Part shown: positions 1 to 64,000 of the stretch, in pieces
Position numbering within the stretch: the first letter of the stretch is position 1
How the letters are laid out: each line of letters opens with the position of its first letter
DNA from: a virus
Lineage: Duplodnaviria; Heunggongvirae; Uroviricota; Caudoviricetes
Strand: one strand, 5' to 3'
Length of the DNA stretch: 64,000 nt
Virus record (IMG/VR): IMGVR_UViG_3300046355_000236
Notes under the pieces: model-generated
Told to the model about the DNA's origin: nothing
The model's database searches: none
What the model saw: the letters and a program-made list of their open reading frames with translations, nothing else
Position numbers and translations under genes: made by a program

Positions 1-662
1 TTGCTGCATATAGCCACCTAATCGAGACGCTGGGTATGCCGGAGTCTACATATAATGAATTCCTCGAGTATGAGGAAATGAAGGATAAGCACGACTATTT
101 CCTCTCCATTGCAGGACAAGACGCAACTACGATTGCCCAGCAGATCGCTGCGTTCTCTGCATTTACGGAAGGCATGCAACTGTTCTCGAGCTTCATTATG
201 CTGTTGAACTTCCCACGTCATGGTAAGATGAAGGGAATGGGTCAGATCGTCACTTGGTCGATCGTTGATGAGACAATGCACGCAGAGGGAATGATCAAGC
301 TGTTCCGTACGTTTATTGAAGAGAATAAGAGTATCTGGAACGATGAGCTCAAACAACAAATTTACAGCATTGCTGAGAAGATGGTTCTACTCGAGGATCG
401 GTTTATCGATCTGGCATTCAGCCTGGGCCCTATGGTTGATCTGGACGCTGCTGACGTTAAACAGTACATCCGCTATATTACTGACCGTCGCCTCATTAGC
501 CTTGGCCTTAAAGGAATTATGAAGGTTAAGAAGAATCCGTTGCCATGGGTTGAAGAAATGATTAATGCTCCTACGCATACTAACTTCTTCGAAAACCGTG
601 CAACAGATTATGCAAAAGGTGCAACGAGCGGTTCATGGGATAACGTGTGGGCAAAACCCTAA
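1..662 (+). CDS. nrdB: ribonucleotide reductase small subunit (NrdB/NrdF ferritin-like), C-terminal part; gene starts upstream of window
   Basis: Frame open from base 1; di-iron ligand region (ETMHAEG) and typical NrdB C-terminal tail. Confidence 0.7.
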   Translation, partial: AAYSHLIETLGMPESTYNEFLEYEEMKDKHDYFLSIAGQDATTIAQQIAAFSAFTEGMQLFSSFIMLLNFPRHGKMKGMGQIVTWSIVDETMHAEGMIKLFRTFIEENKSIWNDELKQQIYSIAEKMVLLEDRFIDLAFSLGPMVDLDAADVKQYIRYITDRRLISLGLKGIMKVKKNPLPWVEEMINAPTHTNFFENRATDYAKGATSGSWDNVWAKP

Positions 663-1321
663 TACTGCGTCCTGACGGATACCAGTACGACTTAGACTCC
701 TACTTTCCTGATCTAAAAAGGGACGTAGGTGTCTCTTTATCTGCAGGTATAGAATCTACTATCCTGCTCCACATCCTGGTAACAAGGTATGGAGCAGATC
801 GAGTGAAAGCGTTCTCTGGTGTTATCGAAGGACGTCGAGGATGGGAAAGCAACTACGCTGCTAAAATGGCTCAATGGATGAATGTGCAACACATTCCTGT
901 TGATGATGACTTTTCATGCATGTCACCAAAAGAAAGCGTACGTCTTTACAATCATGCCTTTCAAAAGTATGATATCAGGTCGTGGTTTGTTGGCGCAGCA
1001 AAATTGTGGTACCACCCTACATTTCACACATTACAAACATCATTGGAGCTTCGTAAGAAAGGTGTGTACCTTCCTTTCATAGATCTTCAAAAGCAACATA
1101 CTATCGACCTGTACTACCAGCTTGGTGTCGAACATCTACTAAAAGACACTCATTCATGTACTGCTCAAGGTGTTACGCATTGTGGAAACTGTGTATGTTG
1201 CTCGGAACGTGTCAGAGGATTTAATGAACTTGGTCTAAACGATCATTCTATATACGACTGTGGCTGGACGGAAGCTCTTAGAGAAGCGTATGTACCAGGC
1301 CGCATTGTTAAGACATGGTAG
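647..1321 (+). CDS. PP-loop ATPase resembling 7-cyano-7-deazaguanine synthase QueC
   Basis: Degenerate PP-loop SLSAGIEST near N-terminus; C-terminal Zn motif SCTAQGVTHCGNCVCCSERVRGF as in QueC (SC..CGxCxxCxxRxxGF). Confidence 0.5.
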   Translation: MGKTLILRPDGYQYDLDSYFPDLKRDVGVSLSAGIESTILLHILVTRYGADRVKAFSGVIEGRRGWESNYAAKMAQWMNVQHIPVDDDFSCMSPKESVRLYNHAFQKYDIRSWFVGAAKLWYHPTFHTLQTSLELRKKGVYLPFIDLQKQHTIDLYYQLGVEHLLKDTHSCTAQGVTHCGNCVCCSERVRGFNELGLNDHSIYDCGWTEALREAYVPGRIVKTW

Positions 1322-1497
1322 GAGATCTAATGATAGACCAAAATTCAGAACCACACGTATGTTTCGAGTGTGATGCGGAATATGTAGTGACTACACCGTA
1401 CAACGACATCGCTGTTGCATTTTGCCCATTCTGTGGCGCAGAAACAGCAGATGATGAAGATTTAGATGAAGACAACGAAGAAGACTACGACGAATGA
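1315..1497 (+). CDS. small zinc-ribbon protein with acidic C-terminus
   Basis: CxxC...CxxC pattern then DDEDLDEDNEEDYDE tail. Confidence 0.4.
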   Translation: MVGDLMIDQNSEPHVCFECDAEYVVTTPYNDIAVAFCPFCGAETADDEDLDEDNEEDYDE

Positions 1498-1895
1498 CGT
1501 GGTTTTTAAATGATGTACAGTTTGATGAACCAGAAGAGCAGTATTACGGGTTTGTGTATCAAATAACAAATACGCAAACAAACAAAAAGTATATCGGTAA
1601 AAAACTGTTCTGGTTCAAGAAGACTAAAGTGTTGAAGGGCAAGAAGAAAAAGTACCTTGCCCCATCTGACTGGAAGACTTATTACGGCTCGTCTGTTGCT
1701 GTAAAGAAAGACGTCGATGCACTCGGTGAAAGTGTTTTCAAGCGTGAAATATTGAGACTGTGCAAGAGTAAGGGTGAATGCTCTTATTATGAAGCAAAGT
1801 ATCAGTTTGATGCTGATGTGTTAAAAAATCCTGATCAATACTACAATGATTGGATTATTTGCAGGGTACATCGGAAACATATCGCTAACTGTTGA
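1494..1895 (+). CDS. GIY-YIG nuclease domain protein
   Basis: YGFVYQITNTQTNKKYIGKK matches the GIY-(x10)-YIG motif. Confidence 0.6.
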   Translation: MTWFLNDVQFDEPEEQYYGFVYQITNTQTNKKYIGKKLFWFKKTKVLKGKKKKYLAPSDWKTYYGSSVAVKKDVDALGESVFKREILRLCKSKGECSYYEAKYQFDADVLKNPDQYYNDWIICRVHRKHIANC

Positions 1896-1910
1896 CCTTA
1901 GTGTATAAAT

Positions 1911-2132
1911 GTGTATAATAGAAGAAAGGAGATTATTATGCAAAGACAACAATTTGTTACTAAGCCTAATTTCTCATTATACAATTGCATCAACAACGAA
2001 CGGATTACCGGAGACTTGATCAATGAAGATGAGATTGAGGGTAAGAAGTTTTATGTGATGCGCGTAGGTCCTCGCGTGCTAAAACTAGCGAAGGACGCAT
2101 ACGCACCAAAGAAAGCCAACCTGACCCGTTGA
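1911..2132 (+). CDS. hypothetical protein
   Basis: ORF with SD-like aaggag upstream. Confidence 0.3.
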   Translation: MYNRRKEIIMQRQQFVTKPNFSLYNCINNERITGDLINEDEIEGKKFYVMRVGPRVLKLAKDAYAPKKANLTR

Positions 2133-2197
2133 CTTTACAGTTTAAATGCTGTATACTCGGTTTACCAACTATTATTGGTATTTTGTTATCTTACTTT

Positions 2198-2434
2198 ATG
2201 AAAGAATTGAAAATGACTCAAAAGCAAAAATTGTTTACCGCGCTATCTAAAGGCGTTGAATTGACCACCAAGCAAATTCGCGCACGCGGTATTGCATCGC
2301 CTAGCAAGGTTGTTTCTCGCTTGCGCGAAGACGGTGTTAAGATTGCAACCAAGGAATATGTCACCAAAAAGGGTGTTGTTACTTACAAGTATGCATTGAC
2401 CCAAGGTACAAAGCGTGCTGCAATGACTGCTTGA
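2198..2434 (+). CDS. small winged-helix-like DNA-binding protein
   Basis: Basic small protein; resembles the wHTH-like paralog at 19575; start moved to an internal Met of ORF 2129. Confidence 0.35.
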   Translation: MKELKMTQKQKLFTALSKGVELTTKQIRARGIASPSKVVSRLREDGVKIATKEYVTKKGVVTYKYALTQGTKRAAMTA

Positions 2435-2500
2435 TCACAGCATAGATAAGTGATATAATGGGGGTGATAATTCACCCCCTTTTCGTTTAAGGAGTTTGTT

Positions 2501-2770
2501 ATGGAACAGTTTTACACATCGAAGCAAGGCCGCGATCATTTGAAAACAATGCTGCACAACAGCGTTGTGGAAGTACGATTCTTGAAGGCTGATGGCACAG
2601 AGCGTGTTATGAAGTGTACCCTGCAGTCTGATGTGATCATTGCAGGTGAGAAGAAGACAGAACGCACCAAACCTGTCAATGAAGAAGTATTGAATGTGTG
2701 GGATGTGGAAAAGGATGCATGGCGCTCTTTCCGTCTTGATGCAATCACGAATGTGAATACACAGCTATGA
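2501..2770 (+). CDS. DUF2693-like small phage protein
   Basis: VEVRFLKADGTERVMKCTL ... WRSFRLDAI pattern typical of this family. Confidence 0.45.
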   Translation: MEQFYTSKQGRDHLKTMLHNSVVEVRFLKADGTERVMKCTLQSDVIIAGEKKTERTKPVNEEVLNVWDVEKDAWRSFRLDAITNVNTQL

Positions 2771-3186
2771 AAGTAGGATTCACATGCTCAGCATTTGACT
2801 TGTTGCACGCAGGTCATATTCTAATGCTTGAGGAAGCAAAGAAACAGTGCGATTGGCTCGTAGTTGGGCTGCAGACAGATCCATCTATCGATCGACCAGA
2901 TACTAAGAACACTCCTGTTCAATCGATTGTTGAGCGGTACATCCAGTTGAAAGCTGTCAAATATGTCGACGAGATTGTTGTTTATACAACAGAAAAAGAT
3001 CTTATCGATCTTCACTACGTCGTTCCGGTGAAGGTTCGTATTCTAGGTGAAGAATACCAAGACAAAGATTTCACCGGCAAAGAGTTGTGCGGCACACTTG
3101 GCATTGAGACATACTTCAATACACGTCAGCATCGCTTTAGCACAACAGAGCTACGTCAACGAATTGCTGTGGAAGCATTGAAATGA
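2767..3186 (+). CDS. cytidylyltransferase-like nucleotidyltransferase (TagD / RfaE domain II-like)
   Basis: N-terminal GxxxSAFDLLHAGH (HxGH) motif. Confidence 0.6.
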   Translation: MKVGFTCSAFDLLHAGHILMLEEAKKQCDWLVVGLQTDPSIDRPDTKNTPVQSIVERYIQLKAVKYVDEIVVYTTEKDLIDLHYVVPVKVRILGEEYQDKDFTGKELCGTLGIETYFNTRQHRFSTTELRQRIAVEALK

Positions 3187-4142
3187 ACGTATTGGTAACA
3201 GGTTCACATGGATACATTGGATCTGTTCTCTGTAAAGTGCTTACAGAAGCAGGTCACAACGTGGTGGCAGTTGATAATAAAAAGTTCCTTGGCGGGGACT
3301 TTCGCTATTTCCGAACTGTGTATCATCATTCATTTGATTCTGATATGGTTGCCAACCTCGTTATCACTGAAAAGATTGAGGTAATTTACCATCTAGCAGC
3401 AACGAGCCTGGTTGGACCTGATGCACTTGATCCGATTGAGTATTACTGGAACAACGTGTCTCACACCACTAACATGGTTCATAAGCTGATTGAGCGAGGA
3501 TGGAAGGGCCGCATTGTATTTGCAAGCACTGCTGCAGTATACTCACCTCAATCTAACATGCTCGGTCGTCCGTTTGACGAGTACTCACAAGTAGATCCTG
3601 CAAGTGTGTATGGAAGAACTAAATTGATCTGTGAGGACGTGTTGAAGCACGCAACCAAATACGGAATTAAAACGTCTATATTCCGTTTCTTTAACGTTGC
3701 TGGTGCAGTTGATGATCTTGGTGAAGAACACGAAGATACCCACCTCATATCGAGGATTTGCCATGCAGCATTGGGGCATTCAGATATGAAGGTGTATGGT
3801 GATAACTTTGATACGCCAGACGGCACGTGTATTCGGGATTATGTCCATGTACTGGATGTGTGTCGAGCAATGATGTGTTATCGTCCAGAAGCTCCCTTGG
3901 AAGTATACAACTTAGGTACTGGCCAAGGAGCATCCGTCAAACAGGTAATTGACTTCTTTACGTGTGTTACTGGTATTGATGTTCCGTATGAAGTTGTCAG
4001 ACGCCGCGCAGGTGATGTATCAACGCTCGTGGCTGACGGCAGTGCATTTAAAAGAGATACGGGATTCCAGTACCAGCACAGTTTTTTGGTTGAGATTATA
4101 GAAACATCGTGGGAATATTTTAGGAGTAAAAATGGGGTTTGA
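3183..4142 (+). CDS. NAD-dependent sugar epimerase/dehydratase (SDR family)
   Basis: VLVTGSHGYIGS Rossmann motif and catalytic YGRTK (YxxxK). Confidence 0.7.
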   Translation: MNVLVTGSHGYIGSVLCKVLTEAGHNVVAVDNKKFLGGDFRYFRTVYHHSFDSDMVANLVITEKIEVIYHLAATSLVGPDALDPIEYYWNNVSHTTNMVHKLIERGWKGRIVFASTAAVYSPQSNMLGRPFDEYSQVDPASVYGRTKLICEDVLKHATKYGIKTSIFRFFNVAGAVDDLGEEHEDTHLISRICHAALGHSDMKVYGDNFDTPDGTCIRDYVHVLDVCRAMMCYRPEAPLEVYNLGTGQGASVKQVIDFFTCVTGIDVPYEVVRRRAGDVSTLVADGSAFKRDTGFQYQHSFLVEIIETSWEYFRSKNGV

Positions 4143-5121
4143 TGTAAACGAAATTTCGAAGAATTCGAAAGGCGGCACTGAGCTGTTGAAGATGGAGCTG
4201 GAGAAGCGGTTACCTGCTGGGTTAATCGATGACTTCCAGATCATCTGCTCACGTGTGCGCCAAATTGAAGAAGATAAGATCCGTCTATACTGGTTACATG
4301 ACCTGCCAGAGGATCCAGAAACTGCTCACCTGAAAGAAGCAGCAAGCCGTGACCGCTTCCATAAGATGGTGTTCTGTGGTAACTGGCAGTATACACGTTA
4401 CCGCGACTACCTTGGCGTTCCACATGACCACAACTCTTTGGTCATCGATAACGGTGTTGAACCAATCGAAGTACATGAGAAACCAAAAGATGAAGTTCGT
4501 CTGATCTACTTCTCAACACCTCAACGCGGGCTGGAAATCCTGGTACCTGTGTTTGAAGAGTTGTGCAAGAAACATGACAACATCGTACTTGATGTGTTCT
4601 CGAGTTACAGCATCTATGGCTGGCCTGACGCTGATAAGCGCTTTGAGCCAATCTTTGATCGTTGCCGTGCTCATCCAAAGATCAACTATCATGGATCGCA
4701 GTCAAATGAAGTGGTCCGTGAAGCGCTTAAACGTGCACATATAATGGCCTATCCTTCTATTTGGATGGAGTGCAACAGTCGCGCAGTGATTGAAGCAATG
4801 AGTGCTGGATTGATGTGTATCCATCCTAACTATGGTGGTTTGGTTGACACATCTGGTGGTATGAACTTGATGTATCAGTGGGATGACAACGTCAACCGCC
4901 ATGCCGGTGCATTCTATGCAGCCTTGGATCACGGTATTCAATCTGTTCATAGTGAGCCATCACGCAACTATTTGCAGCTCGTTAAGATGTATGCTGATAC
5001 ACGATTCGGGTGGAACAGAATCACTGCACAATGGGAAAGTTTGTTGATGGCTATGAAAGAACGGTACCCAACTTTGGAATCTCGTGCACTACCTCAACAG
5101 ATGTTCCATTACAAACCATAA
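4132..5121 (+). CDS. GT-B glycosyltransferase (GT4-like)
   Basis: C-terminal E..AMSAGLMCI resembles the GT1/GT4 EX7E region; size fits. Confidence 0.55.
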   Translation: MGFDVNEISKNSKGGTELLKMELEKRLPAGLIDDFQIICSRVRQIEEDKIRLYWLHDLPEDPETAHLKEAASRDRFHKMVFCGNWQYTRYRDYLGVPHDHNSLVIDNGVEPIEVHEKPKDEVRLIYFSTPQRGLEILVPVFEELCKKHDNIVLDVFSSYSIYGWPDADKRFEPIFDRCRAHPKINYHGSQSNEVVREALKRAHIMAYPSIWMECNSRAVIEAMSAGLMCIHPNYGGLVDTSGGMNLMYQWDDNVNRHAGAFYAALDHGIQSVHSEPSRNYLQLVKMYADTRFGWNRITAQWESLLMAMKERYPTLESRALPQQMFHYKP

Positions 5122-5181
5122 ACGTTGACAAAGGTGGTAGATTGGTGTAATATATACTAATCTACTACTCTGAAATTTAAT

Positions 5182-6036
5182 ATGATTTTACTGGACCTTT
5201 CACAGGTAATGATCTCTAACATTATGGCACAGATTGGAACGCACACCGATGCAATCCAACCTGACCTTGTTAGACATATGATTATCAACACCATTCGTTC
5301 GCTTAAAGTGAAGTTTGGCAAAGAATACGGCGAACTTGTTATTGCATGTGATGATCGCAAATACTGGCGCCGTGAGTTCTTCCCACAATACAAAGGTAAT
5401 CGTAAGATTGACCGCGAAAAGTCTAACGTAGACTGGCCTGCTTTATTCGAGATCATTAACATGATTAAGCAGGAGCTGAAAGACCATTTCCCATACCGCG
5501 TAATCCAAGTCGAACACGTTGAAGCAGACGATGTTATTGCATCGCTGTGTATGAAATTTGGTCAAGAACTAAATAATGGAAACAAGATCCTGATCCTCAG
5601 TGGGGATAAGGACTTTGTTCAACTCCAGAAGTTTGGTAACGTGTATCAGTATGATCCAGTAATGAAGCGTGATATCGCTTCCAACGATCCTGAGAAATTC
5701 CTGACACGCTTGATTCTTTCTGGTGACCGTGGTGACGGTGTACCAAATGTCCTGTCGCCGGATAATTGTATTGTTGAGGGTATTCGCCAGAAGGCCCTCA
5801 GAGAAACCAAAGTTGATGAAATTCTCAACACACCCTTTGAGTCTCTGCCCGAAGAGATTCGCCGAAATTGGAATCGCAACAAGATGATGATCGATCTGAG
5901 CATGATTCCAAAACATATACAGACTGCCATTGTGCAGGAGTATGACGCACAGGCCGGCAAGCCTCGTGACAAAATCTTCAATTATTTGATTAACCACAAA
6001 ATGAAACTACTGATCGAATCAGTGGGTGACTTCTAA
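5182..6036 (+). CDS. rnh: RNase H / 5'-3' exonuclease (FEN-1 family), T4 rnh homolog
   Basis: Colinear similarity to T4 RNase H (ILLDLSQV..., YWRREFFPQYKGNR, ILILSGDKDFVQL). Confidence 0.8.
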   Translation: MILLDLSQVMISNIMAQIGTHTDAIQPDLVRHMIINTIRSLKVKFGKEYGELVIACDDRKYWRREFFPQYKGNRKIDREKSNVDWPALFEIINMIKQELKDHFPYRVIQVEHVEADDVIASLCMKFGQELNNGNKILILSGDKDFVQLQKFGNVYQYDPVMKRDIASNDPEKFLTRLILSGDRGDGVPNVLSPDNCIVEGIRQKALRETKVDEILNTPFESLPEEIRRNWNRNKMMIDLSMIPKHIQTAIVQEYDAQAGKPRDKIFNYLINHKMKLLIESVGDF

Positions 6037-6488
6037 TGAAAAAAAGCATCTCGGAACTTCTTACAGAATGTTCCAAACTCCCTAGTTCAAAAGCAAAAGC
6101 AGAGTTTCTACAACAGAACGATTCGCTGACAATGCGTGTTGTTTTACAGTACGCTCTTGATCCACGCATCGTATGGAATTTGCCACCTGGTGAACCTCCA
6201 TACAAACCCTGCGAGTTTCTCGATCAAGAGGCTCGACTTTTCCAAGAGATCCGCAAACTGTACTTGTTCATTAAAGACAGCGGTGCGCCTGATCTATCAG
6301 CCCTTAAACGGGAATCCCTTTTTATTCAGTTTCTTGAGGGCATTGACCCTAAAGATGCAAAGCTGATGTGTAGTGTAAAAGATAAGAAGCTCCCATACAA
6401 AGGACTTACCGCTAATCTTATTAACACAGCCTTTCCTGGCTTGATTCTACAGAAAGAAGAGAAGAAAAGTGAGCAAACCTCAGCGTAA
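6036..6488 (+). CDS. hypothetical protein
   Basis: ORF whose ATG overlaps the rnh stop (ATGA). Confidence 0.4.
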   Translation: MKKSISELLTECSKLPSSKAKAEFLQQNDSLTMRVVLQYALDPRIVWNLPPGEPPYKPCEFLDQEARLFQEIRKLYLFIKDSGAPDLSALKRESLFIQFLEGIDPKDAKLMCSVKDKKLPYKGLTANLINTAFPGLILQKEEKKSEQTSA

Positions 6489-6651
6489 GATGCAGGACCA
6501 GTATAACTTCGAACGAGAAGAGAAGTCCCATCATTATTACAAGATTCAAAAAACAGAGCAATCCAAAAAGATGCTCCGAAGTTTGGATAAGGCCTTGAAG
6601 ACCAAGGACCTACATAAACTGATCCATGCAGATGAATATTAAGGAGATAGC

Positions 6652-6942
6652 ATGTTTACAAAATTGAAGCAATGGTTGTTTGGTAAGCCGGAACAAACAC
6701 AAGTACAAGTAGTTGGCGACAACTCAGTTGGTGTGCAAGCAAAAGAATCTGTTGAGGTTCAGGTTAGCGGCGTACCGTATAAGGTTGAATTGCCAACACC
6801 AAAACTAGAAGTTGAAAAGCCTAGTGAACCAGCTCCTGCTGTCACAGTAGCACCCGACGTGACCTGGCCTTTTGACGGCACCGAAGAAGCTAAGCTAAAG
6901 AAGCCTCGCAAGCCACGCGCCAAAAAGCCTAAGGCAGAGTAA
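6652..6942 (+). CDS. hypothetical Lys/Pro-rich protein
   Basis: ORF with aaggag SD. Confidence 0.4.
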   Translation: MFTKLKQWLFGKPEQTQVQVVGDNSVGVQAKESVEVQVSGVPYKVELPTPKLEVEKPSEPAPAVTVAPDVTWPFDGTEEAKLKKPRKPRAKKPKAE

Positions 6943-7181
6943 TGCCAACATACACCTTCCGCAAGAAGGGCACCGAAGAGGTGTTTGACAAGTTTATGTC
7001 AATCTCTGCTAGAGAGCAATACCTAGCAGAGAACCCAGATATTGAATCGATCATCGGTGCTCCTGCCACGATCGACGCTACATTCAATAAAAAGCCCGAC
7101 GCTGGCTTCCGTGAAGTGTTGCAAAAGATCAACGCTCACCACGATAAAAAATATACACGGTCTACCATCAACACGTTCTAA
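6942..7181 (+). CDS. hypothetical protein
   Basis: Translationally coupled ORF. Confidence 0.4.
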   Translation: MPTYTFRKKGTEEVFDKFMSISAREQYLAENPDIESIIGAPATIDATFNKKPDAGFREVLQKINAHHDKKYTRSTINTF

Positions 7182-7192
7182 AGGAGTATCAT

Positions 7193-7918
7193 TTGAACGG
7201 ACTGCCTGCCTACAAAGAAGACGATTTCACTTCATTAAAGAAAGATCGCAAGCGTAAAGTAACACATAATAAGGAGTTATTGAAGGTAAGGCAAATTAAG
7301 CCGATGACATGGGCGCAGGAAGATATGATTGAAGCATATGCTCGTGGTGCTAACATCGTTGCTGTTGGTTCGGCTGGTACGGGTAAAAGCTTCATTGCTT
7401 CCTACCTCGCACTGACCTCACTATTTTCCAGACAAGTAGATAAGATCGTTGTGGTGCGTAGCGCTGTGGCGACAAGAGATATGGGGCACTTGCCTGGCTC
7501 CTTGCAAGAGAAGTCAGAAGTGTTTACAATTCCATACAAGCAGATTTTTAATGATCTGTGTGAGAATGGAACAGCATGGGACATCCTTACAAAGAAGAAC
7601 ATGGTAGAGTTCATTACCACTTCTTATGTTCGTGGTATCACTCTTGAAAACTCGATTGTAATTATCGATGAATTTCAATCAATGACTGCACATGAGCTGT
7701 ATAGCGTATTGACACGTGCAGGTAAGGGAACACGTATTATCGTGTGTGGTGATACGAAACAGACTGACTTAGATGGCCGCAAAGAAAAGAGCTGCTATGA
7801 CTGGTTCATGCAGGTCGTTGATAAGATGCCTGATTGGTTCAACTGCACCACGTTCATCCATTCTGATATTGTGCGTAGTGATTTTGTTAAAGCCTTGATT
7901 ATGGCTGTGGAGAGTTAA
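7193..7918 (+). CDS. phoH: PhoH-like ATPase
   Basis: Walker A GSAGTGKS and overall PhoH pattern. Confidence 0.8.
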   Translation: MNGLPAYKEDDFTSLKKDRKRKVTHNKELLKVRQIKPMTWAQEDMIEAYARGANIVAVGSAGTGKSFIASYLALTSLFSRQVDKIVVVRSAVATRDMGHLPGSLQEKSEVFTIPYKQIFNDLCENGTAWDILTKKNMVEFITTSYVRGITLENSIVIIDEFQSMTAHELYSVLTRAGKGTRIIVCGDTKQTDLDGRKEKSCYDWFMQVVDKMPDWFNCTTFIHSDIVRSDFVKALIMAVES

Positions 7919-8638
7919 TTGTTTACAACGCAACCTAGGTCGAAGTATTTTGACCTATCCGAACCCTTGCCCGAAGCTATTGAACCAGAGGTTTCGTATA
8001 GCGATGAAGGCAAGCGGTTCTACAAGACTCCTGAGGGTAATCTATACCCTTCTGTCACCACTGTCCTCTCAACACTGTCAGCAGATGGCATTGAGAAGTG
8101 GCGTAAGAAAGTAGGAGCAGAGGAGGCCAAAAAGATTGGCGTCCAGGCATCCCGCCGTGGTACCGCTGTTCACTTGATTGCTGAAAACTATCTGTTGAAC
8201 AAAGACGACTACACAAGCGGTGCCATGCCAGCAAACGTATCCACATTCAATCAGATTAAGGGTTACCTCGATCTGTACTGTGATGCGGTGCACGGGAATG
8301 AATACCCGCTATATAGTGATGAATTACGTACTGCCGGGCGTTGTGATATGATTGGACGGATGCATGGCATTCGCACGATCGGTGATTTCAAAACAGCAAA
8401 GAAGTTCAAAAAAGAAGAGTGGATCAAAGGTTACTTCCTCCAATGTACCACTTATGCTCTTGCTCTTTATGAACGCCATAAGATTTGGTGCCCCCAGATC
8501 TGCATTATGATTGCTACGGATGAAGATGGTTTACAGCCATTCCTCAAACGTACCAAGGATTATGTTGATGAAGTACGTGATGTGTTCGACAACTATCACA
8601 AACAAAGGGAAGTACAATGCCTGGATTCGTTCTTATAA
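7919..8638 (+). CDS. putative PD-(D/E)XK family nuclease
   Basis: GRCDMIG ... IGDFKTAKK gives a D...D/E-x-K arrangement; YqaJ/Cas4-like layout. Confidence 0.45.
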   Translation: MFTTQPRSKYFDLSEPLPEAIEPEVSYSDEGKRFYKTPEGNLYPSVTTVLSTLSADGIEKWRKKVGAEEAKKIGVQASRRGTAVHLIAENYLLNKDDYTSGAMPANVSTFNQIKGYLDLYCDAVHGNEYPLYSDELRTAGRCDMIGRMHGIRTIGDFKTAKKFKKEEWIKGYFLQCTTYALALYERHKIWCPQICIMIATDEDGLQPFLKRTKDYVDEVRDVFDNYHKQREVQCLDSFL

Positions 8639-8834
8639 CACCTAATGGTCAGCGCCACCCATATCATATAAAGGCCTGTGCGGAAATATTTAAAAGTATT
8701 TTTGGTGGCCGTATTGAGGATGTAAAGACAGGATGGATCTGGGATTAATATGTTTGCACACATAATTTATTATCTACGTTTGAAATACGTAGAATGGAAA
8801 ATCAAAAAAGAAAATAGCAAGTTCAATTATTGAT

Positions 8835-9551
8835 ATGAGTGTTTTAATTTCTGGAGGCTGCTCTTACGCCTATGGTGAAGGGCTAGCCAACCGTGATGAT
8901 CGGTATGCACAAAAAGTCGCTGACTACATGGATAAAGAACTTGTGGATGTATCTGTCCCTGGTGCATCCAATGATTACATCGCATCATGTGTGATCATGG
9001 GTATTAACCGTGCTTTGTCACAAGGTAAACAACCAAGTGATATTGTGGTAATGGTTGGATGGACTTCACAAGCACGGTACGAATATTATGACACAGGTGT
9101 TGACTTAATTATGTCCGTAATGGCAATGGTTGGCCCTGGAACACAGCATCATAAGATTGGTAATGTGTCACGTGATCAGATAGTAGAGTCTATGTGGGGA
9201 CCGTCGTTCGGTTACTATCAGTTTCTCAGAGCATATCAACGTGTCGATGCACACTGTAAACTACTTGGGATACCCGTTATTCACAAGCAGAGCATTAACG
9301 TATATGCTATTAACTTTAGAGCTGCTCCGCACGCGTTTGCTTCATTTGCACAAAATGAAATCATAAACCACGCCCTGACTCCAGAACAAAAGAAGAGTGT
9401 CAAACATCTATTGAACCAATCTTCTTTTCAAACAATGGCTGCTGCAGACAAAGAGCTCGATGAAACCCAGCACCCCACATCTCCCTCCCATTTTAAATGG
9501 GCCAATCTGATAATATATGATTTTGAGAAGACACATGGTAAAATGGGTTAA
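8835..9551 (+). CDS. hypothetical protein, paralog A of tandem pair (possible SGNH/GDSL-like fold)
   Basis: N-terminus VLISGGCSYAYGEGL..RDDRYA aligns with the next ORF. Confidence 0.5.
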   Translation: MSVLISGGCSYAYGEGLANRDDRYAQKVADYMDKELVDVSVPGASNDYIASCVIMGINRALSQGKQPSDIVVMVGWTSQARYEYYDTGVDLIMSVMAMVGPGTQHHKIGNVSRDQIVESMWGPSFGYYQFLRAYQRVDAHCKLLGIPVIHKQSINVYAINFRAAPHAFASFAQNEIINHALTPEQKKSVKHLLNQSSFQTMAAADKELDETQHPTSPSHFKWANLIIYDFEKTHGKMG

Positions 9552-9626
9552 AAGCATCGTGCAGAGATGTCAGCTAGCGTGGATTCGTTACAAAATTAAA
9601 AAACAAAGTAATAAGTTTACATACTA

Positions 9627-10352
9627 ATGAAAAAGGTTTTGGTATCGGGTGGATGCTCTTTTGCATATGGTTTCAATCTACCCGACCGTAATGATCGATA
9701 TGCAAAAGTAATCGCAGATCAATGCAAGCTCGATCTTTTCGATGTCTCTACATCAGGCGCTGGAAACGATACAATTGCAGCAGCAACCGTCACAGGCGTG
9801 CATGCATCACTCAAGAAGTATAGCCCCCACGAGATCATTGTTATTGTAGGGTGGACCGATCAGGCTCGGTTTGAGTACTGGGATAATGTTGCTAAGGGAA
9901 TTCAAACAGCTTTTCCGGAATACCAGAAACATAAGTTTGGTGCAGCTAATCCTCGTCATGCAAACATATCACAATTTGCTGCAGATAATATGTGGTCATT
10001 AGAATATAGTTACTACAAGCTGATACATTCTTTCAATTACCTTAACAGTTTTTGCAGAGCTAATGGTGTTACTATAATCAATAAACCTAATTTAACACTC
10101 TACAAAGTACCGATGGAGAAGGTTGATACAATCAATTCAGAAATGAACGGAAGAAGTTACGTTGATGATGTGATAATGCCTGCTGATAAAAAAGCATGGG
10201 AAAACATATTCATAGCCACATCATTATACAAGTTTACATCCACTCTCGGCCTTCAAATACAGCCGGGTTATGATTCACATCCGAACGCTGAAGGTCATCG
10301 TTCATGGGCAAGAAAGTTAATGAAAGATTATGGCAACGTACTGGGGACTTAG
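9627..10352 (+). CDS. hypothetical protein, paralog B of tandem pair
   Basis: VLVSGGCSFAYGFNL..RNDRYA..GWTDQARFEYWD parallels 8835..9551. Confidence 0.5.
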   Translation: MKKVLVSGGCSFAYGFNLPDRNDRYAKVIADQCKLDLFDVSTSGAGNDTIAAATVTGVHASLKKYSPHEIIVIVGWTDQARFEYWDNVAKGIQTAFPEYQKHKFGAANPRHANISQFAADNMWSLEYSYYKLIHSFNYLNSFCRANGVTIINKPNLTLYKVPMEKVDTINSEMNGRSYVDDVIMPADKKAWENIFIATSLYKFTSTLGLQIQPGYDSHPNAEGHRSWARKLMKDYGNVLGT

Positions 10353-11256
10353 TTATGGACATCACGATGCTGCTGGTGTCGTGATTGATAATGGTAAACT
10401 TGTGTATGCAAAACGTGCACAAGAATATACCAACAAACCAAACGATAAAAACATTCATCCGTTGATGATTGGATGGATGGGCACGTTTACAGACAAGCGT
10501 GTCCCTGAACAGATTTACCTCCATGAGAATAAACGTCGTGATCTTTGGAGAAAGATTCGTTACGGTGATTGGTCACGTATTCGGACAAAGAGTCCACGGT
10601 TACCTAAGAAGCCAATTCAAGGCAACCACCACTTATCACATGCGGCGGCTGGTTACTATACATCAGGGTTCTATGATGCTGTTGTGTTAGTCGCTGATGC
10701 TATTGGTGAGAATGAGTCGCTGGCTGTGTATGTTGCCTCGGAAGGCAGACTCCAGCCGACACCTCTGTTTACGATGACATATCCAGATTCTCTTGGTTTG
10801 TTTTACAGCTATCACACTGCACGTGTTGGAATGACGCCACTCCAGGACGAAAACAAGTTTATGGAGCTGAGCAAACAAAGCTGGATCAGGCATGATCAAA
10901 GCGTTTATGAAACGGTCGATATGGATGGACACATCTTCCGGACGACTCGCAACTTACATCGCCGTCCGGAAGTGCTTGAGACTCATCCAGATGTACAGGC
11001 TCGGATTGCTGCAACTACGCAGGATATTCTTGAAGGTGCGTTAGAGCGGATTTACCTAAAGTTTAAAGACCGTAGTAAGAACCTTGTCTTCACTGGAGGG
11101 GTTGCATACAACACTTTAGCTGTTAACCGCTTGCGTAGGCATGCAAAGAACATATACGTCCCTTCACATCCAGGAGATGCTGGTAGCGCGCTCGGTGCTA
11201 TTCTCCAACACACCCATCAGCATATTGAGTTGCCAAACGGTAAGATGTTTACCTAA
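10330..11256 (+). CDS. carbamoyltransferase-family (NodU/CmcH/TobZ) N-terminal Kae1-like domain protein
   Basis: GLSYGHHDAAGVVIDNGKL and NHHLSHAAAGYYTSGF (HHxxH metal site); about 308 aa, no YrdC-like C-domain. Confidence 0.55.
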   Translation: MATYWGLSYGHHDAAGVVIDNGKLVYAKRAQEYTNKPNDKNIHPLMIGWMGTFTDKRVPEQIYLHENKRRDLWRKIRYGDWSRIRTKSPRLPKKPIQGNHHLSHAAAGYYTSGFYDAVVLVADAIGENESLAVYVASEGRLQPTPLFTMTYPDSLGLFYSYHTARVGMTPLQDENKFMELSKQSWIRHDQSVYETVDMDGHIFRTTRNLHRRPEVLETHPDVQARIAATTQDILEGALERIYLKFKDRSKNLVFTGGVAYNTLAVNRLRRHAKNIYVPSHPGDAGSALGAILQHTHQHIELPNGKMFT

Positions 11257-11264
11257 TATGAGGT

Positions 11265-11480
11265 TTGCGTTATCATGGAGGCATGAAGCGCAAACCACAA
11301 CTCAAACTGGGCGACCTTGTCCAGTATTTTGATATAACTGGAGTCATTTCTCAGTTCGTATCCGACACCACAGTCACCATCATTGTTCCAGACCCCCATT
11401 GGCCGTTTCCACGTTATATCAACGTCGATCGTTGCTTTTGCGAGGAGGTTATTGTAGAATATGAAGATGCACCATTTTAA
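11265..11480 (+). CDS. hypothetical protein
   Basis: ORF only. Confidence 0.3.
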   Translation: MRYHGGMKRKPQLKLGDLVQYFDITGVISQFVSDTTVTIIVPDPHWPFPRYINVDRCFCEEVIVEYEDAPF

Positions 11481-11491
11481 CGGAGATCACT

Positions 11492-12652
11492 ATGAGTAGT
11501 GCTGAAAGTGAAGTAGATCGAGCGTTGGCTTCACTACGAAACATTACACGACGACCGCGTCGGCGACCACGACGTAGAGCAAGTCGTGTTGCGTTAAACA
11601 AATATTGGACATGGGGTCCAGACGAATTAAACTTTCCTGAACTGAAAAAACAAGACATGAGCAACAATAACCTTTTTATCGGTCTGTCAGATTTGAACGA
11701 CCACACCGTCACGAGCCTGTTGCAAGGCCAGATGAAAGACGGTATCAACACTGTTGTTGATAACTTCTCTGTTCTTGCTACACGTGAGAAGTGGAACGAA
11801 TTCTTGTTTGAGCTGAATGATGTTCAATTGACGCAGATGAAAGGTCGTTTCGGGATTGTTAATTTCCGTGAAAAGAGTTTGTTCTTCACATACAGCATTA
11901 GCTCTAGTGATGTTGAGATCGAGGCATTTGGTTCGGATATCGATGTCAAATGGGTCACTGACTGGATCCGTGACCAGTTCGAAGAAGTTTTGACTGAAAT
12001 CGAATGGATTTACGGTTCGGATGGGTCATCCATTCAAATTCCGCTGCGCGCTGATCGTCATCCTGTAGCTGAAATGTATCCCTTCCTCGGTGATGAAACT
12101 CTTGAGCAGTACTACGAGCGTTACATGGCTTCGAGTGCCTCCATCTTGCTGTTGATTGGTCCTCCTGGCACAGGTAAGACATCGTTCATTCGTGGCCTGA
12201 TGCAGCATACACAATCGAGCGCAATCGTGACATATGATGAGAACATTATGTCCAAGGACTATGTGTTTGCAAACTTCATCGAAGGTGATAAGAACCTGAT
12301 GGTGATCGAGGATGCAGATATGTTCTTGAAGGCTCGTTCAGAAGGCAATACGACTATGCACAAGTTCTTGAACGTTGGTGATGGTTTGGTGACCACACGA
12401 AACAAGAAACTGATCTTCTCAACCAACTTGCCATCGATCCGTGACATTGACCCTGCACTGATTCGTCCAGGTCGTTGCTTTGATATTGTCACTTTTGACT
12501 TACTCGACCAACAAGCAGCAGAAAAACTTGCAAAGAAGATGAATGTGACGTTGACTGAAACGAAGGACAAGTGGAACATTGCTGATATCTTCAACAAGCA
12601 AACGTTTGATCCGCACATCACAACCAAACGTACAACTATGGGATTCGTATGA
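11492..12652 (+). CDS. AAA+ ATPase with Arg-rich N-terminal domain
   Basis: Walker A GPPGTGKT, Walker B MVIEDAD, sensor-2 RPGRCFD; N-terminus RRPRRRPRRRASR. Confidence 0.7.
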   Translation: MSSAESEVDRALASLRNITRRPRRRPRRRASRVALNKYWTWGPDELNFPELKKQDMSNNNLFIGLSDLNDHTVTSLLQGQMKDGINTVVDNFSVLATREKWNEFLFELNDVQLTQMKGRFGIVNFREKSLFFTYSISSSDVEIEAFGSDIDVKWVTDWIRDQFEEVLTEIEWIYGSDGSSIQIPLRADRHPVAEMYPFLGDETLEQYYERYMASSASILLLIGPPGTGKTSFIRGLMQHTQSSAIVTYDENIMSKDYVFANFIEGDKNLMVIEDADMFLKARSEGNTTMHKFLNVGDGLVTTRNKKLIFSTNLPSIRDIDPALIRPGRCFDIVTFDLLDQQAAEKLAKKMNVTLTETKDKWNIADIFNKQTFDPHITTKRTTMGFV

Positions 12653-12936
12653 AACAAATTTGGACAGTAACACCAGAGGTAGATGGTGATGATATGATCC
12701 TTCCACTGCCCGATGATATGATTAAGACACTTGGCTGGCAGCAAGGTGATATCATTGACTGGAGCATTGAGGATGGCAAGGTGATTGCTAAGCGTATGCC
12801 ATCACAAGCTGTTGTTGATGAATGCACCAAGATTATTGATGGTTACATTCCTGTTGCTGAAACGACAGAACAGATTGATGCTATCCATCAGTACCGCAGC
12901 GATATTATCATGGCAATCTACCGGAGGTTTACATGA
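12649..12936 (+). CDS. hypothetical protein
   Basis: Coupled ORF. Confidence 0.35.
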   Translation: MKQIWTVTPEVDGDDMILPLPDDMIKTLGWQQGDIIDWSIEDGKVIAKRMPSQAVVDECTKIIDGYIPVAETTEQIDAIHQYRSDIIMAIYRRFT

Positions 12937-13142
12937 AGGCATTGAAGATTACAGGGTGCTCTGACTCTTTGATGTGGTATTCGAAAAAGATTGGACAGTA
13001 TGTTGATTATCTCGGTGAAGATGTTGACAGAAAGGGTCCAATCTTTTGGAGCAGAGATAATGGTGGATACAAAAACATTGTGTTCAAAAAAGACGCTGAA
13101 ATTGTTGAAGTAGATGCAAAGGATGGTAAATGGCCCGTGTAA
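12933..13142 (+). CDS. hypothetical protein
   Basis: Coupled ORF. Confidence 0.35.
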   Translation: MKALKITGCSDSLMWYSKKIGQYVDYLGEDVDRKGPIFWSRDNGGYKNIVFKKDAEIVEVDAKDGKWPV

Positions 13143-13316
13143 TTCTAATATTCCTGTTGATGACAGGATCGATCGCTATCGGTATTTCTACCTTCCGAGA
13201 GCTAACAGGTAAAGAAAAATGGCAGTTGACGAAGTTGGTTGCTTACGGTACAATGTGTGCTGCAATCGCATTTGTGATTCTTGGTTTGGTTGTTTCAATT
13301 TTTTAAAGAGGATATC

Positions 13317-14135
13317 ATGAAACGTTTTAGTATGATTATTGGTTTGGTGTTGGCTGCAGTGTTTGCAACTGGATGCACCCGGATCGAGACTGGTGAAGTT
13401 GGCTTGCGTCGCGGCTTCGATAAGCAAGTGAGTGGCCAAGAGCTGTTGCCTGGTTCGTTCAACCAGACGATTGTTGGTGAGGTGCTGACGTTCCCGATCA
13501 AGGACGTTACCGTTAAGGTCGAGGACATGACTCCTTTGGCTAAGGATAACAGCACAATGAAGGACTTTGACGCGATCGTTGTGTACAACATTAACCAGGC
13601 CAACGTCAGTGACCTGTACAACACGAAGAACCGAAGCTTCCACGCTGTTCACAACGGTGATGTGTACTTGATGTACAACTATGTTTTCAACGCAACACGA
13701 AACGCTATCTACAAAGCTTCGCGTAAATATGAAGCATTGGACATGGGTGATAACCGACAAGCAATGGAAGCTGATATTCGCGACATCGTCATCAAGACTT
13801 TGGCAGAAGAAAAGCTGGACGGTATGATTAACGTTAGCCAGGTGTTGGTTCGTAACATTGTCCCTGCTGATGCTATTGTTGCCAGCGCCAATGACTTGGT
13901 TCGCAGCAAGAACGAGTTGAAGCAAAAAGAAGTTGAAGTTGCAACTGCTCAAGCAGAAGCACGCCGTATTGCAGCTTTGAACGCTAACGCTGGTGCTATT
14001 CAGTACATGGATGCTCAAGCTCGCATGATGCACGCCGAAGCTGCAAAGATCCAAGCAGAAGGTATTCGTAACTTTAAGGGCACCACATTGGTCCTGGGTT
14101 CAGGTGCTATCCCTAACGTACCTTTGAGCAAGTAA
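13317..14135 (+). CDS. SPFH/band-7 (prohibitin/HflKC-like) lipoprotein
   Basis: Lipobox LAAVFATGC; SPFH-like core; C-terminal coiled coil; aagagga SD before the internal ATG. Confidence 0.65.
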   Translation: MKRFSMIIGLVLAAVFATGCTRIETGEVGLRRGFDKQVSGQELLPGSFNQTIVGEVLTFPIKDVTVKVEDMTPLAKDNSTMKDFDAIVVYNINQANVSDLYNTKNRSFHAVHNGDVYLMYNYVFNATRNAIYKASRKYEALDMGDNRQAMEADIRDIVIKTLAEEKLDGMINVSQVLVRNIVPADAIVASANDLVRSKNELKQKEVEVATAQAEARRIAALNANAGAIQYMDAQARMMHAEAAKIQAEGIRNFKGTTLVLGSGAIPNVPLSK

Positions 14136-14137
14136 TC

Positions 14138-14563
14138 ATGGACGACACCTTAGCTATCATTCTGCTAGCGGGTGTCCCACTCTTGGTTCTCTTGAGTGGG
14201 TTCCTCTATCATCTCCGTTCAGTTAGAAAAGAACGTGAAAGGAGAGCGGTACTTGTGCGTGAACGTCTGGCAGCGATTAGAGAAGCTGATTATCAACGTA
14301 TGCGTGAAGTTGCTCGACGTAGTACACCTACACAAAGCACCACAGTTCGATCTGTACCTGCTTCGTACACCACAAGTAATACAACAAGTGCTAGTGATGA
14401 CATTCTTAACTTGGCGTTGATCAACAGCATCACTAGCTCATCTGAGAGTTCACGTCCAACATCGTGGTCATCTTCTGATTCAAGTTCATCCTGGTCGTCA
14501 TCTGACTCTAGCTCATCGTGGTCATCGTCTGATTCAGGATCCTCTCCTTCTTCTGATTGGTAA
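14138..14563 (+). CDS. single-pass membrane protein with C-terminal Ser/Asp/Trp repeats
   Basis: N-terminal TM helix; three 27-nt tandem repeats encoding SWSSSDSSS. Confidence 0.5.
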   Translation: MDDTLAIILLAGVPLLVLLSGFLYHLRSVRKERERRAVLVRERLAAIREADYQRMREVARRSTPTQSTTVRSVPASYTTSNTTSASDDILNLALINSITSSSESSRPTSWSSSDSSSSWSSSDSSSSWSSSDSGSSPSSDW

Positions 14564-14567
14564 GATT

Positions 14568-14747
14568 ATGAAAAGTTTTTATGGATGGATTACGAAACAT
14601 GCCGGTGGGATTTCAATGCTCGCTGCTGGTTTGTGTCTAATGGCGGGTACTCGTCTACTTGAGCAACAAGCATATGGTCTGGCAGCAATTGAATTTGCGC
14701 TTGCTGGTTTGAATATTTGGTTGTATAGTACAGAGATCAACAACTGA
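14568..14747 (+). CDS. small two-TM membrane protein (59 aa)
   Basis: ORF below the track threshold; hydrophobic. Confidence 0.3.
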   Translation: MKSFYGWITKHAGGISMLAAGLCLMAGTRLLEQQAYGLAAIEFALAGLNIWLYSTEINN

Positions 14748-14755
14748 GGTTAAAA

Positions 14756-15751
14756 ATGGAACAAGTGAAACGTGGATTCAAGCGCAAGACGATTGAACAT
14801 ACCATTCGTGACAAAATGAAAGCATGGCTCAACTCGATCGATGATATCGAGTTGCGTGATGTGGTTAAGAAAGACTACATCGTCACTGGTGGTGCAATCA
14901 CCTCGATGCTGCTTGGTGATCTGCCAAACGATTATGATGTGTACTTTCAGAACCCAGATGTCGCTGCGCGCCTGGCCAACTACTACATCAGTCGTCTGTC
15001 TACCTCCGACAATGAGATGACCAAGACTCCGATTGTCACTGTTCCATCAACGCGTGATCGCGTGGAAATTAAAGTACAGTCTGCGGGAGTGGCTGGTGAA
15101 GAGGTGGACCAGGACAAGTATGAGTACTTCGAAATGTACGAAGACGGTGCTCAACGTGCAGCCGCATATCTTGATGCAATGGCCTCTCGCAACACAGGCA
15201 AGTACACTGCTCTTGCCATTACTACCAACGCGATCACGTTGTCTGACCAGATTCAGATCATCCTGCGTTTCGTTGGAGATCCACAAGAGATCCACAAGAA
15301 CTATGACTTTGTGCACACTACCAATTGGTTCACACAGGAGCATGGTGTAGAACTGAATGTAGACGCACTAGAATCGACTCTAGCACGTGAACTCAAGTAC
15401 GTTGGTAGCAGATATCCAATTTGCTCGATGTTCCGTTTAAAGAAGTTTATTAAGCGTGGTTGGACAATCACGGCTGGTGAGATGTTGAAGATTGCATGGG
15501 ATATCAACAAACTCGATCTGAATGATCGTCTGGTGTTGCAAGATCAACTGACTGGTGTCGATGCTGCATACTTCCGTCAAATTATCGATTTGTTGAACAA
15601 AGATGATAAACCGATTGAAAGAACTTACTTGTTTGAGTTGATTAATCGCATCTTTGACGAGGATAATGACGTCTTGGAGAAAGTTGCTGAGACACAACCA
15701 AGTATTGGTGAGCAACTAAGAAAGAAACTGGAAGATTCGTTTAAGGAGTAA
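14756..15751 (+). CDS. Pol-beta superfamily nucleotidyltransferase-fold protein
   Basis: VTGGAITSMLLGDLPNDYDVYF matches the hG[GS]...DxD core and resembles the CCA-enzyme head GGAVRD..DxD. Confidence 0.45.
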   Translation: MEQVKRGFKRKTIEHTIRDKMKAWLNSIDDIELRDVVKKDYIVTGGAITSMLLGDLPNDYDVYFQNPDVAARLANYYISRLSTSDNEMTKTPIVTVPSTRDRVEIKVQSAGVAGEEVDQDKYEYFEMYEDGAQRAAAYLDAMASRNTGKYTALAITTNAITLSDQIQIILRFVGDPQEIHKNYDFVHTTNWFTQEHGVELNVDALESTLARELKYVGSRYPICSMFRLKKFIKRGWTITAGEMLKIAWDINKLDLNDRLVLQDQLTGVDAAYFRQIIDLLNKDDKPIERTYLFELINRIFDEDNDVLEKVAETQPSIGEQLRKKLEDSFKE

Positions 15752-15754
15752 GAC

Positions 15755-16216
15755 ATGGATCTAGCATTGTTGGTTTACGGCATTAGTTTGCTGAACGGTT
15801 TCACTGGATTGGTCGGTATGGCTATTGTTGTAACAGGTGTTGTTACGATAATCTGTACGATCGGTACATTGACGTGGGTTTTTGATGGTTCCGAGTATAG
15901 TTGGAACCTCGACAAGGATGGTAACTTGAAGCCTCGGATTGCAGCAGCGCGTAAGCGTATGGTGCAAGGAATTAAATGGGGTGTGCCGGCCGTTGTTGTG
16001 CTCAGCTTCATTGCTGTGTTGATTCCAACGGAGAAGACTGCATACACAATGGTTGGTGCATATGCTGCACAAAAGGTTGCTGAGGATCCACGTGTTAAGG
16101 ATGTTGGTGGTAAAGTACTGACGATCATTAACCAAAAGCTCGATCAATATGTTGATGAGGGTGTGGAACAAGCTGCCAAGAAGGCTGAGGAAGTTGCTAA
16201 GAAGGCAAAGAAATGA
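15755..16216 (+). CDS. membrane protein with C-terminal coiled coil
   Basis: Two or three TM helices, then EEVAKKAKK tail. Confidence 0.45.
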   Translation: MDLALLVYGISLLNGFTGLVGMAIVVTGVVTIICTIGTLTWVFDGSEYSWNLDKDGNLKPRIAAARKRMVQGIKWGVPAVVVLSFIAVLIPTEKTAYTMVGAYAAQKVAEDPRVKDVGGKVLTIINQKLDQYVDEGVEQAAKKAEEVAKKAKK

Positions 16217-16379
16217 AAAATATCTTAATCAAAATCCGTAACTTTATGTTTGAGCGATCTTTATCGATCGCTGACTGGTGGGCAATTAGTTTCATTGCCG
16301 TGATTGGTGGCTGGTTTTGGCTTGCAATCATTCCTTGGATTGTATTCTCTGTCTATATGTCGTTTTACGTGGTGGAGCA

Positions 16380-16862
16380 ATGAAGTCATTCCTCCATAGT
16401 AAGATCCATGTCAAAAAGTACGGAGGAAAGCCAGATGACTACGCCGACATCGACGATTTTATTGACAGTACTAAAGCAGCGGTCGCAGACGTCCGGCACC
16501 GAGCAGTACTTCATTCCGCATTCGGGTGCTTCCTTGTCGAGCGAATTTTTGGTCGTACGCGCATCAACTCAGACGGGAAAGAGTATTCTCCACGAGATGT
16601 TGCAGAAGACCACATACAACAAGACTTAGGATTCATTCCTACTATGGAACAATACTTGAACAATATGACCGTTCAACCATGGATGAGTGGTACAGAAAAG
16701 AAGAACACTGGTCCTTCTGTTCGTCATATTGCTCTTGGTCCAAAATACATCGATTTATATGAGTGCACCGCACAGTTTCAATCGAAAGATCCTCACATGG
16801 ATGCGCTGCAGTCGGTGTGGATTGATTTTGTTAAACAACAAAGCTACACGCAAAGAAGCTAA
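16380..16862 (+). CDS. hypothetical protein
   Basis: ORF; start moved to Met22 of ORF 16317. Confidence 0.4.
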   Translation: MKSFLHSKIHVKKYGGKPDDYADIDDFIDSTKAAVADVRHRAVLHSAFGCFLVERIFGRTRINSDGKEYSPRDVAEDHIQQDLGFIPTMEQYLNNMTVQPWMSGTEKKNTGPSVRHIALGPKYIDLYECTAQFQSKDPHMDALQSVWIDFVKQQSYTQRS

Positions 16863-16911
16863 CCGAGTGTGTAACGGTAAACGTGAAGATGAGTAACTTA
16901 AAGGAAATATT

Positions 16912-17418
16912 ATGAGCGACCTGCAATCTGCATTTGACAAGCTGTTGGAAGAACAGCGAGCACTGACCGAGAAGTTTCAAGCAACAGCACAAGAGCTGTT
17001 CAAGGAAACGACAAAAGAGTTCTTTGATAAGAACCCCAGCGTCACCGCTGTGATCTGGAATCAATACACTCCATACTTCAATGATGGGTATACTTGTGAA
17101 TTCAGTGTACAAGAGCCATACTTCACAAACACCAACACCGATCAATTCGAAGACATTACTCGCTGGGGTGAGTATGAAGGTGAAGATGAAGGTGTGTGGT
17201 CAGAGAGTGATTGGATTTTCACTGGCGACGGTGACTATGTCAAAGAGCGCCGCGCAAAGATGGATCTTACTGGTGTCGATTCTACATCGATTAAAAAGTT
17301 CTCCAGCCTGCTTCAATCAAGTGATATGGAAGACGTGATGGAAGCGATGTTCGGTGACCACGTTCGCGTTGTTGCTACCCGCAACGGCTTTGACATTGAA
17401 GATTGCGATCACGACTGA
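16912..17418 (+). CDS. hypothetical acidic protein
   Basis: ORF with aaggaaa SD. Confidence 0.4.
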   Translation: MSDLQSAFDKLLEEQRALTEKFQATAQELFKETTKEFFDKNPSVTAVIWNQYTPYFNDGYTCEFSVQEPYFTNTNTDQFEDITRWGEYEGEDEGVWSESDWIFTGDGDYVKERRAKMDLTGVDSTSIKKFSSLLQSSDMEDVMEAMFGDHVRVVATRNGFDIEDCDHD

Positions 17419-17732
17419 TGTACCCGAAAGAAGTTGCTGAATTTATCCGTGACTTCGAGCCCGCTCCTTTTGCCAATCTGGATAAGGAGGGGGTTCAGAA
17501 GATCAAAAAGATAATCGCCAAGGATGAGGAAAAGAATAAGAAGTTATGGGAAAAGATCCGTGGTGCACGAGCTGTAATGCAAACAATGTGCATGCATGGT
17601 GACTTCCAAGTCGAATCAAAGTATCATGCTGGCGACTACTACAACAAAAGTTATACCGACTACACTGTCAAGTGTGGAATATGTGGATGCATCCTGCATA
17701 CTACAGATAAAGAGCATGGCTCATATGGATAA
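17403..17732 (+). CDS. hypothetical Cys-rich protein
   Basis: C..C and CGICGC motifs. Confidence 0.35.
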   Translation: MRSRLMYPKEVAEFIRDFEPAPFANLDKEGVQKIKKIIAKDEEKNKKLWEKIRGARAVMQTMCMHGDFQVESKYHAGDYYNKSYTDYTVKCGICGCILHTTDKEHGSYG

Positions 17733-17735
17733 GTT

Positions 17736-18005
17736 ATGAAACTTGAATTTACAATGTGTCATTCACAGCTGGTCAGCATGATCTTGCTGCCAGAGATGCT
17801 TAGACGTGCTGTGACCAAATACGAAGCGACTGCACCTGATATGGACGGTGAAGGGTTCAATGGGTTTATGGAAGTGAAGGCAACATTCTATATACGAGAT
17901 CTTCAAGCATTCAATGAGCTTTACCAAAAATCATATGTGTTCCCTTCTGATCGTACCGCGTGGTATCACGGAATCAAGAACGGACTCGACAAACTGAACC
18001 AATAA
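17736..18005 (+). CDS. hypothetical protein
   Basis: ORF only. Confidence 0.35.
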   Translation: MKLEFTMCHSQLVSMILLPEMLRRAVTKYEATAPDMDGEGFNGFMEVKATFYIRDLQAFNELYQKSYVFPSDRTAWYHGIKNGLDKLNQ

Positions 18006-18006
18006 G

Positions 18007-18561
18007 ATGACCCTAGCATACATTCAACCGACCGCAGGATATTTTGATGAAGACCGTTTGGTCGAGGCATCGAGACAGATTAGTGGAATGTATCCTAATC
18101 TTGAACAAATCAACTTACGTCGTCCTGCAAGCATTACAGACTCGTATGGGGTTACCTATGGTGCGGGAAGTTTGTACACACCTGAACTTCAACGTCAAGG
18201 TGCTTCGGAACACATCTGGACCGATTACATTGGTTTGTTTAAAGACAATTACCTGATCGAGGTTTGTAAGGCAATGGCCAACACTATGTCGAGTGTGTTT
18301 GGTATAGAGATCGGTCGTGCTCGGTTGATGCACGTAGCACCAAAGACCAATCTTACGTTACATACAGATCATGGCGTTCAGTATCGATTTCATGTTCCCA
18401 TCGTTACCAACCCAGATGTGTTCTTCGTTACCAATGATGAAGTTGAACGGATGCCAGAGGTTGGCCGGTTATACGTTTACCGCACTGACGTTCCACACAC
18501 TGTCGTAAACGCTTCACGTTCAAAACGTACACACCTTGTTATCTCCGGCTGGAAGAAATGA
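18007..18561 (+). CDS. Fe(II)/2-oxoglutarate oxygenase-like (cupin)
   Basis: HTDHG ... PHTVVN gives an HxD...H triad. Confidence 0.5.
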   Translation: MTLAYIQPTAGYFDEDRLVEASRQISGMYPNLEQINLRRPASITDSYGVTYGAGSLYTPELQRQGASEHIWTDYIGLFKDNYLIEVCKAMANTMSSVFGIEIGRARLMHVAPKTNLTLHTDHGVQYRFHVPIVTNPDVFFVTNDEVERMPEVGRLYVYRTDVPHTVVNASRSKRTHLVISGWKK

Positions 18562-19103
18562 TTAACCTGTTTGCAACACCAGTCCTGATATACGACAATG
18601 TGTACAACGACCCAAAGGCAGCCGCTGCTATCGCAGAACAAGCAGTTGCAAACGCAGAGAAGCAGCCCGAATGGGACTGCAATATTTTAACTTCGTTTGC
18701 ACAAAGCAGTAGACTGCACGAGCTGCAGACGCTCAGACCACTGATCAGTGTAGTCACACGGTACGCAAGCGTGTACAGCAAGTCATTGTTCAATAAAGAC
18801 GCTAAAGTGCTACACAGCTGGGCCAATGTAGCACGGTCAGGTCAGTACCAGGAGCATCACAACCACCTAGGTGATCGCTCGGCTTTCTCAGGGGTATACT
18901 ATCCTCAGACTCCAGAAGGTGAAGATCTGATCATGCATAGCCCATTCCAGAATATTATACTGGCTGGACGTCAGACAGTCAACCTTATTCCAGTGGTCAC
19001 GAATAGGTTGATTTTGTTCCCTTCGTACCTCGACCACTCGTTCAAAGCAAGGGACAGGGACACCCCTAAGATATCGATCGCATTCAACTTCGTGTTGACA
19101 TAA
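18558..19103 (+). CDS. Fe(II)/2-oxoglutarate oxygenase-like (PhyH-like)
   Basis: EHHNHLGD ... LDHSF; same orientation, tandem with the previous gene. Confidence 0.45.
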   Translation: MINLFATPVLIYDNVYNDPKAAAAIAEQAVANAEKQPEWDCNILTSFAQSSRLHELQTLRPLISVVTRYASVYSKSLFNKDAKVLHSWANVARSGQYQEHHNHLGDRSAFSGVYYPQTPEGEDLIMHSPFQNIILAGRQTVNLIPVVTNRLILFPSYLDHSFKARDRDTPKISIAFNFVLT

Positions 19104-19150
19104 AATCAAAACCATGTTATAGTGGACTCACATTAACACATGGAGTCTAT

Positions 19151-19573
19151 ATGACAAACGCCACTGATCAAGATTACGGTTCCCGTAAGCTCGACCACTA
19201 CAACAAATGGTTGCTCGACCCTAAGCGTCCGTCTGGCGAACGCTATCCTGGTTTCCCAGAAGATGTGATGACTGAGAAAGCACGAGCAAAGATCATCGCT
19301 GAATACACTGCTAAAGCAGAAGCACGCGCTGCTGCCAAAGACCTCCCTGAGAAGAAGAAAAAGGCATCCGTCAAGAAGCCTGTGTCAGGTGCAAAGAAAG
19401 CAAAGAGCTTGCCTGGTGAAAGCAAACTCGATAAAGCGATTGTCATCTTCGAAAGGATCGGGGATAATAAAGCTGTTGTGATTGAGACGATCCAGAAAGA
19501 GTGTGGAATGACCCCGCTTGGTGCACAGACGTACTATTACAACGCTCGTAAACACTTTTCACAGAAAGCTTAA
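19151..19573 (+). CDS. Lys/Ala-rich basic protein (possible DNA-binding)
   Basis: AKAEARAAAKDLPEKKKKASVKKP stretch. Confidence 0.4.
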   Translation: MTNATDQDYGSRKLDHYNKWLLDPKRPSGERYPGFPEDVMTEKARAKIIAEYTAKAEARAAAKDLPEKKKKASVKKPVSGAKKAKSLPGESKLDKAIVIFERIGDNKAVVIETIQKECGMTPLGAQTYYYNARKHFSQKA

Positions 19574-19574
19574 T

Positions 19575-19850
19575 ATGTCCAAATTGACCCTGAAACAAAA
19601 GATCCGTGGTGCATTGTACGGTACCGGTATTGGTATGACTGATGAGCAGCTCGCTGCTATGCTCAACACAACTGCTGGTGCTGTTCGTGGCACACTGAGC
19701 ATGTTGCGCAACGATGATGGTTTCACTGTTGTCAAACGCTTGGTGATGGAAGACAATAAAGTCACCAAAGCGAAATACTTCATGCCTGCAGGCGTTGCAG
19801 AAGATGTGTATACACGCCTTGGCCGTCCATCGCATCTGATGGTAAAGTAA
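19575..19850 (+). CDS. small winged-helix-like protein
   Basis: Resembles 2198..2434; internal Met of ORF 19518. Confidence 0.4.
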   Translation: MSKLTLKQKIRGALYGTGIGMTDEQLAAMLNTTAGAVRGTLSMLRNDDGFTVVKRLVMEDNKVTKAKYFMPAGVAEDVYTRLGRPSHLMVK

Positions 19851-20043
19851 TCACAAGGAGCACTCTATGACAATGGCAGCAATTGATTCGATCCAGCGCG
19901 CTGTAATCGAAACTGATATGGACATCGATATGGTGTACAATCAGTATGTCCACGACTGGAGTGCAATCCTTTCCCCTTCCGAACTGGAACGAGTGTGGGA
20001 AGCTGCACTCACGATGATCCCTGAACTCAACTAAGGAACAATC

Positions 20044-20307
20044 ATGCATACGCAATCCTCTAGTCAATCTCGTTTGAAGAACGATACACTGGGCAACACT
20101 GCTCTTACTGAGCTGTACTCAGCGTTTGAGATGATGGACCTTGACAATTTCCGTATCTTTGCGGAAGGTGTTGTGATGGCTGGTGGTGGCAAGCAACCTC
20201 GCAAGCTCGAGATCTGCAATGCCATCAACGATCCACGTACGACGAAGGCCCAAGCTCTGAAAAAGGCTCAGGACTTTATCTTGGCCGGCATGGGGTTAGG
20301 CGTATGA
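20044..20307 (+). CDS. hypothetical protein
   Basis: ORF only. Confidence 0.35.
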   Translation: MHTQSSSQSRLKNDTLGNTALTELYSAFEMMDLDNFRIFAEGVVMAGGGKQPRKLEICNAINDPRTTKAQALKKAQDFILAGMGLGV

Positions 20308-20433
20308 TTGGTACTCTTTTGATCTTGCTCGGTTGCGGTGCAATCGTGCTGTCATCTGCTTTGGATGGCAATCCTACATCCGAGCGATGGCTCGGTGTTT
20401 CAATTTTATTTTGTGTCGGTATAATCCTGCTGT

Positions 20434-20874
20434 ATGCGGGTGGAGGTATGCTCAATGGATGAACAAGGAACGTTCTCGATCAATTATGAGAACATCATGA
20501 AGGCAAACAACCTGTTGGCCGTCACGAAGATGCTGGCATCTGATATGCAACGCAATGCATACATGACGCCTGGTGACTTTATGAAGAACCTATCTGATGG
20601 TGATCTTCACTATCTCGTGGGCCTCTGTGAGGAAGAAGACAATGAACACTTTGCTGAGCTGATGCTGATGGCAGAGATGCTTGCGCAAGGCGAGGGTTTG
20701 CCTCGTGCTAATGAAGAGCAGATGATGCACCGTGTCAATGGAATGGTCGGGTTCATTGTGTGTGAGTCTCTTGCACGCCGAGGAATGGTCAAGATCCACC
20801 GCGAGAATATGTCATTCGGTGAAGACATGGCCAAGGCTGTACTTGTGGAGCGTATCGATGAAAATGACAATTGA
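20434..20874 (+). CDS. hypothetical acidic protein
   Basis: ORF only. Confidence 0.35.
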   Translation: MRVEVCSMDEQGTFSINYENIMKANNLLAVTKMLASDMQRNAYMTPGDFMKNLSDGDLHYLVGLCEEEDNEHFAELMLMAEMLAQGEGLPRANEEQMMHRVNGMVGFIVCESLARRGMVKIHRENMSFGEDMAKAVLVERIDENDN

Positions 20875-21070
20875 CCAACTGATCGATGAGCTCAAAGAGA
20901 TTGCTCTGCAACAAGCATGGGATGATGATGAAGACTTCATGGCTGATGACTATGCAGGTGGAAACATCGATGATGCGTTCTATGGTGGACATCGAAGCGG
21001 TCGGATCGATATGGCGCGTGAAGTGCTGATTAACCTAGGGATTGAGTGGGATGAAAACAATCAAGGGTGA
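20858..21070 (+). CDS. hypothetical acidic protein
   Basis: Internal Met of ORF 20732 with ATGA coupling. Confidence 0.3.
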   Translation: MKMTIDQLIDELKEIALQQAWDDDEDFMADDYAGGNIDDAFYGGHRSGRIDMAREVLINLGIEWDENNQG

Positions 21071-21542
21071 TTTGATTGCACTTGCAGAAGATGGTGAGTT
21101 TGACATCATTGTTCAAGGGTGCAATTGCTTCAACACAATGGGTAGTGGCCTTGCGAAGCAGATTCGTGAGAAGTACCCTGCTGCATATGAAGCGGACTGT
21201 CAGACTGTTAAAGGTGACTACAACAAGCTCGGGAATTATACATCCACTGTTATTCCTGTCCTTCCATGGACTGATAAGGAATTTGTTGTCGTAAACGCAT
21301 ATACACAGTATGATTACAATAGACCTGGTGAAACTAAGGAAGTGTTTGAGTATGTTGCATTGAAGTTAATTCTACGCAAACTGTACCATGCATATCCTAA
21401 TGCACATTACGGGTTTCCTTTGATCGGCTGTGGATTGGCCAGAGCAGACAAAGGCAAAGTACTAACGATCCTTGAAGCGATGGATAATGCTGTCAGTCGC
21501 AATGGAGGATCTGTTACAATTGTTGAATGGAGTGAATCATGA
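21042..21542 (+). CDS. macro domain protein (ADP-ribose binding / ADP-ribosyl hydrolase-like)
   Basis: DIIVQGCNCFNTMGSGLAKQI and GFPLIGCGLARADKG match macro-domain Gly-rich motifs. Confidence 0.7.
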   Translation: MSGMKTIKGDLIALAEDGEFDIIVQGCNCFNTMGSGLAKQIREKYPAAYEADCQTVKGDYNKLGNYTSTVIPVLPWTDKEFVVVNAYTQYDYNRPGETKEVFEYVALKLILRKLYHAYPNAHYGFPLIGCGLARADKGKVLTILEAMDNAVSRNGGSVTIVEWSES

Positions 21543-21847
21543 TTATTTTGGGTTGGATCGCATTTGTCATCGCTACAGTAGGGTTGGCAATTCTTGTCCG
21601 TGGTTGGGTGTTGACTGTGCTGTGGAGCTGGTTTGTTGTTCCTACGTTCAGCTTGCCCGAGCTATCGATCCCTGTTGCACTTGGGTTCACATTGATCGTG
21701 GGGATGTTCACACATCATTTGGCTCAAAAGACCGCTAACGATACTACGAGAAGCACAGCAACAAAGGCTGGTGAAGTGATTGGTACTGCTATTGTCAATC
21801 CGTTGATTGTTTTGTTGTTTGGCTGGATCATCCAGTCTTTCATGTAA
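21539..21847 (+). CDS. small membrane protein
   Basis: Three hydrophobic helices. Confidence 0.4.
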   Translation: MIILGWIAFVIATVGLAILVRGWVLTVLWSWFVVPTFSLPELSIPVALGFTLIVGMFTHHLAQKTANDTTRSTATKAGEVIGTAIVNPLIVLLFGWIIQSFM

Positions 21848-22025
21848 GGAAATAAGATGTCTAAAACTGAACAAGAACCATTGTTTGTCGAGCTGGTGCA
21901 TGACAATAACGGCTGGTACGCATTCGATGTGATGGCTCAAGAGCTAATCAAGATGGGTGCAAAACAACAGGAACGTGCTGATCTGTTTACGATGATCGGT
22001 CAAACCCCTACTCAGAAGTGGTGAC

Positions 22026-22427
22026 ATGCTGATGCTCGAGTGTATGATTTTAGGTGATAGCATTGCGACCGGGATTGCAAAGCACCGGCCTGAATGTGTG
22101 TCGTATGTGAAGATTGGGGTCAACAGCCACAACTTCAACAGCTTCTACCGTGCTCGGTCGTTCGAGGCTGAGGCTGTTATTATCAGCCTTGGCTCTAATG
22201 ATCACAAGAAAATCCACACTCGACGCGAGCTCACAGAGTTGCGTGAAAGAGTGGGTGGTCGGCGCATTTACTGGATTTTACCCGCTAATAACGTGGAGAT
22301 CCAGGAAGATATCCGTCAACTTGCTGCAGAGTACAAGGACATTGTACTGCCGATTCCCCTGTTGTCTTTAGACAAAGTTCACCCTACAATTGACGGGTAC
22401 AAACAACTTGCAGCGAGTGTAAAATGA
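22026..22427 (+). CDS. SGNH/GDSL-type hydrolase (small)
   Basis: ILGDSIA (GDS), SLGSNDH, DKVHPT (DxxH) blocks. Confidence 0.5.
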   Translation: MLMLECMILGDSIATGIAKHRPECVSYVKIGVNSHNFNSFYRARSFEAEAVIISLGSNDHKKIHTRRELTELRERVGGRRIYWILPANNVEIQEDIRQLAAEYKDIVLPIPLLSLDKVHPTIDGYKQLAASVK

Positions 22428-22594
22428 ACTTCAAAAAGATTGCCGGATGGTTGATATTCCTGTACCTGCTCAATGCAGTGCTTACATGGATGTACAAGTT
22501 AATCGATGGCGATGAAGAAGAAGAGAGCTTAGAGTAAGCTATATACAACTGTACGGGATAGACCTGTACGACATTTTATTCAAAGGAGCTTTGA

Positions 22595-23614
22595 ATGTCA
22601 AAAAAGTATCACACCCTTGTCCTTATTGGACGTTTCCAACCATTCCACAATGCTCACCTCGAGATTGTGAAGCGTGCCACTGCGCTATGTGAACAGTTGA
22701 TCATCATCACTGGGTCAGCAAAGCAGCCACGTACGTACAAGAACCCATTCACGAGCGCCGAACGTCGTGGTATGATCAAAGCAGCAACTGCTGGTCTGAG
22801 CATACAGATTCATGTTGAGGAAAACATCGACACGATCTATAATGACCAAGCATGGGCCATTCGTGTTCAAGGTATTGTTAGCAAGTATCGTGCTCTTGGT
22901 GGTAAGATCGGTGTTATCGGTCACAAGAAAGACGATTCATCATTTTACCTCGATATGTTCCCTCAGTGGGAGTACGAAAACGTCGATGAGATTGAGCCTC
23001 TGAGCGCAGTCAACATCCGTGACCTATATTTCAAAGAGAATGTCAACTACAACTTTCTCAAAGGCGTGATCCCACAGACCACCTACGACTTCTTGCTCGA
23101 CTTTGCTCACACAGAAGAGTATCGTCAGATCATTCGTGAACGTGAGTTTGTGGCAACGTACAAGAAGCAGTACGCTTCGCTGCCCTACCCTCCAATCTTC
23201 TCTACCGCTGATGCTGTAGTGATTCAGTCCGGTCACGTTCTTATGATCAAACGTCGTGCTGAGCCTGGTAAAGGATTGTGGGCAGTTCCTGGTGGATATG
23301 TCAACGCCAACACAGACAAGAGTGTAGAGGATGCTGCAATCCGTGAATTACGGGAAGAAACACTGATCAAGGTACCTGCTCCTGTGTTGCGTGGGTCAAT
23401 CGTTGATAATCGTGTTTTTGACGCTGTTGATCGTAGTCCTCGTGGCCGGATCATCACGCACTGCTTTAAGATTGTATTGCCTGATGGTGAATTGCCAAAG
23501 GTCAAAGGAAGTGACGATGCTGAGAAAGCCCGTTGGGTGCCTATTGCAGAGGTCAAATCAGAAGAGTGTTTTGAAGACCACTATGACATGATCATGTGGG
23601 CAGTTGGAGCTTGA
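22595..23614 (+). CDS. natV: bifunctional NMN adenylyltransferase / Nudix hydrolase (NatV, NadM-Nudix)
   Basis: GRFQPFHNAH cytidylyltransferase motif; C-terminal Nudix box GLWAVPGGYV...IRELREETLI. Confidence 0.8.
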   Translation: MSKKYHTLVLIGRFQPFHNAHLEIVKRATALCEQLIIITGSAKQPRTYKNPFTSAERRGMIKAATAGLSIQIHVEENIDTIYNDQAWAIRVQGIVSKYRALGGKIGVIGHKKDDSSFYLDMFPQWEYENVDEIEPLSAVNIRDLYFKENVNYNFLKGVIPQTTYDFLLDFAHTEEYRQIIREREFVATYKKQYASLPYPPIFSTADAVVIQSGHVLMIKRRAEPGKGLWAVPGGYVNANTDKSVEDAAIRELREETLIKVPAPVLRGSIVDNRVFDAVDRSPRGRIITHCFKIVLPDGELPKVKGSDDAEKARWVPIAEVKSEECFEDHYDMIMWAVGA

Positions 23615-23983
23615 TATGGCATATCGTCCATGCATTCGATATGAGGACCACCTTTGGTATCCTATCCTTGTAAAGGTAGGTGGAGGACATTGGATCGTAG
23701 AGATGCAAGGTAAGAGCGTCAATGCATGGAATGATATGGTAAGAGAGCAGTGGAAAAAGGACACAGAAGGTCATCCAAGAGGTTGGCACGTTTAAGGAGT
23801 GAAACATGAGTGCAATGAAAGATAGTATTCCGATGTTGATCACCAAGCTAGAACAGGTTGGCACACAATACGCATACGAAAGACGGTACATTGGTGAGGC
23901 AGTAACATACTTGCGACACCTGTATGATTTGCTTGATGCTCAACCGGTCAAGCAAATTGATGAAACAACCCTAGGACAATGAT

Positions 23984-24517
23984 ATGACAATTGAAGTGAA
24001 AGCACCAGCACCGTACAATACAGCTGGTAAAATTGCAGTGTTCCTTGCTGGTTCGATTGAAATGGACACAGCAGAGCGGTGGCAAGAGAAGGTCGTCAAG
24101 ATGATTGACCATCCAGACGTGATGTTCCTCAACCCTCGCCGTGACGATTGGGATGCTTCGTGGAAGCAAGAGAAGGATGATCCAGATTTCAGTGAGCAAG
24201 TCGAGTGGGAGTTGGATTCCATGGAGCTTGCTGATGTGATTTTCTTCTACTTTGCCCCTGGCACCAAGTCACCAATTACATTGCTTGAGCTCGGTCTGAT
24301 GGCCAACAGCGATAAGCCTGTCGTTGTGTGCTGTCCAGAAGGGTTCTGGCGTAAGGGTAATGTGGACATCGTATGTGAACGTACAGGTATCCGTGTTTAC
24401 GAAGATCTTGTTGACATGATCACCAAATTCCCTGAGAATATTGAATTCCTGCTCGAAGCTAAGCGACGAGCAACCGAGATGGAGGCACGATACAACGTGC
24501 CCCCTACCAAGTTCTGA
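23984..24517 (+). CDS. nucleoside 2-deoxyribosyltransferase-like fold protein
   Basis: IAVFLAGSIE ... VIFFYFAPG ... LLELGLMAN.DKPVVVCCPEGFW pattern of the NDT/Rcl fold. Confidence 0.5.
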   Translation: MTIEVKAPAPYNTAGKIAVFLAGSIEMDTAERWQEKVVKMIDHPDVMFLNPRRDDWDASWKQEKDDPDFSEQVEWELDSMELADVIFFYFAPGTKSPITLLELGLMANSDKPVVVCCPEGFWRKGNVDIVCERTGIRVYEDLVDMITKFPENIEFLLEAKRRATEMEARYNVPPTKF

Positions 24518-24559
24518 GATAGACTTAGGACTTTTTATTAACTTGTTAAGGAGATTAAC

Positions 24560-25960
24560 ATGAAAATTGCAAAAAACATCATTCTGAACACTGACTCATA
24601 CAAGACTAGCATGTTCGCTCAATACCCTGCAGGCACTACTGGTGTCTATAGTTACATTGAGTCTCGTGGTGGTCGTTATGATCAGACCGTGTTCTTCGGT
24701 CTGCAGGCGTTCATTAAGGAGTATTTGCTTGAGCCTATCACACAAAGCGATATTGACTTCGCAGACGAGATCCTCACTGCACACGGTGAACCATTCAACC
24801 GTGCCGGATGGGAATACATTCTGGACAAACACAATGGCTTCCTACCGGTCGTCATCCGTGCAGTCCCTGAAGGTTCCGTGGTCCCTACGCGAAATGTACT
24901 CGCCACGATCGAAAACACAGACCCAGCATGTTTCTGGCTGACCACTTGGTTGGAGACTGCTTTGCTTCGTGCTGTGTGGTATGGCACTACCGTGGCTTCG
25001 CAGAGCTACAAGATCAAGACCATTATCCTCGACTACCTGGAGAAAACTGGTGATCCTAGCCTTATCGATTTTAAGTTGCACGATTTTGGTGCTCGTGGTG
25101 TATCTTCAATGGAGAGTGCTGGAATCGGTGGAGCGGCTCACCTGGTCAACTTTATGGGCACGGACACTATTAGTGGTATTTTGTTTGCTCGTGAGTATTA
25201 CAACGCTGGCATCGCTGGTTTTAGCATTCCAGCAGCCGAGCACAGTACAATTACTAGTTGGGGACGAGACAACGAGGTAAAAGCCTATGCTAACATGCTC
25301 AATCAATTCGCCAAGCCTGGCAGTATCGTGGCTGTTGTTTCTGATAGCTATGATGTTTTTAATGCCGCTAGTAATCTTTGGGGAGAAGAACTTCGCCAAC
25401 AAGTTATTGATAGTGGTGCTACTATTGTTATCCGCCCAGATAGTGGGGACCCTGTTGCAGTTAACGTGCAACTGATCCAAATCTTGGATAGCAAGTTCGG
25501 AAGTGTGGTAAACGCTAAAGGATTTAAAGTTCTTAACAATGTTCGATTGATTCAAGGAGACGGTGTAAATGAACTTACTATTCGCAGCATTCTTGGTGCC
25601 TTTATGGCTCTTGGGTATAGTGCTGACAACATTGCATTCGGTATGGGTGGAGCGCTGCTGCAAGGCGTTGACCGTGACACTCAGAAGTTCGCAATGAAGT
25701 GCTCATCCGCTTGCATCGATGGTGCATGGGTTGATGTTCAGAAGGATCCTGTCACAGACAGTGGTAAGAAGTCTAAAGCTGGCCGCGTCACTCTGTGGAA
25801 GAGTGGTGGCGAGTATACGTCTGGCGTTCATCGCCCTTTGGCTGGTTGGACTGATAAAGCAATTGGTCCTTGGACCGAGGCTCTGGAAGAAGTGTATCGG
25901 GATGGTGTAATGACCAAGCAATACGACTTCGAAGAGGTTCGCGCAAACGCACGTAAGTAA
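24560..25960 (+). CDS. nadV: nicotinamide phosphoribosyltransferase (NadV/NAMPT)
   Basis: 466 aa; N-terminus NTDSYKTSMF..YP and overall NAMPT pattern. Confidence 0.85.
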   Translation: MKIAKNIILNTDSYKTSMFAQYPAGTTGVYSYIESRGGRYDQTVFFGLQAFIKEYLLEPITQSDIDFADEILTAHGEPFNRAGWEYILDKHNGFLPVVIRAVPEGSVVPTRNVLATIENTDPACFWLTTWLETALLRAVWYGTTVASQSYKIKTIILDYLEKTGDPSLIDFKLHDFGARGVSSMESAGIGGAAHLVNFMGTDTISGILFAREYYNAGIAGFSIPAAEHSTITSWGRDNEVKAYANMLNQFAKPGSIVAVVSDSYDVFNAASNLWGEELRQQVIDSGATIVIRPDSGDPVAVNVQLIQILDSKFGSVVNAKGFKVLNNVRLIQGDGVNELTIRSILGAFMALGYSADNIAFGMGGALLQGVDRDTQKFAMKCSSACIDGAWVDVQKDPVTDSGKKSKAGRVTLWKSGGEYTSGVHRPLAGWTDKAIGPWTEALEEVYRDGVMTKQYDFEEVRANARK

Positions 25961-25965
25961 TCCCG

Positions 25966-26310
25966 TTGTCATGGGTTAAGGGTTGTGGTGATAATAACGT
26001 CATCGCAACCCTTTTTTTGTTTATCATGATTTATCCATGTGAATTGATCTCCGCTGCACAACTCCAACAGCTTGCCAAGCCTGCTCGTGCTGTCGTCAAT
26101 AGCGAATGTGCATTCGTTGCTGATACTCTGCGCAAGCAAGGCCATACCGATCTGGCAAAAGAGTATTGGAGCTGGGTGTGCTCATCAGCATCCAATGATC
26201 CTGTTGTGGGTAAACTGCGCTTCGGTGCGGAAGTGTATGACCAGTATACACGATTGAGAGCGATCGATGCTCAACAAACAATGCCATCATGGGGAACATA
26301 CGGAACTTGA
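25966..26310 (+). CDS. hypothetical protein
   Basis: ORF only. Confidence 0.3.
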   Translation: MSWVKGCGDNNVIATLFLFIMIYPCELISAAQLQQLAKPARAVVNSECAFVADTLRKQGHTDLAKEYWSWVCSSASNDPVVGKLRFGAEVYDQYTRLRAIDAQQTMPSWGTYGT

Positions 26311-26374
26311 CCTGTTGACTCATCATCCGATCTAACAGATAATTGAGTCATCGCAAACACAAACGGAGTTTATT

Positions 26375-26977
26375 ATGAGTGCATACAAAATCGGCGAATA
26401 CGACCTGATGCGCATCGGTGCTAATGGTTGTGGTTCAATCAACTGCAGTGTCGAAGGATACTGGAGCCGTGATCCTCTGACGTTGTATATCAACCGCGGA
26501 TGGGCAACTTCAATAGAAGAAGGTGTGTGGACTGTTAGTATGTCTCACAGCTCTGGCGGCCGTGACACAAAGGTTCTCGAGGATGATATGCAAGCTACGT
26601 GTAACTTCGCAGAAGGGATGACTGCACTTGCCAATCTTGGCCGTGAGATCCGTGAGATGCAGGTGCAATTAGAAGCATTCTATCAAGCTCAACGTGAACT
26701 TAATCGTCAGGAACGTGAAGCTGAGAAGAAAGCACAAGCTGAACGTGAGGCTGCTGATCAACCGCTCGGTCGCTTGCAAGCTGAACGTCTGATGTTGGAT
26801 GCTGAGATCTATCATCAGCACATCACATACTTCCTGCGCGGCAGTGACCAACCACGTACCATCGAGCTCCAGCAGCGAGTGAAGACCAAGTGGTACATGA
26901 ACGGCACTAATGCATCAAAGAAGGCTGTTGTCGAGTTCTTGGCAACGTGCTCTGAGCGTTCCAAACTGGCTGAATGA
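26375..26977 (+). CDS. hypothetical coiled-coil protein
   Basis: EAFYQAQRELNRQEREAEKKAQAEREA stretch. Confidence 0.4.
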   Translation: MSAYKIGEYDLMRIGANGCGSINCSVEGYWSRDPLTLYINRGWATSIEEGVWTVSMSHSSGGRDTKVLEDDMQATCNFAEGMTALANLGREIREMQVQLEAFYQAQRELNRQEREAEKKAQAEREAADQPLGRLQAERLMLDAEIYHQHITYFLRGSDQPRTIELQQRVKTKWYMNGTNASKKAVVEFLATCSERSKLAE

Positions 26978-27366
26978 TCATGCGCAAAAACGAACTGATT
27001 GAGCTCCTTGCTACGATCGATGGTAATCCTGAGATCGTGCTGTGGAACGGGATGGTCGGCGACTACATGCACATCGACAACAAACTGGTTGAGGGTGACC
27101 TTGTCAAGATGACGCTCGATTATTATCTGAGGACGAACTTGCTACGTGACTGTCGTGATGCAAAAAACTGGGACCTCGTGCATACACCAGAAGAGGTTCA
27201 AGAGTTGAAGAGTGCGTACAAAAAGTACGTCGCTTGGGAAACAAACCAGTACGTCACAGATAACGATGTAGAAAACAAACGGTACAAGCGTAAACGCGTG
27301 TTCTACATCGATGCAAAGAAGCGCAATCAAACATTTCACGACCGAATGGGTTCAATCGAATATTGA
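26974..27366 (+). CDS. hypothetical protein
   Basis: Coupled ORF. Confidence 0.4.
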   Translation: MIMRKNELIELLATIDGNPEIVLWNGMVGDYMHIDNKLVEGDLVKMTLDYYLRTNLLRDCRDAKNWDLVHTPEEVQELKSAYKKYVAWETNQYVTDNDVENKRYKRKRVFYIDAKKRNQTFHDRMGSIEY

Positions 27367-27428
27367 CCGTTGACTGATCCATCGAATGCAATGATAATTG
27401 AATCATCACAAACGCAAACGGAGCTGAT

Positions 27429-27731
27429 ATGAAAAAGATCACTAAATCCACATTCAAGTCCTTCATCAAGAAGAACCGTGCTGCCCTATTGGTCAGCCGT
27501 CCATCATCGTTCGATGGTATGGTTGATGGTATCGTTAGCAACGATGCTGGATTCAAGCCTGCAGAAGAGGATGGGTTCATGGACAACTCGCTTGGAATCA
27601 AGGGTGTGTGGCTGGTTAATGGCAGTCGTGATTATTTCGAGCACTACGAACAAGGTGGTCTCGTTGGTATCCGTGTGCACAACTGCTGCGGAACATCGAT
27701 CGTTGCTGTCCGTGCAGGAGAAGTGAAATGA
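27429..27731 (+). CDS. hypothetical protein
   Basis: ORF with ggag SD. Confidence 0.4.
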   Translation: MKKITKSTFKSFIKKNRAALLVSRPSSFDGMVDGIVSNDAGFKPAEEDGFMDNSLGIKGVWLVNGSRDYFEHYEQGGLVGIRVHNCCGTSIVAVRAGEVK

Positions 27732-27919
27732 ACATTGAAAAAGCATTGGAAATCGTTCAAACCATCCAGACTGAGATGGGGGAGGGTCTGTTGGAGACTC
27801 TTCAATATATGGATCGCAACCTCTTCCAGTTTGATGAGGAACAACGTAGCGCATTCCGTGTTACGATGCGTGAATTTAGTAAATTGTTTGCACCTAAGAA
27901 AGAGGTTCAGTATGAGTAA
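27728..27919 (+). CDS. hypothetical protein
   Basis: Coupled ORF. Confidence 0.3.
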   Translation: MNIEKALEIVQTIQTEMGEGLLETLQYMDRNLFQFDEEQRSAFRVTMREFSKLFAPKKEVQYE

Positions 27920-28931
27920 GTTAATTTCTGCAGTGGTCCTTGCCGCTGCCGTAGTGAGTTCGTTCCCTAGCCATTCCGGAAGCATTGGTCGTTCCGGAGG
28001 TGGTGCATCAGTGAGTCGCAGTGTGTCGGTATCACGACCGAGCGTTGCCCCTTCGCGACCATCTGTTGCTCCGGCACCGAGCCGTCCAGGTGGAATCGGT
28101 GGCACACAGAGTGCTATGGGTGTTCGTAAGAGCGAAGTGACTGCTCCTGTTGCACAGAAGGTCAATCCTCCCGTCAGCAGCGGTGTTGCTTCAACGGGTA
28201 GTACATCACAATACAGCTCACCACAACCATCATATGGAAACGCTAATGTCCCCAACTACGGTGGTGGCGGTGTGACAAACGGCAGTATGTTCATGAGCTC
28301 TATGGGTGGTGCTGTTGCAGGTACGTTGCTTGGCAATGCAATCTCTGGCGGTCATGGTCACGGTGGTGGCACAACGGTGATCAACAATGGTGGTGGGGGC
28401 GGAGGTACAAGTGCTCCCGCTGTTGTGGCTGGTGGTCCTTCAAACTCGTTTGACCAGAGTGGTCCTGGTGGATACACTCAAGCTGCTGAAAAGAAGTCCA
28501 ACTACGGCTTCTGGCACTTCATCATCGATGTGTTCTTGTTTGCTCTGACTGCTGTTGTCCTCGTCGGGGTAATCTGGTTGTTCTACAAAGGTTTCAAAAT
28601 GATCAAAAATTATATCAACAAGGAGCGTGGCATTGCACCTAAGCAGCCATTCAGTCCTACCGCTCAGTTCTGGGAGATTCAGCGATCGTTTGCTGAGGGC
28701 AACGTTGAGAAGTTGAAGACGTTGCTCGGTCCAGATCTTGTCGATGAAGCAACACAAGACCTTACTCCTAGCGAACTGACGCTGAGTAAGGTCAGTCATG
28801 AGGTTGTCCTTGACACGCCGCGTGAGTTCAGTGTACACTACACGTTCAATGACGGTGATTTGGTGATCAACCAAGTGTGGCACTATGAGCTGCACGGCAC
28901 ATGGAAGCTCAATGGAATCGAAAACGTTTGA
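27912..28931 (+). CDS. secreted/membrane Gly-Ser-Pro-rich protein
   Basis: Signal-like N-terminus MSKLISAVVLAAAVV, low-complexity G/S/P region, one TM near FWHFIIDVFLFALTAVVLVGVIW. Confidence 0.45.
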   Translation: MSKLISAVVLAAAVVSSFPSHSGSIGRSGGGASVSRSVSVSRPSVAPSRPSVAPAPSRPGGIGGTQSAMGVRKSEVTAPVAQKVNPPVSSGVASTGSTSQYSSPQPSYGNANVPNYGGGGVTNGSMFMSSMGGAVAGTLLGNAISGGHGHGGGTTVINNGGGGGGTSAPAVVAGGPSNSFDQSGPGGYTQAAEKKSNYGFWHFIIDVFLFALTAVVLVGVIWLFYKGFKMIKNYINKERGIAPKQPFSPTAQFWEIQRSFAEGNVEKLKTLLGPDLVDEATQDLTPSELTLSKVSHEVVLDTPREFSVHYTFNDGDLVINQVWHYELHGTWKLNGIENV

Positions 28932-29079
28932 TGATATTGACCAGCTCATGGATGCGCTGGCATGGGCAAAGGAGTGTGGTCTTGAGCATGAATTCCTTGA
29001 GTTCTTCCTCAATGACTACGCTACAACAAAAAGCATACCATCAGCCATTTGGTATGCCAACTGCGAATGGGACCTATGA
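28885..29079 (+). CDS. hypothetical small protein
   Basis: ORF only. Confidence 0.3.
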   Translation: MSCTAHGSSMESKTFDDIDQLMDALAWAKECGLEHEFLEFFLNDYATTKSIPSAIWYANCEWDL

Positions 29080-29182
29080 ACGAAGAAGAGGAAGAGAAGT
29101 TCAGATACACATTAACGATGGACATTGCTGACTCCATTGGTCTGATCTTGCTGTGTGTGTTGTTGATGTTGGTTGTTCTTCT

Positions 29183-29485
29183 ATGAAAATGTACATCGTC
29201 ATATTGGACTGGGTTCCAACAGGTCATGCTCTAAACACCGCAGCTCATGCGGGTTTGATCGGATACTTGGAATACCAGCACCTGCCCGAGACACAGGAAT
29301 GGTTGGATACCAGCTTCAAGAAGGTCACATGCGTTGTGTCTGAGGAAGAGTTCAGAGAGTTGATTAACGTTGAGAACCGTTATATAATGACGGAGAGTCG
29401 CCTCGACCATGCTGTTGTTGGTGCTGTGTTTGCCCCTCGTAAAGAGTGGCCTCCTATTATGAAAACATTGAGGTTATGGTCATGA
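29183..29485 (+). CDS. hypothetical small protein
   Basis: Internal Met of ORF 29153. Confidence 0.35.
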   Translation: MKMYIVILDWVPTGHALNTAAHAGLIGYLEYQHLPETQEWLDTSFKKVTCVVSEEEFRELINVENRYIMTESRLDHAVVGAVFAPRKEWPPIMKTLRLWS

Positions 29486-29682
29486 AAGTCAGGATCCGAA
29501 TTGTAAACCAGTATGGTACGTTCACGAGTGATGAGCTCACTGACACTCCAGTCGTACATGATTATGTCATGAAGGCAGCACGTGGTGAAGCGTACTACCT
29601 GAACATGGAAATAAATGGAAACGACACATACTTTACAGAGCATGTCCTTAAGCAGTCAATCATTACGGTACTTCGCTCATGA
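29482..29682 (+). CDS. hypothetical small protein
   Basis: ATGA-coupled. Confidence 0.35.
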   Translation: MKVRIRIVNQYGTFTSDELTDTPVVHDYVMKAARGEAYYLNMEINGNDTYFTEHVLKQSIITVLRS

Positions 29683-30011
29683 CCAGTTCAGTATCACTCC
29701 GCGCTAGTGCGTTGATCAAGGCTTGTGATGTGTACCTTGCACATCACAAGGCCAAGGTGGAAGAACGTAGAGAAAAGCACATTGCAGAGGAGATGAAACG
29801 AAAGCGTTGGTGGGGACTTGCTCGCTGCCTCACCCGTGAAGAAGTGGAGGCTCAGATCTCACCACTAGATTCATGGATCCTTAGTGGTTGGTGGCGATAC
29901 CAATGCGAGCGTTTGAGGAAAATGGCTATCATGGTGGATCCTGATGTGGGATGTGTCGATGTTGATGAAGAGATGGCCGTGTTTTTGTATGATTACTGGG
30001 AGCACCAATGA
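29679..30011 (+). CDS. hypothetical small protein
   Basis: ATGA-coupled. Confidence 0.35.
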   Translation: MTSSVSLRASALIKACDVYLAHHKAKVEERREKHIAEEMKRKRWWGLARCLTREEVEAQISPLDSWILSGWWRYQCERLRKMAIMVDPDVGCVDVDEEMAVFLYDYWEHQ

Positions 30012-30208
30012 AAGAGCCGTATAAGACACTACATGAAGAAGCAGTGAAGATCGTTACAACACCTCCGCGTACCGACTATCCAACGAATGGTGAGCTTGCA
30101 GAGGCATATGGTGAGCTGGTTGCAATTGCTGTGATCAGTGCAGCCGAAAGGATGGGCCTCGGATCAGATGCTGTTGAGGAACTGATGGATCGCTTCGGTA
30201 TAGAGTGA
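30008..30208 (+). CDS. hypothetical small protein (member of ..RFG[IV]-ending paralog family)
   Basis: Ends LMDRFGIE. Confidence 0.35.
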   Translation: MKEPYKTLHEEAVKIVTTPPRTDYPTNGELAEAYGELVAIAVISAAERMGLGSDAVEELMDRFGIE

Positions 30209-30276
30209 CCCTTCATAAGCGTTGACATGGATGATGATCTCCGTTACAATTGACACATCGCAATTAGGAGCTCATC

Positions 30277-30675
30277 ATGAAAGTCTTCATCTATTTCAAT
30301 CTGCACAAGCGTGTGTTCAGTGTGAAAGCCATGGAAGGTGAGAATAAGGGTCGTGTGATTGCTCATCGCGAGCAAGCTCTTGTCAACAACCCACAATTCC
30401 GTGTGTCTCAAGCTGGCCGCGCTCGTGTTCTTCGTGAAAAGAAGAAGAACGTCCATGCTGGCGTGTATGGTACATGGGTTGATGTTGTGGATGATGGCCT
30501 TGCTCGGACAGCTCTGTCGATTGCTGCTGACGGTCAGCCTGTCCGTTACAATCCGTACAAGTACGATTCATTCGTTGATGACAATGAACAACGTGTGTTC
30601 GAAGCACGTGTTGCTGCTCTGTCTCTGAGAACTAATGATGCTGGTCTGCGAGTCGGTTCGATCTCTATGATTTGA
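30277..30675 (+). CDS. hypothetical protein
   Basis: ORF with ggagct SD. Confidence 0.35.
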   Translation: MKVFIYFNLHKRVFSVKAMEGENKGRVIAHREQALVNNPQFRVSQAGRARVLREKKKNVHAGVYGTWVDVVDDGLARTALSIAADGQPVRYNPYKYDSFVDDNEQRVFEARVAALSLRTNDAGLRVGSISMI

Positions 30676-30733
30676 CCGTTGACATCCAATGCAATCTAAC
30701 AGATAATTGAGTCATCGCAAACAGGAGCACATC

Positions 30734-30970
30734 ATGAGCTGGAATCTCGAAGGCAAACGAATCAATGGCATGTACTTGGGTCTGTTCCCATACAGTGGTA
30801 CAGTGTTGGAGAGCCGTGTCAAGTATGGTGGCAAGGTTCAGCATACTGTCCAGGTAGATGAGCCATTCAAGGTGTATGGCGAAGTACGTGAGCGCGTGCT
30901 CGTGGAAGACTTCAATCGCATTCTGGACGAGCGCGATGCTCAGTATGCCGTTGACATGGCATCCGTCTGA
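30734..30970 (+). CDS. hypothetical small protein
   Basis: Internal Met of ORF 30707 with ggagcaca SD. Confidence 0.35.
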   Translation: MSWNLEGKRINGMYLGLFPYSGTVLESRVKYGGKVQHTVQVDEPFKVYGEVRERVLVEDFNRILDERDAQYAVDMASV

Positions 30971-31005
30971 ATGTATAATTGACACATCACAACACGGAGT
31001 ATGAT

Positions 31006-31206
31006 ATGATCAACGAAGCAAACGTTCTCGCAGTCGTCAAGCAAGTGACCAGCAAACGCGCATATTTCTTCAACGGTACACTGTTCCTGGAGACAGAGGA
31101 CTCGAAGATTGCTGTTGCTGTGTTCAATGCTCTGCGTGATAATATCACTGCGGCCTTGTCATTCTGCAAGGCTGGCCAAAGCGAAACAGCATACGACTTC
31201 ATCTAA
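31006..31206 (+). CDS. hypothetical small protein
   Basis: Internal Met with acggag SD. Confidence 0.35.
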   Translation: MINEANVLAVVKQVTSKRAYFFNGTLFLETEDSKIAVAVFNALRDNITAALSFCKAGQSETAYDFI

Positions 31207-31216
31207 GGATCACATC

Positions 31217-31417
31217 ATGTCTCTGACAATCGCTGAACGTAACTATCTCGAGGCTGAGCTGTTCGCTGTCGCTAATTTGCCAGTCGATGACAAGCACTTC
31301 CCATATGGATTCAATATGCAGATTCGCTCAGAGCGAGGTGCAACCAAATGGCTGAAAATCAGCCCTCGACAGATGAAAGCAATCGAGCAGATCCTGCTCA
31401 CAGGAGAACAACAATGA
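31217..31417 (+). CDS. hypothetical small protein
   Basis: Met37 of ORF 31109. Confidence 0.35.
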   Translation: MSLTIAERNYLEAELFAVANLPVDDKHFPYGFNMQIRSERGATKWLKISPRQMKAIEQILLTGEQQ

Positions 31418-31659
31418 ACCTTCGTGATAATGTACCAGAACACACTCTGGGAGCGATTGACAATTATGTCAAGCACAAGTACGAGCCAGGGAGCTTCCTG
31501 TACTCTGTGCTAATCAACGATCTCAAGGGAGCAGTCAGTTGTGCCGACATGATGAACCAGGCTGCACTTGCTGACATTGTCAAATATCTGTACAACTATG
31601 TTCCAGCAACGTGCTGGGGCAGTGAGGATGCAGTACAACGTTGGTTGGCATCGCGATGA
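31414..31659 (+). CDS. hypothetical small protein
   Basis: ATGA-coupled. Confidence 0.35.
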   Translation: MNLRDNVPEHTLGAIDNYVKHKYEPGSFLYSVLINDLKGAVSCADMMNQAALADIVKYLYNYVPATCWGSEDAVQRWLASR

Positions 31660-32039
31660 GAGAAGCAACACTATACACCATTCAGGAGCAGAGAGTGGTT
31701 GTCCATAACAGAGACTACGTCAGCTTCCATCGTATGGACGCTCCACATCTGATGTGGACAGATGATCACGCTAGTGCTCTACAGCCTATGAGACGGATCG
31801 ATGTCCCTGTTGAGCACATTGTTGAAGTGACGGATGGTGTTCGTAAGGATGATTTCATTGCGATTGACCCTGATCTACGGGAGATGATCGAGGCGCCGAT
31901 CAAACGTGAGCATGGTGAGCATATGGACATGCTAAGAAAACAGATTCAGATCCTGACATGGGATGTGGAGTGGTATCGACTGCGTGTCAAGGGGTACAAC
32001 GAACTGCCATGGTACAAACGCATTTGGAGAAAACCATGA
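31656..32039 (+). CDS. hypothetical protein
   Basis: ATGA-coupled. Confidence 0.35.
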   Translation: MREATLYTIQEQRVVVHNRDYVSFHRMDAPHLMWTDDHASALQPMRRIDVPVEHIVEVTDGVRKDDFIAIDPDLREMIEAPIKREHGEHMDMLRKQIQILTWDVEWYRLRVKGYNELPWYKRIWRKP

Positions 32040-32266
32040 CTGTGCCACGCGAGAGAACGAATGCTGTTGTGTTCACAGGGAACTTCCTGTACGATCTGAT
32101 TGATCCGAAGAAGACGCCACGTGTACCGAAAGCAATCCGTCAACGAGCAAAAGGTCTGCTCAGACATTATCCCACTCTGTATGAGATGGAAGTGATTGCT
32201 GACCGCGAAGATGGTGACAATCAACATCCATTCGGATCGAAAGTTTTTGGCAAAGGATATATGTAA
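32036..32266 (+). CDS. hypothetical small protein
   Basis: ATGA-coupled; Met27 of ORF 31958. Confidence 0.35.
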   Translation: MTVPRERTNAVVFTGNFLYDLIDPKKTPRVPKAIRQRAKGLLRHYPTLYEMEVIADREDGDNQHPFGSKVFGKGYM

Positions 32267-32478
32267 TGGCAAGGATCGAAAAGCCTCAGGGCGATATGTT
32301 CAAAGTGGAGTTCACAGAGTATGAACGTGGATGGGGATCAAAGCACTGGGACACTGAGTATTATGACAACGAAGCGGAGGCTCGTCAACGAGCAGTCGAC
32401 TACAACAAGGAGCATAACAACTTGGATTCTGCTCCCGACTGGTATGTCCGTGCTGATTATGCTGGTATGGTGCGGTAA
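32266..32478 (+). CDS. hypothetical small protein
   Basis: Coupled ORF. Confidence 0.35.
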   Translation: MARIEKPQGDMFKVEFTEYERGWGSKHWDTEYYDNEAEARQRAVDYNKEHNNLDSAPDWYVRADYAGMVR

Positions 32479-32672
32479 TGGAGCAGGACTATGATGTTGT
32501 AGTTGATGTCCTGCAAAAGCATTACGACAAGTTGTGGGACATGACAAGACAGAACATGCAGTCTGAGTTCATAGGGATGAACATCATGGATGACATTCGC
32601 CTAAGGCAGATGGATGAGCTTAGAGAAGCGATCTGGATGTGGCAAGAGAAAAAGCTCCATGAAACTAAGTGA
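32478..32672 (+). CDS. hypothetical small protein
   Basis: Coupled ORF. Confidence 0.35.
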   Translation: MEQDYDVVVDVLQKHYDKLWDMTRQNMQSEFIGMNIMDDIRLRQMDELREAIWMWQEKKLHETK

Positions 32673-32985
32673 ACTTCACAGGATTGTCAACCTAACACAC
32701 CGTCCGGGCCATTATGTGGATCCGGACGTAACTATTGCAATCAGCATGCCATATGCTACGATTGGCGCTCATCCTATGGTCAATGTCAAATCAGCATCGC
32801 TAGGGTTTGACTGGGAGAATGGCAAGTTCATAATCTGGCCAGAGGAAAAGCTACAGCATTTCGATGTTGACTTTGCTGCTCAAATGAGTAAAATGCAAAA
32901 GGAGCTTGGTGCGTCTGACTATGAGCGCCGAGGGTTACAGGCCGAGGTCAAGAGACTGAGGAAACTATTGAAAGAGAGCGAATGA
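32659..32985 (+). CDS. hypothetical protein
   Basis: Met16 of ORF 32614. Confidence 0.35.
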   Translation: MKLSELHRIVNLTHRPGHYVDPDVTIAISMPYATIGAHPMVNVKSASLGFDWENGKFIIWPEEKLQHFDVDFAAQMSKMQKELGASDYERRGLQAEVKRLRKLLKESE

Positions 32986-33091
32986 TGTGTGGTGAAAGTA
33001 TTGTGTTGTACATTGTACTTGGCCTGTTCATTGCTGGAATTGTATGGGTGCTGCATCTATTCCATGCAGCAACAAAACGATAGGGAGTACC

Positions 33092-33316
33092 ATGGGACGG
33101 TATGTTGAAGTATACATTGACGAGGACTGGCAAGATGATGTCTCAGATGAGGATCTGATCGCTGAGTGTGATGCCCGGGGGCTCGAAATAGAGGACCCAT
33201 TAGACAAACAGGTCAAGCACATTATTACAGCAATGTGGCTGAAAAGACGACTGGGTGTTGACCATCAGAGCGAAATTGATCAGTTGATCTATTGCGCAAT
33301 TGGAAAGATCATATGA
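33092..33316 (+). CDS. hypothetical small acidic protein
   Basis: Met17 of ORF 33044. Confidence 0.35.
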   Translation: MGRYVEVYIDEDWQDDVSDEDLIAECDARGLEIEDPLDKQVKHIITAMWLKRRLGVDHQSEIDQLIYCAIGKII

Positions 33317-33492
33317 AAATCCTGACAGACGAGCAGATTGCACGGTGGAAGTCAAAGACAACACGGCAGCTCGAGCAAGACCTCAAGAAGGCCATGGAGT
33401 TTGTGCAGGAATACCCTCAGTTTGAGCATTCATTGCACAATGAGTACATTCACTTGCTTAAGCGAGAGATTGCTGAAAGGATTGGACGTTGA
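33313..33492 (+). CDS. hypothetical small protein
   Basis: ATGA-coupled. Confidence 0.35.
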   Translation: MKILTDEQIARWKSKTTRQLEQDLKKAMEFVQEYPQFEHSLHNEYIHLLKREIAERIGR

Positions 33493-33701
33493 ACGAGCAC
33501 ATTAAGAGTTTATCACAAAAGGCTTTGGACTATGCTGCTGAGCAGTATGGTCCTCAACGTCGTGATGAGAAGGTATGGGAGGCATCTGTGTTTGATGAGA
33601 AGTTCGCTGAGCTGATCGTGCGAGCATGTATTGATATCGCTTTGGCCAACGATGATCCATACACTGCTGTGGACATTGGCAACTACTTTGGTGTGAAATG
33701 A
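33489..33701 (+). CDS. hypothetical small protein (paralog family ending YFGVK)
   Basis: Probable TTG start; ..FAELIVRACIDIA..NYFGVK. Confidence 0.3.
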   Translation: MNEHIKSLSQKALDYAAEQYGPQRRDEKVWEASVFDEKFAELIVRACIDIALANDDPYTAVDIGNYFGVK

Positions 33702-33994
33702 AGACGACCAAGCTGGTGCTGAGGACATGGGAACAATGGGAATCTGATGGTTTCCATGTGATAAAGGGCCAAAGAGCTACAGCATACAATGGAAGAAGTC
33801 AAGCGTTGTTCTCATCAGCACAAGTGACAAAGACGATCCATCACAGCTTCGGTGATATACACTATCCACATGGAGAAGTGTTGACTGCTAGTGAACCACA
33901 GCCAAGGACAGTGTACTATGCTGATGGGTCAGGGTATGTTGATTATGGTGGTCCGTGCGGACCGTTGTACTTTGATAGGAATGGCAATACATGA
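33698..33994 (+). CDS. hypothetical small protein
   Basis: Coupled ORF. Confidence 0.35.
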   Translation: MKTTKLVLRTWEQWESDGFHVIKGQRATAYNGRSQALFSSAQVTKTIHHSFGDIHYPHGEVLTASEPQPRTVYYADGSGYVDYGGPCGPLYFDRNGNT

Positions 33995-34133
33995 AAACGT
34001 ATTATGTCGTGTACAAGTCGTACCAGAGGCCAGGACTGGAACATTATGAGGTTGTTGCAGAGAACAAAGCCGTTGCCAGGATGAAGTTTCTGGAAGAGAA
34101 TATCAAGCATGACTACATCATCAAGATCATTCT

Positions 34134-34400
34134 ATGATACACTACAGTAACACAAACAATCCAATTGACTTTCCCAAGGCCAGTGATAAGCCTTTTGTCG
34201 ATCAGATCATTGGTCAGGCATTGGATGATGTTGTCAGCCACACATGGACATCATTACAATACGAACAGGTCACTGATGTTCAGAGGCGAACGATAGAGCT
34301 CGTGGTCAGGGAATGTGCATTGATTGCTGGCCTGATGGAGCTTGAAGGTCGTAAGAGTATTGGAGCTGTTATGTTGGACAGATTTGGAGTACCGCAATGA
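34134..34400 (+). CDS. hypothetical small protein (paralog family ending RFGVPQ)
   Basis: ..ELVVRECALIAG..MLDRFGVPQ. Confidence 0.35.
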   Translation: MIHYSNTNNPIDFPKASDKPFVDQIIGQALDDVVSHTWTSLQYEQVTDVQRRTIELVVRECALIAGLMELEGRKSIGAVMLDRFGVPQ

Positions 34401-34891
34401 TCCGATGGATTGAAAATGTTAGCATGAGTGCTATTCACCTTGGTCACCATAGTGATCTGGGGGATAATTGCTTGCTGATCCGCATTCAGGACCCAGCAAC
34501 GGAGTTCAAACCATCAAAACGTCAGTTCAAGCAAGTGCATTGTTTTGAATTCCTCGATGCAGAGGACTCGGACGGGTTTCCAGATGAGACCAAGATCAGT
34601 GATGATCAGGCAAAGGAAATCATTTCGCTGCTTGAGCATGCACTTGAGAAGCAGATGAACGTGATGGTTCATTGTCATGCAGGGATCTGTAGGAGCGGTG
34701 CTGTCACTGAGGTTGGTACAATGATGGGGTTCACGGCAACGGAACGTTTTCGTCAGCCAAACCTTCGTGTCAAGCATAAGATGATGAAGGCACTCGGATG
34801 GACATATGACTCTGATGAGCCTAAGAAGTCTGTTGGTGGATGGATATCTGATGGTGGCGTGTGGCTGCCAGACAACTTTGGAGTAGAATAA
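34397..34891 (+). CDS. Cys-based protein-tyrosine / dual-specificity phosphatase
   Basis: VHCHAGICRSGAV is the HCxAGxxRS(G) P-loop. Confidence 0.65.
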   Translation: MIRWIENVSMSAIHLGHHSDLGDNCLLIRIQDPATEFKPSKRQFKQVHCFEFLDAEDSDGFPDETKISDDQAKEIISLLEHALEKQMNVMVHCHAGICRSGAVTEVGTMMGFTATERFRQPNLRVKHKMMKALGWTYDSDEPKKSVGGWISDGGVWLPDNFGVE

Positions 34892-35094
34892 TGATCGAAT
34901 TTAGGTATGTCATTCGTAAGAGCAGTGCGACTGCTGAAAAGATCAGGGAGTATGCTAATGAGCATGACATTCCTTTGATGCTGGCCAAGAGAGAATTGGA
35001 AGATGTAACTGATCCAATCCTGCAGTATCGTGTGCTACCCGTTCCTGCATTGTGGCAGGATGTTCAAACTGTTGTGGAGTACCGGAATGAATGA
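34891..35094 (+). CDS. hypothetical small protein
   Basis: Met11 of ORF 34861. Confidence 0.3.
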   Translation: MIEFRYVIRKSSATAEKIREYANEHDIPLMLAKRELEDVTDPILQYRVLPVPALWQDVQTVVEYRNE

Positions 35095-35299
35095 TCAGAT
35101 CTATAAACTTTACGCACGAGCATTTCAAGTGTTTGACAAACGTGATGAAAACTATTACGAAATGATGGCTAAGTTCACAGAGTTGATTGTTGAGGAGTGC
35201 GTTCAAGTTGCCGGACCAGATGATTCGTATACGGACGAGTGGTTCAAGGCAAAAGCAGATTCTGTGGCAAAGATCAAGCAACATTTTGGAATTCAATAA
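35087..35299 (+). CDS. hypothetical small protein (paralog family ending KQHFGIQ)
   Basis: ..FTELIVEECVQVAG..IKQHFGIQ. Confidence 0.35.
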   Translation: MNDQIYKLYARAFQVFDKRDENYYEMMAKFTELIVEECVQVAGPDDSYTDEWFKAKADSVAKIKQHFGIQ

Positions 35300-35469
35300 T
35301 GTCTCAGTTCGTTGTAAGAGAAGTTGAATGGGGTGGTGATGTGGATGGCACTGGTCCTGAGCGTTGGCTGGGCAGGGCATTGGGATGTTTCGACACTGAG
35401 AATGAAGCCTTGGACTTCGTCGATACACAGTGGACTGATTGTCAAGTTGTTGAAGAAGAAGTAAAATGA
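35299..35469 (+). CDS. hypothetical small protein
   Basis: Met21 of ORF 35239. Confidence 0.3.
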   Translation: MSQFVVREVEWGGDVDGTGPERWLGRALGCFDTENEALDFVDTQWTDCQVVEEEVK

Positions 35470-35714
35470 CCGAAGCTAAACCATGTCCATTCTGCGGAAC
35501 AAAAATCGACGTCAACAACCGAGACATCATGTATCCGGCAGGATTTGGTTGGAAGGAAGAAGACGGGCATCGACACTATGTGGACATATATGATGTGCCA
35601 CACGAACAGTGGTGCTATAAGATTGTTTGCCAAGAGCACTATGGCGGATGCTGTGCACAGATGATTGGTGATTCTGTTGATGAAGTTATAGAGAAATGGA
35701 ATAAGCGAGTATGA
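35466..35714 (+). CDS. small Cys-rich (zinc-ribbon-like) protein
   Basis: CPFCG ... CYKIVCQEHYGGCC. Confidence 0.35.
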   Translation: MTEAKPCPFCGTKIDVNNRDIMYPAGFGWKEEDGHRHYVDIYDVPHEQWCYKIVCQEHYGGCCAQMIGDSVDEVIEKWNKRV

Positions 35715-36025
35715 ATGATCAAATCAAAGCCGGAGCTGAGATCCATGCAGGGGATGGTGGATACTCTATTGGCACGAAGGAAGCTCATGATGAATTTGTT
35801 AAAGCACGTAATGCGTCAATGGAGCAGACAGCAATCGAGCAATGGCTGAGTAAGCCACGTCCATGGCCACAGGCATGTGGATGTCTCGGTCCGATCAATG
35901 GTGATCCTGTATGTCCATGTGCAATGCAATGGATGGAGAAGGTTGCCGGGCAATGGTATCAGATTATTGAGCACCATGGTCCGTCTGGCGTTACGCATAC
36001 AGCACAGTTGGTGGAGGTCAAATGA
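35711..36025 (+). CDS. hypothetical protein
   Basis: Coupled ORF; Cys/Trp motifs CGCLGPINGDPVCPCAMQW. Confidence 0.35.
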   Translation: MNDQIKAGAEIHAGDGGYSIGTKEAHDEFVKARNASMEQTAIEQWLSKPRPWPQACGCLGPINGDPVCPCAMQWMEKVAGQWYQIIEHHGPSGVTHTAQLVEVK

Positions 36026-36155
36026 ATGATTTGATGGTAATAGAAGAGGTTGACCAACTTGATGATCTGCCAGAGTATTGTCCGACATGCGGGCTGGAGT
36101 GGAGCGGTACGAGCTGTGGTCTTGATGATTGCGGATGGGTAACAGGAGGTGACGA

Positions 36156-36224
36156 ATGAACGAACGAATCAAAGAACTTGCTAGAGTTATACATTACATG
36201 CAATATGGAGAATATCATGGATAA
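36156..36224 (+). pseudogene. truncated N-terminal remnant of the MNERI.. paralog family
   Basis: atgaacgaacgaatcaaagaacttgct duplicates the start of 36498..36710, then hits a stop after 22 codons. Confidence 0.35.
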
Positions 36225-36501
36225 GCGACTTATGCAGCTGATTCAAGAAACTAAAGGTATACTTCGTAACAAAACAATTACCGTAGATGATTTGAATAGA
36301 GCGTTGGCATGTGCAGAATGGTCTGAGCGGGTTTTACGTGGACAAATATCAAAAGAAATCAGTGAGTTGTTGACCAAGTTTGTTGAAGAAATTCTATTAC
36401 TCAATAAAGAAATTCAAAAAGATATGGACTATATGGCTGCCAGAGATTACTCTGATTGGGTTAGTGATTCTCAGTCTAATTACGATTGCGGGGAACTATG
36501 A
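36205..36501 (+). CDS. hypothetical protein
   Basis: Met10 of ORF 36178. Confidence 0.35.
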   Translation: MENIMDKRLMQLIQETKGILRNKTITVDDLNRALACAEWSERVLRGQISKEISELLTKFVEEILLLNKEIQKDMDYMAARDYSDWVSDSQSNYDCGEL

Positions 36502-36710
36502 ACGAACGAATTCTACAACTTGCTGAACAAGCTAACGTCAATTTTGGTAAAGGCTTAGAATTTGCGGTGGTGTTTGGTGAGCTAGAAGATTTTAAAAAGT
36601 TCGCCGAGTTGCTTGTTCAGGAATGTGCTACAATCGCAGATAAAAACAGCCCGTTGTCATATCCGGATCATGGCATTAAGATTAAAAGACATTTCGGAGT
36701 TGAAGAATGA
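36498..36710 (+). CDS. hypothetical small protein (paralog family ending KRHFGVEE)
   Basis: MNERILQLAEQ..FAELLVQECATIA..IKRHFGVEE. Confidence 0.4.
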   Translation: MNERILQLAEQANVNFGKGLEFAVVFGELEDFKKFAELLVQECATIADKNSPLSYPDHGIKIKRHFGVEE

Positions 36711-36925
36711 ACATCCAAACAGTAGCAGAAAATCTGCGTAACACAATCTCCGGCAAAGAACAATATTTGGTAGCAGTCATTAATGGACTGCAAAGCTCCA
36801 AAGGTGTTGATCGTGTTGTTCTTAAAACTACAAAGGCTATGCTTGAACTCAACATCAACGAACTCAAGCGTGTCTTGCAGGATGTGGAACAGTGTGAAGA
36901 TCAATTAGCCGCTGACGCTAGATAA
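36707..36925 (+). CDS. hypothetical small protein
   Basis: Coupled ORF. Confidence 0.35.
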   Translation: MNIQTVAENLRNTISGKEQYLVAVINGLQSSKGVDRVVLKTTKAMLELNINELKRVLQDVEQCEDQLAADAR

Positions 36926-36937
36926 TAAGGAAATAGT

Positions 36938-37094
36938 ATGAGTCAAATTCTAGTTTGAACAACTTGAGTTAGTAAGCGACACCGAGTCCTTCGATGCGAT
37001 GCCTGAAGGAGCCAAAGACCACTCATTTGGTCGTGTGGTTGCCATCAATCAAGTTGTAGCGGATATCAAAGAACATTTCGGAGTTGAAGAATGA
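36938..37094 (+). pseudogene. frameshifted/truncated member of the ..HFGVEE paralog family
   Basis: ATG MSQILV then stop; a different frame continues ..FDAMPEGAKDHSFGRVVAINQVVADIKEHFGVEE. Confidence 0.35.
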
Positions 37095-37294
37095 ATGTAC
37101 AACAATTGATTGATAAGCTCAAAGAGTATCCAAAGGACAGTATGGTTGTCGTCAATGGGTACGAAGGTGGGGTGAGTGAAGTCAGTAGCATGTCCGAGTG
37201 TAGGCTACGATTAAATGTCAATACTGCATGGTATTATGGGTGTCATGAGGTGAAAGATGATGGCGATACACCTGCTGTGTGGATTGGCGGGTAA
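37091..37294 (+). CDS. hypothetical small protein
   Basis: ATGA-coupled. Confidence 0.35.
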   Translation: MNVQQLIDKLKEYPKDSMVVVNGYEGGVSEVSSMSECRLRLNVNTAWYYGCHEVKDDGDTPAVWIGG

Positions 37295-37402
37295 AGTAAT
37301 TAATTTGTGTGTGACAATGGAATAATTTAATTAATTAATGTCTGAGCGGAATTAATTAAAATAATTGTTGTATGCACATGCGAACCAGGAGATAATTGGC
37401 GT

Positions 37403-37750
37403 ATGAATAATGCTCTTACATCATTTGAATGGTTCGTACTATACATTGTAGTGACGAGTGCCGTCGCTCATGTCCAATGGGTAAAGAAGGCGGCAAGTAA
37501 GAAGAAGACTACAGTACGTAAGCCAGTAGCACAACAGGTAGAAGAGCCACAGCCAAAACAAGCTAAATGCGCACAAACAGTAGAGAATGTGTATAAAGAG
37601 CGATTGATTACCCCTAAGGAGACTAAGGTAAGGGATAGGGTAGTAAAGGTCAATGAGAAGGCAGCACAGTACTACCTTATGCAGAAAGAGATAGACAGAG
37701 GGATGGCCAACTTGACTAGCAAGTATCATAAAGGTTCCCAAGCAAAGTGA
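37403..37750 (+). CDS. small membrane-anchored basic protein
   Basis: N-terminal TM, then Lys-rich segment; ggagataa SD. Confidence 0.4.
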   Translation: MNNALTSFEWFVLYIVVTSAVAHVQWVKKAASKKKTTVRKPVAQQVEEPQPKQAKCAQTVENVYKERLITPKETKVRDRVVKVNEKAAQYYLMQKEIDRGMANLTSKYHKGSQAK

Positions 37751-38391
37751 TGGGAGATCCCGTTTACCTGGCATAGCAGAAAGCCAGTTACCTATACACG
37801 TTACCTGCATCCACTAGAATCCGTTTTACCAGCGTTTTACCCACTCGTCTATAGGATGATGTGGGTTTTCGTTGTTCACATTTAAATACGGTTTTAAACA
37901 GGGTATCGTGACACATTGTTGCTCTAATGCCGGGATAAAAGAAACAATCTTGCTAATCCGCAGGGTATCGGGATAAAGTGTTGCTTTCCAGGATATTCCT
38001 GCCACTATCGGCCGCTTATGTGCTTGGACACAAAAGTACCCACAGCCACGCTCAGAGTAGCACAGGATAGCCACAGTAGCACTTTTGGTTCCAGAAACGT
38101 TCTGGACACAGAGTAGCCCATAGCACTTCTGTGTCCCAGCCGGAGTTGAACACAGAGTAGCCACTAGCACGTTTGGTTCCAGTTCGAGCCTGGACACTGA
38201 AGTCCCATAGCACTTTTGTTTCCCATTCAGATTGAACACAGAATAGCTACAGCCCTTTCTAGCCACACAGCTATAGTTTTAGCAACAGCAATCGTATATC
38301 AAAACATGCAAGCTTGTCAACAGTAAGGTTATTCAAGCGTACAGTTGACAAGGTTATTATTTTGCTGTATGCTGCTGAGTGGGAAGATCCC
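37751..38391. repeat. coding-free repeat region framed by direct repeats TGGGA(A)GATCCC (37751 and 38380)
   Basis: Six GTT(T)(T)ACC copies at 37761-37850, GGGTATCG.. direct repeats at 37900-37990, and five imperfect ~44-nt tandem units (ACAGAGTAGCC.ATAGCACTT.TGT.TCC..) at 38049-38280; no ORF of 60 aa or more on the + strand. Confidence 0.6.
38343..38371 (+). promoter_or_regulatory. sigma70-like early promoter candidate
   Basis: TTGACA-17 nt-TATGCT with upstream duplicated gtcaacagtaaggttatt motif. Confidence 0.35.
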
Positions 38392-38595
38392 AAAACTCGG
38401 CCGCAACTATTATTAGTCACTCTCGCTGTCCATCCCCAGATTGCCTGTTCGAACGCATGTCAGTAGCATCTCATAGATCTGAGGGTCAGTCAACATGTAA
38501 ATAATGTCCTTCAATTCCGTATGGATACTTTGTAGCCATGTTGTCAGAAGTTCAAAAACCATGATGATAGACGCAACAACCACAGGAGTGTTTCT

Positions 38596-38781
38596 ATGAC
38601 GATCGATCAAATCAATTCAATTGCACGTCTACAACGGATGGAACGACAGTTGTATCAGACAATCACCAAAACGATTCCGATGCGGAATATCGATCAGGCA
38701 AAATGGATGCACGAACAACTCACTACCATACAACAACACATCCGTCAACAACAACAATATTGTGCTTACAAACAAGGCTGA
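38596..38781 (+). CDS. hypothetical small Gln-rich protein
   Basis: ORF only. Confidence 0.3.
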   Translation: MTIDQINSIARLQRMERQLYQTITKTIPMRNIDQAKWMHEQLTTIQQHIRQQQQYCAYKQG

Positions 38782-38850
38782 TACTTCTAACCTACGTTGA
38801 CCAAGTTCAGAATCCATCAGACAATCATCACACATTAACAGGAGAATCAC

Positions 38851-39213
38851 ATGATCAATACTACTCACCCCTTCCCCAGCGTCAACAACAACAACCTGCA
38901 GAAGGTTCTACACGATCGTGACACTATTCGCGCACTCGCTGTTCAAATTGTCGGTGCGCAAGTAGAGGCACATTTGGACATGATTTCGGATGCTGGCACT
39001 ATTGAGTACGGAACGTTCCAAGAAGTAGCAGGATGTATTCAAGGGGCAAAAGAGAGTGTAAAGGACTACATTGCCGATCTGTTGGCAGACTTCAGTACTA
39101 CTCTTTACGAAGAAGTCGCTAAGGTGAAAGTGGAAACAAAAGCGTTCATTCAGAAACCGACAGCAGATGGTCGGATCGACATCGATGCAGAAGTGGATGT
39201 GTATATCGACTGA
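38851..39213 (+). CDS. hypothetical protein
   Basis: ORF with aggagaa SD. Confidence 0.4.
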   Translation: MINTTHPFPSVNNNNLQKVLHDRDTIRALAVQIVGAQVEAHLDMISDAGTIEYGTFQEVAGCIQGAKESVKDYIADLLADFSTTLYEEVAKVKVETKAFIQKPTADGRIDIDAEVDVYID

Positions 39214-39232
39214 GAGTCAACAGGATCAAATA

Positions 39233-39478
39233 ATGCCCTTCTCTTTTGGGAGGGTATTGTTGGACACTGTTGTCCGTTTGGAGAAAAGCATGACCGAATT
39301 CACACATGACGATTATGAGGAGTTTCTGAACGACATCCATCCTGAGGTGGTTGTCTTGGGATCGAAAGTAGGGTACGGATCGATTGCACGTTCTGTTGAA
39401 CCGATTGGCTTTGTAGAGTCTTTCAATCAATATGTCAACAGCTTCGATCAATACCCTTCACAAACCAACGCTTATTAA
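39233..39478 (+). CDS. hypothetical small protein
   Basis: Met23 of ORF 39167. Confidence 0.35.
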   Translation: MPFSFGRVLLDTVVRLEKSMTEFTHDDYEEFLNDIHPEVVVLGSKVGYGSIARSVEPIGFVESFNQYVNSFDQYPSQTNAY

Positions 39479-39563
39479 ATTAACAGTTGACCAAGTTTAG
39501 AAACTGTTGATAATAGGACGTACTGCAGTAAGCAGTGATTCAAAAACCTAAATGGAGTTTATC

Positions 39564-40196
39564 ATGACAGCAGCAATCGCACAAATGGCAGCAACTTTGA
39601 CCACCGACAAAACCCCTGCGAAAAAGACTCGCAAACCTACGGCGAAGAAAGTTGAAACCAAAAGTGTTACGAACGAAGTGGCAATCAACCCTGTGGCTAT
39701 TATGGAGTCGTTGGGGTTGGATGTTGACGGTTCAGTGTCCAAAGCAGTCAACGATTTGGGGATGTACTTCAACGAATCTGAAAACAAACTTGCTAGTGCC
39801 AACACAATCATCACTAGTTTGGGTGGCACTGAAATGTCCAACGAACTCGAAGCGGACATGATGGCAAAGGCTCTGATTGAGCAAGTAATGAAAACAAAAG
39901 AGTCATATTCGGCAGAAGTGGCAGTGACGAAAGCTACTGAGAAAGTAGCACGAGTGTTGAACAATATGCCAGAACTGAAAGTAGCAAAGGAAGTCACAGA
40001 AGTGCCTACTACTACCCCATCAGGACGTGCGAACAAAAACAACAACGAGAAGAAAGCTAACGCTAAAGTGATCTACGATCGCATGAATGACGGTACTTCT
40101 AGCCAGTCTGCTATCGCAAAGCAGATCGCAAGTGAACTTGACATCACGTTTGCTAACGCTTTCTACTACGTGTCACGAGTGTTCGGCAAGAAGTGA
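39564..40196 (+). CDS. Ala/Lys/Thr-rich protein (abundant structural or DNA-associated protein candidate)
   Basis: ggag SD; followed by a strong 10-bp-stem hairpin terminator at 40208-40238. Confidence 0.45.
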   Translation: MTAAIAQMAATLTTDKTPAKKTRKPTAKKVETKSVTNEVAINPVAIMESLGLDVDGSVSKAVNDLGMYFNESENKLASANTIITSLGGTEMSNELEADMMAKALIEQVMKTKESYSAEVAVTKATEKVARVLNNMPELKVAKEVTEVPTTTPSGRANKNNNEKKANAKVIYDRMNDGTSSQSAIAKQIASELDITFANAFYYVSRVFGKK

Positions 40197-40207
40197 TACT
40201 AGTTAGT

Positions 40208-40238
40208 TACCTCCCCTGCAGACAACCTTGCAGGGGAG
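40208..40238 (+). terminator. rho-independent terminator hairpin
   Basis: ctcccctgcag-acaacc-ttgcaggggag. Confidence 0.5.
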
Positions 40239-40705
40239 TAACGACAAGGACCAACCAATGTTGAAACCAATAGTGTCACTACTCGAAGCATTCTCTAACA
40301 CATGGGAGTCACTCATGCAAGTCGTTGAATGGATTGGACTGAACACAGAAGTGCTACTGACCAAGCTATTCATTCATGAGTAAGCGTACATCAGAACCCC
40401 CTGCAGGACAACACTAAAAACAAGTGTATTCTGTAGGGGGTTATAGCCATATGGGTGCTATAGGGATACCCACCCCGGAGAGGGGTTTTTAAACCAAATA
40501 TTATGCATGGCTGTAGATGAATTTCTTTCCGCTCAGGATAGCTCAGCACGCCCCCCGAAAGTTCCCGCGTTTCTCTTCCCGCGGATCTCAGAATTTTTTT
40601 TCCCGCAAAATCAGTAAAATCCGAAATCCACACGGGGGCGGAAATATACGCTATATGTGGCCGACACGTCCATAGAAATTTTTTTTGTAAAAAATTATGA
40701 AAATA

Positions 40706-40734
40706 ACGGTTGCCTGTTGTTTAGAGTTCTGATA
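40706..40734 (+). promoter_or_regulatory. sigma70-like promoter candidate upstream of the DUF932-like gene
   Basis: TTGCCT-17 nt-TACAAT, preceded by TTCCCGC direct repeats at 40555-40610. Confidence 0.35.
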
Positions 40735-40774
40735 CAATAAACGTTCTTTCAACAAACTCGTATAGGATGTTATT

Positions 40775-41725
40775 ATGGCACACATGGTAGAAACAATGGC
40801 ATATGCAGGTGAAACTCCTTGGCACGGTCTTGGTGTTCACGTTCCGGCAGACTTGTCGCCAGCTCAGATGCTTGAGAAGGCAGGCCTCGATTGGACGGTA
40901 GAGAAGGTTCCTGCATTTGCAGAGATTGGTGGCGTCAAGAAGAACGTTGGATGGTCCGCACTTGTTCGTAGCACCGATCAGAGCGTCCTGTCTGTCGTAT
41001 CCAATGATTGGAATGCAGTGCAGAACCATGAAGCGTTTGAGTTCTTCCATGAGTACTGTGCAGCAGGTGATATGGAGATGCATACTGCAGGCTCTTTGCG
41101 TGACGGGCAAGTTGTGTGGGCGCTTGCTAAGATCAAGGAATCGTTTGAGCTGTTCAAGGGCGACCAGGTCGATTCATACTTGCTGTTCACCAACCCTCAT
41201 AAGTTTGGCCAATCCATCGACGTGCGGTTTACTCCTATCCGCGTTGTGTGCAATAACACACTGACTCTGTCACTCGAGCAGAAAGCAGACCGTGTGGTCA
41301 AGAAAAGCCACCGCACTGCATTCGATCCCGCTCAGGTAAAAGAGCAACTGGGGATTGCAACGGATAAACTTGCCAAGTACAAAGAGATGGCAGCATTCCT
41401 TGGCAGCAAGCGTTATACAGAAGGATCGCTGTCAGAGTACTTCAACAAGATCTTCCCCGTCCTTGCATATAACAAGGAAAAGGGCCCTCAGCGCAAACAA
41501 CTGTCCAAGTCCGCCTCTCGTGCACTCGAAATCATTGACACACAACCTGGTGCTGCATTCGCTCAGGGTTCGTGGTGGCAAGCATTCAACGCTGTGACGT
41601 ACCTGACGGATCACGAAATTGGCCGCTCTGCCGATAGCCGTCTGCAGTCTGCATGGTTTGGTGCCAATAAGAACGTCAAACTGAAGGCTCTGGAAACTGC
41701 AGTTGAATTTGCGGAGGCAGCATGA
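40775..41725 (+). CDS. DUF932-like phage/plasmid protein (TIGR03299-like)
   Basis: N-terminus ..GETPWHGLG is typical of the family; 316 aa. Confidence 0.5.
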   Translation: MAHMVETMAYAGETPWHGLGVHVPADLSPAQMLEKAGLDWTVEKVPAFAEIGGVKKNVGWSALVRSTDQSVLSVVSNDWNAVQNHEAFEFFHEYCAAGDMEMHTAGSLRDGQVVWALAKIKESFELFKGDQVDSYLLFTNPHKFGQSIDVRFTPIRVVCNNTLTLSLEQKADRVVKKSHRTAFDPAQVKEQLGIATDKLAKYKEMAAFLGSKRYTEGSLSEYFNKIFPVLAYNKEKGPQRKQLSKSASRALEIIDTQPGAAFAQGSWWQAFNAVTYLTDHEIGRSADSRLQSAWFGANKNVKLKALETAVEFAEAA

Positions 41726-41958
41726 CATATTACACAGACGAAGGTGTCCACCGGGACGCAGCAGTACGGAAAGCTGTCCGTAACCCATCAGCTTTCCCTC
41801 ATCCACACTCGCAACAACAAAGCGGGATGACGCTACGCGATTACTTTGCGGGGCAATGCATGCAGGCTTTGCTTACAAGGGGCGATGATACTAATCGCCC
41901 GGCTATCGCAGAATGGGCATACATGATGGCAGATGCAATGCTTAAGGAGCGAGCATGA
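41722..41958 (+). CDS. hypothetical small protein
   Basis: ATGA-coupled. Confidence 0.35.
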   Translation: MTYYTDEGVHRDAAVRKAVRNPSAFPHPHSQQQSGMTLRDYFAGQCMQALLTRGDDTNRPAIAEWAYMMADAMLKERA

Positions 41959-42242
41959 CCAAAGACAAAGCCCTTGCAAAGCCTGTGGCGTGGATAAACG
42001 CAAAAGGTGATATGACTTACTTGCATGGCCCGTACAATAACGATGACAGGCCACTCATTTACGGCGACATACCGCTCACAGCACCTGTGTCGCTGACCGA
42101 CCTGGAAAAGGACGCAGCAGCTCTTTTGTTCGCTCTGCATGATGCGTGGCCATATGTCCATCAGTGGTGCACAATTGAGTCTAAGAGGAAGTCTATTCTG
42201 GCGCTGATGCGCAAACACGGAGATTTTGCGGACCTCGCTTAA
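41955..42242 (+). CDS. hypothetical small protein
   Basis: ATGA-coupled. Confidence 0.35.
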   Translation: MTKDKALAKPVAWINAKGDMTYLHGPYNNDDRPLIYGDIPLTAPVSLTDLEKDAAALLFALHDAWPYVHQWCTIESKRKSILALMRKHGDFADLA

Positions 42243-42301
42243 AAAAATCGGTGGGCACCGGCTGATTATTACCTATAGATATTGATTTTCAGTGTAGTGA
42301 C

Positions 42302-42958
42302 ATGAATATTACCAAGTTTCCAGTGCTAATCTTATCAGCCCCAAGGACAGGAAGCACTCCTCTGATGCAGTACATACAAAAACACTGCAATGAGGACGTG
42401 CCTTTCTTCATGGAGCCGACTACAGGCAACTGGCAGCCGGGCGTTTCCCACTGGTCTACTGGCAAAGTAATGGATGAATTTATGGCAACTGCCACAACTT
42501 CTCATAAATTCATCGTCAAAGACCACATCCATACGTTTTCAAAGCACGATCAACATATACAAAACCTTCTGTTATCAGATTCAACGTTTAAAATCCGACT
42601 ACAACGACGCAATTTTGCCGAACAAGTGGCGAGTCGGTACATCGTGTGGTGTAGGAATGAGTGGCACTACACGGAAAAAACTGTTTCTACAGATTACGAA
42701 CAGCCAATTCCACTGAGTGCTGACATAATTTTACGAATTTGCAGCTTCATACATGCAATAAATGAGCAGCTTCGCGAAACAGATATAAATTTTGACCTGG
42801 ATTTGTACTACGAAGATGTGTTGACATCGTGTGACTTAGACCAGTCAGGGCTTTTGGCGACTCCAAAACCTAAAAACTACCAAGAACTACTGGATTTTAT
42901 CAAATTCCAAATAGAGCACGCCTGGCCGTCTCATAGTACACGTCACCTTCGTTTATAG
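42302..42958 (+). CDS. sulfotransferase-like protein
   Basis: LILSAPRTGSTPL resembles the 5'-PSB PAPS-binding loop (PKxGTT). Confidence 0.5.
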   Translation: MNITKFPVLILSAPRTGSTPLMQYIQKHCNEDVPFFMEPTTGNWQPGVSHWSTGKVMDEFMATATTSHKFIVKDHIHTFSKHDQHIQNLLLSDSTFKIRLQRRNFAEQVASRYIVWCRNEWHYTEKTVSTDYEQPIPLSADIILRICSFIHAINEQLRETDINFDLDLYYEDVLTSCDLDQSGLLATPKPKNYQELLDFIKFQIEHAWPSHSTRHLRL

Positions 42959-43511
42959 TTCTGAGTGAAAGTAGCTTGCGATTGCTATCACTCATCCTAT
43001 TATCGAAGTCATGGTAGATGTCGACGTTGATTAGTATGCACTCACCCTGCTTAAATGTAGCTGTTTTGGCGGGAGTAAACTTATCTGGGTCGAAACCTTT
43101 CAGTTCTCGTGTGAACGGACCGTCGTTAAACACCTCATACCCCTGGCTGACCGACTCATCATACCAGTTGGTCTTGCATTTATCGTCATTTACTTCTAGG
43201 TAATAGTTAATACCGAACCTATTACACAGTCCATCTTTGTGTGCAACGTAGTAACTATTCGGTTTAGCGCTCAACATCCCCGTATGGCGTGTTTTTGTTT
43301 TTACTAAGCTGAACGGACTCAGTGTATGGATAAGGTATTCATCGGCAAGAGGCAGTCTTATATGGCCAACCTTCTTTGCTGATGCCTCTTCATCAAAGAA
43401 CTGTTTGTTGGCCTGAGCAATGCGCTGGCCAATCTCTATGATGTCTTCCATATTTTCATGAACAATCCTCATGTAGTAAGGACTGCAGTCTTCGATGATT
43501 TCAATTTTCAT
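42900..43511 (-). CDS. cupin / 2OG-Fe(II) oxygenase-like protein
   Basis: AHKDG ... YHDFDN gives HxD...H. Confidence 0.4.
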   Translation of the reverse strand: MKIEIIEDCSPYYMRIVHENMEDIIEIGQRIAQANKQFFDEEASAKKVGHIRLPLADEYLIHTLSPFSLVKTKTRHTGMLSAKPNSYYVAHKDGLCNRFGINYYLEVNDDKCKTNWYDESVSQGYEVFNDGPFTRELKGFDPDKFTPAKTATFKQGECILINVDIYHDFDNRMSDSNRKLLSLRTINEGDVYYETARRALFGI

Positions 43512-44952
43512 TGTAGGATCTGTCTAGTAGAATATCGCGGTAGTTGTTTACAGTATCGAGCACTCTAAGTGATAACATATCGCTTTCTGGCATTCGTCTA
43601 TCATCAGCTAAACGTATGCCTAGATTCTTGATAATTGTTGTAGCAAAACCACCCACTCGGTTTCTTTTTGTTGTTTGGCATTTGGTTGCTATATCACTAC
43701 TGAACGATGCTGCCCATTTTCTGTCAAAATTTCCATTGTGCCACACGCCGTCATCCATTGTGTAGTATTTTTGCCAGTTAAGGTCAAACTCACTTTTGAA
43801 TGTTTTTTTATCTGATATGTCTATGGTTAGTGGAGATATGGCAAAGCTGTCCAATGGATAATCAGGTGATAACAACCGTTCAGACCATCCAGCAATAGTG
43901 TCTGTGGTTTCATATGGCAATCCAGCAATAAAACTTCCCTCGGTCGAGCATTGAGGCATTAGAGTTTTAAACCTGTGTAATTCGTCCTCGATCTTCTCAG
44001 GTCGCAATCCTTTGCCTACAGCCTTACTGCTTTCGTAGTTCAGAGATTCGATTCCGAAGAGCGCACCAACCAAACCAGCATCCTTTAACATGGTATACTG
44101 TTCTGGATGTGCTCTTAGCAGCTCCAACCTAATGTATGCTGTGTACTCAAAGTTGAATGGCAGACTTTGCTTAACATCAGCCAGCATTGCTAACTTTACT
44201 GAGGTGTCGTTGTGTGTATCATCCGCAATAATGTAACTTGTAGTACCACGTTCGTAGTAATTTTTGATTAATTCATTGTAGATGGTCTGTTTATGCTTTA
44301 CGTAATCGTTTTTCTTTTTCCCATTCAGCGGATAATTGCAAAACGAGCATTTGAAAATACATCCTCTTGCAATTTCGAGAACTAGACTTTCCCCATGTCT
44401 AATGTTATCATGTGCAATGTATTCGATTGCGCTTGAATTGAAATCAAACGAGGAGTTATGTGTATTGCCATCCAATACCATTTTGTTATTGGCGTTTGTT
44501 GAATATGTGAAGAATGGATTCTTGCCATCCAACCATTTTAAATACTCAACGATAGATCTATCAGCATATCCAGTGGCCAGCACGTCAACAAGGTTATGAG
44601 ATAAGGCTAGTACGTTTGCACCGCCTGCAACGATCTTTGTACTGCTGTTAATCTTTTTTATGTGTTTGAATACTATGTCCACTCTTCTCAAGTACACATT
44701 CGTGTCTGCATCACGGTATGGGTTCAGCCCATGTGTAAAGGTCGTGCTTATACCTACAACCTTTGTAGACTTTCCTACACTTGCTGTAATAGCAGAAAGC
44801 AAATCATTAATTGGTAGTTGTGAAAAGAAGTCAACTATTTGACAGCTATAGTTGGCTGATCTGATTTCTGTTGCAAGACGGTATGCACCAGCGGTCCTCA
44901 TTCCAAATGAGGCTTCAGACAGGATCACGACGTCTGCGTTAGACTGTATCAT
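43501..44952 (-). CDS. B12-binding-domain radical SAM enzyme (class B-like)
   Basis: CSFCNYP is the CxxxCxxC radical SAM cluster motif; N-terminal region before it is B12/Rossmann-like. Confidence 0.6.
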   Translation of the reverse strand: MIQSNADVVILSEASFGMRTAGAYRLATEIRSANYSCQIVDFFSQLPINDLLSAITASVGKSTKVVGISTTFTHGLNPYRDADTNVYLRRVDIVFKHIKKINSSTKIVAGGANVLALSHNLVDVLATGYADRSIVEYLKWLDGKNPFFTYSTNANNKMVLDGNTHNSSFDFNSSAIEYIAHDNIRHGESLVLEIARGCIFKCSFCNYPLNGKKKNDYVKHKQTIYNELIKNYYERGTTSYIIADDTHNDTSVKLAMLADVKQSLPFNFEYTAYIRLELLRAHPEQYTMLKDAGLVGALFGIESLNYESSKAVGKGLRPEKIEDELHRFKTLMPQCSTEGSFIAGLPYETTDTIAGWSERLLSPDYPLDSFAISPLTIDISDKKTFKSEFDLNWQKYYTMDDGVWHNGNFDRKWAASFSSDIATKCQTTKRNRVGGFATTIIKNLGIRLADDRRMPESDMLSLRVLDTVNNYRDILLDRSYNEN

Positions 44953-44990
44953 TATAATTCATACTGTGCCGGTGTTCCAGCACAGGGTAC

Positions 44991-45290
44991 TTACGCTTCT
45001 ATGATAGTTTCGGTAATGTTTTTAGTAATACCACGCTCAGTAAGAAGGGGATCCTGGGCGCTCAACAGCGCGATTGTGATTGGGCTGTCAGCCACTACCT
45101 GCCAATCAGCTTTGGTTTCCCAATCAACATTGTTGGTAATCTCAGTATCTGTGTTGACTAAGTTGAATTTGCCAATAAAACCGCTCGCAGTAGCAATTAA
45201 ATCGTTATAGTCATCAATCTGGCTCAGCCCTTCCCATGGCCATGCCACATCTGTGCTTGGTCTAATCCATTGAATTGTGCGTCTGTACAT
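44991..45290 (-). CDS. hypothetical protein
   Basis: ORF in operon context. Confidence 0.35.
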   Translation of the reverse strand: MYRRTIQWIRPSTDVAWPWEGLSQIDDYNDLIATASGFIGKFNLVNTDTEITNNVDWETKADWQVVADSPITIALLSAQDPLLTERGITKNITETIIEA

Positions 45291-45320
45291 AGTTGCCTCG
45301 TTTGTAAATATTGTAGCTAT

Positions 45321-45968
45321 TTATCTATTAATGAAAAACCCCGGAGTCAAGGGATCATCAACCTTTACTTGAACAGCTAATCTACCTCGTCGGTCTCCCT
45401 GAATATTATGTACGCTATGCAACACAGTAGCTTTCATTAAATACCACGTACGGGGTTTAAAACAAGCCTCACCTAAAAACTCACAATTGTCCCAATCGTT
45501 CAAGAACGTACTTCTGCTTCGCTCGATAGGCATTCCACGTTCTCTCCAGAATTTTGTATACTGATCTGGGTTGCTTGCTTCCAAAATGTAGATTAAAACA
45601 AAATCTCTACTCATATCCGTGTGAATAGGAGCAGTTGTACCGTCACCTTCTTTGTTCTGATATGCGACATTGACGTAAGACCCATCATGAACCTTACATA
45701 CATTCTCTGATACCCACGTATCAAACTGATCACTTAGTTTAAACTTAATATTTGGTCGACCTCTGACTATCTTACCGTCGAGATCTTTGATTTCCCTGAA
45801 CCAAATACTAGGACTCAGCTCTTTATACAGCTCTCCCGTCTGTGGGACCGCGTTGTTTTCATCCAAAGCAATTGCCATAGCCTCGTCGATGAGCGATTGT
45901 GGTAGGTTTGGTACGTTCGAAAGCTCTTCAAATAAAAACACTTCTTCTGTGTCGTCTTTATAATACAT
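45321..45968 (-). CDS. cupin / 2OG-Fe(II) oxygenase-like protein
   Basis: IHTDMSRD ... LHSVHNI gives HxD...H. Confidence 0.4.
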   Translation of the reverse strand: MYYKDDTEEVFLFEELSNVPNLPQSLIDEAMAIALDENNAVPQTGELYKELSPSIWFREIKDLDGKIVRGRPNIKFKLSDQFDTWVSENVCKVHDGSYVNVAYQNKEGDGTTAPIHTDMSRDFVLIYILEASNPDQYTKFWRERGMPIERSRSTFLNDWDNCEFLGEACFKPRTWYLMKATVLHSVHNIQGDRRGRLAVQVKVDDPLTPGFFINR

Positions 45969-45975
45969 ATTTTTC

Positions 45976-47166
45976 CTATACGTTGAGCGTAAACAATTTT
46001 GTAGTTATCATCTGAAGACCTACCATTCTACCATTAGCATCTACAGTTTTGAATTGAGGGCTAATACCGTCAGACAGATCGTTGAGTTTATATATTAGTT
46101 TATTGTTTATGTGTTTAAACTCGTCTGATGTATACAGATAGTGAAACCACGGATGGTATATTTTGTTAAAGTTGTCTGGTTTCGCTACTTGGAACGTATT
46201 CTGGTCCCAGTTTGGATAACAGACTGAATTAACCACTTTATCAAACTCAAAAAACATTTCGAGCTTTTTATTATGAGTCGCAGTCTTCCTTACGTTTAGA
46301 TCGATCAACCTTTTTAGATGAGGATTGCGTCTTACATAGAATGCAACAGCATGTGCTCTTGCAAGCGTTAGATCAGGATAATCAGCAGAGTAGTAAAAGT
46401 TTACCCTAGAATCTACTTCTAGTTTATTATGGGAGTGTTGGTTGCCAGCAGCCATAATAGTTAGATCAGGGAAGCAAGTAGCGAACTTATCTGTGTTTGG
46501 ATCGTATGTTAGGATCGGCTTGTCGATACCAAAAATATTAGCTACCCGTTTTCCCTTATTTCCATTAGCAATAGCGTTTTCCGATACGACCTCGCTAAAC
46601 CCAAAGTTAGCCATTCCAAAGTTATGGTTCTGCTTATACAGCAGATCTTCGGTGATGTTAACTTGCTTTACAGTATCAATCCAATCATCAATAACAATCT
46701 TTATCTCAGGATGATGTTCTCTTACCCAGTCGAGTTTAGGCTTAATGGAAAAATCCCATTCACTCAACATATTGGTGGCACGTCTGTCGTTAATATCTGG
46801 TACATACTTGTTAGCATCTACCAAACGTTTGGGCCATCTCACGTAGATTTCATCTAGCTTGATATTGTTCTTTATGAAGGTTTCGAGAATTGTTGTGCTG
46901 TCAACACCACCACTAAAGTTGAGTATCAAGTAATCGTATGTTTCTCGTATCTGCCAAGCCCGAGTCTTGTACATATCTTCCAAGACGGTGCTCGGATTGT
47001 GCTTATACATCTTTAACGATGCATCCCATACCTCATCATAGTAATGGTATGTGACATTAGTCCTGCCCGCTGATGATGCATACAACAGCGCTTGCATCTT
47101 GCTAGTGAATACCTTAGCTCCACTAGCTGTGTGTGCTTTGTAATAACCCAGCGAGCTGTTTATCAT
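45976..47166 (-). CDS. PP-loop ATPase superfamily enzyme (PAPS reductase / TtcA / asparagine-synthase-like adenylating domain)
   Basis: LILNFSGGVDSTTIL is the SGGxDS PP-loop. Confidence 0.55.
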   Translation of the reverse strand: MINSSLGYYKAHTASGAKVFTSKMQALLYASSAGRTNVTYHYYDEVWDASLKMYKHNPSTVLEDMYKTRAWQIRETYDYLILNFSGGVDSTTILETFIKNNIKLDEIYVRWPKRLVDANKYVPDINDRRATNMLSEWDFSIKPKLDWVREHHPEIKIVIDDWIDTVKQVNITEDLLYKQNHNFGMANFGFSEVVSENAIANGNKGKRVANIFGIDKPILTYDPNTDKFATCFPDLTIMAAGNQHSHNKLEVDSRVNFYYSADYPDLTLARAHAVAFYVRRNPHLKRLIDLNVRKTATHNKKLEMFFEFDKVVNSVCYPNWDQNTFQVAKPDNFNKIYHPWFHYLYTSDEFKHINNKLIYKLNDLSDGISPQFKTVDANGRMVGLQMITTKLFTLNV

Positions 47167-48041
47167 TTCAGCAACCGCTTGATAATATCTTTTTCTGTTT
47201 TCAGTGCGTTAGGTTTTTTAGTGTCAATGCACGACTCATAACCCATGCCAGTAAAGATCTGTGCCATCTGTTCTTCATTGAGCTTTTTGTCGATGTATGT
47301 CTTTAACTTGGTCGATAATGCCGTATTACCTACAAATAGTTGGCGACTTTTGAACCCATGAATATCAACCCCGACATCTTTGAACGTAGGGACATCAGGA
47401 TACTTTTTAAGAGGTTGTGACGCTGCTAGGATTCTAAACTTACCTGAGTCGATGAGAGGTGAAACCAGTGTAACACTATCCAAATACCACACGATTGTAT
47501 CGGCAAGAAGAGCATTCATAACATCAGCAGCACCCTTGAATGGAATCTCGATTTGGTTCTTATCACCTCCTGCGATTAGTGGCGACACCATACTCTGCAC
47601 CGTACCAGTTCCTGATGTGCCGTATGGGATTGTTCTGGTTGCTGATGCTGAGCGAATATCTTGAAATCGTTTGATCGGGCTATCTGCTTTCACAATAACA
47701 ACACTTGGATCGGTAATTAGACACGACAAGAAAATGAAGTCGTTTTCGATATCGTATTTTGCATTGCCAAGTAGTGTATTAGTGACGAGTGCTTGACCAC
47801 TTACCAGTAGCGTCGGTTCACTCTTTTCATTTGCTACAAGAGTTGCTCCAAGAGCTCCGCCAGCTCCTGGTTTGTTCTCAACCACAAAAGTGTATTCATC
47901 GTTGGTTAGATGAGTCTGCAATTGACGTGCTAATTTGTCTGATGTTCCCCCTGCTGTGTATGGAACGACTATCTTAATGGTTTCTTTTGCGTATGTGGTA
48001 AAGCTAGCAGCTAAGAGTAGAATGGTAATTAGTTTTTTCAT
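47163..48041 (-). CDS. TctC/Bug-family-like periplasmic solute-binding protein
   Basis: Signal peptide MKKLITILLLAASFTTYA; IVVPYTAGGTSD..PGAGGALGA pattern. Confidence 0.45.
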   Translation of the reverse strand: MKKLITILLLAASFTTYAKETIKIVVPYTAGGTSDKLARQLQTHLTNDEYTFVVENKPGAGGALGATLVANEKSEPTLLVSGQALVTNTLLGNAKYDIENDFIFLSCLITDPSVVIVKADSPIKRFQDIRSASATRTIPYGTSGTGTVQSMVSPLIAGGDKNQIEIPFKGAADVMNALLADTIVWYLDSVTLVSPLIDSGKFRILAASQPLKKYPDVPTFKDVGVDIHGFKSRQLFVGNTALSTKLKTYIDKKLNEEQMAQIFTGMGYESCIDTKKPNALKTEKDIIKRLLK

Positions 48042-48043
48042 GA

Positions 48044-48910
48044 TTAAGGTTTATCAGTTCGAATAAGTTGTATGAACCAGAAGGTTGGATCGATCTCCCA
48101 CCACCTACGCCCTCCATAATTTGGATTGCGGCCTTCACCGTGATGGTTGTTATGCCACGCCTCTCCTAGTATTAAAGGAAAGAGCCACGGCGAATTTATA
48201 CTATCATCTTTAACTGCATAATTGCGATACCCCATCTGCGGTATATGAGTAACACTTGTTTGCAATAAAAACAAATGCAAAGTGATTACGGAAGGCAGCA
48301 GCAGTAAAAACACCCACAACTGTACACTAACCATTGCCAAAAGTAAATGGGTGATCCATATGATGTATATGTAATATTTGTGTGCAAACAGCATATCTGG
48401 ATCTCGTTGCAGATCGATTGTCGATCTAACACTAATGTTTACGTGTTTAAACATCCACGCCATGTAGCTGTGCCAAAATCCATCTCTTGGGCTGTGCAAA
48501 TCTTTTGGAGTATCGGCATGGCGATGGTGATACCCTCGATGTATGGAGCACCATGCAATAGGACTTCCTTGTCCTGCTAAGACGCCAAAATACAGAGTAA
48601 TCAGTTTAATATGTCTGCTTACTTTATACCCTCTGTGACAAAATAATCTGTGGTAACCAGCAGCAATACCAATCATCTTTAGGCAGACATAGCCTATAAG
48701 TAATGCAACCCACCACCAAGCGGGAATAGACACCGTAAACAGCGCTATAACAGCGATAACATGGAAAGGCACTATCACCCCCCATAGTTGAGGTAACTTA
48801 CGTGTATTTCTGAGTATTTGAGTTACCGATGTTTCCACTGCTTTAAAATGTCTTGATTGCCGTTGTAGATGATGTATTGCCAGCATGCGTCTTGTTGTTC
48901 GCATGGACAT
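48044..48910 (-). CDS. membrane His-box di-iron oxygenase (fatty-acid desaturase/hydroxylase-like)
   Basis: Several TM helices; His boxes HRLFCH, HRGYHHRH, HNNHH. Confidence 0.5.
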   Translation of the reverse strand: MSMRTTRRMLAIHHLQRQSRHFKAVETSVTQILRNTRKLPQLWGVIVPFHVIAVIALFTVSIPAWWWVALLIGYVCLKMIGIAAGYHRLFCHRGYKVSRHIKLITLYFGVLAGQGSPIAWCSIHRGYHHRHADTPKDLHSPRDGFWHSYMAWMFKHVNISVRSTIDLQRDPDMLFAHKYYIYIIWITHLLLAMVSVQLWVFLLLLPSVITLHLFLLQTSVTHIPQMGYRNYAVKDDSINSPWLFPLILGEAWHNNHHGEGRNPNYGGRRWWEIDPTFWFIQLIRTDKP

Positions 48911-49374
48911 GTCAAATACTTATATGGGTCTTTGGTAAAGTGAATGTTGTGATCATTTTTAAATGAATCGATCATCCAATCCTGCCAGTTGCTTGTTTCG
49001 CGGCTTATGAAATATAACTCGAAGTCGGTATGTTGCTTGAGCCAGTCTATCTGACTTGCACCAGCTGCACCTACGCCCAGCGTCACTCGCCGTAAATATT
49101 CTTTACGGTCATTGGGCTTCCACAATCTATTGTATATTCGATATGTGTCATCGGGCCAGCAGCTTCGTGCAGATATACTTGAACAAACAATAGGTTGGTT
49201 ATCACAATCAAATACGATTGTGCACGCTACACAATCATCCATCATTCTCTTGTTATAGTTTTTCCAAAGTCTGTGTGTTTTATCCTGGTGCTGCTTTTCG
49301 CGAAGACTGTCAAAAAGGGTATCCATTGCTGGATTGGACCCTGGAGTCCATGTTATCGATGTCACTGTTTGCAT
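48823..49374 (-). CDS. hypothetical Cys/Trp-rich protein
   Basis: ORF in operon context. Confidence 0.35.
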   Translation of the reverse strand: MQTVTSITWTPGSNPAMDTLFDSLREKQHQDKTHRLWKNYNKRMMDDCVACTIVFDCDNQPIVCSSISARSCWPDDTYRIYNRLWKPNDRKEYLRRVTLGVGAAGASQIDWLKQHTDFELYFISRETSNWQDWMIDSFKNDHNIHFTKDPYKYLTCPCEQQDACWQYIIYNGNQDILKQWKHR

Positions 49375-50243
49375 AGGTTATATTTTTTCATGAAGGCAAA
49401 AAAATCTATATCGTAACTACCATTCCATCTTTTGCCCTGCTTATGTAATTCTTGAAAGTAGGGGTGTTTGAAGATAGGTGATTGCTCGATCTGCTCATAA
49501 CCATGATACTTTGGTCGCGCAATAAGATTGAAACCACTATGTCTGTTGTATATCTCTACTTTGCTAGAGTTTGAACCTTGTTTGTGGGGGCGTCTATTAC
49601 TCGCCAATTCAAACATTACTGGATCTGTAAGCATTGCAGACATCATTTCAGGTCTGTATGTGTTGAAATGTGTAGTACCGTCTATTCCCTTTTTTTCAAA
49701 ATATCGATACACAGCAAATTCGTGCTCATCCAGATGTATTACCCATGACAGCGATTGTTGGTCTGGCTTTATGTACATCTCACCGTCACCACATATGACA
49801 GTGCCATCGAGCTTTTCAGCAACAAATGCTGTCAACGCCCGATGATATATTTCAGACTTACATATTTGAGCAACTTCGAGCATCTTACCACTAGAGACGA
49901 AGTGGTCGAAGTCAATGTTAATTACTAAAGGTGTTAGATTTTTTGATCTACAGAAATCAAAAGCATATTTGGTATCGTAGGTATTATATCCCTGTATCAT
50001 ATTGATAATGACAGGAACTATCGGTATACCAGCGCTGAGAAAAACACTCAATGTGTTTTCACTATCTAAACCACCACTATACAATAAGTGGAGCTTGCCG
50101 ACCTTTAGAGAATTAATTTCCTCTGCAGCCAGCAAGCTCTCTTTGTAATAGTTTTGAAACGTAGTGGGAAGAGGGTTAATATGGACAGTAAAATTAGAAC
50201 CATGACCGCGTGGTTCATAGTAATTGCTCTTTACAAAATCCAT
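49362..50243 (-). CDS. PP-loop ATPase superfamily enzyme
   Basis: LHLLYSGGLDSENTL is the SGGxDS PP-loop. Confidence 0.5.
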   Translation of the reverse strand: MDFVKSNYYEPRGHGSNFTVHINPLPTTFQNYYKESLLAAEEINSLKVGKLHLLYSGGLDSENTLSVFLSAGIPIVPVIINMIQGYNTYDTKYAFDFCRSKNLTPLVINIDFDHFVSSGKMLEVAQICKSEIYHRALTAFVAEKLDGTVICGDGEMYIKPDQQSLSWVIHLDEHEFAVYRYFEKKGIDGTTHFNTYRPEMMSAMLTDPVMFELASNRRPHKQGSNSSKVEIYNRHSGFNLIARPKYHGYEQIEQSPIFKHPYFQELHKQGKRWNGSYDIDFFAFMKKYNLCKQ

Positions 50244-50256
50244 ATTCCCTCTTTTA

Positions 50257-50730
50257 TTATGCAGCTAATACTTCCTTCAAACGATCAGCAGCGTATGATG
50301 CAGCAAACGCTCTTGGTTTAACCATTGGGATAACGTTACACGTTCCCTTGATGTATCCAATTGCTTGCTGTACAACACAGCTTGAACCATACATTTCGTT
50401 TGGGTTAATATCTAGGTGAACTTCAACTTCCCGATCTTCCAATACATCTTTCAACTTTTGGAACAAATCAGAAACCTTATACACTTCGTTCATCAACCGC
50501 ATTGAAGGCTTGCTCTTCTTTTGATCGTAGTCAAGTTCGGTTTGCACTTCACCGAAAATCTTACAACCATGACATCCATCGATGTGTACAACAACGGCGA
50601 GAGTATAGTCAGCATACCATTGGCCATTCAGTTTAAAGCGTACTGAATCAGCGCCAATGTAAATCTTTGTAGATGGTCCTTGTGCCTCAATGAATTCTTT
50701 AACTTCATTGATATCTAACTTTTTCATCAT
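50257..50730 (-). CDS. hypothetical protein (possible RNase H-like/YkuK-like fold)
   Basis: ORF; the ATG at 50730 is preferred over the TTG at 50739. Confidence 0.35.
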   Translation of the reverse strand: MMKKLDINEVKEFIEAQGPSTKIYIGADSVRFKLNGQWYADYTLAVVVHIDGCHGCKIFGEVQTELDYDQKKSKPSMRLMNEVYKVSDLFQKLKDVLEDREVEVHLDINPNEMYGSSCVVQQAIGYIKGTCNVIPMVKPRAFAASYAADRLKEVLAA

Positions 50731-50745
50731 ACTCTCCAAAATATT

Positions 50746-50819
50746 TGGTGCGGGGTAAGGGAATCGAACCCTTAACTAAACGTTGGCAACGTCTGATTTT
50801 ACCGTTAAACTAACCACGC
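50746..50819 (-). tRNA. tRNA-Gly (anticodon GCC), CCA encoded
   Basis: Hand-folded: acceptor GCGTGGT/ACCCCGC (one mismatch), loop TTGCCAA, T-arm AAGGG-TTCGATT-CCCTT. Confidence 0.7.
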
Positions 50820-50822
50820 ATG

Positions 50823-50846
50823 ATGGCAGGGGATACGTCCCCTGCC
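50823..50846. terminator. hairpin (possible bidirectional terminator)
   Basis: ggcagggga-tacg-tcccctgcc, 9-bp stem. Confidence 0.4.
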
Positions 50847-50851
50847 TTTAC

Positions 50852-52270
50852 TTAGGTCAACGCATAGCGATCGACCATAACTGCCTTAAGCATGATGCCT
50901 TGTGGAGTGAATTGTTCCGTGTTGGAAGACAAGACAGCTTTCACAACTGCTGGGCTAAACCCAGACACAAGCGCCACACCGGACTCGTTTGCCTTTACAG
51001 GTACGTTGTCCTTAGCGTTCAGGTTCCAGAACACAATGGCAGGAACCTTGTAGCCAGCTTCTGCAAACTTACGCTTGATCATCTGCATTGCAGAGTCATC
51101 GTACGTTGCGCACTGGTTGAATTGCATGTCTGACAGGATCAGCAACATTTCTGGCATCTCTGCTTGAGGAACGTTTGCATCTACAGCAGTCTTCAAGATC
51201 TTTGCCATAGCCTTGTTCAGGTTAGTGGACATATTCCAAGAAGACTTAGACATTTGCTGGACCTTCTGAACAATGTTGCCCTTCAAGTGCAACAGCTCTG
51301 GATTGTCAGAGAAAGTCAGGAACGTGTCCTTGAACTTACCCTTGTTCTTATCTGCCAGGTACAAACCAAGCGAGATAGCAACATCCATACAGGTCACAGA
51401 ACCAGAACCACCAGCTGGGCAGCTCATAGAGCCGGAAACATCAACCAAAGGCAGAATGTTTGCATCCCCAACGTAGTTAGGCAGAGCTTCCCATTGCTTT
51501 GCAATGTGATCCAACTCGGTCTTACCGTAGTTGTTAGACATATATCCGTTGCACATGCCTTTCAGCACGTCGTATGGATACACAGCCCCTGCGTTAACCT
51601 TGACGCCTGCTTCGCCCTTAACGAGCTTAGCAACGTATTCAGCAAACTTCGTACCGTGACGAGTAAACGCCTTCTTGTAACGAGCAGATGCTACGGATGG
51701 CACATGGTTGTAGTTAATATCATCCCACTTACCAGCACACATTTGCTGTTCGACCACATTCGTCAGATTAACCAACGACTTACGGTAGAACTTTGGCGAC
51801 ATGCCGAAGAAGGTACGAATCTCTGCGGCCAGAGGGCCTTGACGAGGTGTCCACTTTGCAGCCAAGCCATTCTTCTCACGAAGAGCATCACCTAACATGG
51901 TGAAAGCCTTAGCCTTCAGATCCTTATCTTCAAAAACAAAGATGTCATCCCAGCGACCGATTTCTGGCGTCTTGGCCAGCAATGCTGCTGCAGCATCCTT
52001 ATCGTGCTTTTCCAGATACTTTAGAATCTGACGGTACAACGCACGTTCACCAGATCCACCACGTGCGTCACGTGCCCATTGAGCAATACGCAATGCAACG
52101 TCTTTGTCTTCGACGTATGCGGCTACAAAGTCCTTGGTAATATCCTTACCACGGCTTGCACCGATCTTGAAAAACAAGTCTACACATGCATCTGCAGTGG
52201 ACTTGCGAGCCTTCATACCGTTAGTGGTACGAGCTTCTTGGTTCTTAACAGCTTCTACGAATGTTGACAT
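50852..52270 (-). CDS. Ro60-like protein (TROVE-like N-terminal domain + C-terminal vWA domain with MIDAS)
   Basis: MIDAS VDVSGSMS..; N-terminus TTNGMKARKST..LFFKIGASRG resembles the Ro60 TROVE signature FLCFGSEGG. Confidence 0.5.
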   Translation of the reverse strand: MSTFVEAVKNQEARTTNGMKARKSTADACVDLFFKIGASRGKDITKDFVAAYVEDKDVALRIAQWARDARGGSGERALYRQILKYLEKHDKDAAAALLAKTPEIGRWDDIFVFEDKDLKAKAFTMLGDALREKNGLAAKWTPRQGPLAAEIRTFFGMSPKFYRKSLVNLTNVVEQQMCAGKWDDINYNHVPSVASARYKKAFTRHGTKFAEYVAKLVKGEAGVKVNAGAVYPYDVLKGMCNGYMSNNYGKTELDHIAKQWEALPNYVGDANILPLVDVSGSMSCPAGGSGSVTCMDVAISLGLYLADKNKGKFKDTFLTFSDNPELLHLKGNIVQKVQQMSKSSWNMSTNLNKAMAKILKTAVDANVPQAEMPEMLLILSDMQFNQCATYDDSAMQMIKRKFAEAGYKVPAIVFWNLNAKDNVPVKANESGVALVSGFSPAVVKAVLSSNTEQFTPQGIMLKAVMVDRYALT

Positions 52271-52280
52271 AATGAACTCC

Positions 52281-52400
52281 TTTTCAAATCAACAGGTTAA
52301 ACTTTTTGCTAAGCGGGTGTGCTACCATTACACTACTAGTCGGAATCGAACCGATCCACCTGCGTGGGTTTGCATTAAAGAGATTGCGGAACTTAACCTA
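52281..52400 (-). ncRNA. E1: tRNA-like module (T-arm, then D-arm) inside a 7-bp stem, directly upstream of the Ro60-like gene; Y-RNA (YrlA-like) candidate
   Basis: Minus-strand RNA GCAGGUG-GA-UCGG-UUCGAUU-CCGA-CUAGUA-GUGU-AAUGGUAGC-ACAC-CCGC, flanked by UUUAGGUUAAG ... GUUUAACCUGUU; tail runs into the Ro60-like start codon. Confidence 0.5.
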
Positions 52401-52675
52401 AATTCAGCAGATTGGTTATCATTGAGGCTATCACGGCACTCAGCCAGATTCGGGCTATCTTTATGGTGATTTTTGTACTTGCTGTACCCAATCTAAAATC
52501 AACAGAGTAGTTTCCTTCTTTTTGTTTTACATGAGAACACGAAACTCATGTCTACCATACGTGTTAACGTATACAACCTTCAAAGCCCATACAGGCTCCA
52601 GTTGCATACCACCTTGGTAAGCCGTTACTGGAATTGCTCCCAGTTAGTTTTGTTTGCTGAACCTACTCTAAAAAC
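52401..52675 (-). ncRNA. structured leader with nested complementary motifs
   Basis: UUUUUAGAGUAGGUUCAGCAA at 52654-52675 pairs with CUACUCUGUU about 190 nt downstream on the RNA; several hairpins between them. Confidence 0.3.
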
Positions 52676-52702
52676 TCTCGATGACTCAATTATCTGTGCT
52701 TT

Positions 52703-53227
52703 TCAGATTAGAGTCAACTGTTTAAAAATATCTTCAAGCAAAATAGGTCTAAAATCTGTTTGCTCTACGCAAGCACAGAAGTACCAAGGATCAGGGTTTA
52801 CACCCCACTTGTCTTTGACCACATTTGCGTGCAAGTGACCGTGCACGTTAGCCTTGAAGCGGCCTTTGCTTTCCGTGTGAATGGGAATGTGACTAAAGAT
52901 GACGTTGTTCATCACATGGTAAGCTCTAATGTCCCGAAAATGTTCTGTATATTCTTCGAGACGGAAAATATCGTGGTTACCTTTGATCAGGACCTTGTCG
53001 CCATTCAACCTGCTAAGCGTTTTAAGTGCCTTTCGGTTAATAACAACATCACCCAAGTGATAAACCTTGTCGCCAGGACGAACAGTTTCGTTCCAACGCT
53101 TAATCATTTCTTCATCCATTTCTTCTGGCGTATCCCAGGGACGAAGCTTTGTTCCATCATCACGAAGGAACTTACACACACCGGCGTGGCCAAAGTGTGT
53201 GTCGCTAACTACGAATGTCGCAGCCAT
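52703..53227 (-). CDS. calcineurin-like metallophosphoesterase
   Basis: VVSDTHFGH, GDxxxR and GNHD motifs. Confidence 0.65.
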   Translation of the reverse strand: MAATFVVSDTHFGHAGVCKFLRDDGTKLRPWDTPEEMDEEMIKRWNETVRPGDKVYHLGDVVINRKALKTLSRLNGDKVLIKGNHDIFRLEEYTEHFRDIRAYHVMNNVIFSHIPIHTESKGRFKANVHGHLHANVVKDKWGVNPDPWYFCACVEQTDFRPILLEDIFKQLTLI

Positions 53228-53234
53228 AATAATC

Positions 53235-53426
53235 TCACTTTTTAATTAGGGGATTTTCTGTATTGTCGTACAGACTGAGTTTTTCGTTTTCTCTTACCAT
53301 TGCAGTAAGAGCCTCTTCACGCTTTTTCTTTTCTAGTCGTGATTCGCCAAAGATGCGTGTGTGACCTTCATCATATGCTTTGATATTTGTTGGTCGTTGG
53401 CTATCACCTTTTCCACCATCACTCAT
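53235..53426 (-). CDS. hypothetical small protein
   Basis: ORF coupled to the phosphoesterase gene. Confidence 0.35.
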   Translation of the reverse strand: MSDGGKGDSQRPTNIKAYDEGHTRIFGESRLEKKKREEALTAMVRENEKLSLYDNTENPLIKK

Positions 53427-53516
53427 AATAATCTCCTGGTGGTACTAGAAGGTAACGATCCTTCCTGTCAGGCTTATGAGACCCGTGCATATCCATCTAT
53501 GCTATAGTACCGTTAT

Positions 53517-53590
53517 TGGATGCGGGTGACGGATTCGAACCGCCGATGCTGCGAGCTTATGAGACTGCAGTGGTGACCTCCCTACCCGCG
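53517..53590 (-). tRNA. tRNA, initiator-like (C1xA72 mismatch, CAU in loop region); fold non-canonical
   Basis: Acceptor CGCGGGT/ACCCGCA + U + CCA, T-arm GGCGG-TTCGAAT-CCGTC; anticodon stem not resolvable by hand. Confidence 0.45.
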
Positions 53591-53597
53591 TAAATTT

Positions 53598-53671
53598 TGG
53601 TGCCCCTTGACAGAATCGAACTGCCGTAACCTGATTACAAAACAGGTGTAATACCATTATACTAAAAGGGC
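53598..53671 (-). tRNA. tRNA (anticodon undetermined; 9-nt loop UUUUGUAAU)
   Basis: Acceptor GCCCTTT/AAGGGGC, stem ACCTG/CAGGT, T-arm CAGTTCGATTCTG. Confidence 0.55.
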
Positions 53672-53676
53672 AAAAT

Positions 53677-53752
53677 TGGCTGGCCAACCTGGGCTCGAAC
53701 CAGGGACATTTTGATTAACAGTCAAACGCTCTACCAACTGAGCTATAGGCCA
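53677..53752 (-). tRNA. tRNA-Asn (GUU)
   Basis: D-arm GCTC-AGTTGGTA-GAGC, anticodon arm TTTGA-CTGTTAA-TCAAA, T-arm CCTGG-TTCGAGC-CCAGG. Confidence 0.75.
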
Positions 53753-53790
53753 ATATCTTGTATTATATAGTCGACCCGTTAAAAGTCAAC

Positions 53791-53865
53791 TGGTGGATGG
53801 TACTGGGATCGAACCAGTGACCGCTTCCATGTCAAGGAAGTATTCTACCGCTGAAATAACCATCC
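53791..53865 (-). tRNA. tRNA-Val (GAC)
   Basis: Perfect acceptor GGATGGT/ACCATCC; anticodon arm CTTCC-TTGACAT-GGAAG. Confidence 0.75.
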
Positions 53866-53869
53866 ATTT

Positions 53870-53944
53870 TGGTGCCCACGAAAGGACTCGAACCTTCACT
53901 CCGTCGATTATGAGTCGACCGCTTCACCTTTAAGCTACCTGGGC
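53870..53944 (-). tRNA. tRNA-Met or Ile2 (CAU), elongator type
   Basis: D-arm GCTT-AAAGGTG-AAGC; anticodon arm GTCGA-CTCATAA-TCGAC. Confidence 0.75.
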
Positions 53945-53949
53945 ATCTC

Positions 53950-54027
53950 TGGTGCGGCCAATGGGATTCGAACCCATACTGTACAGATTTTAAGTCTGTT
54001 GCCTCCTACCTATTGCGCTATGGCCGC
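53950..54027 (-). tRNA. Leu-anticodon tRNA (UAA), atypical: short variable arm, enlarged D region, A73
   Basis: Perfect acceptor GCGGCCA/TGGCCGC; anticodon arm ACAGA-CTTAAAA-TCTGT; near-identical body to 54301..54377. Confidence 0.55.
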
Positions 54028-54028
54028 A

Positions 54029-54137
54029 AAACCATATTAAAACACACTGCTCACTATCTTTATGTACACTATTACATAGTGGGTTGCATATTGTTCGTGT
54101 GTGCCATGCAACTAGCGCCTCACAGTGTGTTTTAATA
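54029..54137 (-). ncRNA. spacer with perfect 19-bp terminal inverted repeat (long hairpin, RNase III-like substrate candidate)
   Basis: accatattaaaacacactg ... cagtgtgttttaatatgg, with inner palindromes cactat..atagtg and ttgcat..atgcaa; the stem includes the CCA end of the next tRNA. Confidence 0.5.
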
Positions 54138-54214
54138 TGGCGCGCCAAGAGGGATTCGAACCCCCGACATGCGGTGTAGAAGACCGCTGTTCTATCCAGC
54201 TGAACTATAGGCGC
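54138..54214 (-). tRNA. tRNA-Arg (UCU)
   Basis: D-arm GTTC-AGCTGGATA-GAAC; anticodon arm GCGGT-CTTCTAC-ACCGC. Confidence 0.7.
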
Positions 54215-54218
54215 AAAT

Positions 54219-54292
54219 TGGTGCTCTCGTCAAGAATCGAACTTGAGTTACATCCGTACCAAGGATGTGTAATGCCATTATACTACAAGAGC
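54219..54292 (-). tRNA. tRNA-Thr (GGU)
   Basis: Anticodon arm CATCC-TTGGTAC-GGATG. Confidence 0.7.
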
Positions 54293-54300
54293 ATTTATAT

Positions 54301-54377
54301 TGGTACCCACAGCGAGATTCGAACTCGCACTGTACAGATTTTGAATCTGTTGCCTCCTACCTATTGCGCTATGTGGG
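54301..54377 (-). tRNA. Leu-anticodon tRNA (CAA), atypical short variable arm, A73
   Basis: Perfect acceptor GCCCACA/TGTGGGT; anticodon arm ACAGA-TTCAAAA-TCTGT. Confidence 0.55.
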
Positions 54378-54594
54378 CATTATTAAACAGGATACGTTTT
54401 TTACTCTGCTCTACCAACTGAGCTACCCCTCCACTAAACTTATTCATCGAACTCCTCAGACGGTTACTCTAAGTCATAACGCTCTTCAAATCGTAGACCA
54501 ATACGACAGGAATAAGTTTAGTGGAGGGGGATGGAATTGAACCACCGACACGAGGCTTTCAATGCATTTTATGTTGCTGAATGTATCCTAAAAC
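54378..54594 (-). ncRNA. E3: permuted tRNA-like module with 20-bp acceptor-extension helix enclosing a ~65-nt loop
   Basis: RNA: T-arm GGTGG-TTCAATT-CCATC, CCCCTCC-A-CTAAACTTATTC [loop] GAATAAGTTTAG-T-GGAGGGG, TA, D-arm GCTC-AGTTGGTA-GAGC; flanked by GUUUUAGGAUAC.. and ..GUAUCCUGUU. Confidence 0.55.
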
Positions 54595-54596
54595 TT

Positions 54597-54686
54597 TGGC
54601 GGTGCGACTGAGACTCGAACTCAGAACCCAGCTTTCGCTAAGCGACAGATTAGCAATCTGCTCTAATACCATTATAGGACCGCACC
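54597..54686 (-). tRNA. tRNA-Ser (GCU), type II
   Basis: Anticodon arm CAGAT-TGCTAAT-ATCTG; long variable arm. Confidence 0.7.
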
Positions 54687-54693
54687 AATATTC

Positions 54694-54783
54694 TGGCGGT
54701 GTGTGGAGGAGTCGAACCCCGGCCAGCATTCGCCAACCGTCCGCTTTCCAGGCGGATGCTAGAACCATCTAGCTGCACACACC
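54694..54783 (-). tRNA. tRNA-Ser (GGA), type II
   Basis: Anticodon arm TCCGC-CTGGAAA-GCGGA; long variable arm. Confidence 0.65.
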
Positions 54784-54911
54784 AATAACAGGTTCAATTT
54801 TTTACGTGCTACCACTACACCAACGCGAAGACCAACTCGCGTCCGGGATTCGAACCCGGCCCCTCTTTTTTACAGAAAGATTATTTTTGATTGCTGAAAT
54901 GAACCTAATGG
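54784..54911 (-). ncRNA. E2: permuted tRNA-like module (T-arm, acceptor-like hairpin, D-arm; no anticodon arm)
   Basis: RNA: CCGGG-TTCGAAT-CCCGG, ACGCGAG-TTGGTC-TTCGCGT, TG, GTGT-AGTGGTA-GCAC, then GUAAAAAAUUGAACCUGUU; flank helix UAGGUUCA / UGAACCUG. Confidence 0.55.
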
Positions 54912-55035
54912 TCTAATTTAACAGGATGCTGTGTTATCGCCGGGAATCGAACCCCTATTACAAACACGGTCCCCAACTGGACGGCCTGGCAAAAGTGGCG
55001 CCATAAGTTGTTTGCTGTATTCATCCTAAAAATGG
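54912..55035 (-). ncRNA. E4: armless tRNA-like module (D-arm GTCC-AGTTGGG-GGAC then T-arm GGG-TTCGATT-CCC)
   Basis: No pairing acceptor stem; framed by AUUUUUAGGAUGA.. and ..GCAUCCUGUUAA. Confidence 0.4.
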
Positions 55036-55094
55036 CGGGACATTTAAAATTGCAGAATAAATTCTTTACAGAATTATATTTTTGTCCCATAACT
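55036..55094 (-). ncRNA. AT-rich hairpin spacer (GGGACA/TGTCCC stem, ~50-nt loop)
   Basis: Inverted repeat with inner palindromes agaat..attct. Confidence 0.3.
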
Positions 55095-55186
55095 TGGCGG
55101 AAAGCAGAGGAGTCGAACCCCATCCCCGTTAGGAGAACCTGGTTTTCAAGGCCAGTCGCAGGACCAACCCCGCTGCATTACTTTCC
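55095..55186 (-). tRNA. tRNA-Ser (UGA), type II
   Basis: Anticodon arm CTGGC-CTTGAAA-ACCAG (4 bp); long variable arm. Confidence 0.65.
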
Positions 55187-55194
55187 ATTATTCT

Positions 55195-55458
55195 TTAGAC
55201 ATCCTCATATGTTGCAAGGATGTGTTGCTCTTCAATGATGAAGAACGGAACTGCACCGAACTTTGAAGGTTGGGCTTTGCTCCAATCGATATACACATAG
55301 TCTCCGATCTTAACATCAGCTACATCTGGTCCTGTGGCAATCACTTTACCACGTGGGCTTTCTGATTCGTGCCCTTCAACAATAATACCAGATGCAGTAG
55401 CATTTGCTGGTTTAATCCGAGCAACTGCGACTTTATTTCCAATAGGAACTAGTGCCAT
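55195..55458 (-). CDS. GroES-like co-chaperonin (cpn10; T4 gp31 analog)
   Basis: 87 aa; KVAVARIKP...ASGIIV...GKVIATGPD...VKIGDYV matches the GroES mobile loop and roof hairpin. Confidence 0.65.
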   Translation of the reverse strand: MALVPIGNKVAVARIKPANATASGIIVEGHESESPRGKVIATGPDVADVKIGDYVYIDWSKAQPSKFGAVPFFIIEEQHILATYEDV

Positions 55459-55474
55459 AACAAACCTTTAAAAT

Positions 55475-55548
55475 TGGCATCCCGGGAGGGACTCGAACCC
55501 CCACAAACAGTTTTGGAGACTGCTGTGCTGCCATTACACTACCGAGAT
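55475..55548 (-). tRNA. tRNA-Trp (CCA)
   Basis: D-arm GTGT-AATGGCA-GCAC; anticodon arm GCAGT-CTCCAAA-ACTGT. Confidence 0.7.
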
Positions 55549-55555
55549 ATAAAAA

Positions 55556-55631
55556 TGGTGCCAAGGGACGGGATCGAACCGCCGACACACGGATTTTCAA
55601 TCCGCTGCTCTACCATCTGAGCTACCGAGGC
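55556..55631 (-). tRNA. tRNA-Phe (GAA); acceptor stem with two central mismatches
   Basis: D-arm GCTC-AGATGGTA-GAGC; anticodon arm GCGGA-TTGAAAA-TCCGT. Confidence 0.65.
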
Positions 55632-55634
55632 ATT

Positions 55635-55709
55635 TGGTACATCGTGACGGGATCGAACCGCCGACCTACTCCGTGTAAAGGAGGCACTCTACCGCTGAGT
55701 TAACGATGC
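55635..55709 (-). tRNA. tRNA-Val (UAC)
   Basis: D-arm ACTC-AGCGGTA-GAGT; loop TTTACAC; overlaps the stop of CDS 55700..56338 by a few nt. Confidence 0.65.
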
Positions 55710-56338
55710 ATATTCTGAAAATAATCTTTGTAATTATCCGGCATTTCGTAGTCGGATTTCAACATAAGATTAGTAACATTATCATACTGCAGATTACCGT
55801 TCCACGGTGCACCTGCAGCAATTGTTAGTTTGAAGTCATCTGTGGTATTATTCATACCGTGAAGCCAACTACCATCCATTATGAATGGTCCATCAACTTC
55901 TGGGACATTGACATCGCCCTTTGTTGTTTTAAAGTACAGCGTGCTTGTTTTACCATGCACAACTATACGGAATTTGTGTTGCATTGTCCCCATCTTATGA
56001 GGATCACAATCGATATGTTCTTCGTTTGCAAAGTTTGGTTTGGTTATCAAGGCCATTACACGTGTTTTCGTTCCCATCCAAGGAAACACAACACTATCAA
56101 ACCAGACTTTAATACATTCTGGAGTGTATGGCAACCATAAGAAATCACCAGATCTGCTATTCGATGATCCTGTGGCTCCAGGTTTTGCTTCTTTTGTCAT
56201 CAACGGTAGCATAGATGTAGCTCTGTATGTATCCCACCACCAATATGATTCATCAACACAAAGAAGCTGTTCAGTAGCCAGTTCTTTATTGAGTGCTGGT
56301 AAATTAACACTAGCAAACAACATATCATCTATTGTCAT
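55700..56338 (-). CDS. hypothetical protein (possible 2OG-Fe(II) oxygenase-like)
   Basis: Start moved to Met19 because the upstream part overlaps a tRNA; EHIDCD...VHGK. Confidence 0.35.
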   Translation of the reverse strand: MTIDDMLFASVNLPALNKELATEQLLCVDESYWWWDTYRATSMLPLMTKEAKPGATGSSNSRSGDFLWLPYTPECIKVWFDSVVFPWMGTKTRVMALITKPNFANEEHIDCDPHKMGTMQHKFRIVVHGKTSTLYFKTTKGDVNVPEVDGPFIMDGSWLHGMNNTTDDFKLTIAAGAPWNGNLQYDNVTNLMLKSDYEMPDNYKDYFQNMHR

Positions 56339-56351
56339 AATAACTCCGTTA

Positions 56352-56425
56352 TGGGGTGAAAGGGGGAATCGAACCCTCGTCAACTGTTTCACAGACAGCT
56401 ATGTTACCACTACACTACTAACACC
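56352..56425 (-). tRNA. tRNA-His (GUG) candidate; acceptor with U.U mismatches
   Basis: Anticodon arm GCTGT-CTGTGAA-ACAGT; T-arm GAGGG-TTCGATT-CCCCC. Confidence 0.5.
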
Positions 56426-56550
56426 ATATAGAAACACTCTGCCAGTGCTTGAACCTGAGGTAGCCCTACTCTTCCTGGCAACGTTCACAGCGTAGTCGAC
56501 TTTGCTGTTACTTGATGAACTCCAGTGTAGCTACTCAAAGTGTTTTTATA

Positions 56551-56625
56551 TGGTAGGGGCACAGAGAATCGAACTCTGATTACATGGTTAAAAGCCACGT
56601 ACTTTAGCCGTTAAGTTATACCCCC
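56551..56625 (-). tRNA. tRNA-Lys (UUU)
   Basis: D-arm ACTT-AACGGCTA-AAGT; anticodon arm CGTGG-CTTTTAA-CCATG. Confidence 0.7.
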
Positions 56626-56900
56626 TCAAGTGCATACCCAGAACCTTCGCGGTTCAGGCTGCGGCGCATTTGTTTATTAGTCTTGCGGTGACTACCAGCT
56701 TTTCTGAATAATGCCAAAGCAACGAACTGGTTACGTTCCTTGGCGATCTGTTTTCGCTTCATCTCGTATTTCCTTATCTGCTTCTTTTAAGCGTTGTTCC
56801 CACTTGCAGTTGATCATCATACAACAATAGCATGACAACAACTTCGTTTTTTTGCCGTTACATTTGACGTTACCGGCTCTTGCTCCATATACAGGTGACC

Positions 56901-57128
56901 TCATACACGAACCCTTTTTGGTGCGCCAATGCGGCTTGCTTTATTCCAATCGTAGGCAACTCCGTCTGGACACTTGCCATCTTTAACACTATCGACACCA
57001 AACTTACCTACTACTTCAAAGTCTGGGCCTTGAATGGTGACAAATACATCTAGTTCTTTAGCATATGACATTGCTGTGTCCAAGCTAGGAAACTCAATCT
57101 TTGTTTCATGCAATATCACATTGTACAT
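56901..57128 (-). CDS. hypothetical small protein
   Basis: Start moved to Met54 because the upstream part overlaps tRNAs. Confidence 0.3.
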   Translation of the reverse strand: MYNVILHETKIEFPSLDTAMSYAKELDVFVTIQGPDFEVVGKFGVDSVKDGKCPDGVAYDWNKASRIGAPKRVRV

Positions 57129-57145
57129 ATTATATCTTTTATTTT

Positions 57146-57219
57146 TGGCAGAGGGAATGGGGATCGAACCCATCTTCCTGCAGTCAAAGTGCAGTGTCAT
57201 CACCAGATGACAATCCCCC
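57146..57219 (-). tRNA. tRNA with UUG anticodon (loop CTTTGAC), imperfect acceptor
   Basis: D-arm GTCAT-CTGGTG-ATGAC; anticodon arm CTGCA-CTTTGAC-TGCAG; T-arm ATGGG-TTCGATC-CCCAT. Confidence 0.5.
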
Positions 57220-57226
57220 AACAATT

Positions 57227-57302
57227 TGGCACCCCGTAATGGACTCGAACCACTGAATGTCGGAATCAAAATCCGATGCCTTACCAACTTGGCGAACGAG
57301 GT
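57227..57302 (-). tRNA. tRNA-Gln (UUG), E. coli-like
   Basis: D-arm GCCAAGTTGGTAAGGC; anticodon loop TTTTGAT, as in E. coli tRNA-Gln. Confidence 0.7.

Positions 57303-64000: not shown

Follow-up and report, generated by a model that had tools for sequence, protein, structure and literature searches.

A conserved non-coding hub of repeat arrays and back-to-back early promoters in an uncultured T4-type phage: a candidate origin of replication

Iteron origins, such as R6K γ, P1 oriR and lambda ori, belong to plasmids and temperate phages and are built on direct sites of 17–22 bp. For regions comparable to the one described here, the literature drawn upon is a single review of T4 replication (PMC3016281). 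At T4 oriE, transcription from an early promoter passes through clustered direct repeats and runs opposite to the flanking genes (PMC3016281 and the T4 record), and the primer RNA annotated in the T4 record runs against gene 5. The oriE repeats, GTTGAAGGTAAT every 24 nt, lie within gene 5 and encode a β-helix, and their role in origin function is unproven (PMC3016281). T4 oriF and oriG are ~100 bp long; their MotA-dependent middle promoter is followed immediately by non-coding DNA with a clear A+T-rich unwinding element, and RNase H processes the R-loop (PMC3016281).

The locus compared here with these systems is located in a 64-kb window (the whole stretch of DNA analysed, 64,000 nt) from an uncultured member of the T4 superfamily, which encodes homologues of T4 RNase H and gp32 and has no isolate relative at the DNA level. 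The phage also carries a Ro60-like gene. Metagenomes containing it include SRR35439066 and JGI 3300047560, and its IMG/VR relatives include UViG_3300010370_000030, 3300022744_000028 and 3300037882_003354. Searches of isolate phages with the region and the preceding 115-aa gene (megablast, blastn, tblastn) returned no match, nor did a search of them with the 44-nt leader core or a query of IMG/VR with the flanking proteins and the array consensus; a 16-mer match in the IMG/VR locus L007 lies within a gene and was dismissed as chance. A sequence-only reading had described a coding-free region at this place, which is borne out: no ORF is conserved, the gene caller of the source assembly left 37751–38850 without genes, and the gene-free region itself, 37751–38595, is entire in every close relative found. 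ORFs of at least 30 aa within 37751–38595 are broken or frame-shifted in L002 or L004, or show non-synonymous changes only, and a 146-aa minus-strand ORF (37826–38266) was rejected together with other small ORFs as not conserved. The region is a conserved control hub, of which the segment originally singled out forms the left two-thirds; it occurs once in the window, between two rightward early operons with flanking genes on the + strand, and has the following parts:

37751–37761, + strand: left 'TGGGAGATCCC', abutting the stop codon of the 115-aa gene; not a functional repeat
37762–37841, + strand: five direct GTT(T)(T)ACC(T) motifs, starting at 37762, 37787, 37800, 37823 and 37834
37839–37876, + strand: predicted rightward intrinsic terminator, ACCCACTCGTC-TATAG-GATGA-T-GTGGGT, then TTTTCGTTGTT
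37877–37960, no strand assigned: near-invariant non-coding block of ~85 nt, with TTTAAATACGG (37881–37891), CAGGGTATCGTGACACATTGTTGCT (37899–37923) and AAAAGAAACAATCTTGCTAATCC
37961–38015, no strand assigned: neutral spacer
38016–38262, no strand assigned: tandem array of ~5.5 units of 42–45 nt, from TRF, repeat families and unit alignment, with degenerate unit U0 (38026–38059), units U1 (38060–38104), U2 (38105–38148), U3 (38149–38192) and U4 (38193–38234), and partial unit U5 (from 38235)
Within the array, once per unit in four units: composite TAGC site of about 17–19 nt, TAGCCA-n-TAGCAC-TTT (probe form TAGCCACTAGCACTTTTG)
38263–38290, no strand assigned: neutral spacer from the array to the −10 of P(−), the inner part of segment 38251–38309
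38291–38320, − strand: P(−), predicted sigma70-type promoter TTGACA-18-TACGAT from the promoter scan, pointing into the array
38345–38373, + strand: P(+), predicted sigma70-type promoter TTGACA-17-TATGCT from the promoter scan
38377–38398, + strand: 5′-terminal stem-loop of the P(+) transcript, GAGT-GGGA-AGA-TCCC-AAA-ACTC, containing TGGGAAGATCCC
38420–38459, + strand: leader core CTCTCGCTGTCCATCCCCAGATTGCCTGTTCGAACGCATG, the right end of the hub, beyond the segment originally singled out

Few close relatives were available for comparison (3–4; L002/L003, L004/L005, L006 and L064), and in these the segment is collinear and as conserved as the flanking genes. Taking the divergence of 4-fold sites from L004 as the neutral reference (0.451, ~0.45), the region consists of strongly constrained modules, which diverge from L004 by 0–0.17, and of two internal spacers that drift at the neutral rate (0.455 for 37961–38015 and 0.49 for segment 38251–38309). 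The array as a whole diverges by 0.14, its stretch 38016–38059 by 0.045 and the block 37877–37960 by 0.106. In a 34-aa ORF that overlaps this block all changes are non-synonymous, and there are long runs without synonymous change; therefore the constraint acts on the nucleotides. These data demonstrate nucleotide-level purifying selection on the motifs and modules of the hub, and they likewise place the hub as ancestral in the lineage of the phage; in more distant phages the layout is retained, while the flanking genes there are unrelated.

This conservation bears directly on the proposal that the segment is an inserted mobile element with a target-site duplication of 11–12 nt, or else a decayed protein gene, which is highly improbable and refuted as far as sequence data go. 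The proposal started from the direct repeats TGGGAGATCCC and TGGGAAGATCCC, which lie 630 nt apart at the ends of the segment and had been read as a target-site duplication. However, the left copy is variable in L002, L004 and L006 (forms in relatives: TGGCAGATCCC, TGGGAGATCGCC and TGGGATATCTC), the right copy is conserved because it is the 5′ hairpin of the downstream leader, and such pairs are at chance frequency (20 pairs of 10-mers with at most one mismatch and 300–1000 nt apart in 1.4 kb, against a shuffle mean of 17.5). All close relatives carry the whole collinear segment and none offers an empty site, no inverted repeat joins the two ends, and the segment contains neither a transposase nor an integrase. 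As to a gene that is intact in relatives and degraded here, leftward genes do occupy the place of the array in the distant L121, L145 and L010, but tblastn finds no remnant similarity between them and the array, which keeps no ORF and is held at 0.14 against the neutral 0.45; being under purifying selection at the nucleotide level, it is therefore not a decayed gene.

The GTT(T)(T)ACC cluster at the left end is real, with five strict copies rather than the six initially counted. The window was simulated 200 times under a Markov-1 model, and no span of 100 nt in any of these sequences contained more than 3 copies. Across 4 lineages none of the 35 motif columns varies, compared with 18 of 56 spacer columns (Fisher p = 6.5e-5), and in L006 an insertion of 11 nt lies between the third and fourth copies. 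Equivalent clusters are found in L121, L145 and L155 upstream of the same leader, those of L145 comprising five copies spaced evenly at 11–14 nt, and in the loci fetched for comparison (1.4 Mb in total) no GTT(T)ACC cluster lies anywhere but upstream of this leader, on the same strand. A second cluster in the window (18403–18475, three copies) lies inside a gene and was taken as chance. The terminator that follows begins 89 nt after the stop codon; its hairpin has −17.5 kcal/mol (z = −4.2) on the + strand and is followed by the U-rich run TTTTCGTTGTT, whereas the − strand reaches −10.8 kcal/mol and has no U-run. It has the features of a rho-independent terminator and is predicted to end the upstream operon. 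Comparison with L002 and L004 shows 0 substitutions, 4 lineages agree without variation, and homologues with a TTCGTYGTTA tail occur in L008 and L009. In the adjoining block, TTTAAATRCGG is a motif that also follows the GTTACC clusters of L121 and L155. Two GGGTATCG..GTTGCT units had been reported here and both exist (37899–37923 and 37961–37985; 84% identity), but only the first is conserved, the second lying in the neutral spacer.

The tandem array, previously given as five imperfect ~44-nt units, could be confirmed: TRF finds 38106–38247 with a period of 44, 3.3 copies and 68% matches, while inspection by eye and alignment gives four full units (38060–38234) with degenerate units on either side, ~5.5 over 38026–38262. 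Each full unit is composed of ACACAGAG, the composite site TAGCCAC(n)TAGCACTTTTG, TTCC and a unit-specific stretch of 12 nt, and the small hairpin already noticed in the units, CCAGAAACGTTCTGG, exists with −7.5 kcal/mol. The units are 44–78% alike, L004 has one unit more, and the array consensus has 2 matches where 0 are expected. For the unit-specific 12 nt, divergence is 0.56 among paralogs and falls to 0.137 among orthologs, and the whole 235-nt array, these segments included, is constrained evenly; this exceeds what simple sites with spacers need and fits an RNA or a multi-protein complex. The composite site occurs at least 10 times in L097, in both orientations and with 17-nt spacing, and is also present in L008 and L010. 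Relative to the promoters and leader its orientation is 5+2 in L097 and opposite to that of the window in L008 and L010, where it is located outside the P(−) transcription unit, beyond a terminator. Since the site is used in both orientations, recognition of duplex DNA fits better than a single RNA. Two candidate resemblances of single units were discarded: the 14-nt identity of U2 (minus strand) with 40343–40356 falls in a conserved 41-aa ORF, is absent from the L004 array and was treated as chance (p ~0.1), and the T-arm-like TCCAG-TTCGAGC-CTGGA of U3, which together with the Ro60-like gene had suggested a tRNA-like or Y-RNA element, has no match with ARAGORN or Rfam and cannot form an acceptor pairing.

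To the right of the array, P(−) and P(+) are arranged back to back, each with 10 of 12 hexamer matches. The sigma70-like promoter that the sequence-only reading had placed at 38343 corresponds to P(+), which is conserved in relatives; it is found in 8 of 12 lineages, and the end of its −10 always lies 52 nt upstream of the leader core (44 nt in L121 and L155). Leftward promoters, counted as P(−) if they had a valid −10 and matched at least 5/6 of the −35, occur in 10 of the 12, namely in seven of the eight that carry P(+) and in L009, L145 and L010, for which the scan gave no P(+) at the usual spacing. The counterparts of P(−) read TTGACT-17-TATAAT in L097 and TTGACT-17-GATAAT in L008 and L009. 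In L121, L145 and L010 the leftward promoter precedes leftward protein genes; in the window and in L097 it reads directly into the ORF-free arrays. GTTGACA is the usual form of early promoters within the window, and the two −35 elements form a 9-bp inverted repeat (38312–38320 and 38344–38352) that remains symmetric in L004 through a paired change (CTTGTCAAC/GTTGACAAG to CATGTCAAC/GTTGACATG). The stem-loop at the 5′ end of the predicted P(+) transcript has −7.8 kcal/mol, and hairpins occupy the same position in L145 (GGGGC-TTA-GCCCC), L010 (GGG-N7-CCC) and L009 and L097 (GGGA-GGA-TCCT, with G·U). The leader core is near-invariant in 12 lineages, including IMG/VR contigs of 15–322 kb, and its reading frame is not conserved.

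This layout raises the possibility that a phage or host regulator uses the arrays as operators or upstream sites to set the activity or timing of the back-to-back early promoters, or that the arrays insulate the two operons, in either case without a role in replication. We regard this as fairly unlikely; if the hub is not an origin, however, sites controlling the two early promoters are the simplest account of the arrays. The arrays lie 60–600 nt upstream of two strong promoters in a conserved arrangement, the symmetry of the −35 elements is kept by the paired change in L004, and in L121 and L155 a further motif, TTGTAGGAAA, makes up a perfect palindrome, TCCTACATTGTAGGA, directly before another promoter; moreover, the terminator and promoters alone already mark an operon boundary. 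On the other hand, T4-type early promoters are not known to need site-specific regulators, the GTT(T)ACC cluster is placed beyond the terminator and ~500 nt away from the promoters, promoter control would hardly require as much as ~600 nt under constraint, and no regulator gene was recognised nearby. If the hub turned out to be no more than regulatory sites at the boundary of two operons, the finding would be an ordinary one.

Alternatively, the array could be the body of a leftward early non-coding RNA from P(−), which would start near 38284, measure at least 270 nt and possibly extend through the 37877–37960 block. The RNA itself would then be the functional molecule, for example by sequestering a host protein or nuclease as a sponge or decoy, or by mimicking a type III antitoxin. 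This is possible, though on balance unlikely. In its favour, the conserved P(−) is directed into arrays free of ORFs both in L097 and in the lineage of the window, constraint is even along the array, unit-specific segments included, and the neutral spacers bound it like a discrete gene; the consensus fold is more stable on the minus strand (−75 compared with −51 kcal/mol on the plus strand). Type III antitoxins are encoded by similar arrays (ToxI, 36 nt × 5.5; CptI, ~45 nt), which the 44 nt × 5.5 of the hub, located downstream of a promoter, resemble, as they do the pseudo-ToxI mimic of a phage. However, a structured RNA locus, as suggested by the sequence-only reading, gained no positive support: there is no match to an Rfam family even at E ≤ 10, the fold z-scores are just −2.2 and −2.4 on either strand, and compensatory changes affect 1–2 of 68–88 predicted pairs, with a slightly unfavourable covariation term at the low power of 3–4 sequences. 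Changes of the G·U type point to different strands in different hairpins (+ in some, − in others), the minus strand has no terminator after the array, and the core motif is opposite or mixed in orientation to P(−) in L097, L008 and L010, in the latter two beyond a terminator. In addition, the array differs from the antitoxin arrays in that its units are 44–78% alike and not near-identical and in that no toxin gene is adjacent. Scans of 185,579 bacterial genomes and of JGI metagenomes with the degenerate unit pattern revealed no comparable array, giving 18 and 32 single matches, respectively, at chance level and without extended similarity, and a metagenome scan with a 25-mer gave no match. In a more specific and rather doubtful form of the proposal, the array would be an abundant early leftward decoy RNA from P(−) that soaks up a host defence nuclease or RNA-binding protein, each unit displaying the same ~30-nt single-stranded sequence beside a unit-specific hairpin; if true, the phage would carry its own equivalent of type III antitoxin arrays, one for which no host partner is known.

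Two further classes of repeat-bearing loci were compared. Packaging signals can consist of short-repeat arrays, as beside the T7 terminal repeat or in the hexamer arrays of P1 pac, and the same-strand short repeats with irregular spacing beside strong early promoters could likewise mark a terminase or processing-enzyme site at a concatemer junction. Two IMG/VR loci, L137 and L094, start just ahead of the leader core, by 53 and 73 nt, but these starts may be artefacts of storage or assembly; packaging in T4-type phages is of the headful type and leaves no fixed ends, contigs from the phage of the window continue across the hub uninterrupted, and no terminase gene is nearby, so that a packaging role is very unlikely. 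In sopC, the centromere of the F plasmid, a 43-bp unit bearing an inverted-repeat SopB site is repeated 12 times in tandem, and the hub is similar in having ~44-bp tandem units with an imperfect inverted repeat (ACACAGAGTAGC...GCACTTCTGTGT in U2). However, this inverted repeat is well formed in U2 only, the ORFs scanned in the 64-kb window include no parA/parB-like genes, and partition is not a function that a lytic T4-type phage is known to require.

The best reading of the hub, held with modest confidence, is that of a cis-acting nucleoprotein hub, and a transcription-primed, iteron-bearing origin of the T4 oriE kind is the form we favour for it, with a probability of roughly 0.35. A protein-binding array or iteron origin comparable to oriE had been among the functions first suggested, and it stands as the leading class on the grounds of invariant motifs with drifting spacers, recurrence among lineages and a leftward promoter over the array, although it is unproven. 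The composite site, at 17–19 nt, is of iteron-like size, GTT(T)ACC occurs five times with invariant motif columns, and we infer that both repeat families are iterons, that is, putative protein sites on double-stranded DNA. P(−) (38320–38291) reads into the array (38262–38016) against the flanking + strand genes and would thus transcribe across the repeat families. In such an origin, the early P(−) transcript would hybridise within or beyond the iteron array and be trimmed by the phage RNase H to yield a leading-strand primer, and a protein bound to the iterons may help to open or mark the site.

The similarity to T4 oriE extends to a T4-superfamily phage with RNase H and gp32, to an early-type promoter from which transcription crosses short direct repeats in the direction opposite to the neighbouring genes, and to the even spacing of the GTT(T)ACC copies in L145. 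In contrast to T4, where the repeats are coding, those of the hub are non-coding and belong to at least two families, one embedded in 44-nt units, and genes like repEA/repEB were not recognised. The region has no DNA or protein match in isolate phages, no homology to oriE or the repEA/repEB region was found, and the only shared sequence is a TTACCT hexamer on the opposite strand, which is probably coincidental. With oriF and oriG the hub shares a promoter with a non-coding region directly downstream and an RNase H for processing an R-loop, but its promoter is of the sigma70 early type and the downstream DNA is only 50–62% A+T. No marked A+T-rich unwinding element was found beside the arrays (AT ≤65% in 60-nt windows over 37750–38400), the nearest stretch of 78% AT being at 37318–37375, beyond the 115-aa gene. 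The multiple direct sites with drifting spacers recall iteron origins, from which the hub differs in the 44-nt distance of the copies and their embedding in larger constrained units, in having no flanking AT-rich region or recognisable DnaA boxes, and in the lack of a recognised adjacent rep or initiator gene. The neighbouring small proteins have no Pfam or PHROG assignment, and no initiator, DNA-binding or regulator gene was recognised among them; for the conserved 120-aa neighbour, the predicted fold (pLDDT 82.6) has no PDB match at E ≤ 0.001 and a PDB sequence search gave nothing meaningful. The cumulative GC skew has its maximum near 38–41 kb, which would mark a terminus rather than an origin, but is uninformative as an origin test because it is dominated by transcription.

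In T4-type phages, little is settled at the sequence level about replication origins and the regions of early control. The comparison isolates a compact non-coding set, consisting of GTT(T)ACC clusters, the TAGC site, back-to-back early promoters and a near-invariant leader, which is common to an uncultured clade of large phages (contigs to 322 kb) despite unrelated surrounding genes. These elements are precise, mutable targets for origin mapping, screens of protein–DNA binding and transcript mapping, and they provide a sequence signature by which the same hub can be found in metagenomic phage genomes.

The stretch 37751-38391 forms the left part of the hub, a gene-free control region (37751-38595) between two rightward early operons, and its sequence matches the earlier description of it, with repeats that are real, conserved and organised. 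The tandem array of ~44-nt units (about 38016-38262) is borne out by Tandem Repeats Finder, which gives a 44-nt period at 38106-38247; alignment resolves four full units (38060-38234), flanked on both sides by degenerate ones, and an ~88-nt super-period, odd and even units being more alike. The two proposed copies of GGGTATCG..GTTGCT are present. The GTT(T)(T)ACC cluster is likewise real, with all copies on the + strand within 73 nt, but five strict copies were found where six had been counted; the motif occurs 27 + 18 times in the whole window, and simulated sequences never contained more than three per 100 nt.

An identical Logan contig (L001) covers window 32403-42750; there too, gene calling placed nothing in 37751-38850. 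A protein search with the upstream 115-aa gene, which occurs on a JGI contig of 169,610 bp as well, recovered three more lineages (90%, 90% and 71% identity), and a fourth (locus L064), found via the conserved 120-aa gene, covers the right half only. Isolate phages gave no match at the DNA or protein level to the studied region or its flanks. Comparison of the same junction in the contigs of the first three lineages, L002/L003, L004/L005 and L006, revealed a collinear, gene-free region in all of them, arguing against an insertion. No ORF of the region is conserved among relatives, in agreement with the coding-free claim; where ORFs are still open the changes are non-synonymous and there are long runs without synonymous change, so that the constraint acts on nucleotides. 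Four-fold degenerate sites of the flanking genes diverge by 0.14 from L002 and 0.45 from L004, and relative to L004 the hub splits into modules of differing divergence.

Divergence of hub modules from L004 (window coordinates)
GTT(T)ACC array: 0.17
Terminator hairpin: 0.00
37877-37960, block: 0.11
37961-38015, spacer: 0.455
38016-38059: 0.045
44-nt array: 0.14
38251-38309, spacer: 0.49
Promoter pair: 0.20
Leader: 0.24

Both spacers serve as neutral controls within the region itself. Among four lineages, the GTT(T)ACC module has 0/35 variable columns in the motifs vs 18/56 in the spacers (p = 6.5e-5), and L006 carries an 11-nt insertion between two copies. The L004 array has one 44-nt unit more. 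Identity is 80-89% between orthologous units and 57-77% between paralogous ones, and the unit-specific 12 nt diverge by 0.56 among paralogs vs only 0.137 among orthologs, indicating that the array is old and each unit maintained individually.

Predicted transcription signals of the hub
37839-37876, + strand: rightward intrinsic terminator, -17.5 kcal/mol, z = -4.2, then TTTTCGTTGTT
38320-38291, leftward: promoter P(-), sigma70-type, TTGACA-18-TACGAT
38345-38373, rightward: promoter P(+), sigma70-type, TTGACA-17-TATGCT, back to back with P(-)

The predicted terminator, which is weaker and without a U-run on the opposite strand and has homologues in L008 and L009, closes the operon containing the 115-aa gene. 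The sigma70-like promoter of the sequence-only reading is present as P(+); the usual early-promoter form in the window is GTTGACA. P(+) is found in 8 of 12 lineages, and the distance from its -10 element to the conserved leader core downstream is constant at 52 nt (44 nt in L121 and L155); its leftward partner P(-) is found in 10 of 12, with a score of 11/12 in L097 and L145. Leftward protein genes follow a leftward promoter at the P(-) position in L121, L145 and L010, which supports P(-) as a real promoter. That the hub serves promoter control only is doubtful.

Directly 3' of P(+) lies a leader (38377-38460) with a variable 5' hairpin and then a ~40-nt core, CGCTCT(C/T)GCCGTCCATCCCCAGnnTGCCTGTTCGAACGCATG, which at 38420-38459 is nearly invariant across IMG/VR contigs of 15-322 kb and through which distant phages with the same hub were located. 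The leader also occurs in L002, L004, L008-L010, L064, L077, L094, L097, L121, L132, L137, L145 and L155. Its reading frame is not conserved, and it has no match in Rfam or in isolate phages; with its boxA-like CGCTCT(T/C) it may be an antitermination-type leader. The IMG/VR loci L137 (1-113, 322-kb contig) and L094 (1-133, 142-kb contig) start just 53 and 73 nt before the core; possible causes are the end of a contig, an assembly broken at a repeat and a storage boundary. Further right, 38524-38580, just upstream of the ribosome-binding site of a 61-aa ORF, resembles L010 3793-3850 and 5309-5357 and L011 2859-2916 and 4375-4423, sequences that precede two other small genes in these distant relatives. 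It has the look of an intergenic cassette present in several copies and recalls the promoter-stem-loop cassettes known from T4-type hyperplastic regions.

The TGGGA(A)GATCCC pair bounding the region had been taken for a target-site duplication. Such pairs are not special (20 comparable pairs in 1.4 kb vs 17.5 in shuffles), the left-hand copy differs among relatives, and the right-hand 'TGGGAAGATCCC' is the stem-loop opening the P(+) transcript, a hairpin kept elsewhere via other sequences or G.U pairs. Since the left copy is variable and the right one is the leader hairpin, the target-site-duplication reading fails; judged by sequence comparison, the insertion interpretation is wrong. Nor does the window array retain any similarity to the leftward genes found in relatives; an insertion or a decayed gene is scarcely credible.

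Across the 1.4 Mb of loci fetched, every GTT(T)ACC cluster of at least three copies lies upstream of the leader and on the same strand; the 64 kb of the window itself has one additional 3-copy cluster, inside a gene. Leader-linked clusters are present in the window lineage, L121 (4 copies), L155 (5) and L145 (5, 11-14 nt apart), followed in the window, L121 and L155 by a hairpin and TTTAAATRCGG. Because the genes upstream are unrelated from lineage to lineage, the cluster is part of the hub and not some gene's 3' end. What separates cluster and promoters varies by lineage: in the window it is the 44-nt array, in L155 a 10-nt repeat, CCCTGCGAGC, in twelve tandem copies (10870-10990), in L121 other repeats and a leftward gene, and in L145 and L010 leftward genes. 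Within the L121 hub, CCCACAATACAAAAT-type repeats lie at 1180-1310, and at 2050-2066, immediately ahead of another promoter, the TTGTAGGAAA motif makes up a perfect palindrome, TCCTACATTGTAGGA. In the distant relatives L008 (500-632) and L009 (4095-4245), a promoter is preceded by arrays of small hairpins, CCAAAC-N3-4-(C/T)TTTGG, which recur every 15-23 nt and resemble in style the CCAGAAACGTTCTGG hairpin in U1.

The core of the 44-nt unit is a composite site, TAGCCA-n-TAGCAC-TTT, which in L097 occurs at least 10 times and in both orientations, including three tandem copies at 17 nt, and in L008 and L010 is oriented opposite to the window's and lies beyond a terminator relative to P(-). An early leftward ncRNA from P(-) would fit the finding that in two lineages P(-) faces arrays devoid of ORFs, the even constraint of the array with neutral spacers on its borders, and the better fold of its minus strand. 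However, the array has no Rfam match, its fold z-scores are modest on either strand, compensatory changes are nearly absent, and the strand favoured by wobble-type changes differs from hairpin to hairpin. Furthermore, no minus-strand terminator was found, the orientation and transcriptional context of the TAGC core are inconsistent among lineages, and no host counterpart of the array was found, which speaks against an antitoxin-mimic version, so that the ncRNA stays a tentative reading. Instead, the picture of a ~17-nt motif in many copies and either orientation, and of invariant short motifs with drifting spacers between them, is typical of protein sites on duplex DNA and favours a putative cis-acting nucleoprotein hub. 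Among the functions proposed from sequence, the iteron or protein-array reading is the best-supported candidate.

That the nucleoprotein hub would be a replication origin is given a probability of about one in three. As at T4 oriE, where the primer RNA runs against gene 5, an early-type promoter would fire across repeat arrays in opposition to the neighbouring genes, and the phage, which is large and uncultured, encodes homologues of T4 RNase H and gp32 (its nearest gp32 relatives, at ~52% identity, come from T4-like cyanophages and Stenotrophomonas phage DLP_6), following the same logic. By contrast, the oriE 'iterons', GTTGAAGGTAAT every 24 nt inside gene 5 (T4 NC_000866 79402-79569; locus L160 4903-5070), are coding and of unproven role, which weakens the analogy; the TTACCT shared between their reverse complement and the window's GTTACCT is probably coincidence. 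No A+T-rich element accompanies the hub, and no initiator gene is recognisable. A packaging signal is improbable, and the remaining probability goes to things not thought of. GC skew is uninformative as an origin test; over window 1-64000 its cumulative curve rises steadily to ~38 kb and is flat across 38-42 kb, the slope change coinciding with the hub, despite + strand genes persisting to 42.9 kb.

Elsewhere in the window, 37318-37375, upstream of the 115-aa gene, is 78% A+T, among the most A+T-rich 60-nt stretches, with nested TAATTAATT inverted repeats; AATAATTAATT-type runs also occur in L121 and L155, within their GTT(T)ACC clusters. A conserved 41-aa ORF (MLKPIV...FIHE, 40259-40384), shared with L004, has ACACAGAAGTGCTA (14 nt) in common with the minus strand of unit U2, probably by chance, and is followed, before the DUF932 gene, by a 390-nt gene-free stretch with several strong hairpins (40391-40445, 40452-40492). 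The window also encodes a nicotinamide phosphoribosyltransferase, a Ro60/TROVE-like protein (50852-52270; no Y-RNA by Rfam), a permuted tmRNA of beta-proteobacterial type (60795-61207) and 31 tRNAs (minus strand, 50746-61207), one with an 8-nt anticodon loop (58226-58301, 'atac'); a tRNA-Sec-like Rfam match at 54697-54784 has no ARAGORN call. The main interest of the hub is that comparison gives sharply defined, testable non-coding elements common to an uncultured clade of large phages.

Follow-up and report, generated by a model that had tools for sequence, protein, structure and literature searches.

The ten close-packed or overlapping minus-strand genes at 42900-50739 of the window (the whole 64,000-nt stretch of phage DNA analysed), together with one convergent gene, include cassettes whose more likely target is an imported organic acid, or a lipid, and not DNA or tRNA. 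The reading preferred here, put forward tentatively, is uptake-coupled, ATP-dependent amidation of a carboxylate combined with lipid or small-molecule tailoring. What is new is that both PP-loop proteins of the block are predicted from structural models to be AsnB-type synthetases without a glutaminase domain, and that the large families to which they belong are annotated in no library. The block would be an accessory (auxiliary-metabolism) operon of mosaic make-up in an uncultivated T4-like phage of ~170 kb, assembled from cassettes circulating among hundreds of uncultivated large phages.

Organization of the block

An ORF check found every listed open reading frame in place with the motifs quoted in the initial annotation, and the minus-strand block that it described is real. 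From 50739 down to 42900, genes g11 to g2 abut or overlap, with intergenic gaps of no more than 38 nt. The g7/g6 overlap is 4 nt and the g3/g2 overlap 11 nt, while g10 and g9 share 4 nt with the called g9 start (49365), or 13 nt if 49374, the start in the ORF list, is taken. Because of this layout, and because each gene has many homologues, these are real genes and not chance ORFs. Profile searches place none of them among T4-like structural or housekeeping families, the prospect that the initial annotation had raised against itself. Transglycosylase, DNA-binding and tRNA-binding domains were not found in the block.

The operon begins immediately after tRNA-Gly(GCC) (50746..50819, minus strand; ARAGORN; Rfam tRNA, 57.4 bits), which is the last gene of a tRNA/tmRNA island on the same strand. 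ARAGORN gives this island 31 tRNAs and one tmRNA, not the 33 tRNAs originally counted. The adjacency itself, also pointed out originally, is conserved: tRNA/tmRNA genes lie within 10 kb of the cassettes in 35 of 54 related loci, 24 of the 54 have at least five tRNAs, and in two (L004, L062) a TctC-g6 pair sits inside the tRNA array. A neighbouring gene (50852-52270) had been called Ro60-like. The gene itself matches DUF2828/DUF7788, but its counterparts in related loci do have weak TROVE and vWA_Ro60 matches. The first gene of the operon, g11 (50257..50739, minus strand, 160 aa), encodes an RNaseH-like protein (YkuK/DUF458; PF04308, 1e-15). Its homologues in L005 and L006 are 68-71% identical and are placed likewise with respect to the TROVE-like gene. 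In close relatives g11 is a conserved neighbour, but it lies outside the recurrent cassettes.

Two stand-alone synthetases and an exported binding protein

The initial annotation recognized two PP-loop adenylating enzymes, g6 (45976..47166, minus strand, 396 aa, SGGVDS) and g10 (49362..50243, minus strand, 293 aa, SGGLDS), and structure comparison agrees. Their matches to AsnB, beta-lactam synthetase and CarA extend over 235-252 residues. Against QueC and TilS structures only ~140-157 residues are matched, with a lower Z, and TtuA, ThiI and MnmA, where matched at all, score similarly below the AsnB-type enzymes. Both proteins model as stand-alone AsnB-type synthetase domains with the glutaminase domain missing. 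Their translations lack an N-terminal Cys, and therefore neither contains an Ntn glutaminase. The N-terminal region is made up of unrelated sequence, ~75 residues in g6 and ~50 in g10. Identity to AsnB superfamily synthetases is 6-14%, and there is no Pfam or NCBIfam match to Asn_synthase and no match to QueC in Pfam. The best match to any QueC model (PADLOC, E=0.0087) was not counted as a hit. The PP-loop, D234 and K329 are invariant across the g6 family. No Cys is, and so this family is not a thiolase.

The stop codon of g7 (47163..48041, minus strand, 292 aa) overlaps the g6 start. As first proposed, g7 is a TctC-like periplasmic protein, an exported solute-binding protein of the TctC/Bug family (tripartite tricarboxylate transporter, TTT). 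A Pfam profile search matches it to TctC (7.8e-24, 85 bits), and PDB comparison shows full-length homology to Bug27 (2qpq, 1.5e-25) with further matches to TphC, BugD and AdpC. It has a Sec signal peptide (MKKLITILLLAASFTTYA, cleaved before KE), as do 80 of its 83 phage homologues, and an N-terminal motif noted by eye (P-x-x-G-G-x-x-D-x-x-x-R).

The pairing of g6 with g7 is not confined to this phage. A TctC gene is the immediate same-strand neighbour of 38 out of 94 non-redundant g6-type genes, and for 64 of the 94 one is found no more than 5 kb away. The similarity matrices of adjacent g6/TctC pairs correlate with r=0.71 (permutation maximum 0.22), although this co-divergence may reflect mere shared genome ancestry. 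Where one genome has paralogous g6/TctC pairs, the pair types are not conserved. A TctA permease gene (PF01970, 6e-34) adjoins g6-type and/or TctC genes in L084, L085 and L060, and in L035 its distance to a g6-type gene is ~1 kb, making four TctA-linked loci. Neither TctA nor TctB is encoded in the window, and g7 would therefore depend on a host permease. In the proposed mechanism, the phage-made TctC protein would capture an organic carboxylate in the host periplasm and pass it to a TTT permease, either that of the host or, in some phages, their own TctA. Cytoplasmic g6 would then adenylate the imported carboxylate with ATP and couple the activated acid with ammonia or an amine; the product would be an amide or, possibly, a lactam.

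A desaturase cassette

The second synthetase gene, g10, is followed by g9 and g8. The g8 product (48044..48910, minus strand, 288 aa; 242 aa from the gene caller's alternative start at 48772) is an integral-membrane homologue of Delta9/SCD1-type di-iron desaturases. This bears out the original description of a His-box membrane enzyme: three His boxes are present (HRLFCH, HRGYHH, HNNHH) and residues 38-281 (~245 residues) align with SCD1 structures (4zyo, 4.3e-16; 4ymk, 1.9e-14). The match to the NCBIfam DesA family (5e-11) is far under the cutoff, and the L091 homologue has PF00487 on record. There are 62 homologous ORFs across 33 related loci. Just upstream of the desaturase gene is g9 (48823..49374, minus strand, 183 aa; probably 180 aa from 49365), which encodes a Cys-rich protein with no assigned fold and always precedes the desaturase gene in this way. 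Its family comprises 117 homologue clusters, to which Pfam gives no family and a PDB profile search no match. C64, C156 and C164 are invariant and C72 nearly so.

The order g10-g9-g8 is kept in L007 and L091, and L090 keeps the g9-g8 pair with g10 further upstream. Among the neighbouring genes in these loci are those for an acyl-CoA-ligase-type AMP-binding enzyme, a ketoreductase, FA_hydroxylase, an acyl-carrier PP-binding protein and binding proteins of the DctP type. Perhaps the g10 synthetase, its Cys-rich partner and the SCD1-like desaturase act on a fatty-acyl or lipid-like substrate, with g9 possibly being a metal or redox protein that serves the desaturase.

Candidate tailoring enzymes

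The rest of the block (g5 to g2, perhaps with g1) might form a third cassette. A radical SAM enzyme with the motif CSFCNYP had been proposed for g3 (43501..44952, minus strand, 483 aa), and this part stands: CIFKCSFCNYP contains CxxxCxxC, and the Radical_SAM match (1.1e-9, 39.1 bits) exceeds the cutoff of 29.5. The proposed B12-binding part is less secure. The B12-binding profile match is weak (E 0.04, 14.2 bits against a cutoff of 32.1). However, the NCBIfam matches, all far under the family cutoffs, are to B12 radical SAM families only: the PhpK family (1e-20), a ladderane-lipid enzyme (2.5e-16), HpnJ (1.4e-10) and, also in the list, RiPP C-methyltransferase families. A PDB sequence search gave no match. 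A cobalamin-type (class B-like) enzyme is the probable assignment. In L004, L042, L045 and L069, g3 homologues directly adjoin, or overlap with, a g6-type, g10-type or TctC gene.

Two small oxygenase-like proteins, g2 (42900..43511, minus strand, 203 aa) and g5 (45321..45968, minus strand, 215 aa), had been described as cupin/2OG-like. They do share an HxD...H...R motif, but neither matches any Pfam family or PDB sequence searched, and g2 also has no match in NCBIfam or PHROG. By hhalign, g5 is related to two further families (94.9% probability to fam4, 93.4% to fam18) and g2 to the ~190-aa fam4 (91.5%) and the g5 family (66.7%). H116, D118, H184 and R196 are the only residues invariant across g5, g2, fam4 and fam18. 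The two proteins belong to one superfamily with a 2OG-Fe(II) signature, the 2OG-oxygenase assignment being drawn from this four-residue motif only. L007 holds a g2 homologue (52% identical), and g5 homologues are near or adjoin the PP-loop/TctC pair in L002, L005 and L007. Between g5 and g3 is g4 (44991..45290, minus strand, 99 aa), from a recurrent ~100-aa family with no assigned fold. It matches fam5 (hhalign, 94%), which is present in 21 loci and by coordinate comparison adjoins P450 genes in L010, L016 and L032. A match of g4 to TIGR03792 is weak (E=0.015).

The convergent gene g1 (42302..42958, plus strand, 218 aa) overlaps g2 by 59 nt at its 3' end. It had been named a sulfotransferase. 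The convergent orientation is correct, and PRTGST (5'-PSB-like) and RRNFAEQVAS (3'-PB-like) can be seen by eye in the translation, but the Sulfotransfer_3 match is weak and sub-cutoff (E=0.003, 18.4 bits, cutoff 27). A PAPS-sulfotransferase-like P-loop protein is therefore a putative assignment. Its homologues lie 7-8 kb downstream of the matched g6-type gene on the opposite strand in L033, L034 and L045. Together, the two 2OG-type oxygenases, the radical SAM enzyme and the sulfotransferase-like protein would supply hydroxylation, C-methylation or rearrangement, and sulfation.

Recurrence among phages

Is this assortment unusual for a phage, as the initial annotation held? The block genes are essentially absent from 50,697 GenBank phage records, where the g6 family has no match. 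Neither g6-type nor g10-type synthetases nor TctC were found in Pelagibacter phage Mosig or other GenBank phage records, and Mosig is the only cultured phage with a g8 homologue (29% identity). However, the block's families and gene orders turn up again in many metagenome contigs and in no fewer than 495 IMG/VR viral contigs. The g6 family alone comprises 1,819 clusters at 50% identity and reaches at least 495 IMG/VR contigs. Two cassettes recur, an AsnB-like enzyme with a signal-peptide TctC and an AsnB-like enzyme with a Cys-rich protein and an SCD1-like desaturase, and so the assortment is not a one-off. Asp_Arg_Hydrox cupins, P450 and Rieske oxygenases abound in related islands, and radical SAM-SPASM genes in tandem occur in related loci, as do Asp/Asn beta-hydroxylase-like cupins.

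Alternative explanations

The cassettes may cooperate, but what if they are unrelated passengers? The region by the tRNA array could be a hypervariable 'junkyard' of independently acquired genes with no common pathway, in which only g7-g6 and g9-g8 cooperate. Loci differ widely in which genes surround the g6-type gene and in what order, paralogue numbers vary as well (up to ~5 desaturases and 3 TctC per locus), and pelagimyophages and cyanomyophages have islands with desaturase, Asp/Asn-hydroxylase, TauD and radical SAM genes (PMC7029224; Pelagibacter phage Mosig). Nevertheless, this is unlikely. Stops and starts abut or overlap throughout the block, g3 does the same with synthetase or TctC genes in several distant loci, and co-occurrence of the same six or so families is far more frequent than that of other families.

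Somewhat less likely still is modification of a peptide or protein (RiPP-like, or a phage or host protein), with g6 and g10 forming intramolecular amides, the B12 radical SAM enzyme acting as a C-methyltransferase and the small oxygenases hydroxylating residues. Lactams are the typical products of AsnB homologues that work without glutamine (beta-lactam synthetase, CarA, lasso-peptide cyclases), and such enzymes are among the top structural matches of g6 and g10. The RiPP families in the g3 list and the SPASM and hydroxylase-like genes of related loci also fit. However, the small gaps between g2 and g11 provide no space for a precursor-peptide gene, a leader peptidase and a transglutaminase-like B protein were not found, and neither a TctC/TctA/DctP transport link nor a membrane desaturase is expected for RiPPs.

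Hypermodification of a nucleoside in tRNA or phage DNA, which the initial annotation favoured, now seems improbable. In this reading, activation of a base or of a carboxylated side chain would fall to the PP-loop enzymes, and the tailoring to the radical SAM enzyme and the oxygenases. Modification of tRNA draws on all three enzyme classes (PP-loop, radical SAM and 2OG), and the conserved tRNA neighbourhood points the same way. However, an exported g7, an integral-membrane g8 and TctA permeases in some phages are a poor fit, as are AsnB-type matches that exceed those to TilS and QueC and a g6 family that is not a thiolase. TGT/DpdA, THUMP and other nucleic-acid-binding domains were not found. 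There is better support for the alternative offered at the time, a lipid or small metabolite. Among the points against uptake-coupled amidation with tailoring are that cassette composition varies by locus with no single shared pathway demonstrated, that the model does not explain the tRNA/tmRNA proximity, and that the g6, g10, g9, g5/g2 and g4 families have no characterized member.

Comparison with known systems

What the block shares with phage 7-deazaguanine DNA modification (PP-loop QueC, radical SAM QueE and DpdA) and TilS-type tRNA modification is a phage-encoded PP-loop ATPase and radical SAM enzyme, here close to tRNA genes. However, DpdA/TGT, QueD and FolE are absent from the block, and the unit includes exported and membrane proteins. 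The synthetase domains of the asparagine synthetase B superfamily (E. coli AsnB, human ASNS, beta-lactam synthetase, carbapenam synthetase CarA, TsnB9) are closer, yet TctC and a desaturase are not known there as genomic partners, and g6 and g10 differ in their missing N-terminal domain and low identity. Thienamycin-type carbapenem clusters combine ThnM, a beta-lactam-synthetase homologue, with the cobalamin radical SAM enzymes ThnK/L/P and the 2OG oxygenases ThnG/Q. The block similarly sets AsnB-type synthetases without glutaminase activity beside a B12 radical SAM enzyme and 2OG oxygenases. However, a crotonase-type carboxymethylproline synthase (CarB/ThnE) or other committed-step enzyme was not found in it, and the likeness to Thn/Car is an analogy at the fold level, not evidence of membership.

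Among phage systems, the islands of pelagimyophages and cyanomyophages such as Mosig are also variable, belong to T4-like aquatic phages and carry methylase and acetyltransferase genes in addition to those listed above. In contrast to the block by its tRNA/tmRNA array, these islands ('host recognition cluster') sit among tail-fibre genes (PMC7029224), and the signature genes were not found in Mosig. Lipid desaturases are an established auxiliary gene type in cyanophages (PMC5776448). Like these and mammalian SCD1, g8 has the three His boxes, but g8-type genes reach ~5 paralogues per locus and stand in fixed order with AsnB-like and Cys-rich genes, a context not described for cyanophage desaturase genes.

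Full-length homology, the Sec signal peptide and the N-terminal motif align g7 with Bordetella Bug27, BugD, BugE, TphC and AdpC. Unlike them, it is encoded by a phage, with its translation coupled to that of an AsnB-like enzyme, in a window without TctA/TctB. Bug27 binds quinolinate and nicotinate (PMC11452294). At ~30% identity, this ligand specificity does not transfer to g7. A parallel in logic is PstS, the periplasmic phosphate-binding protein that cyanophages encode as an auxiliary metabolic gene. By analogy, the phage would provide just the binding protein and depend on a host permease for the increased uptake during infection. However, g7 belongs to a TTT and not an ABC transporter, would carry a carboxylate and not phosphate, and has a cytoplasmic enzyme of its own as partner, and the permease too is encoded by some phages of this kind.

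Organization and source of the block

The enzyme block is one instance of a widespread but unannotated set of phage cassettes, not the oddity of a single phage. It consists of ten minus-strand ORFs, abutting or overlapping, between 42.3 and 50.7 kb of the window: g11 (50257-50739), g10 (49362-50243), g9 (48823-49374), g8 (48044-48910), g7 (47163-48041), g6 (45976-47166), g5 (45321-45968), g4 (44991-45290), g3 (43501-44952) and g2 (42900-43511). A plus-strand ORF convergent with them, g1 (42302-42958), runs into the 3' end of g2. The genes are arranged for co-expression. In the g2-g11 operon the widest intergenic gap is 38 nt, g7 and g6 overlap by 4 nt and g3 and g2 by 11 nt. For g10 and g9 the overlap is 4 nt, provided that g9 starts at 49365, the start predicted on an identical contig. 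The long form of g8 shares 88 nt (48823-48910) with the 3' end of g9, in another frame; a gene caller starts g8 at 48772. The long-form overlap is probably genuine, because the N-terminal extension is kept in three related loci from other contigs (L007, L090 and L091) and the alignment with the acyl desaturase SCD1 begins at long-form residue 38. A tRNA-Gly gene (50746-50819), the last gene of a same-strand tRNA/tmRNA island, directly precedes the operon start. Promoter and terminator scans gave no enrichment over shuffles, and an Rfam search for riboswitches returned a tRNA as its sole match.

The source is an uncultivated T4-like phage of approximately 170 kb, because the gp32 gene at the window end is approximately 50-55% identical to gp32 of cyanomyoviruses and Stenotrophomonas phage DLP6, and a protein identical to g10 is encoded on a JGI contig of 169,610 bp. 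Megablast against 50,697 GenBank phage records gave no match for the block or for window 1-25000, and tRNA genes only for 50000-64000. The best full-length plasmid-borne matches to TctC come from Comamonadaceae and Cupriavidus, and at approximately 30% identity these may serve as a lead only to the host. Elsewhere in the window, 3183-11256 (plus strand) is a glycan-modification cluster with genes for a nucleotide-sugar epimerase, a glycosyltransferase and a Nol-like carbamoyltransferase (PHROG).

Two orphan AsnB-type synthetases

The initial annotation recognized two PP-loop adenylating enzymes and this has been corroborated. The motif is SGGVDS in g6 and SGGLDS in g10, and its S, G, G, D and S are invariant among 30 and 31 homologues, respectively. 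Both proteins have the synthetase-domain fold with the C-terminal helical subdomain of the Asn_synthase (PF00733) family. In other words, their fold and invariant PP-loop are those of amide synthetases that adenylate carboxylates. For g6 the match scores are 9.9 for AsnB (252 residues), 9.5 for beta-lactam synthetase and 9.1 for TsnB9; those for LarE, TilS, NadE, GMP synthase, QueC and TtuA are lower, with alignment limited to the PP-loop core of approximately 150 residues. Neither protein carries a glutaminase domain of the Ntn type at its N-terminus, nor the Cys at position 2 that goes with it. g6 begins MINSS and g10 MDFVK, with only approximately 75 and 50 residues before the PP-loop. The AsnB-like fold match and the missing glutaminase domain mark g6 and g10 as orphan, stand-alone AsnB-type adenylating synthetases. 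By analogy with the superfamily, each would be expected to convert a carboxylate into an acyl-adenylate, which is then captured by ammonia or an amine.

None of this is apparent from conventional searches. The g6 and g10 families have no usable match in Pfam, NCBIfam, PHROGs or PADLOC, g6 and g10 do not match the Asn_synthase models of Pfam or NCBIfam at E<=0.1, and PDB profile searches by sequence return noise only. Pfam records no domain for any of their database homologues, and the relatedness of g6 to g10 is confined to the PP-loop surroundings.

A TctC-like binding protein and its link to transport

g7 had been described as a TctC-like periplasmic binding protein, a description that stands. 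It scores 85.1 bits against TctC (PF03401; cutoff 27) and matches eleven solved TctC/Bug structures at 1e-25 to 6e-14. The best of these, Bug27 (1.5e-25), binds quinolinate/nicotinate (PMC11452294). The N-terminus has the features of an export signal (KK, a hydrophobic stretch and an A-x-A-like site), and a hydrophobicity test found a Sec-type signal peptide start in 80 of 83 phage TctC ORFs. By homology, therefore, g7 is an exported relative of carboxylate-binding proteins. A search of the phage records with g7 gave one match, an unannotated faecal contig.

The window has no TctA or TctB gene. Some related loci do have TctA-family permeases (PF01970, 6e-34 for the L084 member), and these adjoin the g6-type gene and/or TctC in L084 (12298-13635), L085 (11170-12468) and L060 (2808-4142 and 12238-13722). 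The gene order in L085 is g6-TctA-TctC, and in L035 the TctA gene (6370-7806) is approximately 1 kb away from the g6-type gene. DctP-type (TRAP) binding proteins are present in L052, L074, L075, L079, L084, L085, L090 and L091. With both TctA permeases and DctP proteins borne by phages, organic-acid uptake may be a wider phage theme. Have g6 and TctC evolved as specific partners? A mirror-tree of g6/TctC pairs gives r=0.71 with shared ancestry uncontrolled, and paralogue pairs within a genome keep no pair types, so the correlation is not taken as proof of specific pairing.

The remaining enzymes

g3 was correctly seen to be a radical SAM enzyme. It has the CxxxCxxC cluster motif (CIFKCSFC), matches Radical_SAM at 1.1e-9 (39.1 bits, cutoff 29.5) and matches the B12-binding model weakly (14.2 bits, cutoff 32.1). 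Its best NCBIfam matches are all cobalamin-type (PhpK, 1e-20; ladderane-lipid, 2.5e-16; HpnJ). However, their scores of 40-74 bits are far under the cutoffs of 360-600, and for this reason g3 is best described as a class-B-like enzyme outside every named subfamily. Among the PADLOC defence and anti-defence models, g3 has a generic radical SAM match (PDC-M51A, 1.2e-8) and everything else is at noise level.

The protein first called a His-box membrane oxygenase, g8, can be described more precisely as a homologue of SCD1-type acyl desaturases, which are membrane di-iron enzymes. It has three His boxes (HRLFCH, HRGYHH and HNNHH) and matches the SCD1 structure 4zyo at 4.3e-16 over residues 38-281. 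g8 itself does not match PF00487 (FA_desaturase) at E<=0.1 and scores 42 bits against the NCBIfam DesA family (cutoff 400), but its 53% identical homologue in L091 carries PF00487 on record. A tblastn search of phage records with g8 found Pelagibacter phage Mosig and a second entry, titled 'Acinetobacter phage MD-2021a'. The latter (CAKLQH020000002.1, locus L089) was discarded: trpB, trpC, btuB, baeSR and aidB flank the desaturase match, and this is evidently bacterial chromosome. The neighbouring g9 belongs to a family of 117 clusters with four conserved cysteines. Relatives beyond this family were not detected, a PDB profile search gave noise, and there is no usable match in Pfam, NCBIfam, PHROGs or PADLOC.

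g2 and g5, first described as cupin/2OG-like, form one superfamily with the phage families fam4 and fam18 (hhalign 91-96%). Across 24 sequences of the four groups nothing is invariant except the start Met and H116, D118, H184 and R196 (numbered as in g5). This HxD...H iron triad with a distal Arg for 2-oxoglutarate is the 2OG-Fe(II) signature. However, Pfam and PDB profile searches with g5 and g2 gave no significant match, and hhalign against Asp_Arg_Hydrox-positive families reached at most 40% probability. g4 belongs to a recurrent family of approximately 100 aa (hhalign 94%), and g2, g4 and g5 have no usable match in Pfam, NCBIfam, PHROGs or PADLOC. As for the proposed sulfotransferase, g1, its identity is weak but plausible: PRTGST (5'-PSB-like) and RRNFAEQVAS (3'-PB-like) can be picked out by eye as PAPS-loop-like motifs, but the Sulfotransfer_3 match is 18.4 bits (cutoff 27) and covers the N-terminal 70 residues only.

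Distribution and recurrent cassettes

The initial annotation called the assortment unusual for a phage. In one sense it is, with no tblastn match to g3, g6 or g10 in 50,697 GenBank phage records. However, at least 495 IMG/VR viral contigs have a g6 relative. The g6 family comprises 1,819 representative clusters (50% identity, E<=1e-3), 890 of them at <=1e-30. In a scan of 185,579 species genomes, one genome per species, it was found in one MAG fragment, so its members are, in essence, viral or metagenomic. Likewise, the families of g10 and g9 are confined to metagenomes. Contigs that carry such genes include phage genomes of approximately 100-355 kb with gp32, gp59, PhoH, Clp protease and RNA ligase.

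The gene neighbourhoods were compared in 84 g6-bearing loci with flanks of 10 kb on either side and clustered ORFs. TctC accompanies g6-type genes in 63 loci, g10-type synthetases are present in 37, g8-type desaturases in 33 (up to approximately five copies each), fam4 (HxD..H..R) in 32, the g4-like family in 21 and a B12 radical SAM gene in approximately 17. Other frequent companions are Asp_Arg_Hydrox-type cupins, P450, Rieske oxygenases and tandem radical SAM-SPASM genes. When 94 non-redundant g6 genes are considered, TctC lies within 5 kb of 64 and directly beside 38, on the same strand and in either order. The g10-g9-g8 order of the window is found again in L007 and L091. In L090 g9 and g8 are still adjacent, with g10 approximately 4 kb upstream, and other loci have a family of approximately 200 aa or a Rieske protein in the place of g9. 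Close by in L090 and L091 are genes for, among others, an AMP-binding acyl ligase, a short-chain ketoreductase, FA_hydroxylase, a PP-binding carrier protein, ATP-grasp enzymes and DctP-type binding proteins. The pairings are kept across distant phages, sometimes with a TTT permease.

Other genes of these islands deserve mention. Four tandem radical SAM paralogues (L011, L012, 67-5061) have a SPASM-type Cys-rich domain N-terminal to the core (Pfam) and lie 5-10 kb upstream of the g6-type gene. By eye, some island families resemble IscU/IscA-type Fe-S assembly proteins, peroxiredoxin/AhpD-like proteins, porins and rubrerythrin/rubredoxin; only the porin and rubrerythrin/rubredoxin look-alikes have a Pfam domain on record. 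Genes of these kinds would suit an island rich in redox enzymes.

The tRNA/tmRNA neighbourhood

Upstream of the operon is a dense minus-strand island (50746-61176) of 31 tRNA genes and a tmRNA gene (60795-61176, tag ANDEKFALAA). It has two tRNA-Met(CAT) genes, one of which could be tRNA-Ile2, and duplicated Gln, Tyr and Glu tRNAs. One tRNA-like gene (58226-58301) has an anticodon of four bases. The neighbourhood is conserved: of 54 related loci, 35 have tRNA or tmRNA genes no more than 10 kb away and 24 have five or more tRNAs, and the TctC-g6 pair of L004 and of L062 is enclosed by the tRNA array. The uptake and amidation model given below does not account for this co-location, which may reflect no more than a shared plastic region.

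Several other features of these neighbourhoods were observed. g6-type genes have a phage tmRNA gene no more than a few kb away in L002, L005, L006, L007, L067, L070, L075, L084 and L085 (within approximately 250 bp downstream in L006 and L070), with tags from ANDxxYALAA-like to long, unusual ones of 29-32 residues. CTA-anticodon tRNAs, labelled tRNA-Pyl by ARAGORN, are present in L025 (1797-1873) and L084 (6426-6501). These could be of the amber-suppressor type and point to stop-codon reassignment in those phages. A DUF2828/DUF7788 protein is encoded at 50852-52270 (minus strand), and its relatives have weak TROVE and vWA_Ro60 matches. In several related phages, L005 and L006 among them, its gene is beside the RNaseH-like YkuK gene (g11 in the window) and a tRNA array, and in L026-L030 a gene of this type directly follows the g6-type gene.

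What might the block do?

The likeliest reading is that the block combines uptake, amidation and tailoring of a lipid or small molecule. g7 would capture a periplasmic organic acid and pass it to a host TTT permease, and g6 would amidate, ligate or cyclise the imported acid in the cytoplasm. The substrate of g10, g9 and g8 would be a fatty-acyl or lipid-like molecule, and g9 might act as their metal or redox partner; g5, g2, g3 and perhaps g1 would supply hydroxyl, methyl and sulfate groups. We regard this overall mechanism as tentative, with a chance slightly below even.

The initial annotation favoured hypermodification of a nucleoside in tRNA or DNA. Its observation of the block is confirmed and its interpretation partly supported. 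Next to a tRNA island the reading is tempting but poorly supported. The one good argument for it, the conserved tRNA/tmRNA proximity, proved stronger than anticipated. However, g7 is exported, g8 is a membrane desaturase, the synthetase fold is of the AsnB type and not the QueC/TilS type, there is the link to TctA, and no nucleic-acid-handling domain was found in the block. Moreover, g6 and g10 match no QueC, TilS, TtcA/TtuA, ThiI or MnmA family model and have no catalytic Cys/Fe-S site and no tRNA- or base-binding domain. This makes nucleoside hypermodification very unlikely. Modification of a peptide or protein would fit the enzyme classes, but there is neither a precursor gene nor a peptidase and the transport link would go unexplained, so this too is quite improbable. 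A RiPP precursor gene was looked for and rejected, as the minus-strand operon has no intergenic space above 38 nt. Perhaps the genes are instead unrelated passengers collected in a hyperplastic region. The loci are indeed mosaic in composition, and hypervariable islands are known in pelagimyophages and cyanomyophages (PMC7029224). Nevertheless, the coupling of the genes and their repeated co-occurrence speak against this, and we consider it unlikely, if less so than the two modification readings.

Uptake coupled to amidation could extend beyond this phage. In this broader scenario, an unrecognised and very widespread phage strategy, 'import and amidate', would be embodied by the TctC-g6 pair and its relatives, which number in the hundreds. 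A phage-secreted TTT binding protein, sometimes with the phage's own permease, would pirate a specific extracellular or periplasmic carboxylate, and a dedicated orphan AsnB-type synthetase would make from it an amide required by the phage. As a general strategy this is doubtful. In one version the pair would import a pyridine carboxylate (quinolinate/nicotinate) for NadE-like amidation, and the product would feed the NAD-salvage genes of the same window (22595-25960), which encode an NMNAT (cytidylyltransferase-like)-Nudix fusion (22595-23614, plus strand) and NAMPT (24560-25960, plus strand). Two-gene NAD+ salvage sets of the NAMPT/NMNAT kind are reported to counter NAD-depleting defence. However, NAMPT and NMNAT homologues are absent within 10 kb of g6-type genes in every fetched locus, and therefore the NAD link is kept only as a low-probability version. 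In another version the AsnB-like enzyme, the B12 radical SAM enzyme and the 2OG oxygenase would build a lactam-type bioactive compound.

Comparison with known systems

Phage auxiliary metabolic genes are usually spotted by their resemblance to host genes. The g6 and g10 families are very large and yet invisible to Pfam, NCBIfam, PHROGs and PDB sequence searches. A literature search of incomplete coverage turned up no description of phage TctC/AsnB-like cassettes, and this does not prove novelty. If the import-and-amidate idea is true, it would give a function to a sizeable share of the 'dark matter' of large aquatic phages, and provide new amide-forming enzymes whose dedicated binding proteins reveal what they act on.

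The block belongs to an already known kind, the auxiliary-metabolism islands of phages. What is new is the pairing at the core of the cassettes, in which an orphan AsnB-type synthetase is joined to TTT-type uptake and to a membrane desaturase. The closest functional analogy is cyanophage PstS, a phage-encoded periplasmic binding protein that serves phosphate capture and is the sole part of the transporter supplied. Here, likewise, the phage would supply the periplasmic binding protein only. If the model is right, import and amidation of a carboxylate would be a new class of nutrient piracy beside PstS-type phosphate capture.

Follow-up and report, generated by a model that had tools for sequence, protein, structure and literature searches.

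Among known kinds of RNA, the one closest to the element described here is YrlA, which the first-pass annotation of the locus did not consider. In YrlA, a T arm, a closed 'acceptor' stem-loop and a D arm are arranged inside a stem formed by the ends of the RNA, and the acceptor stem is longer in some of these RNAs (PMC4201824). [quoted passage not shown] A viral counterpart of the protein side has also been described: the gene for the Ro60 of phage phiLo is closely preceded by genes for Y RNA-like RNAs, to which the protein binds (PMC12135203).

The element, E3, lies on the minus strand of a 64,000-nt stretch of a Caudoviricetes genome (IMG/VR record IMGVR_UViG_3300046355_000236), referred to below as the window; the phage is T4-like, gp32 and gp59 being present. 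Its neighbours are tRNA-Ser(GCU) and tRNA-Leu(CAA), one on each side. At its core is a perfect inverted repeat, with arms of 20 nt each (54426-54445 and 54510-54529; 100% complementary) separated by a 64-nt spacer. It is the sole perfect 20/20 inverted repeat within the 12-kb tRNA region, and its chance expectation is, by a rough estimate, below 1e-5. The first-pass annotation had placed here, at 54378-54594, two tRNA halves in permuted order joined by a 20-bp perfect inverted repeat, built from the acceptor stem plus a 12-nt extension and enclosing a loop of about 65 nt. Reading of the sequence bears this out: the 3' half comes ahead of the 5' half on the minus strand, the loop measures 64 nt, and the coordinates are essentially correct, the true extent of the unit being 54389-54589.

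Read 5' to 3' on the minus strand, a conserved UUUU (54590-54593) immediately precedes the 5' strand of a closing helix, AGGAUAC (54583-54589), which is the exact 7-nt complement of 54389-54395. Directly 3' of it come the single-stranded motif AUUCAGCAA (54574-54582; family consensus UWCAGCAA), the 3' part of an anticodon-like arm, read from the sequence as GC-AUUGAAA-GC-CUC (54552-54565; loop with U33, UGA and A37), a 5-nt variable region, GUGUC (54547-54551), and the T arm, GGUGG-UUCAAUU-CCAUC (54530-54546). The acceptor 3' strand CCCCUCC (54523-54529) and discriminator A73 (54522) lead into the 12-nt helix extension CUAAACUUAUUC (54510-54521), the variable 64-nt insert that caps the extended acceptor helix (54446-54509), the opposite extension GAAUAAGUUUAG (54434-54445), U-1 (54433) and the acceptor 5' strand GGAGGGG (54426-54432). 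The stretch from U8-A9 through GAG (54404-54425) then holds the D arm, GCUC-AGUUGGUA-GAGC (54408-54423), A26 (54407) and the GAG that completes the anticodon stem (54404-54406). It is followed by the A-rich linker UAAAAAAC (54396-54403), the closing-helix 3' strand GUAUCCU (54389-54395) and a conserved GUU. The leader-trailer helix AGGAUAC/GUAUCCU thus closes the entire element, a feature missed on first reading. A73 is followed without an encoded CCA (ACUA); all real tRNAs of the array encode CCA.

The claim that no anticodon arm can be formed from the flanks proved wrong. GAG at 54404-54406 pairs with CUC at 54552-54554, and this pairing stacks on a GC/GC hairpin (54564-54565 with 54555-54556), giving an anticodon-like arm with a 5-bp stem, GAGGC/GCCUC, and a canonical 7-nt loop, AUUGAAA. 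When the two halves are joined in silico, ARAGORN reports a 76-nt canonical tRNA with anticodon UGA, and the cloverleaf-like fold of E3 (-66.0 kcal/mol) lies within 4 kcal/mol of the unconstrained minimum (-69.9 kcal/mol). Self-cleaving ribozymes and a permuted group I intron were considered for the flanks and rejected, the 26-nt leader and 18-nt trailer being too short and yielding no Rfam hits.

Seven orthologues of E3 from different samples retain the permuted order and every helix, none being an ordinary intact tRNA gene. Across them 98.6% of cells are paired and 14 pairs have changed on both sides, a number reached in 0/500 shuffles and compared with at most 3 in slid controls; G-U pairs are tolerated. 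Compensatory changes occur at 12/20 pairs of the acceptor-plus-extension helix, and the extension has been rebuilt from four unrelated sequences. The T arm keeps 5/5 pairs, one of them changed on both sides, and pair column 12/208 of the closing helix is AU in five sequences, CG in one and GC in one. The anticodon-like arm is invariant across the seven while the other helices drift. Neither the sequence nor the length of the 64-nt insert is conserved, and the insert is missing in one orthologue, L201, which encodes CCA after A73 (ACCA, where the E3 of the window has ACUA); at the L201 junction the tRNA-like 3' end with CCA is followed by a spacer, the usual AAGUUUUAG leader and the next 5' half. 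A megablast search of cultured phages with the E3 region found no match. Since the permuted order and compensatory changes are shared by the seven orthologues, E3 is not a recent rearrangement or pseudogene. Judged from these sequences, it is neither a broken nor a split tRNA gene, but a conserved structured non-coding RNA. Of the two readings offered by the first-pass annotation, a processed circular or permuted intermediate and a structural RNA, it is the second that the conserved RNA family and the compensated orthologues support.

E3 belongs to a multi-copy family whose fold is kept by compensatory changes. In this phage it is one of 11 minus-strand units with a common closing module, UUUUAGR-helix-UWCAGCAA ... 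helix'-YCUGUU, the helix of which covaries between units; each of the 10 leaders defined by the motif in the window is matched by a trailer with an exact complement of 6-7 nt, and no two of these helices are the same. A covariance model constructed from other phages' units only (R1) gives 10 matches in the window, all on the minus strand. The E3 module is among them at 24.8 bits (E=1.6e-5), a match in which R1, which does not span the 160-nt interior of E3 even with filters off, pairs the leader with a nearer pseudo-trailer. Among 46 units aligned from other phages CAGCAA does not vary, and AUUCAGCAA, or UWCAGCAA, is the presumed protein-recognition element.

What the module encloses varies. 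U1 (59870-59925; loop CUGUUAA; R1 67.1 bits), U2 (59061-59122; 62.3 bits), U3 (58647-58708; loop CUUGUAA; 65 bits) and U4 (57594-57661; loop CUUUUAA; 42.8 bits), all on the minus strand like the units that follow, carry hairpins, and many siblings likewise hold a single hairpin and no tRNA body. U5 (57312-57426; 37.8 bits) has a T arm, a closed acceptor and a D arm, and the cargo of U6 (54922-55029; 29.4 bits) is a degenerate tRNA-like sequence. U7 (54790-54908; 40.1 bits, E=1.6e-6) combines the closing module with an anticodon stem-loop, UCUUU-CUGUAAA-AAAGA, a T arm, a 7-bp acceptor with a 6-nt loop and a D arm. U9-U11 (52290-52671) stand in tandem directly upstream of a gene for a Ro60-like protein: U9 at 52504-52671, U10 at 52409-52496, and U11, a CCGCAA variant with T and D arms, at approximately 52290-52405, ending 20 nt before the ATG. 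In most sibling units with a tRNA-like body the 'acceptor' stem is closed by a loop of 2-5 nt and there is no CCA.

The Ro60-like gene (50852-52270, minus strand) encodes 472 aa with the Pfam domains DUF2828 and DUF7788 and falls in phrog_850, 'RNA-binding protein'. The protein consists of a TROVE-like helical ring and a vWA domain with a DVSGSM MIDAS motif, the MIDAS residues being invariant. Its structure model, of moderate confidence (pLDDT 68.7, TM 0.57), has as top Foldseek matches 9kop, 'Trove domain' (E=1.9e-7), and 9l5y_B, phage phiLo Ro60 (E=2e-6), both over the full length; Ro60/TROVE structures are the only significant full-length fold matches. The Pfam TROVE model does not match the protein, and a sequence search against the PDB found nothing, so that the fold search alone was informative. 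A mycobacteriophage homologue with identical Pfam architecture is annotated as 'Ro-like RNA binding protein'. Members of the DUF2828/DUF7788 family are encoded in Brachyspira chromosomes and in 710 records of cultured phages, among which are Felixounavirus, Twort-like, P100-like, Campylobacter and Vibrio phages; a literature search for DUF2828, PF11443 and DUF7788 found no functional work. We regard this protein as the presumed partner of the units. E3 lies 2.1 kb upstream of the gene on the same strand, with tRNAs and a phosphoesterase gene in between, and the module shared with the other units is therefore what ties it to the protein.

In 80 related phage loci anchored on the DUF2828/DUF7788 protein, 255 units are on the strand of the gene and 1 on the opposite strand, and 172 of the 255 end within 500 nt upstream of the gene. 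Of 245 leaders defined by the motif alone, 209 are accompanied by a complementary sequence of their own, where a permutation control gives 12.9, and 42 different helices occur among them. A 5-bp hairpin with a 7-nt loop bearing U33 and R37 is present in about 53 of 208 distinct units, examples of such loops being CUGUUAA, CUGGAAA, CUGCAAA, CUUGUAA, CUUUUAA and E3's own AUUGAAA. Two units of related phages enclose complete tRNAs between the strands of the closing module. In Listeria phage LP-125, Campylobacter phage CP81, Felixounavirus HK3 and mycobacteriophage Clautastrophe, R1 matches lie next to the gene. In Brachyspira, Clostridia, Muribaculaceae and Deferribacteraceae they closely precede it and are on its strand (17/17). 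Identity of the homologues is 28-40% in both sets. Taken together, these data indicate that the DUF2828/DUF7788 family is a Ro60-like protein with its own class of RNA partner.

The units of Brachyspira have their own TTGACA-17-TATAAT promoter and U-run ends. An RtcB-like ligase is encoded near the homologous gene in Listeria phage LP-125. A 14-base leader pattern searched over viral contigs returned single chance matches only, none with a matching trailer, and Rfam run at gathering threshold on seven loci was dominated by tRNA matches and is uninformative on Class I or YrlA. A sigma-70-type promoter as the explanation of TTTTAG...CAGCAA...TAAAAT was rejected because the bases next to TTTTAG pair, with covariation, with the downstream trailer; promoter-like sites are not enriched (24 seen versus 17.2 +/- 3.7 expected). 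Terminal inverted repeats of a mobile element were rejected as well, since the helix sequence varies among copies, in 42 versions.

E3 resembles YrlA (RF02553) in topology: its ends form a stem, within which follow a T arm, a closed acceptor-like stem-loop and a D arm. YrlA RNAs are encoded a few kb at most from a Ro60-type gene and on its strand, and several copies are common; here three units abut the gene, and E3 shares this context inasmuch as the neighbouring protein has a Ro60-like fold, although Pfam TROVE does not detect it. The YrlA motif GNCGAAN0-1G near the 5' end, the putative Ro60-binding site, is absent in E3, which has AUUCAGCAA there instead; the partner of YrlA is recognised as TROVE, whereas that presumed for E3 represents the DUF2828/DUF7788 branch. 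Unlike YrlA, E3 retains a separate anticodon-like arm, and the chain consequently exits between the D and anticodon arms; also unlike YrlA, the units number up to 11 in a genome and are interspersed with tRNAs. The Rfam YrlA model (gathering threshold 69 bits) gives no hit on E3 at E<=10, and its best score among the siblings is a weak full-length match of 25.1 bits to U5; the best relative is a Clautastrophe unit with the CAGCAA module, at 39.3 bits over the full length. As to the phage system, Thermus phage phiLo Ro60 (PDB 9KOP, 9L5Y) is the closest solved fold to the protein encoded at 50852-52270, with 17% identity, and the phiLo Yrl1/Yrl2 genes lie directly upstream of the phage Ro60 gene, as do U9-U11 in the window (PMC12135203). 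The phiLo RNAs, however, were recognised by a stem-bulge-stem containing CGAA, and no tRNA mimicry with an anticodon arm is described for them.

The window also contains a two-piece (permuted) tmRNA (RF04321/RF01850) at 60811-61207 (ARAGORN 60795-61176), the sole tmRNA found by the ARAGORN tmRNA search, which reports none at E3. In both, the T arm and acceptor 3' strand precede the acceptor 5' strand and are joined to it by a helical extension and loop, and the Rfam permuted-tmRNA model scores E3 at 18.2 bits (gathering 47), over the T arm and acceptor only. Unlike tmRNA, E3 has no mRNA-like reading frame or pseudoknots and has a full D arm and an anticodon-like arm; the window tmRNA has G3-U70 and ACCA, E3 A3-U70 and ACUA. 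Permuted tRNA genes, in which the 3' half precedes the 5' half and the joined halves form a canonical cloverleaf, occur in Cyanidioschyzon merolae, other algae and Thermofilum. At their junction the splicing endonuclease of archaea and eukaryotes cuts a bulge-helix-bulge, and all of these genes encode tRNAs. E3 has the same order, and its joined halves form a cloverleaf with an anticodon, but inspection finds no 3-nt bulge, 4-bp helix and 3-nt bulge at its junction, where a 7-bp helix is followed by an asymmetric internal loop of 14 nt (including CAGCAA) versus 8 nt. E3 differs from the algal and Thermofilum genes in its helix-and-CAGCAA-loop junction and its bacterial host system, and also in that most members of its family cannot be tRNAs. 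The likeness to algal permuted and archaeal split tRNAs proposed in the first-pass annotation holds for topology alone, given the missing bulge-helix-bulge, the 2-5-nt sibling loops and the lack of CCA.

A more distant resemblance is that to the Class I RNAs of Dictyostelium (RF01414), which are 42-65 nt long, have a DUSE promoter and are reported from Dictyostelia alone; the RRM protein Rnp1A is known to bind them directly (PMC7919456). Class I RNAs and the phage units share a short stem joining the ends, a conserved starting G, a 3' end C-UG and an A-rich variable interior, often with a hairpin. Right after the 5' stem strand, Class I RNAs have (C)CUUACAGCAA and phage units UUACAGCAA or UUUCAGCAA. 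The 11-nt Class I motif CCUUACAGCAA is matched in part, by AUUCAGCAA in E3 and UUACAGCAA in siblings, and the stem is present. On RF01414, U1 (match 59869-59922) scores 40.1 bits over the full length, close to the gathering threshold of 41.5, and U7 (54789-54905) scores 18.8 bits; E3 and the Listeria-, Myco- and Felixouna-phage units give no score, and E3, unlike these eukaryotic RNAs, is about 200 nt long and belongs to a T4-like phage. The near-threshold match raises a cross-kingdom question without establishing homology.

We consider it likely that E3 is the gene for a stable non-coding RNA, a tRNA mimic of the Y RNA-like kind that shares the topology of YrlA but has another protein-binding module and, as its partner, a divergent Ro60-like protein. 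That the RNA binds this protein, and what it does, is inferred. It would be co-transcribed with tRNA-Ser(GCU) and tRNA-Leu(CAA) and freed by ordinary tRNA end-processing. Two modules make up its fold. One, common to all 11 units, comprises the 7-bp stem of both ends, UWCAGCAA on its 5' side and the A-rich linkers, and, by analogy with the Ro60-binding stem of Y RNA, may be the binding site for the Ro60-like protein. The other is a tRNA look-alike (anticodon-like arm, variable region, T arm, 7-bp acceptor and D arm) with its acceptor end closed; the chain enters and leaves it between the D arm and the anticodon arm. The closed acceptor stem of E3 is lengthened to a 20-bp rod capped by the variable 64-nt insert. 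This tRNA-like module may recruit or titrate a tRNA-binding factor, candidates being an exoribonuclease such as PNPase, as in Ro60-Y RNA machines, tRNA-modifying enzymes or a host anticodon nuclease, and the E3 RNA would tether that factor to the Ro60-like ring, or gate the ring, during infection. Against a mimic, E3 has a full anticodon arm, a 7-bp acceptor stem with G1-C72, A73 and, in L201, CCA; the complete set of arms, A73 and the L201 CCA make it more tRNA-like than a mere mimic would need.

It is these features that speak for a genuine permuted tRNA gene yielding a functional UGA-anticodon tRNA or adaptor. Its precursor would be cut at the leader-trailer module, the insert removed by RNase P or RNase III with 3' trimming and CCA addition, and the ends ligated or, in a two-piece form, the pieces held together by the acceptor and anticodon stems. 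The un-permuted E3 is an ARAGORN cloverleaf with canonical D and T loops, the phage's two-piece tmRNA shares the layout, its acceptor helix continuing past the processing site, complete tRNAs are enclosed by two units of related phages, LP-125 has the RtcB-like ligase near the gene, and M. smegmatis YrlA is processed by RNase P and receives CCA in vivo (PMC4201824). Yet ACUA stands where the array's real tRNAs encode CCA, and perfect pairing of the helix extends across the RNase P site in four E3 lineages, which disfavours RNase P. Sibling acceptors are closed by 2-5-nt loops, many members lack a tRNA body, and E3 has no bulge-helix-bulge, for which we know of no splicing endonuclease in bacteria. 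Moreover, seryl-tRNA synthetase needs a long variable arm, and E3 places UGA on a class I body without it, while a conventional tRNA-Ser(UGA)-like gene already exists at 55099-55186. Such a gene is thus unlikely. More doubtful still is a two-piece tRNA-like molecule resembling permuted tmRNA, the acceptor helix being cut by RNase P or RNase III, trimmed and given CCA. The closing module would then join the D-arm piece to the anticodon/T-arm piece, and the product, a UGA adaptor carried by the Ro60-like protein, would be aminoacylatable or would engage the ribosome or an enzyme; if true, it would be the first case of a permuted or split tRNA in a bacterial virus.

A specific form of the effector step proposed for the mimic would have E3 and the hairpin-only units display anticodon stem-loop look-alikes on a scaffold, the protective Ro60-like protein, and so act as decoys for the anticodon nucleases of host defences or as sponges that take up tRNA-modifying enzymes. 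Large phage tRNA arrays, in which the units are located, have been linked to evasion of tRNA-cleaving defences; the roughly 53 of 208 units with an anticodon-like hairpin and the invariance of the E3 anticodon arm amid drifting helices fit this idea. However, such loops occur in a subset only, gene-adjacent units mostly lack them, and the A/U-rich sequence makes C-U-NNN-A-A loops easier by chance, so that we hold this form to be rather improbable. Finally, E3 could be a functionless, decaying by-product of DNA rearrangement, in which a tRNA was duplicated in tandem and a palindromic element then inserted. In favour, the perfect 20/20 repeat has a young appearance, the L201 junction fits a tandem-duplication origin, and other long hairpins of like size lie between tRNAs in the array. 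This is largely refuted by the covariation among the seven orthologues, with order and helices kept, 14 pairs compensated, G-U accepted and the extension rebuilt; the conserved flanking module, common to more than 250 units, also argues against it, and we judge it very improbable.

If E3 is indeed a Y RNA-like tRNA mimic, its significance extends beyond this phage. Ro60-Y RNA particles are conserved from bacteria to humans, and their RNA partners were previously known only for proteins recognisable as TROVE. With the units described here, such partnerships would also include a large protein family, as yet uncharacterised, that occurs in hundreds of phages and in some bacteria. These RNA partners, recognisable by a closing stem and CAGCAA, have no Rfam family and carry no annotation in the records examined; as cargo they hold anything from a bare anticodon-arm look-alike to a complete tRNA mimic such as E3. 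The family explains tRNA-like fragments that are skipped by tRNA finders or possibly misannotated as pseudogenes, and it offers a testable handle on the role of phage Ro60-like proteins and on tRNA mimicry by phages.

E3, the element at 54389-54589 (-) in which tRNA halves occur in permuted order, is flanked on the same strand by tRNA-Ser(GCU) (54597-54686) on one side and tRNA-Leu(CAA) (54301-54378) on the other. Its 5' part reads UUUUAGGAUAC-AUUCAGCAA-CAUAAAAU-GC-AUUGAAA-GC-CUC-GUGUC-[GGUGG-UUCAAUU-CCAUC]-CCCCUCC-A-CUAAACUUAUUC and is followed, after 64 nt, by the 3' part, GAAUAAGUUUAG-U-GGAGGGG-UA-[GCUC-AGUUGGUA-GAGC]-A-GAG-UAAAAAAC-GUAUCCU-GUU. The first-pass annotation described the halves and the repeat correctly: the 20-nt arms (54426-54445 / 54510-54529) are perfectly complementary, and no other perfect 20/20 inverted repeat is found in the 12-kb tRNA region. 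Its statement that the flanks cannot form an anticodon arm was mistaken, as the GAG that follows the D arm base-pairs with the CUC that precedes the variable region; together with the GC/GC hairpin on which they stack, these build a 5-bp anticodon stem with a canonical loop containing U33, UGA and A37. When joined in silico, the halves yield a 76-nt tRNA that is called by ARAGORN, and the cloverleaf-like fold lies 4 kcal/mol above the unconstrained minimum. Also overlooked was the helix closing the whole element, AGGAUAC (54583-54589) / GUAUCCU (54389-54395). The insert at 54446-54509 (-) harbours a hairpin, GUCGUA-UUGGUC-UACGAU, with a loop identical in sequence to the one that closes the acceptor in the adjacent unit 54908-54790, and also a T-loop-like AGGAGUUCGAU that may be left over from another tRNA-like unit.

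Pattern scans retrieved six further distinct E3 orthologues (L126/L202, L201 and L203-L206), all of which share the permuted order, the flanking module, the D arm and an invariant anticodon segment. The reading of E3 as a pseudogene, with an ordinary intact tRNA gene in relatives, therefore fails. In the proposed structure 98.6% of the alignment cells are paired and 14 pairs have changed on both sides; none of 500 shuffles reached this level, and in slid registers such pairs numbered no more than 3 and pairing did not exceed 55%. Such covariation contradicts the possibility that E3 is rearrangement debris, which we regard as extremely improbable. The acceptor helix and its extension hold 12 compensated pairs, and in the orthologue alignment the extension is represented by four unrelated sequences (CUAAACUUAUUC, CUAAGGGCAC, CUGAUMAUAYCAG and AUAAGAACA). 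G-U pairs occur, an indication that selection acts on the RNA and not on a DNA palindrome. The insert that caps the helix shows no conservation. The extension is missing from L201 (CCCCUCC-A-CCA-AGACCUAAGUUUUAG-U-GGAGGGG), the sequence of which resembles a junction between two tRNA copies in tandem and hints at a possible origin of the permuted order. In alignment A2, the D loop AGUUGGUA of the window copy is combined with the T loop UUCAAUU, and AGUUAGUA with UGCAAUU in four of the six other orthologues (close variants in the remaining two). These differences fit a joint change of both partners in the G18-U55 elbow contact (to A18 with G55), although they may stem from a single event.

The module flanking E3 recurs in the window. 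Its leader, UUUUAGR-N4-6-UWCAGCAA, is present in ten minus-strand copies between 52400 and 59930, each with an exact 6-7-nt complement downstream and then GUU, while the helix sequence varies between copies. The enclosed cargo is a single hairpin in units 59925-59870, 59122-59061, 58708-58647 and 57661-57594, a T arm, closed 7-bp acceptor and D arm in 57426-57312 and 54908-54790, and a larger structure in 52671-52504 and 52496-52409 (all -). A covariance model trained solely on 46 short units of other phages, with the closing helix as its only structure, produced 10 matches in the 64-kb window (E = 1e-12 to 0.01), every one of them to the minus strand; the 5' module of E3 is among them. The model cannot span the long E3 interior and pairs the leader with a nearer pseudo-trailer; the true trailer was assigned from its exact complementarity and from covariation in the orthologues. 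An eleventh unit (~52405-52290, -), matched by the covariance model and containing T and D arms, ends 20 nt before the ATG of ORF 50852-52270. Many units start directly after the CCA of a tRNA. Anticodon-loop look-alikes (5-bp hairpins with a 7-nt loop C-U-NNN-A-A; triplets GUU, UGU, UUU, GUA, GGA, GCA, GAU, UGA and UAA) are seen in many units, namely 59925-59870, 58708-58647, 57661-57594 and 54908-54790 of the window and units in loci L122-L183 from other genomes. In two related phages, the closing-helix strands enclose complete, non-permuted tRNAs (L129:6427-6526 and L144:5187-5292), identified by ARAGORN as Cys GCA and Arg UCU, respectively, the former scoring 60.7 bits on the Rfam tRNA model; the closing module thus flanks tRNA bodies in more than one topology.

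The product of ORF 50852-52270 (-) carries DUF2828 and DUF7788, and a sequence search of the PDB returned no match to it. In a fold comparison with its AlphaFold model (pLDDT 68.7), just two structures matched significantly over the full length, namely 9KOP, a crystal structure named 'Trove domain' (E=1.9e-7, TM 0.57), and 9L5Y, the Ro60 dimer of Thermus phage phiLo (E=2e-6); all remaining matches are vWA domains. The MIDAS motif DVSGSM shows no variation, the family bears the name 'RNA-binding protein' in PHROGs, and mycobacteriophage homologues of identical Pfam architecture are annotated as 'Ro-like RNA binding protein'. The Pfam TROVE model does not match the protein and the Ro60-vWA model reaches only E=0.016, hence the absence of this family from TROVE-based surveys. 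Units U9-U11 are closely preceded by a calcineurin-like metallophosphoesterase gene (52703-53227, -), and the Ro60-like gene and tRNA-Gly are closely followed by an RNase H-like (PF04308) gene (50257-50739, -); these surroundings may represent an RNA-processing neighbourhood. In Listeria phage LP-125, an RtcB-like ligase (L231:5855-7066) is found 1.3 kb downstream of the homologous gene.

Genomic linkage between the module and this protein family holds across wide distances. In 80 viral contigs encoding proteins 70-82% identical to the Ro60-like protein, a motif-plus-complement scan located 255 units on the gene strand versus 1 on the other, 172 of the 255 ending within 500 nt upstream of the gene. 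Among leaders identified by motif alone, with 42 distinct closing helices, 209 of 245 had their own exact complement, compared to 12.9 (maximum 18) when helices were swapped between leaders. Covariance-model matches also closely precede the genes of homologues with 28-40% identity in assemblies of Brachyspira, Clostridia, Muribaculaceae and Deferribacteraceae, and all 17 matches in genome loci are on the gene strand. In Brachyspira sp. G79, where the homologue resides among housekeeping genes, two units precede the gene and possess a consensus TTGACA-17-TATAAT promoter and U-run ends, so that in this genome they are independent sRNA genes, with the closing helix marking their ends. Gene-strand matches were likewise found directly upstream of the gene in LP-125 (three), upstream of it in Campylobacter phage CP81 (one), in the tRNA array adjoining it in Felixounavirus HK3, and just downstream of the 'Ro-like' gene in mycobacteriophage Clautastrophe. 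In the latter, three units of the form GUGGAC-x-ACAGCAA...x-GUCC-AGU follow one another in tandem; the second (T arm, 8-bp closed acceptor, D arm) matches Rfam YrlA over its full length with 39.3 bits. In the six phage records examined, the units are not annotated, and they score below the gathering threshold of every Rfam family. LP-125 also contains a full-length match to ROOL RNA that stays below threshold (L231:1471-2022; 87.4 bits, gathering score 99.1); it is flanked by tRNAs and precedes the three CAGCAA units by ~640 nt.

The tRNA array of the window has further unusual components. A permuted, two-piece tmRNA with the tag ANDEKFALAA is encoded at 60811-61207 (-); its arms (61020-61041 / 61074-61095) form a 22-bp hairpin, 86% complementary, which consists of the acceptor stem (G3-U70), the encoded CCA and a helical extension, a layout as in E3. 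Three long hairpins of 18-20 bp (90-100% complementary, 73-110-nt loops) are located between tRNA genes, at 54032-54049/54123-54140, 60261-60280/60369-60388 and 59204-59222/59333-59351, and could be RNase III or processing stems. At least two of them start with the CCA end of the upstream tRNA, which they would sequester, and the third contains a perfect TTGACA-17-TATAAT (59237-59209, -). Two genes with long variable arms missed by ARAGORN were detected with the Rfam tRNA-Sec model and assigned by eye to tRNA-Ser(GGA) (54697-54784, -; 50.9 bits) and a tRNA-Ser(UGA)-like gene (55099-55186, -; 36.7 bits), so that the ARAGORN tRNA-free gap contains tRNAs besides the units. The identity of the ARAGORN tRNA at 58226-58301 (-) is ambiguous (four-base anticodon auac, 8-nt loop).

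Could E3 be a true permuted tRNA? Its perfect cloverleaf, the CCA in orthologue L201, the RNase P/CCA precedent of M. smegmatis YrlA and the extended acceptor that the two-piece tmRNA of this phage likewise has (61020-61095) would be in line with this. However, the window copy has ACUA where the real tRNAs here all encode CCA, pairing of its helix continues without a mismatch across the RNase P site, a bulge-helix-bulge junction is lacking, and a Ser anticodon sits on a class I body; moreover, acceptors of sibling units are closed by 2-5-nt loops and the family includes hairpin-only units. We therefore consider a permuted tRNA quite unlikely. A version of the effector step in which the units act as a decoy or sponge for anticodon-directed enzymes draws on the anticodon-like loops of ~53 of the 208 distinct units, a count that comes from a crude U33/R37 test uncorrected for A/U-rich sequence; this, too, appears unlikely.

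Most likely, E3 is a Y RNA-like tRNA mimic. In YrlA RNAs, the two ends pair to form a stem around the T arm, a closed acceptor-like stem-loop and the D arm; they are encoded close to a Ro60 gene and on its strand, and in some of them the acceptor stem is long (PMC4201824). E3 shares this topology, its terminal stem enclosing the T arm, closed acceptor-like stem-loop and D arm, as well as the proximity to a Ro60-like gene and its strand. Nevertheless, E3 is not a YrlA RNA as defined: UWCAGCAA replaces the GNCGAAN0-1G motif, Rfam YrlA gives it no score, the presumed partner protein belongs to a different branch, and a separate anticodon arm is kept, so that the chain exits between the D and anticodon arms. 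Resemblance to Dictyostelium Class I RNAs provides a lead rather than a claim of membership. The Rfam model matches unit 59869-59922 (-) over its full length with 40.1 bits (E=7e-5; gathering score 41.5) and unit 54789-54905 (-) with 18.8 bits, and gives no score on units of other phages. The layouts are similar, with a G-started 6-bp terminal stem, immediately after it a motif of the (C)UUACAGCAA type, to which E3 and its siblings correspond in part, then a variable A-rich stretch, and C-UG at the 3' end. According to PMC7919456, Class I RNAs occur in Dictyostelia alone, and the one protein known to bind them directly has an RRM.

As a Y RNA-like mimic, E3 would be transcribed and then released by tRNA processing, as suggested by the many units that start right after a tRNA CCA; the Ro60-like protein of the phage would bind to its closing stem and CAGCAA loop, and a tRNA-binding factor would interact with the tRNA-like body. 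The first-pass suggestion of a structural RNA is borne out, since E3 belongs to a family of units and its structure is conserved in orthologues. The units apparently constitute a widespread and undescribed class of RNAs tied to an uncharacterised family of Ro60-like proteins.
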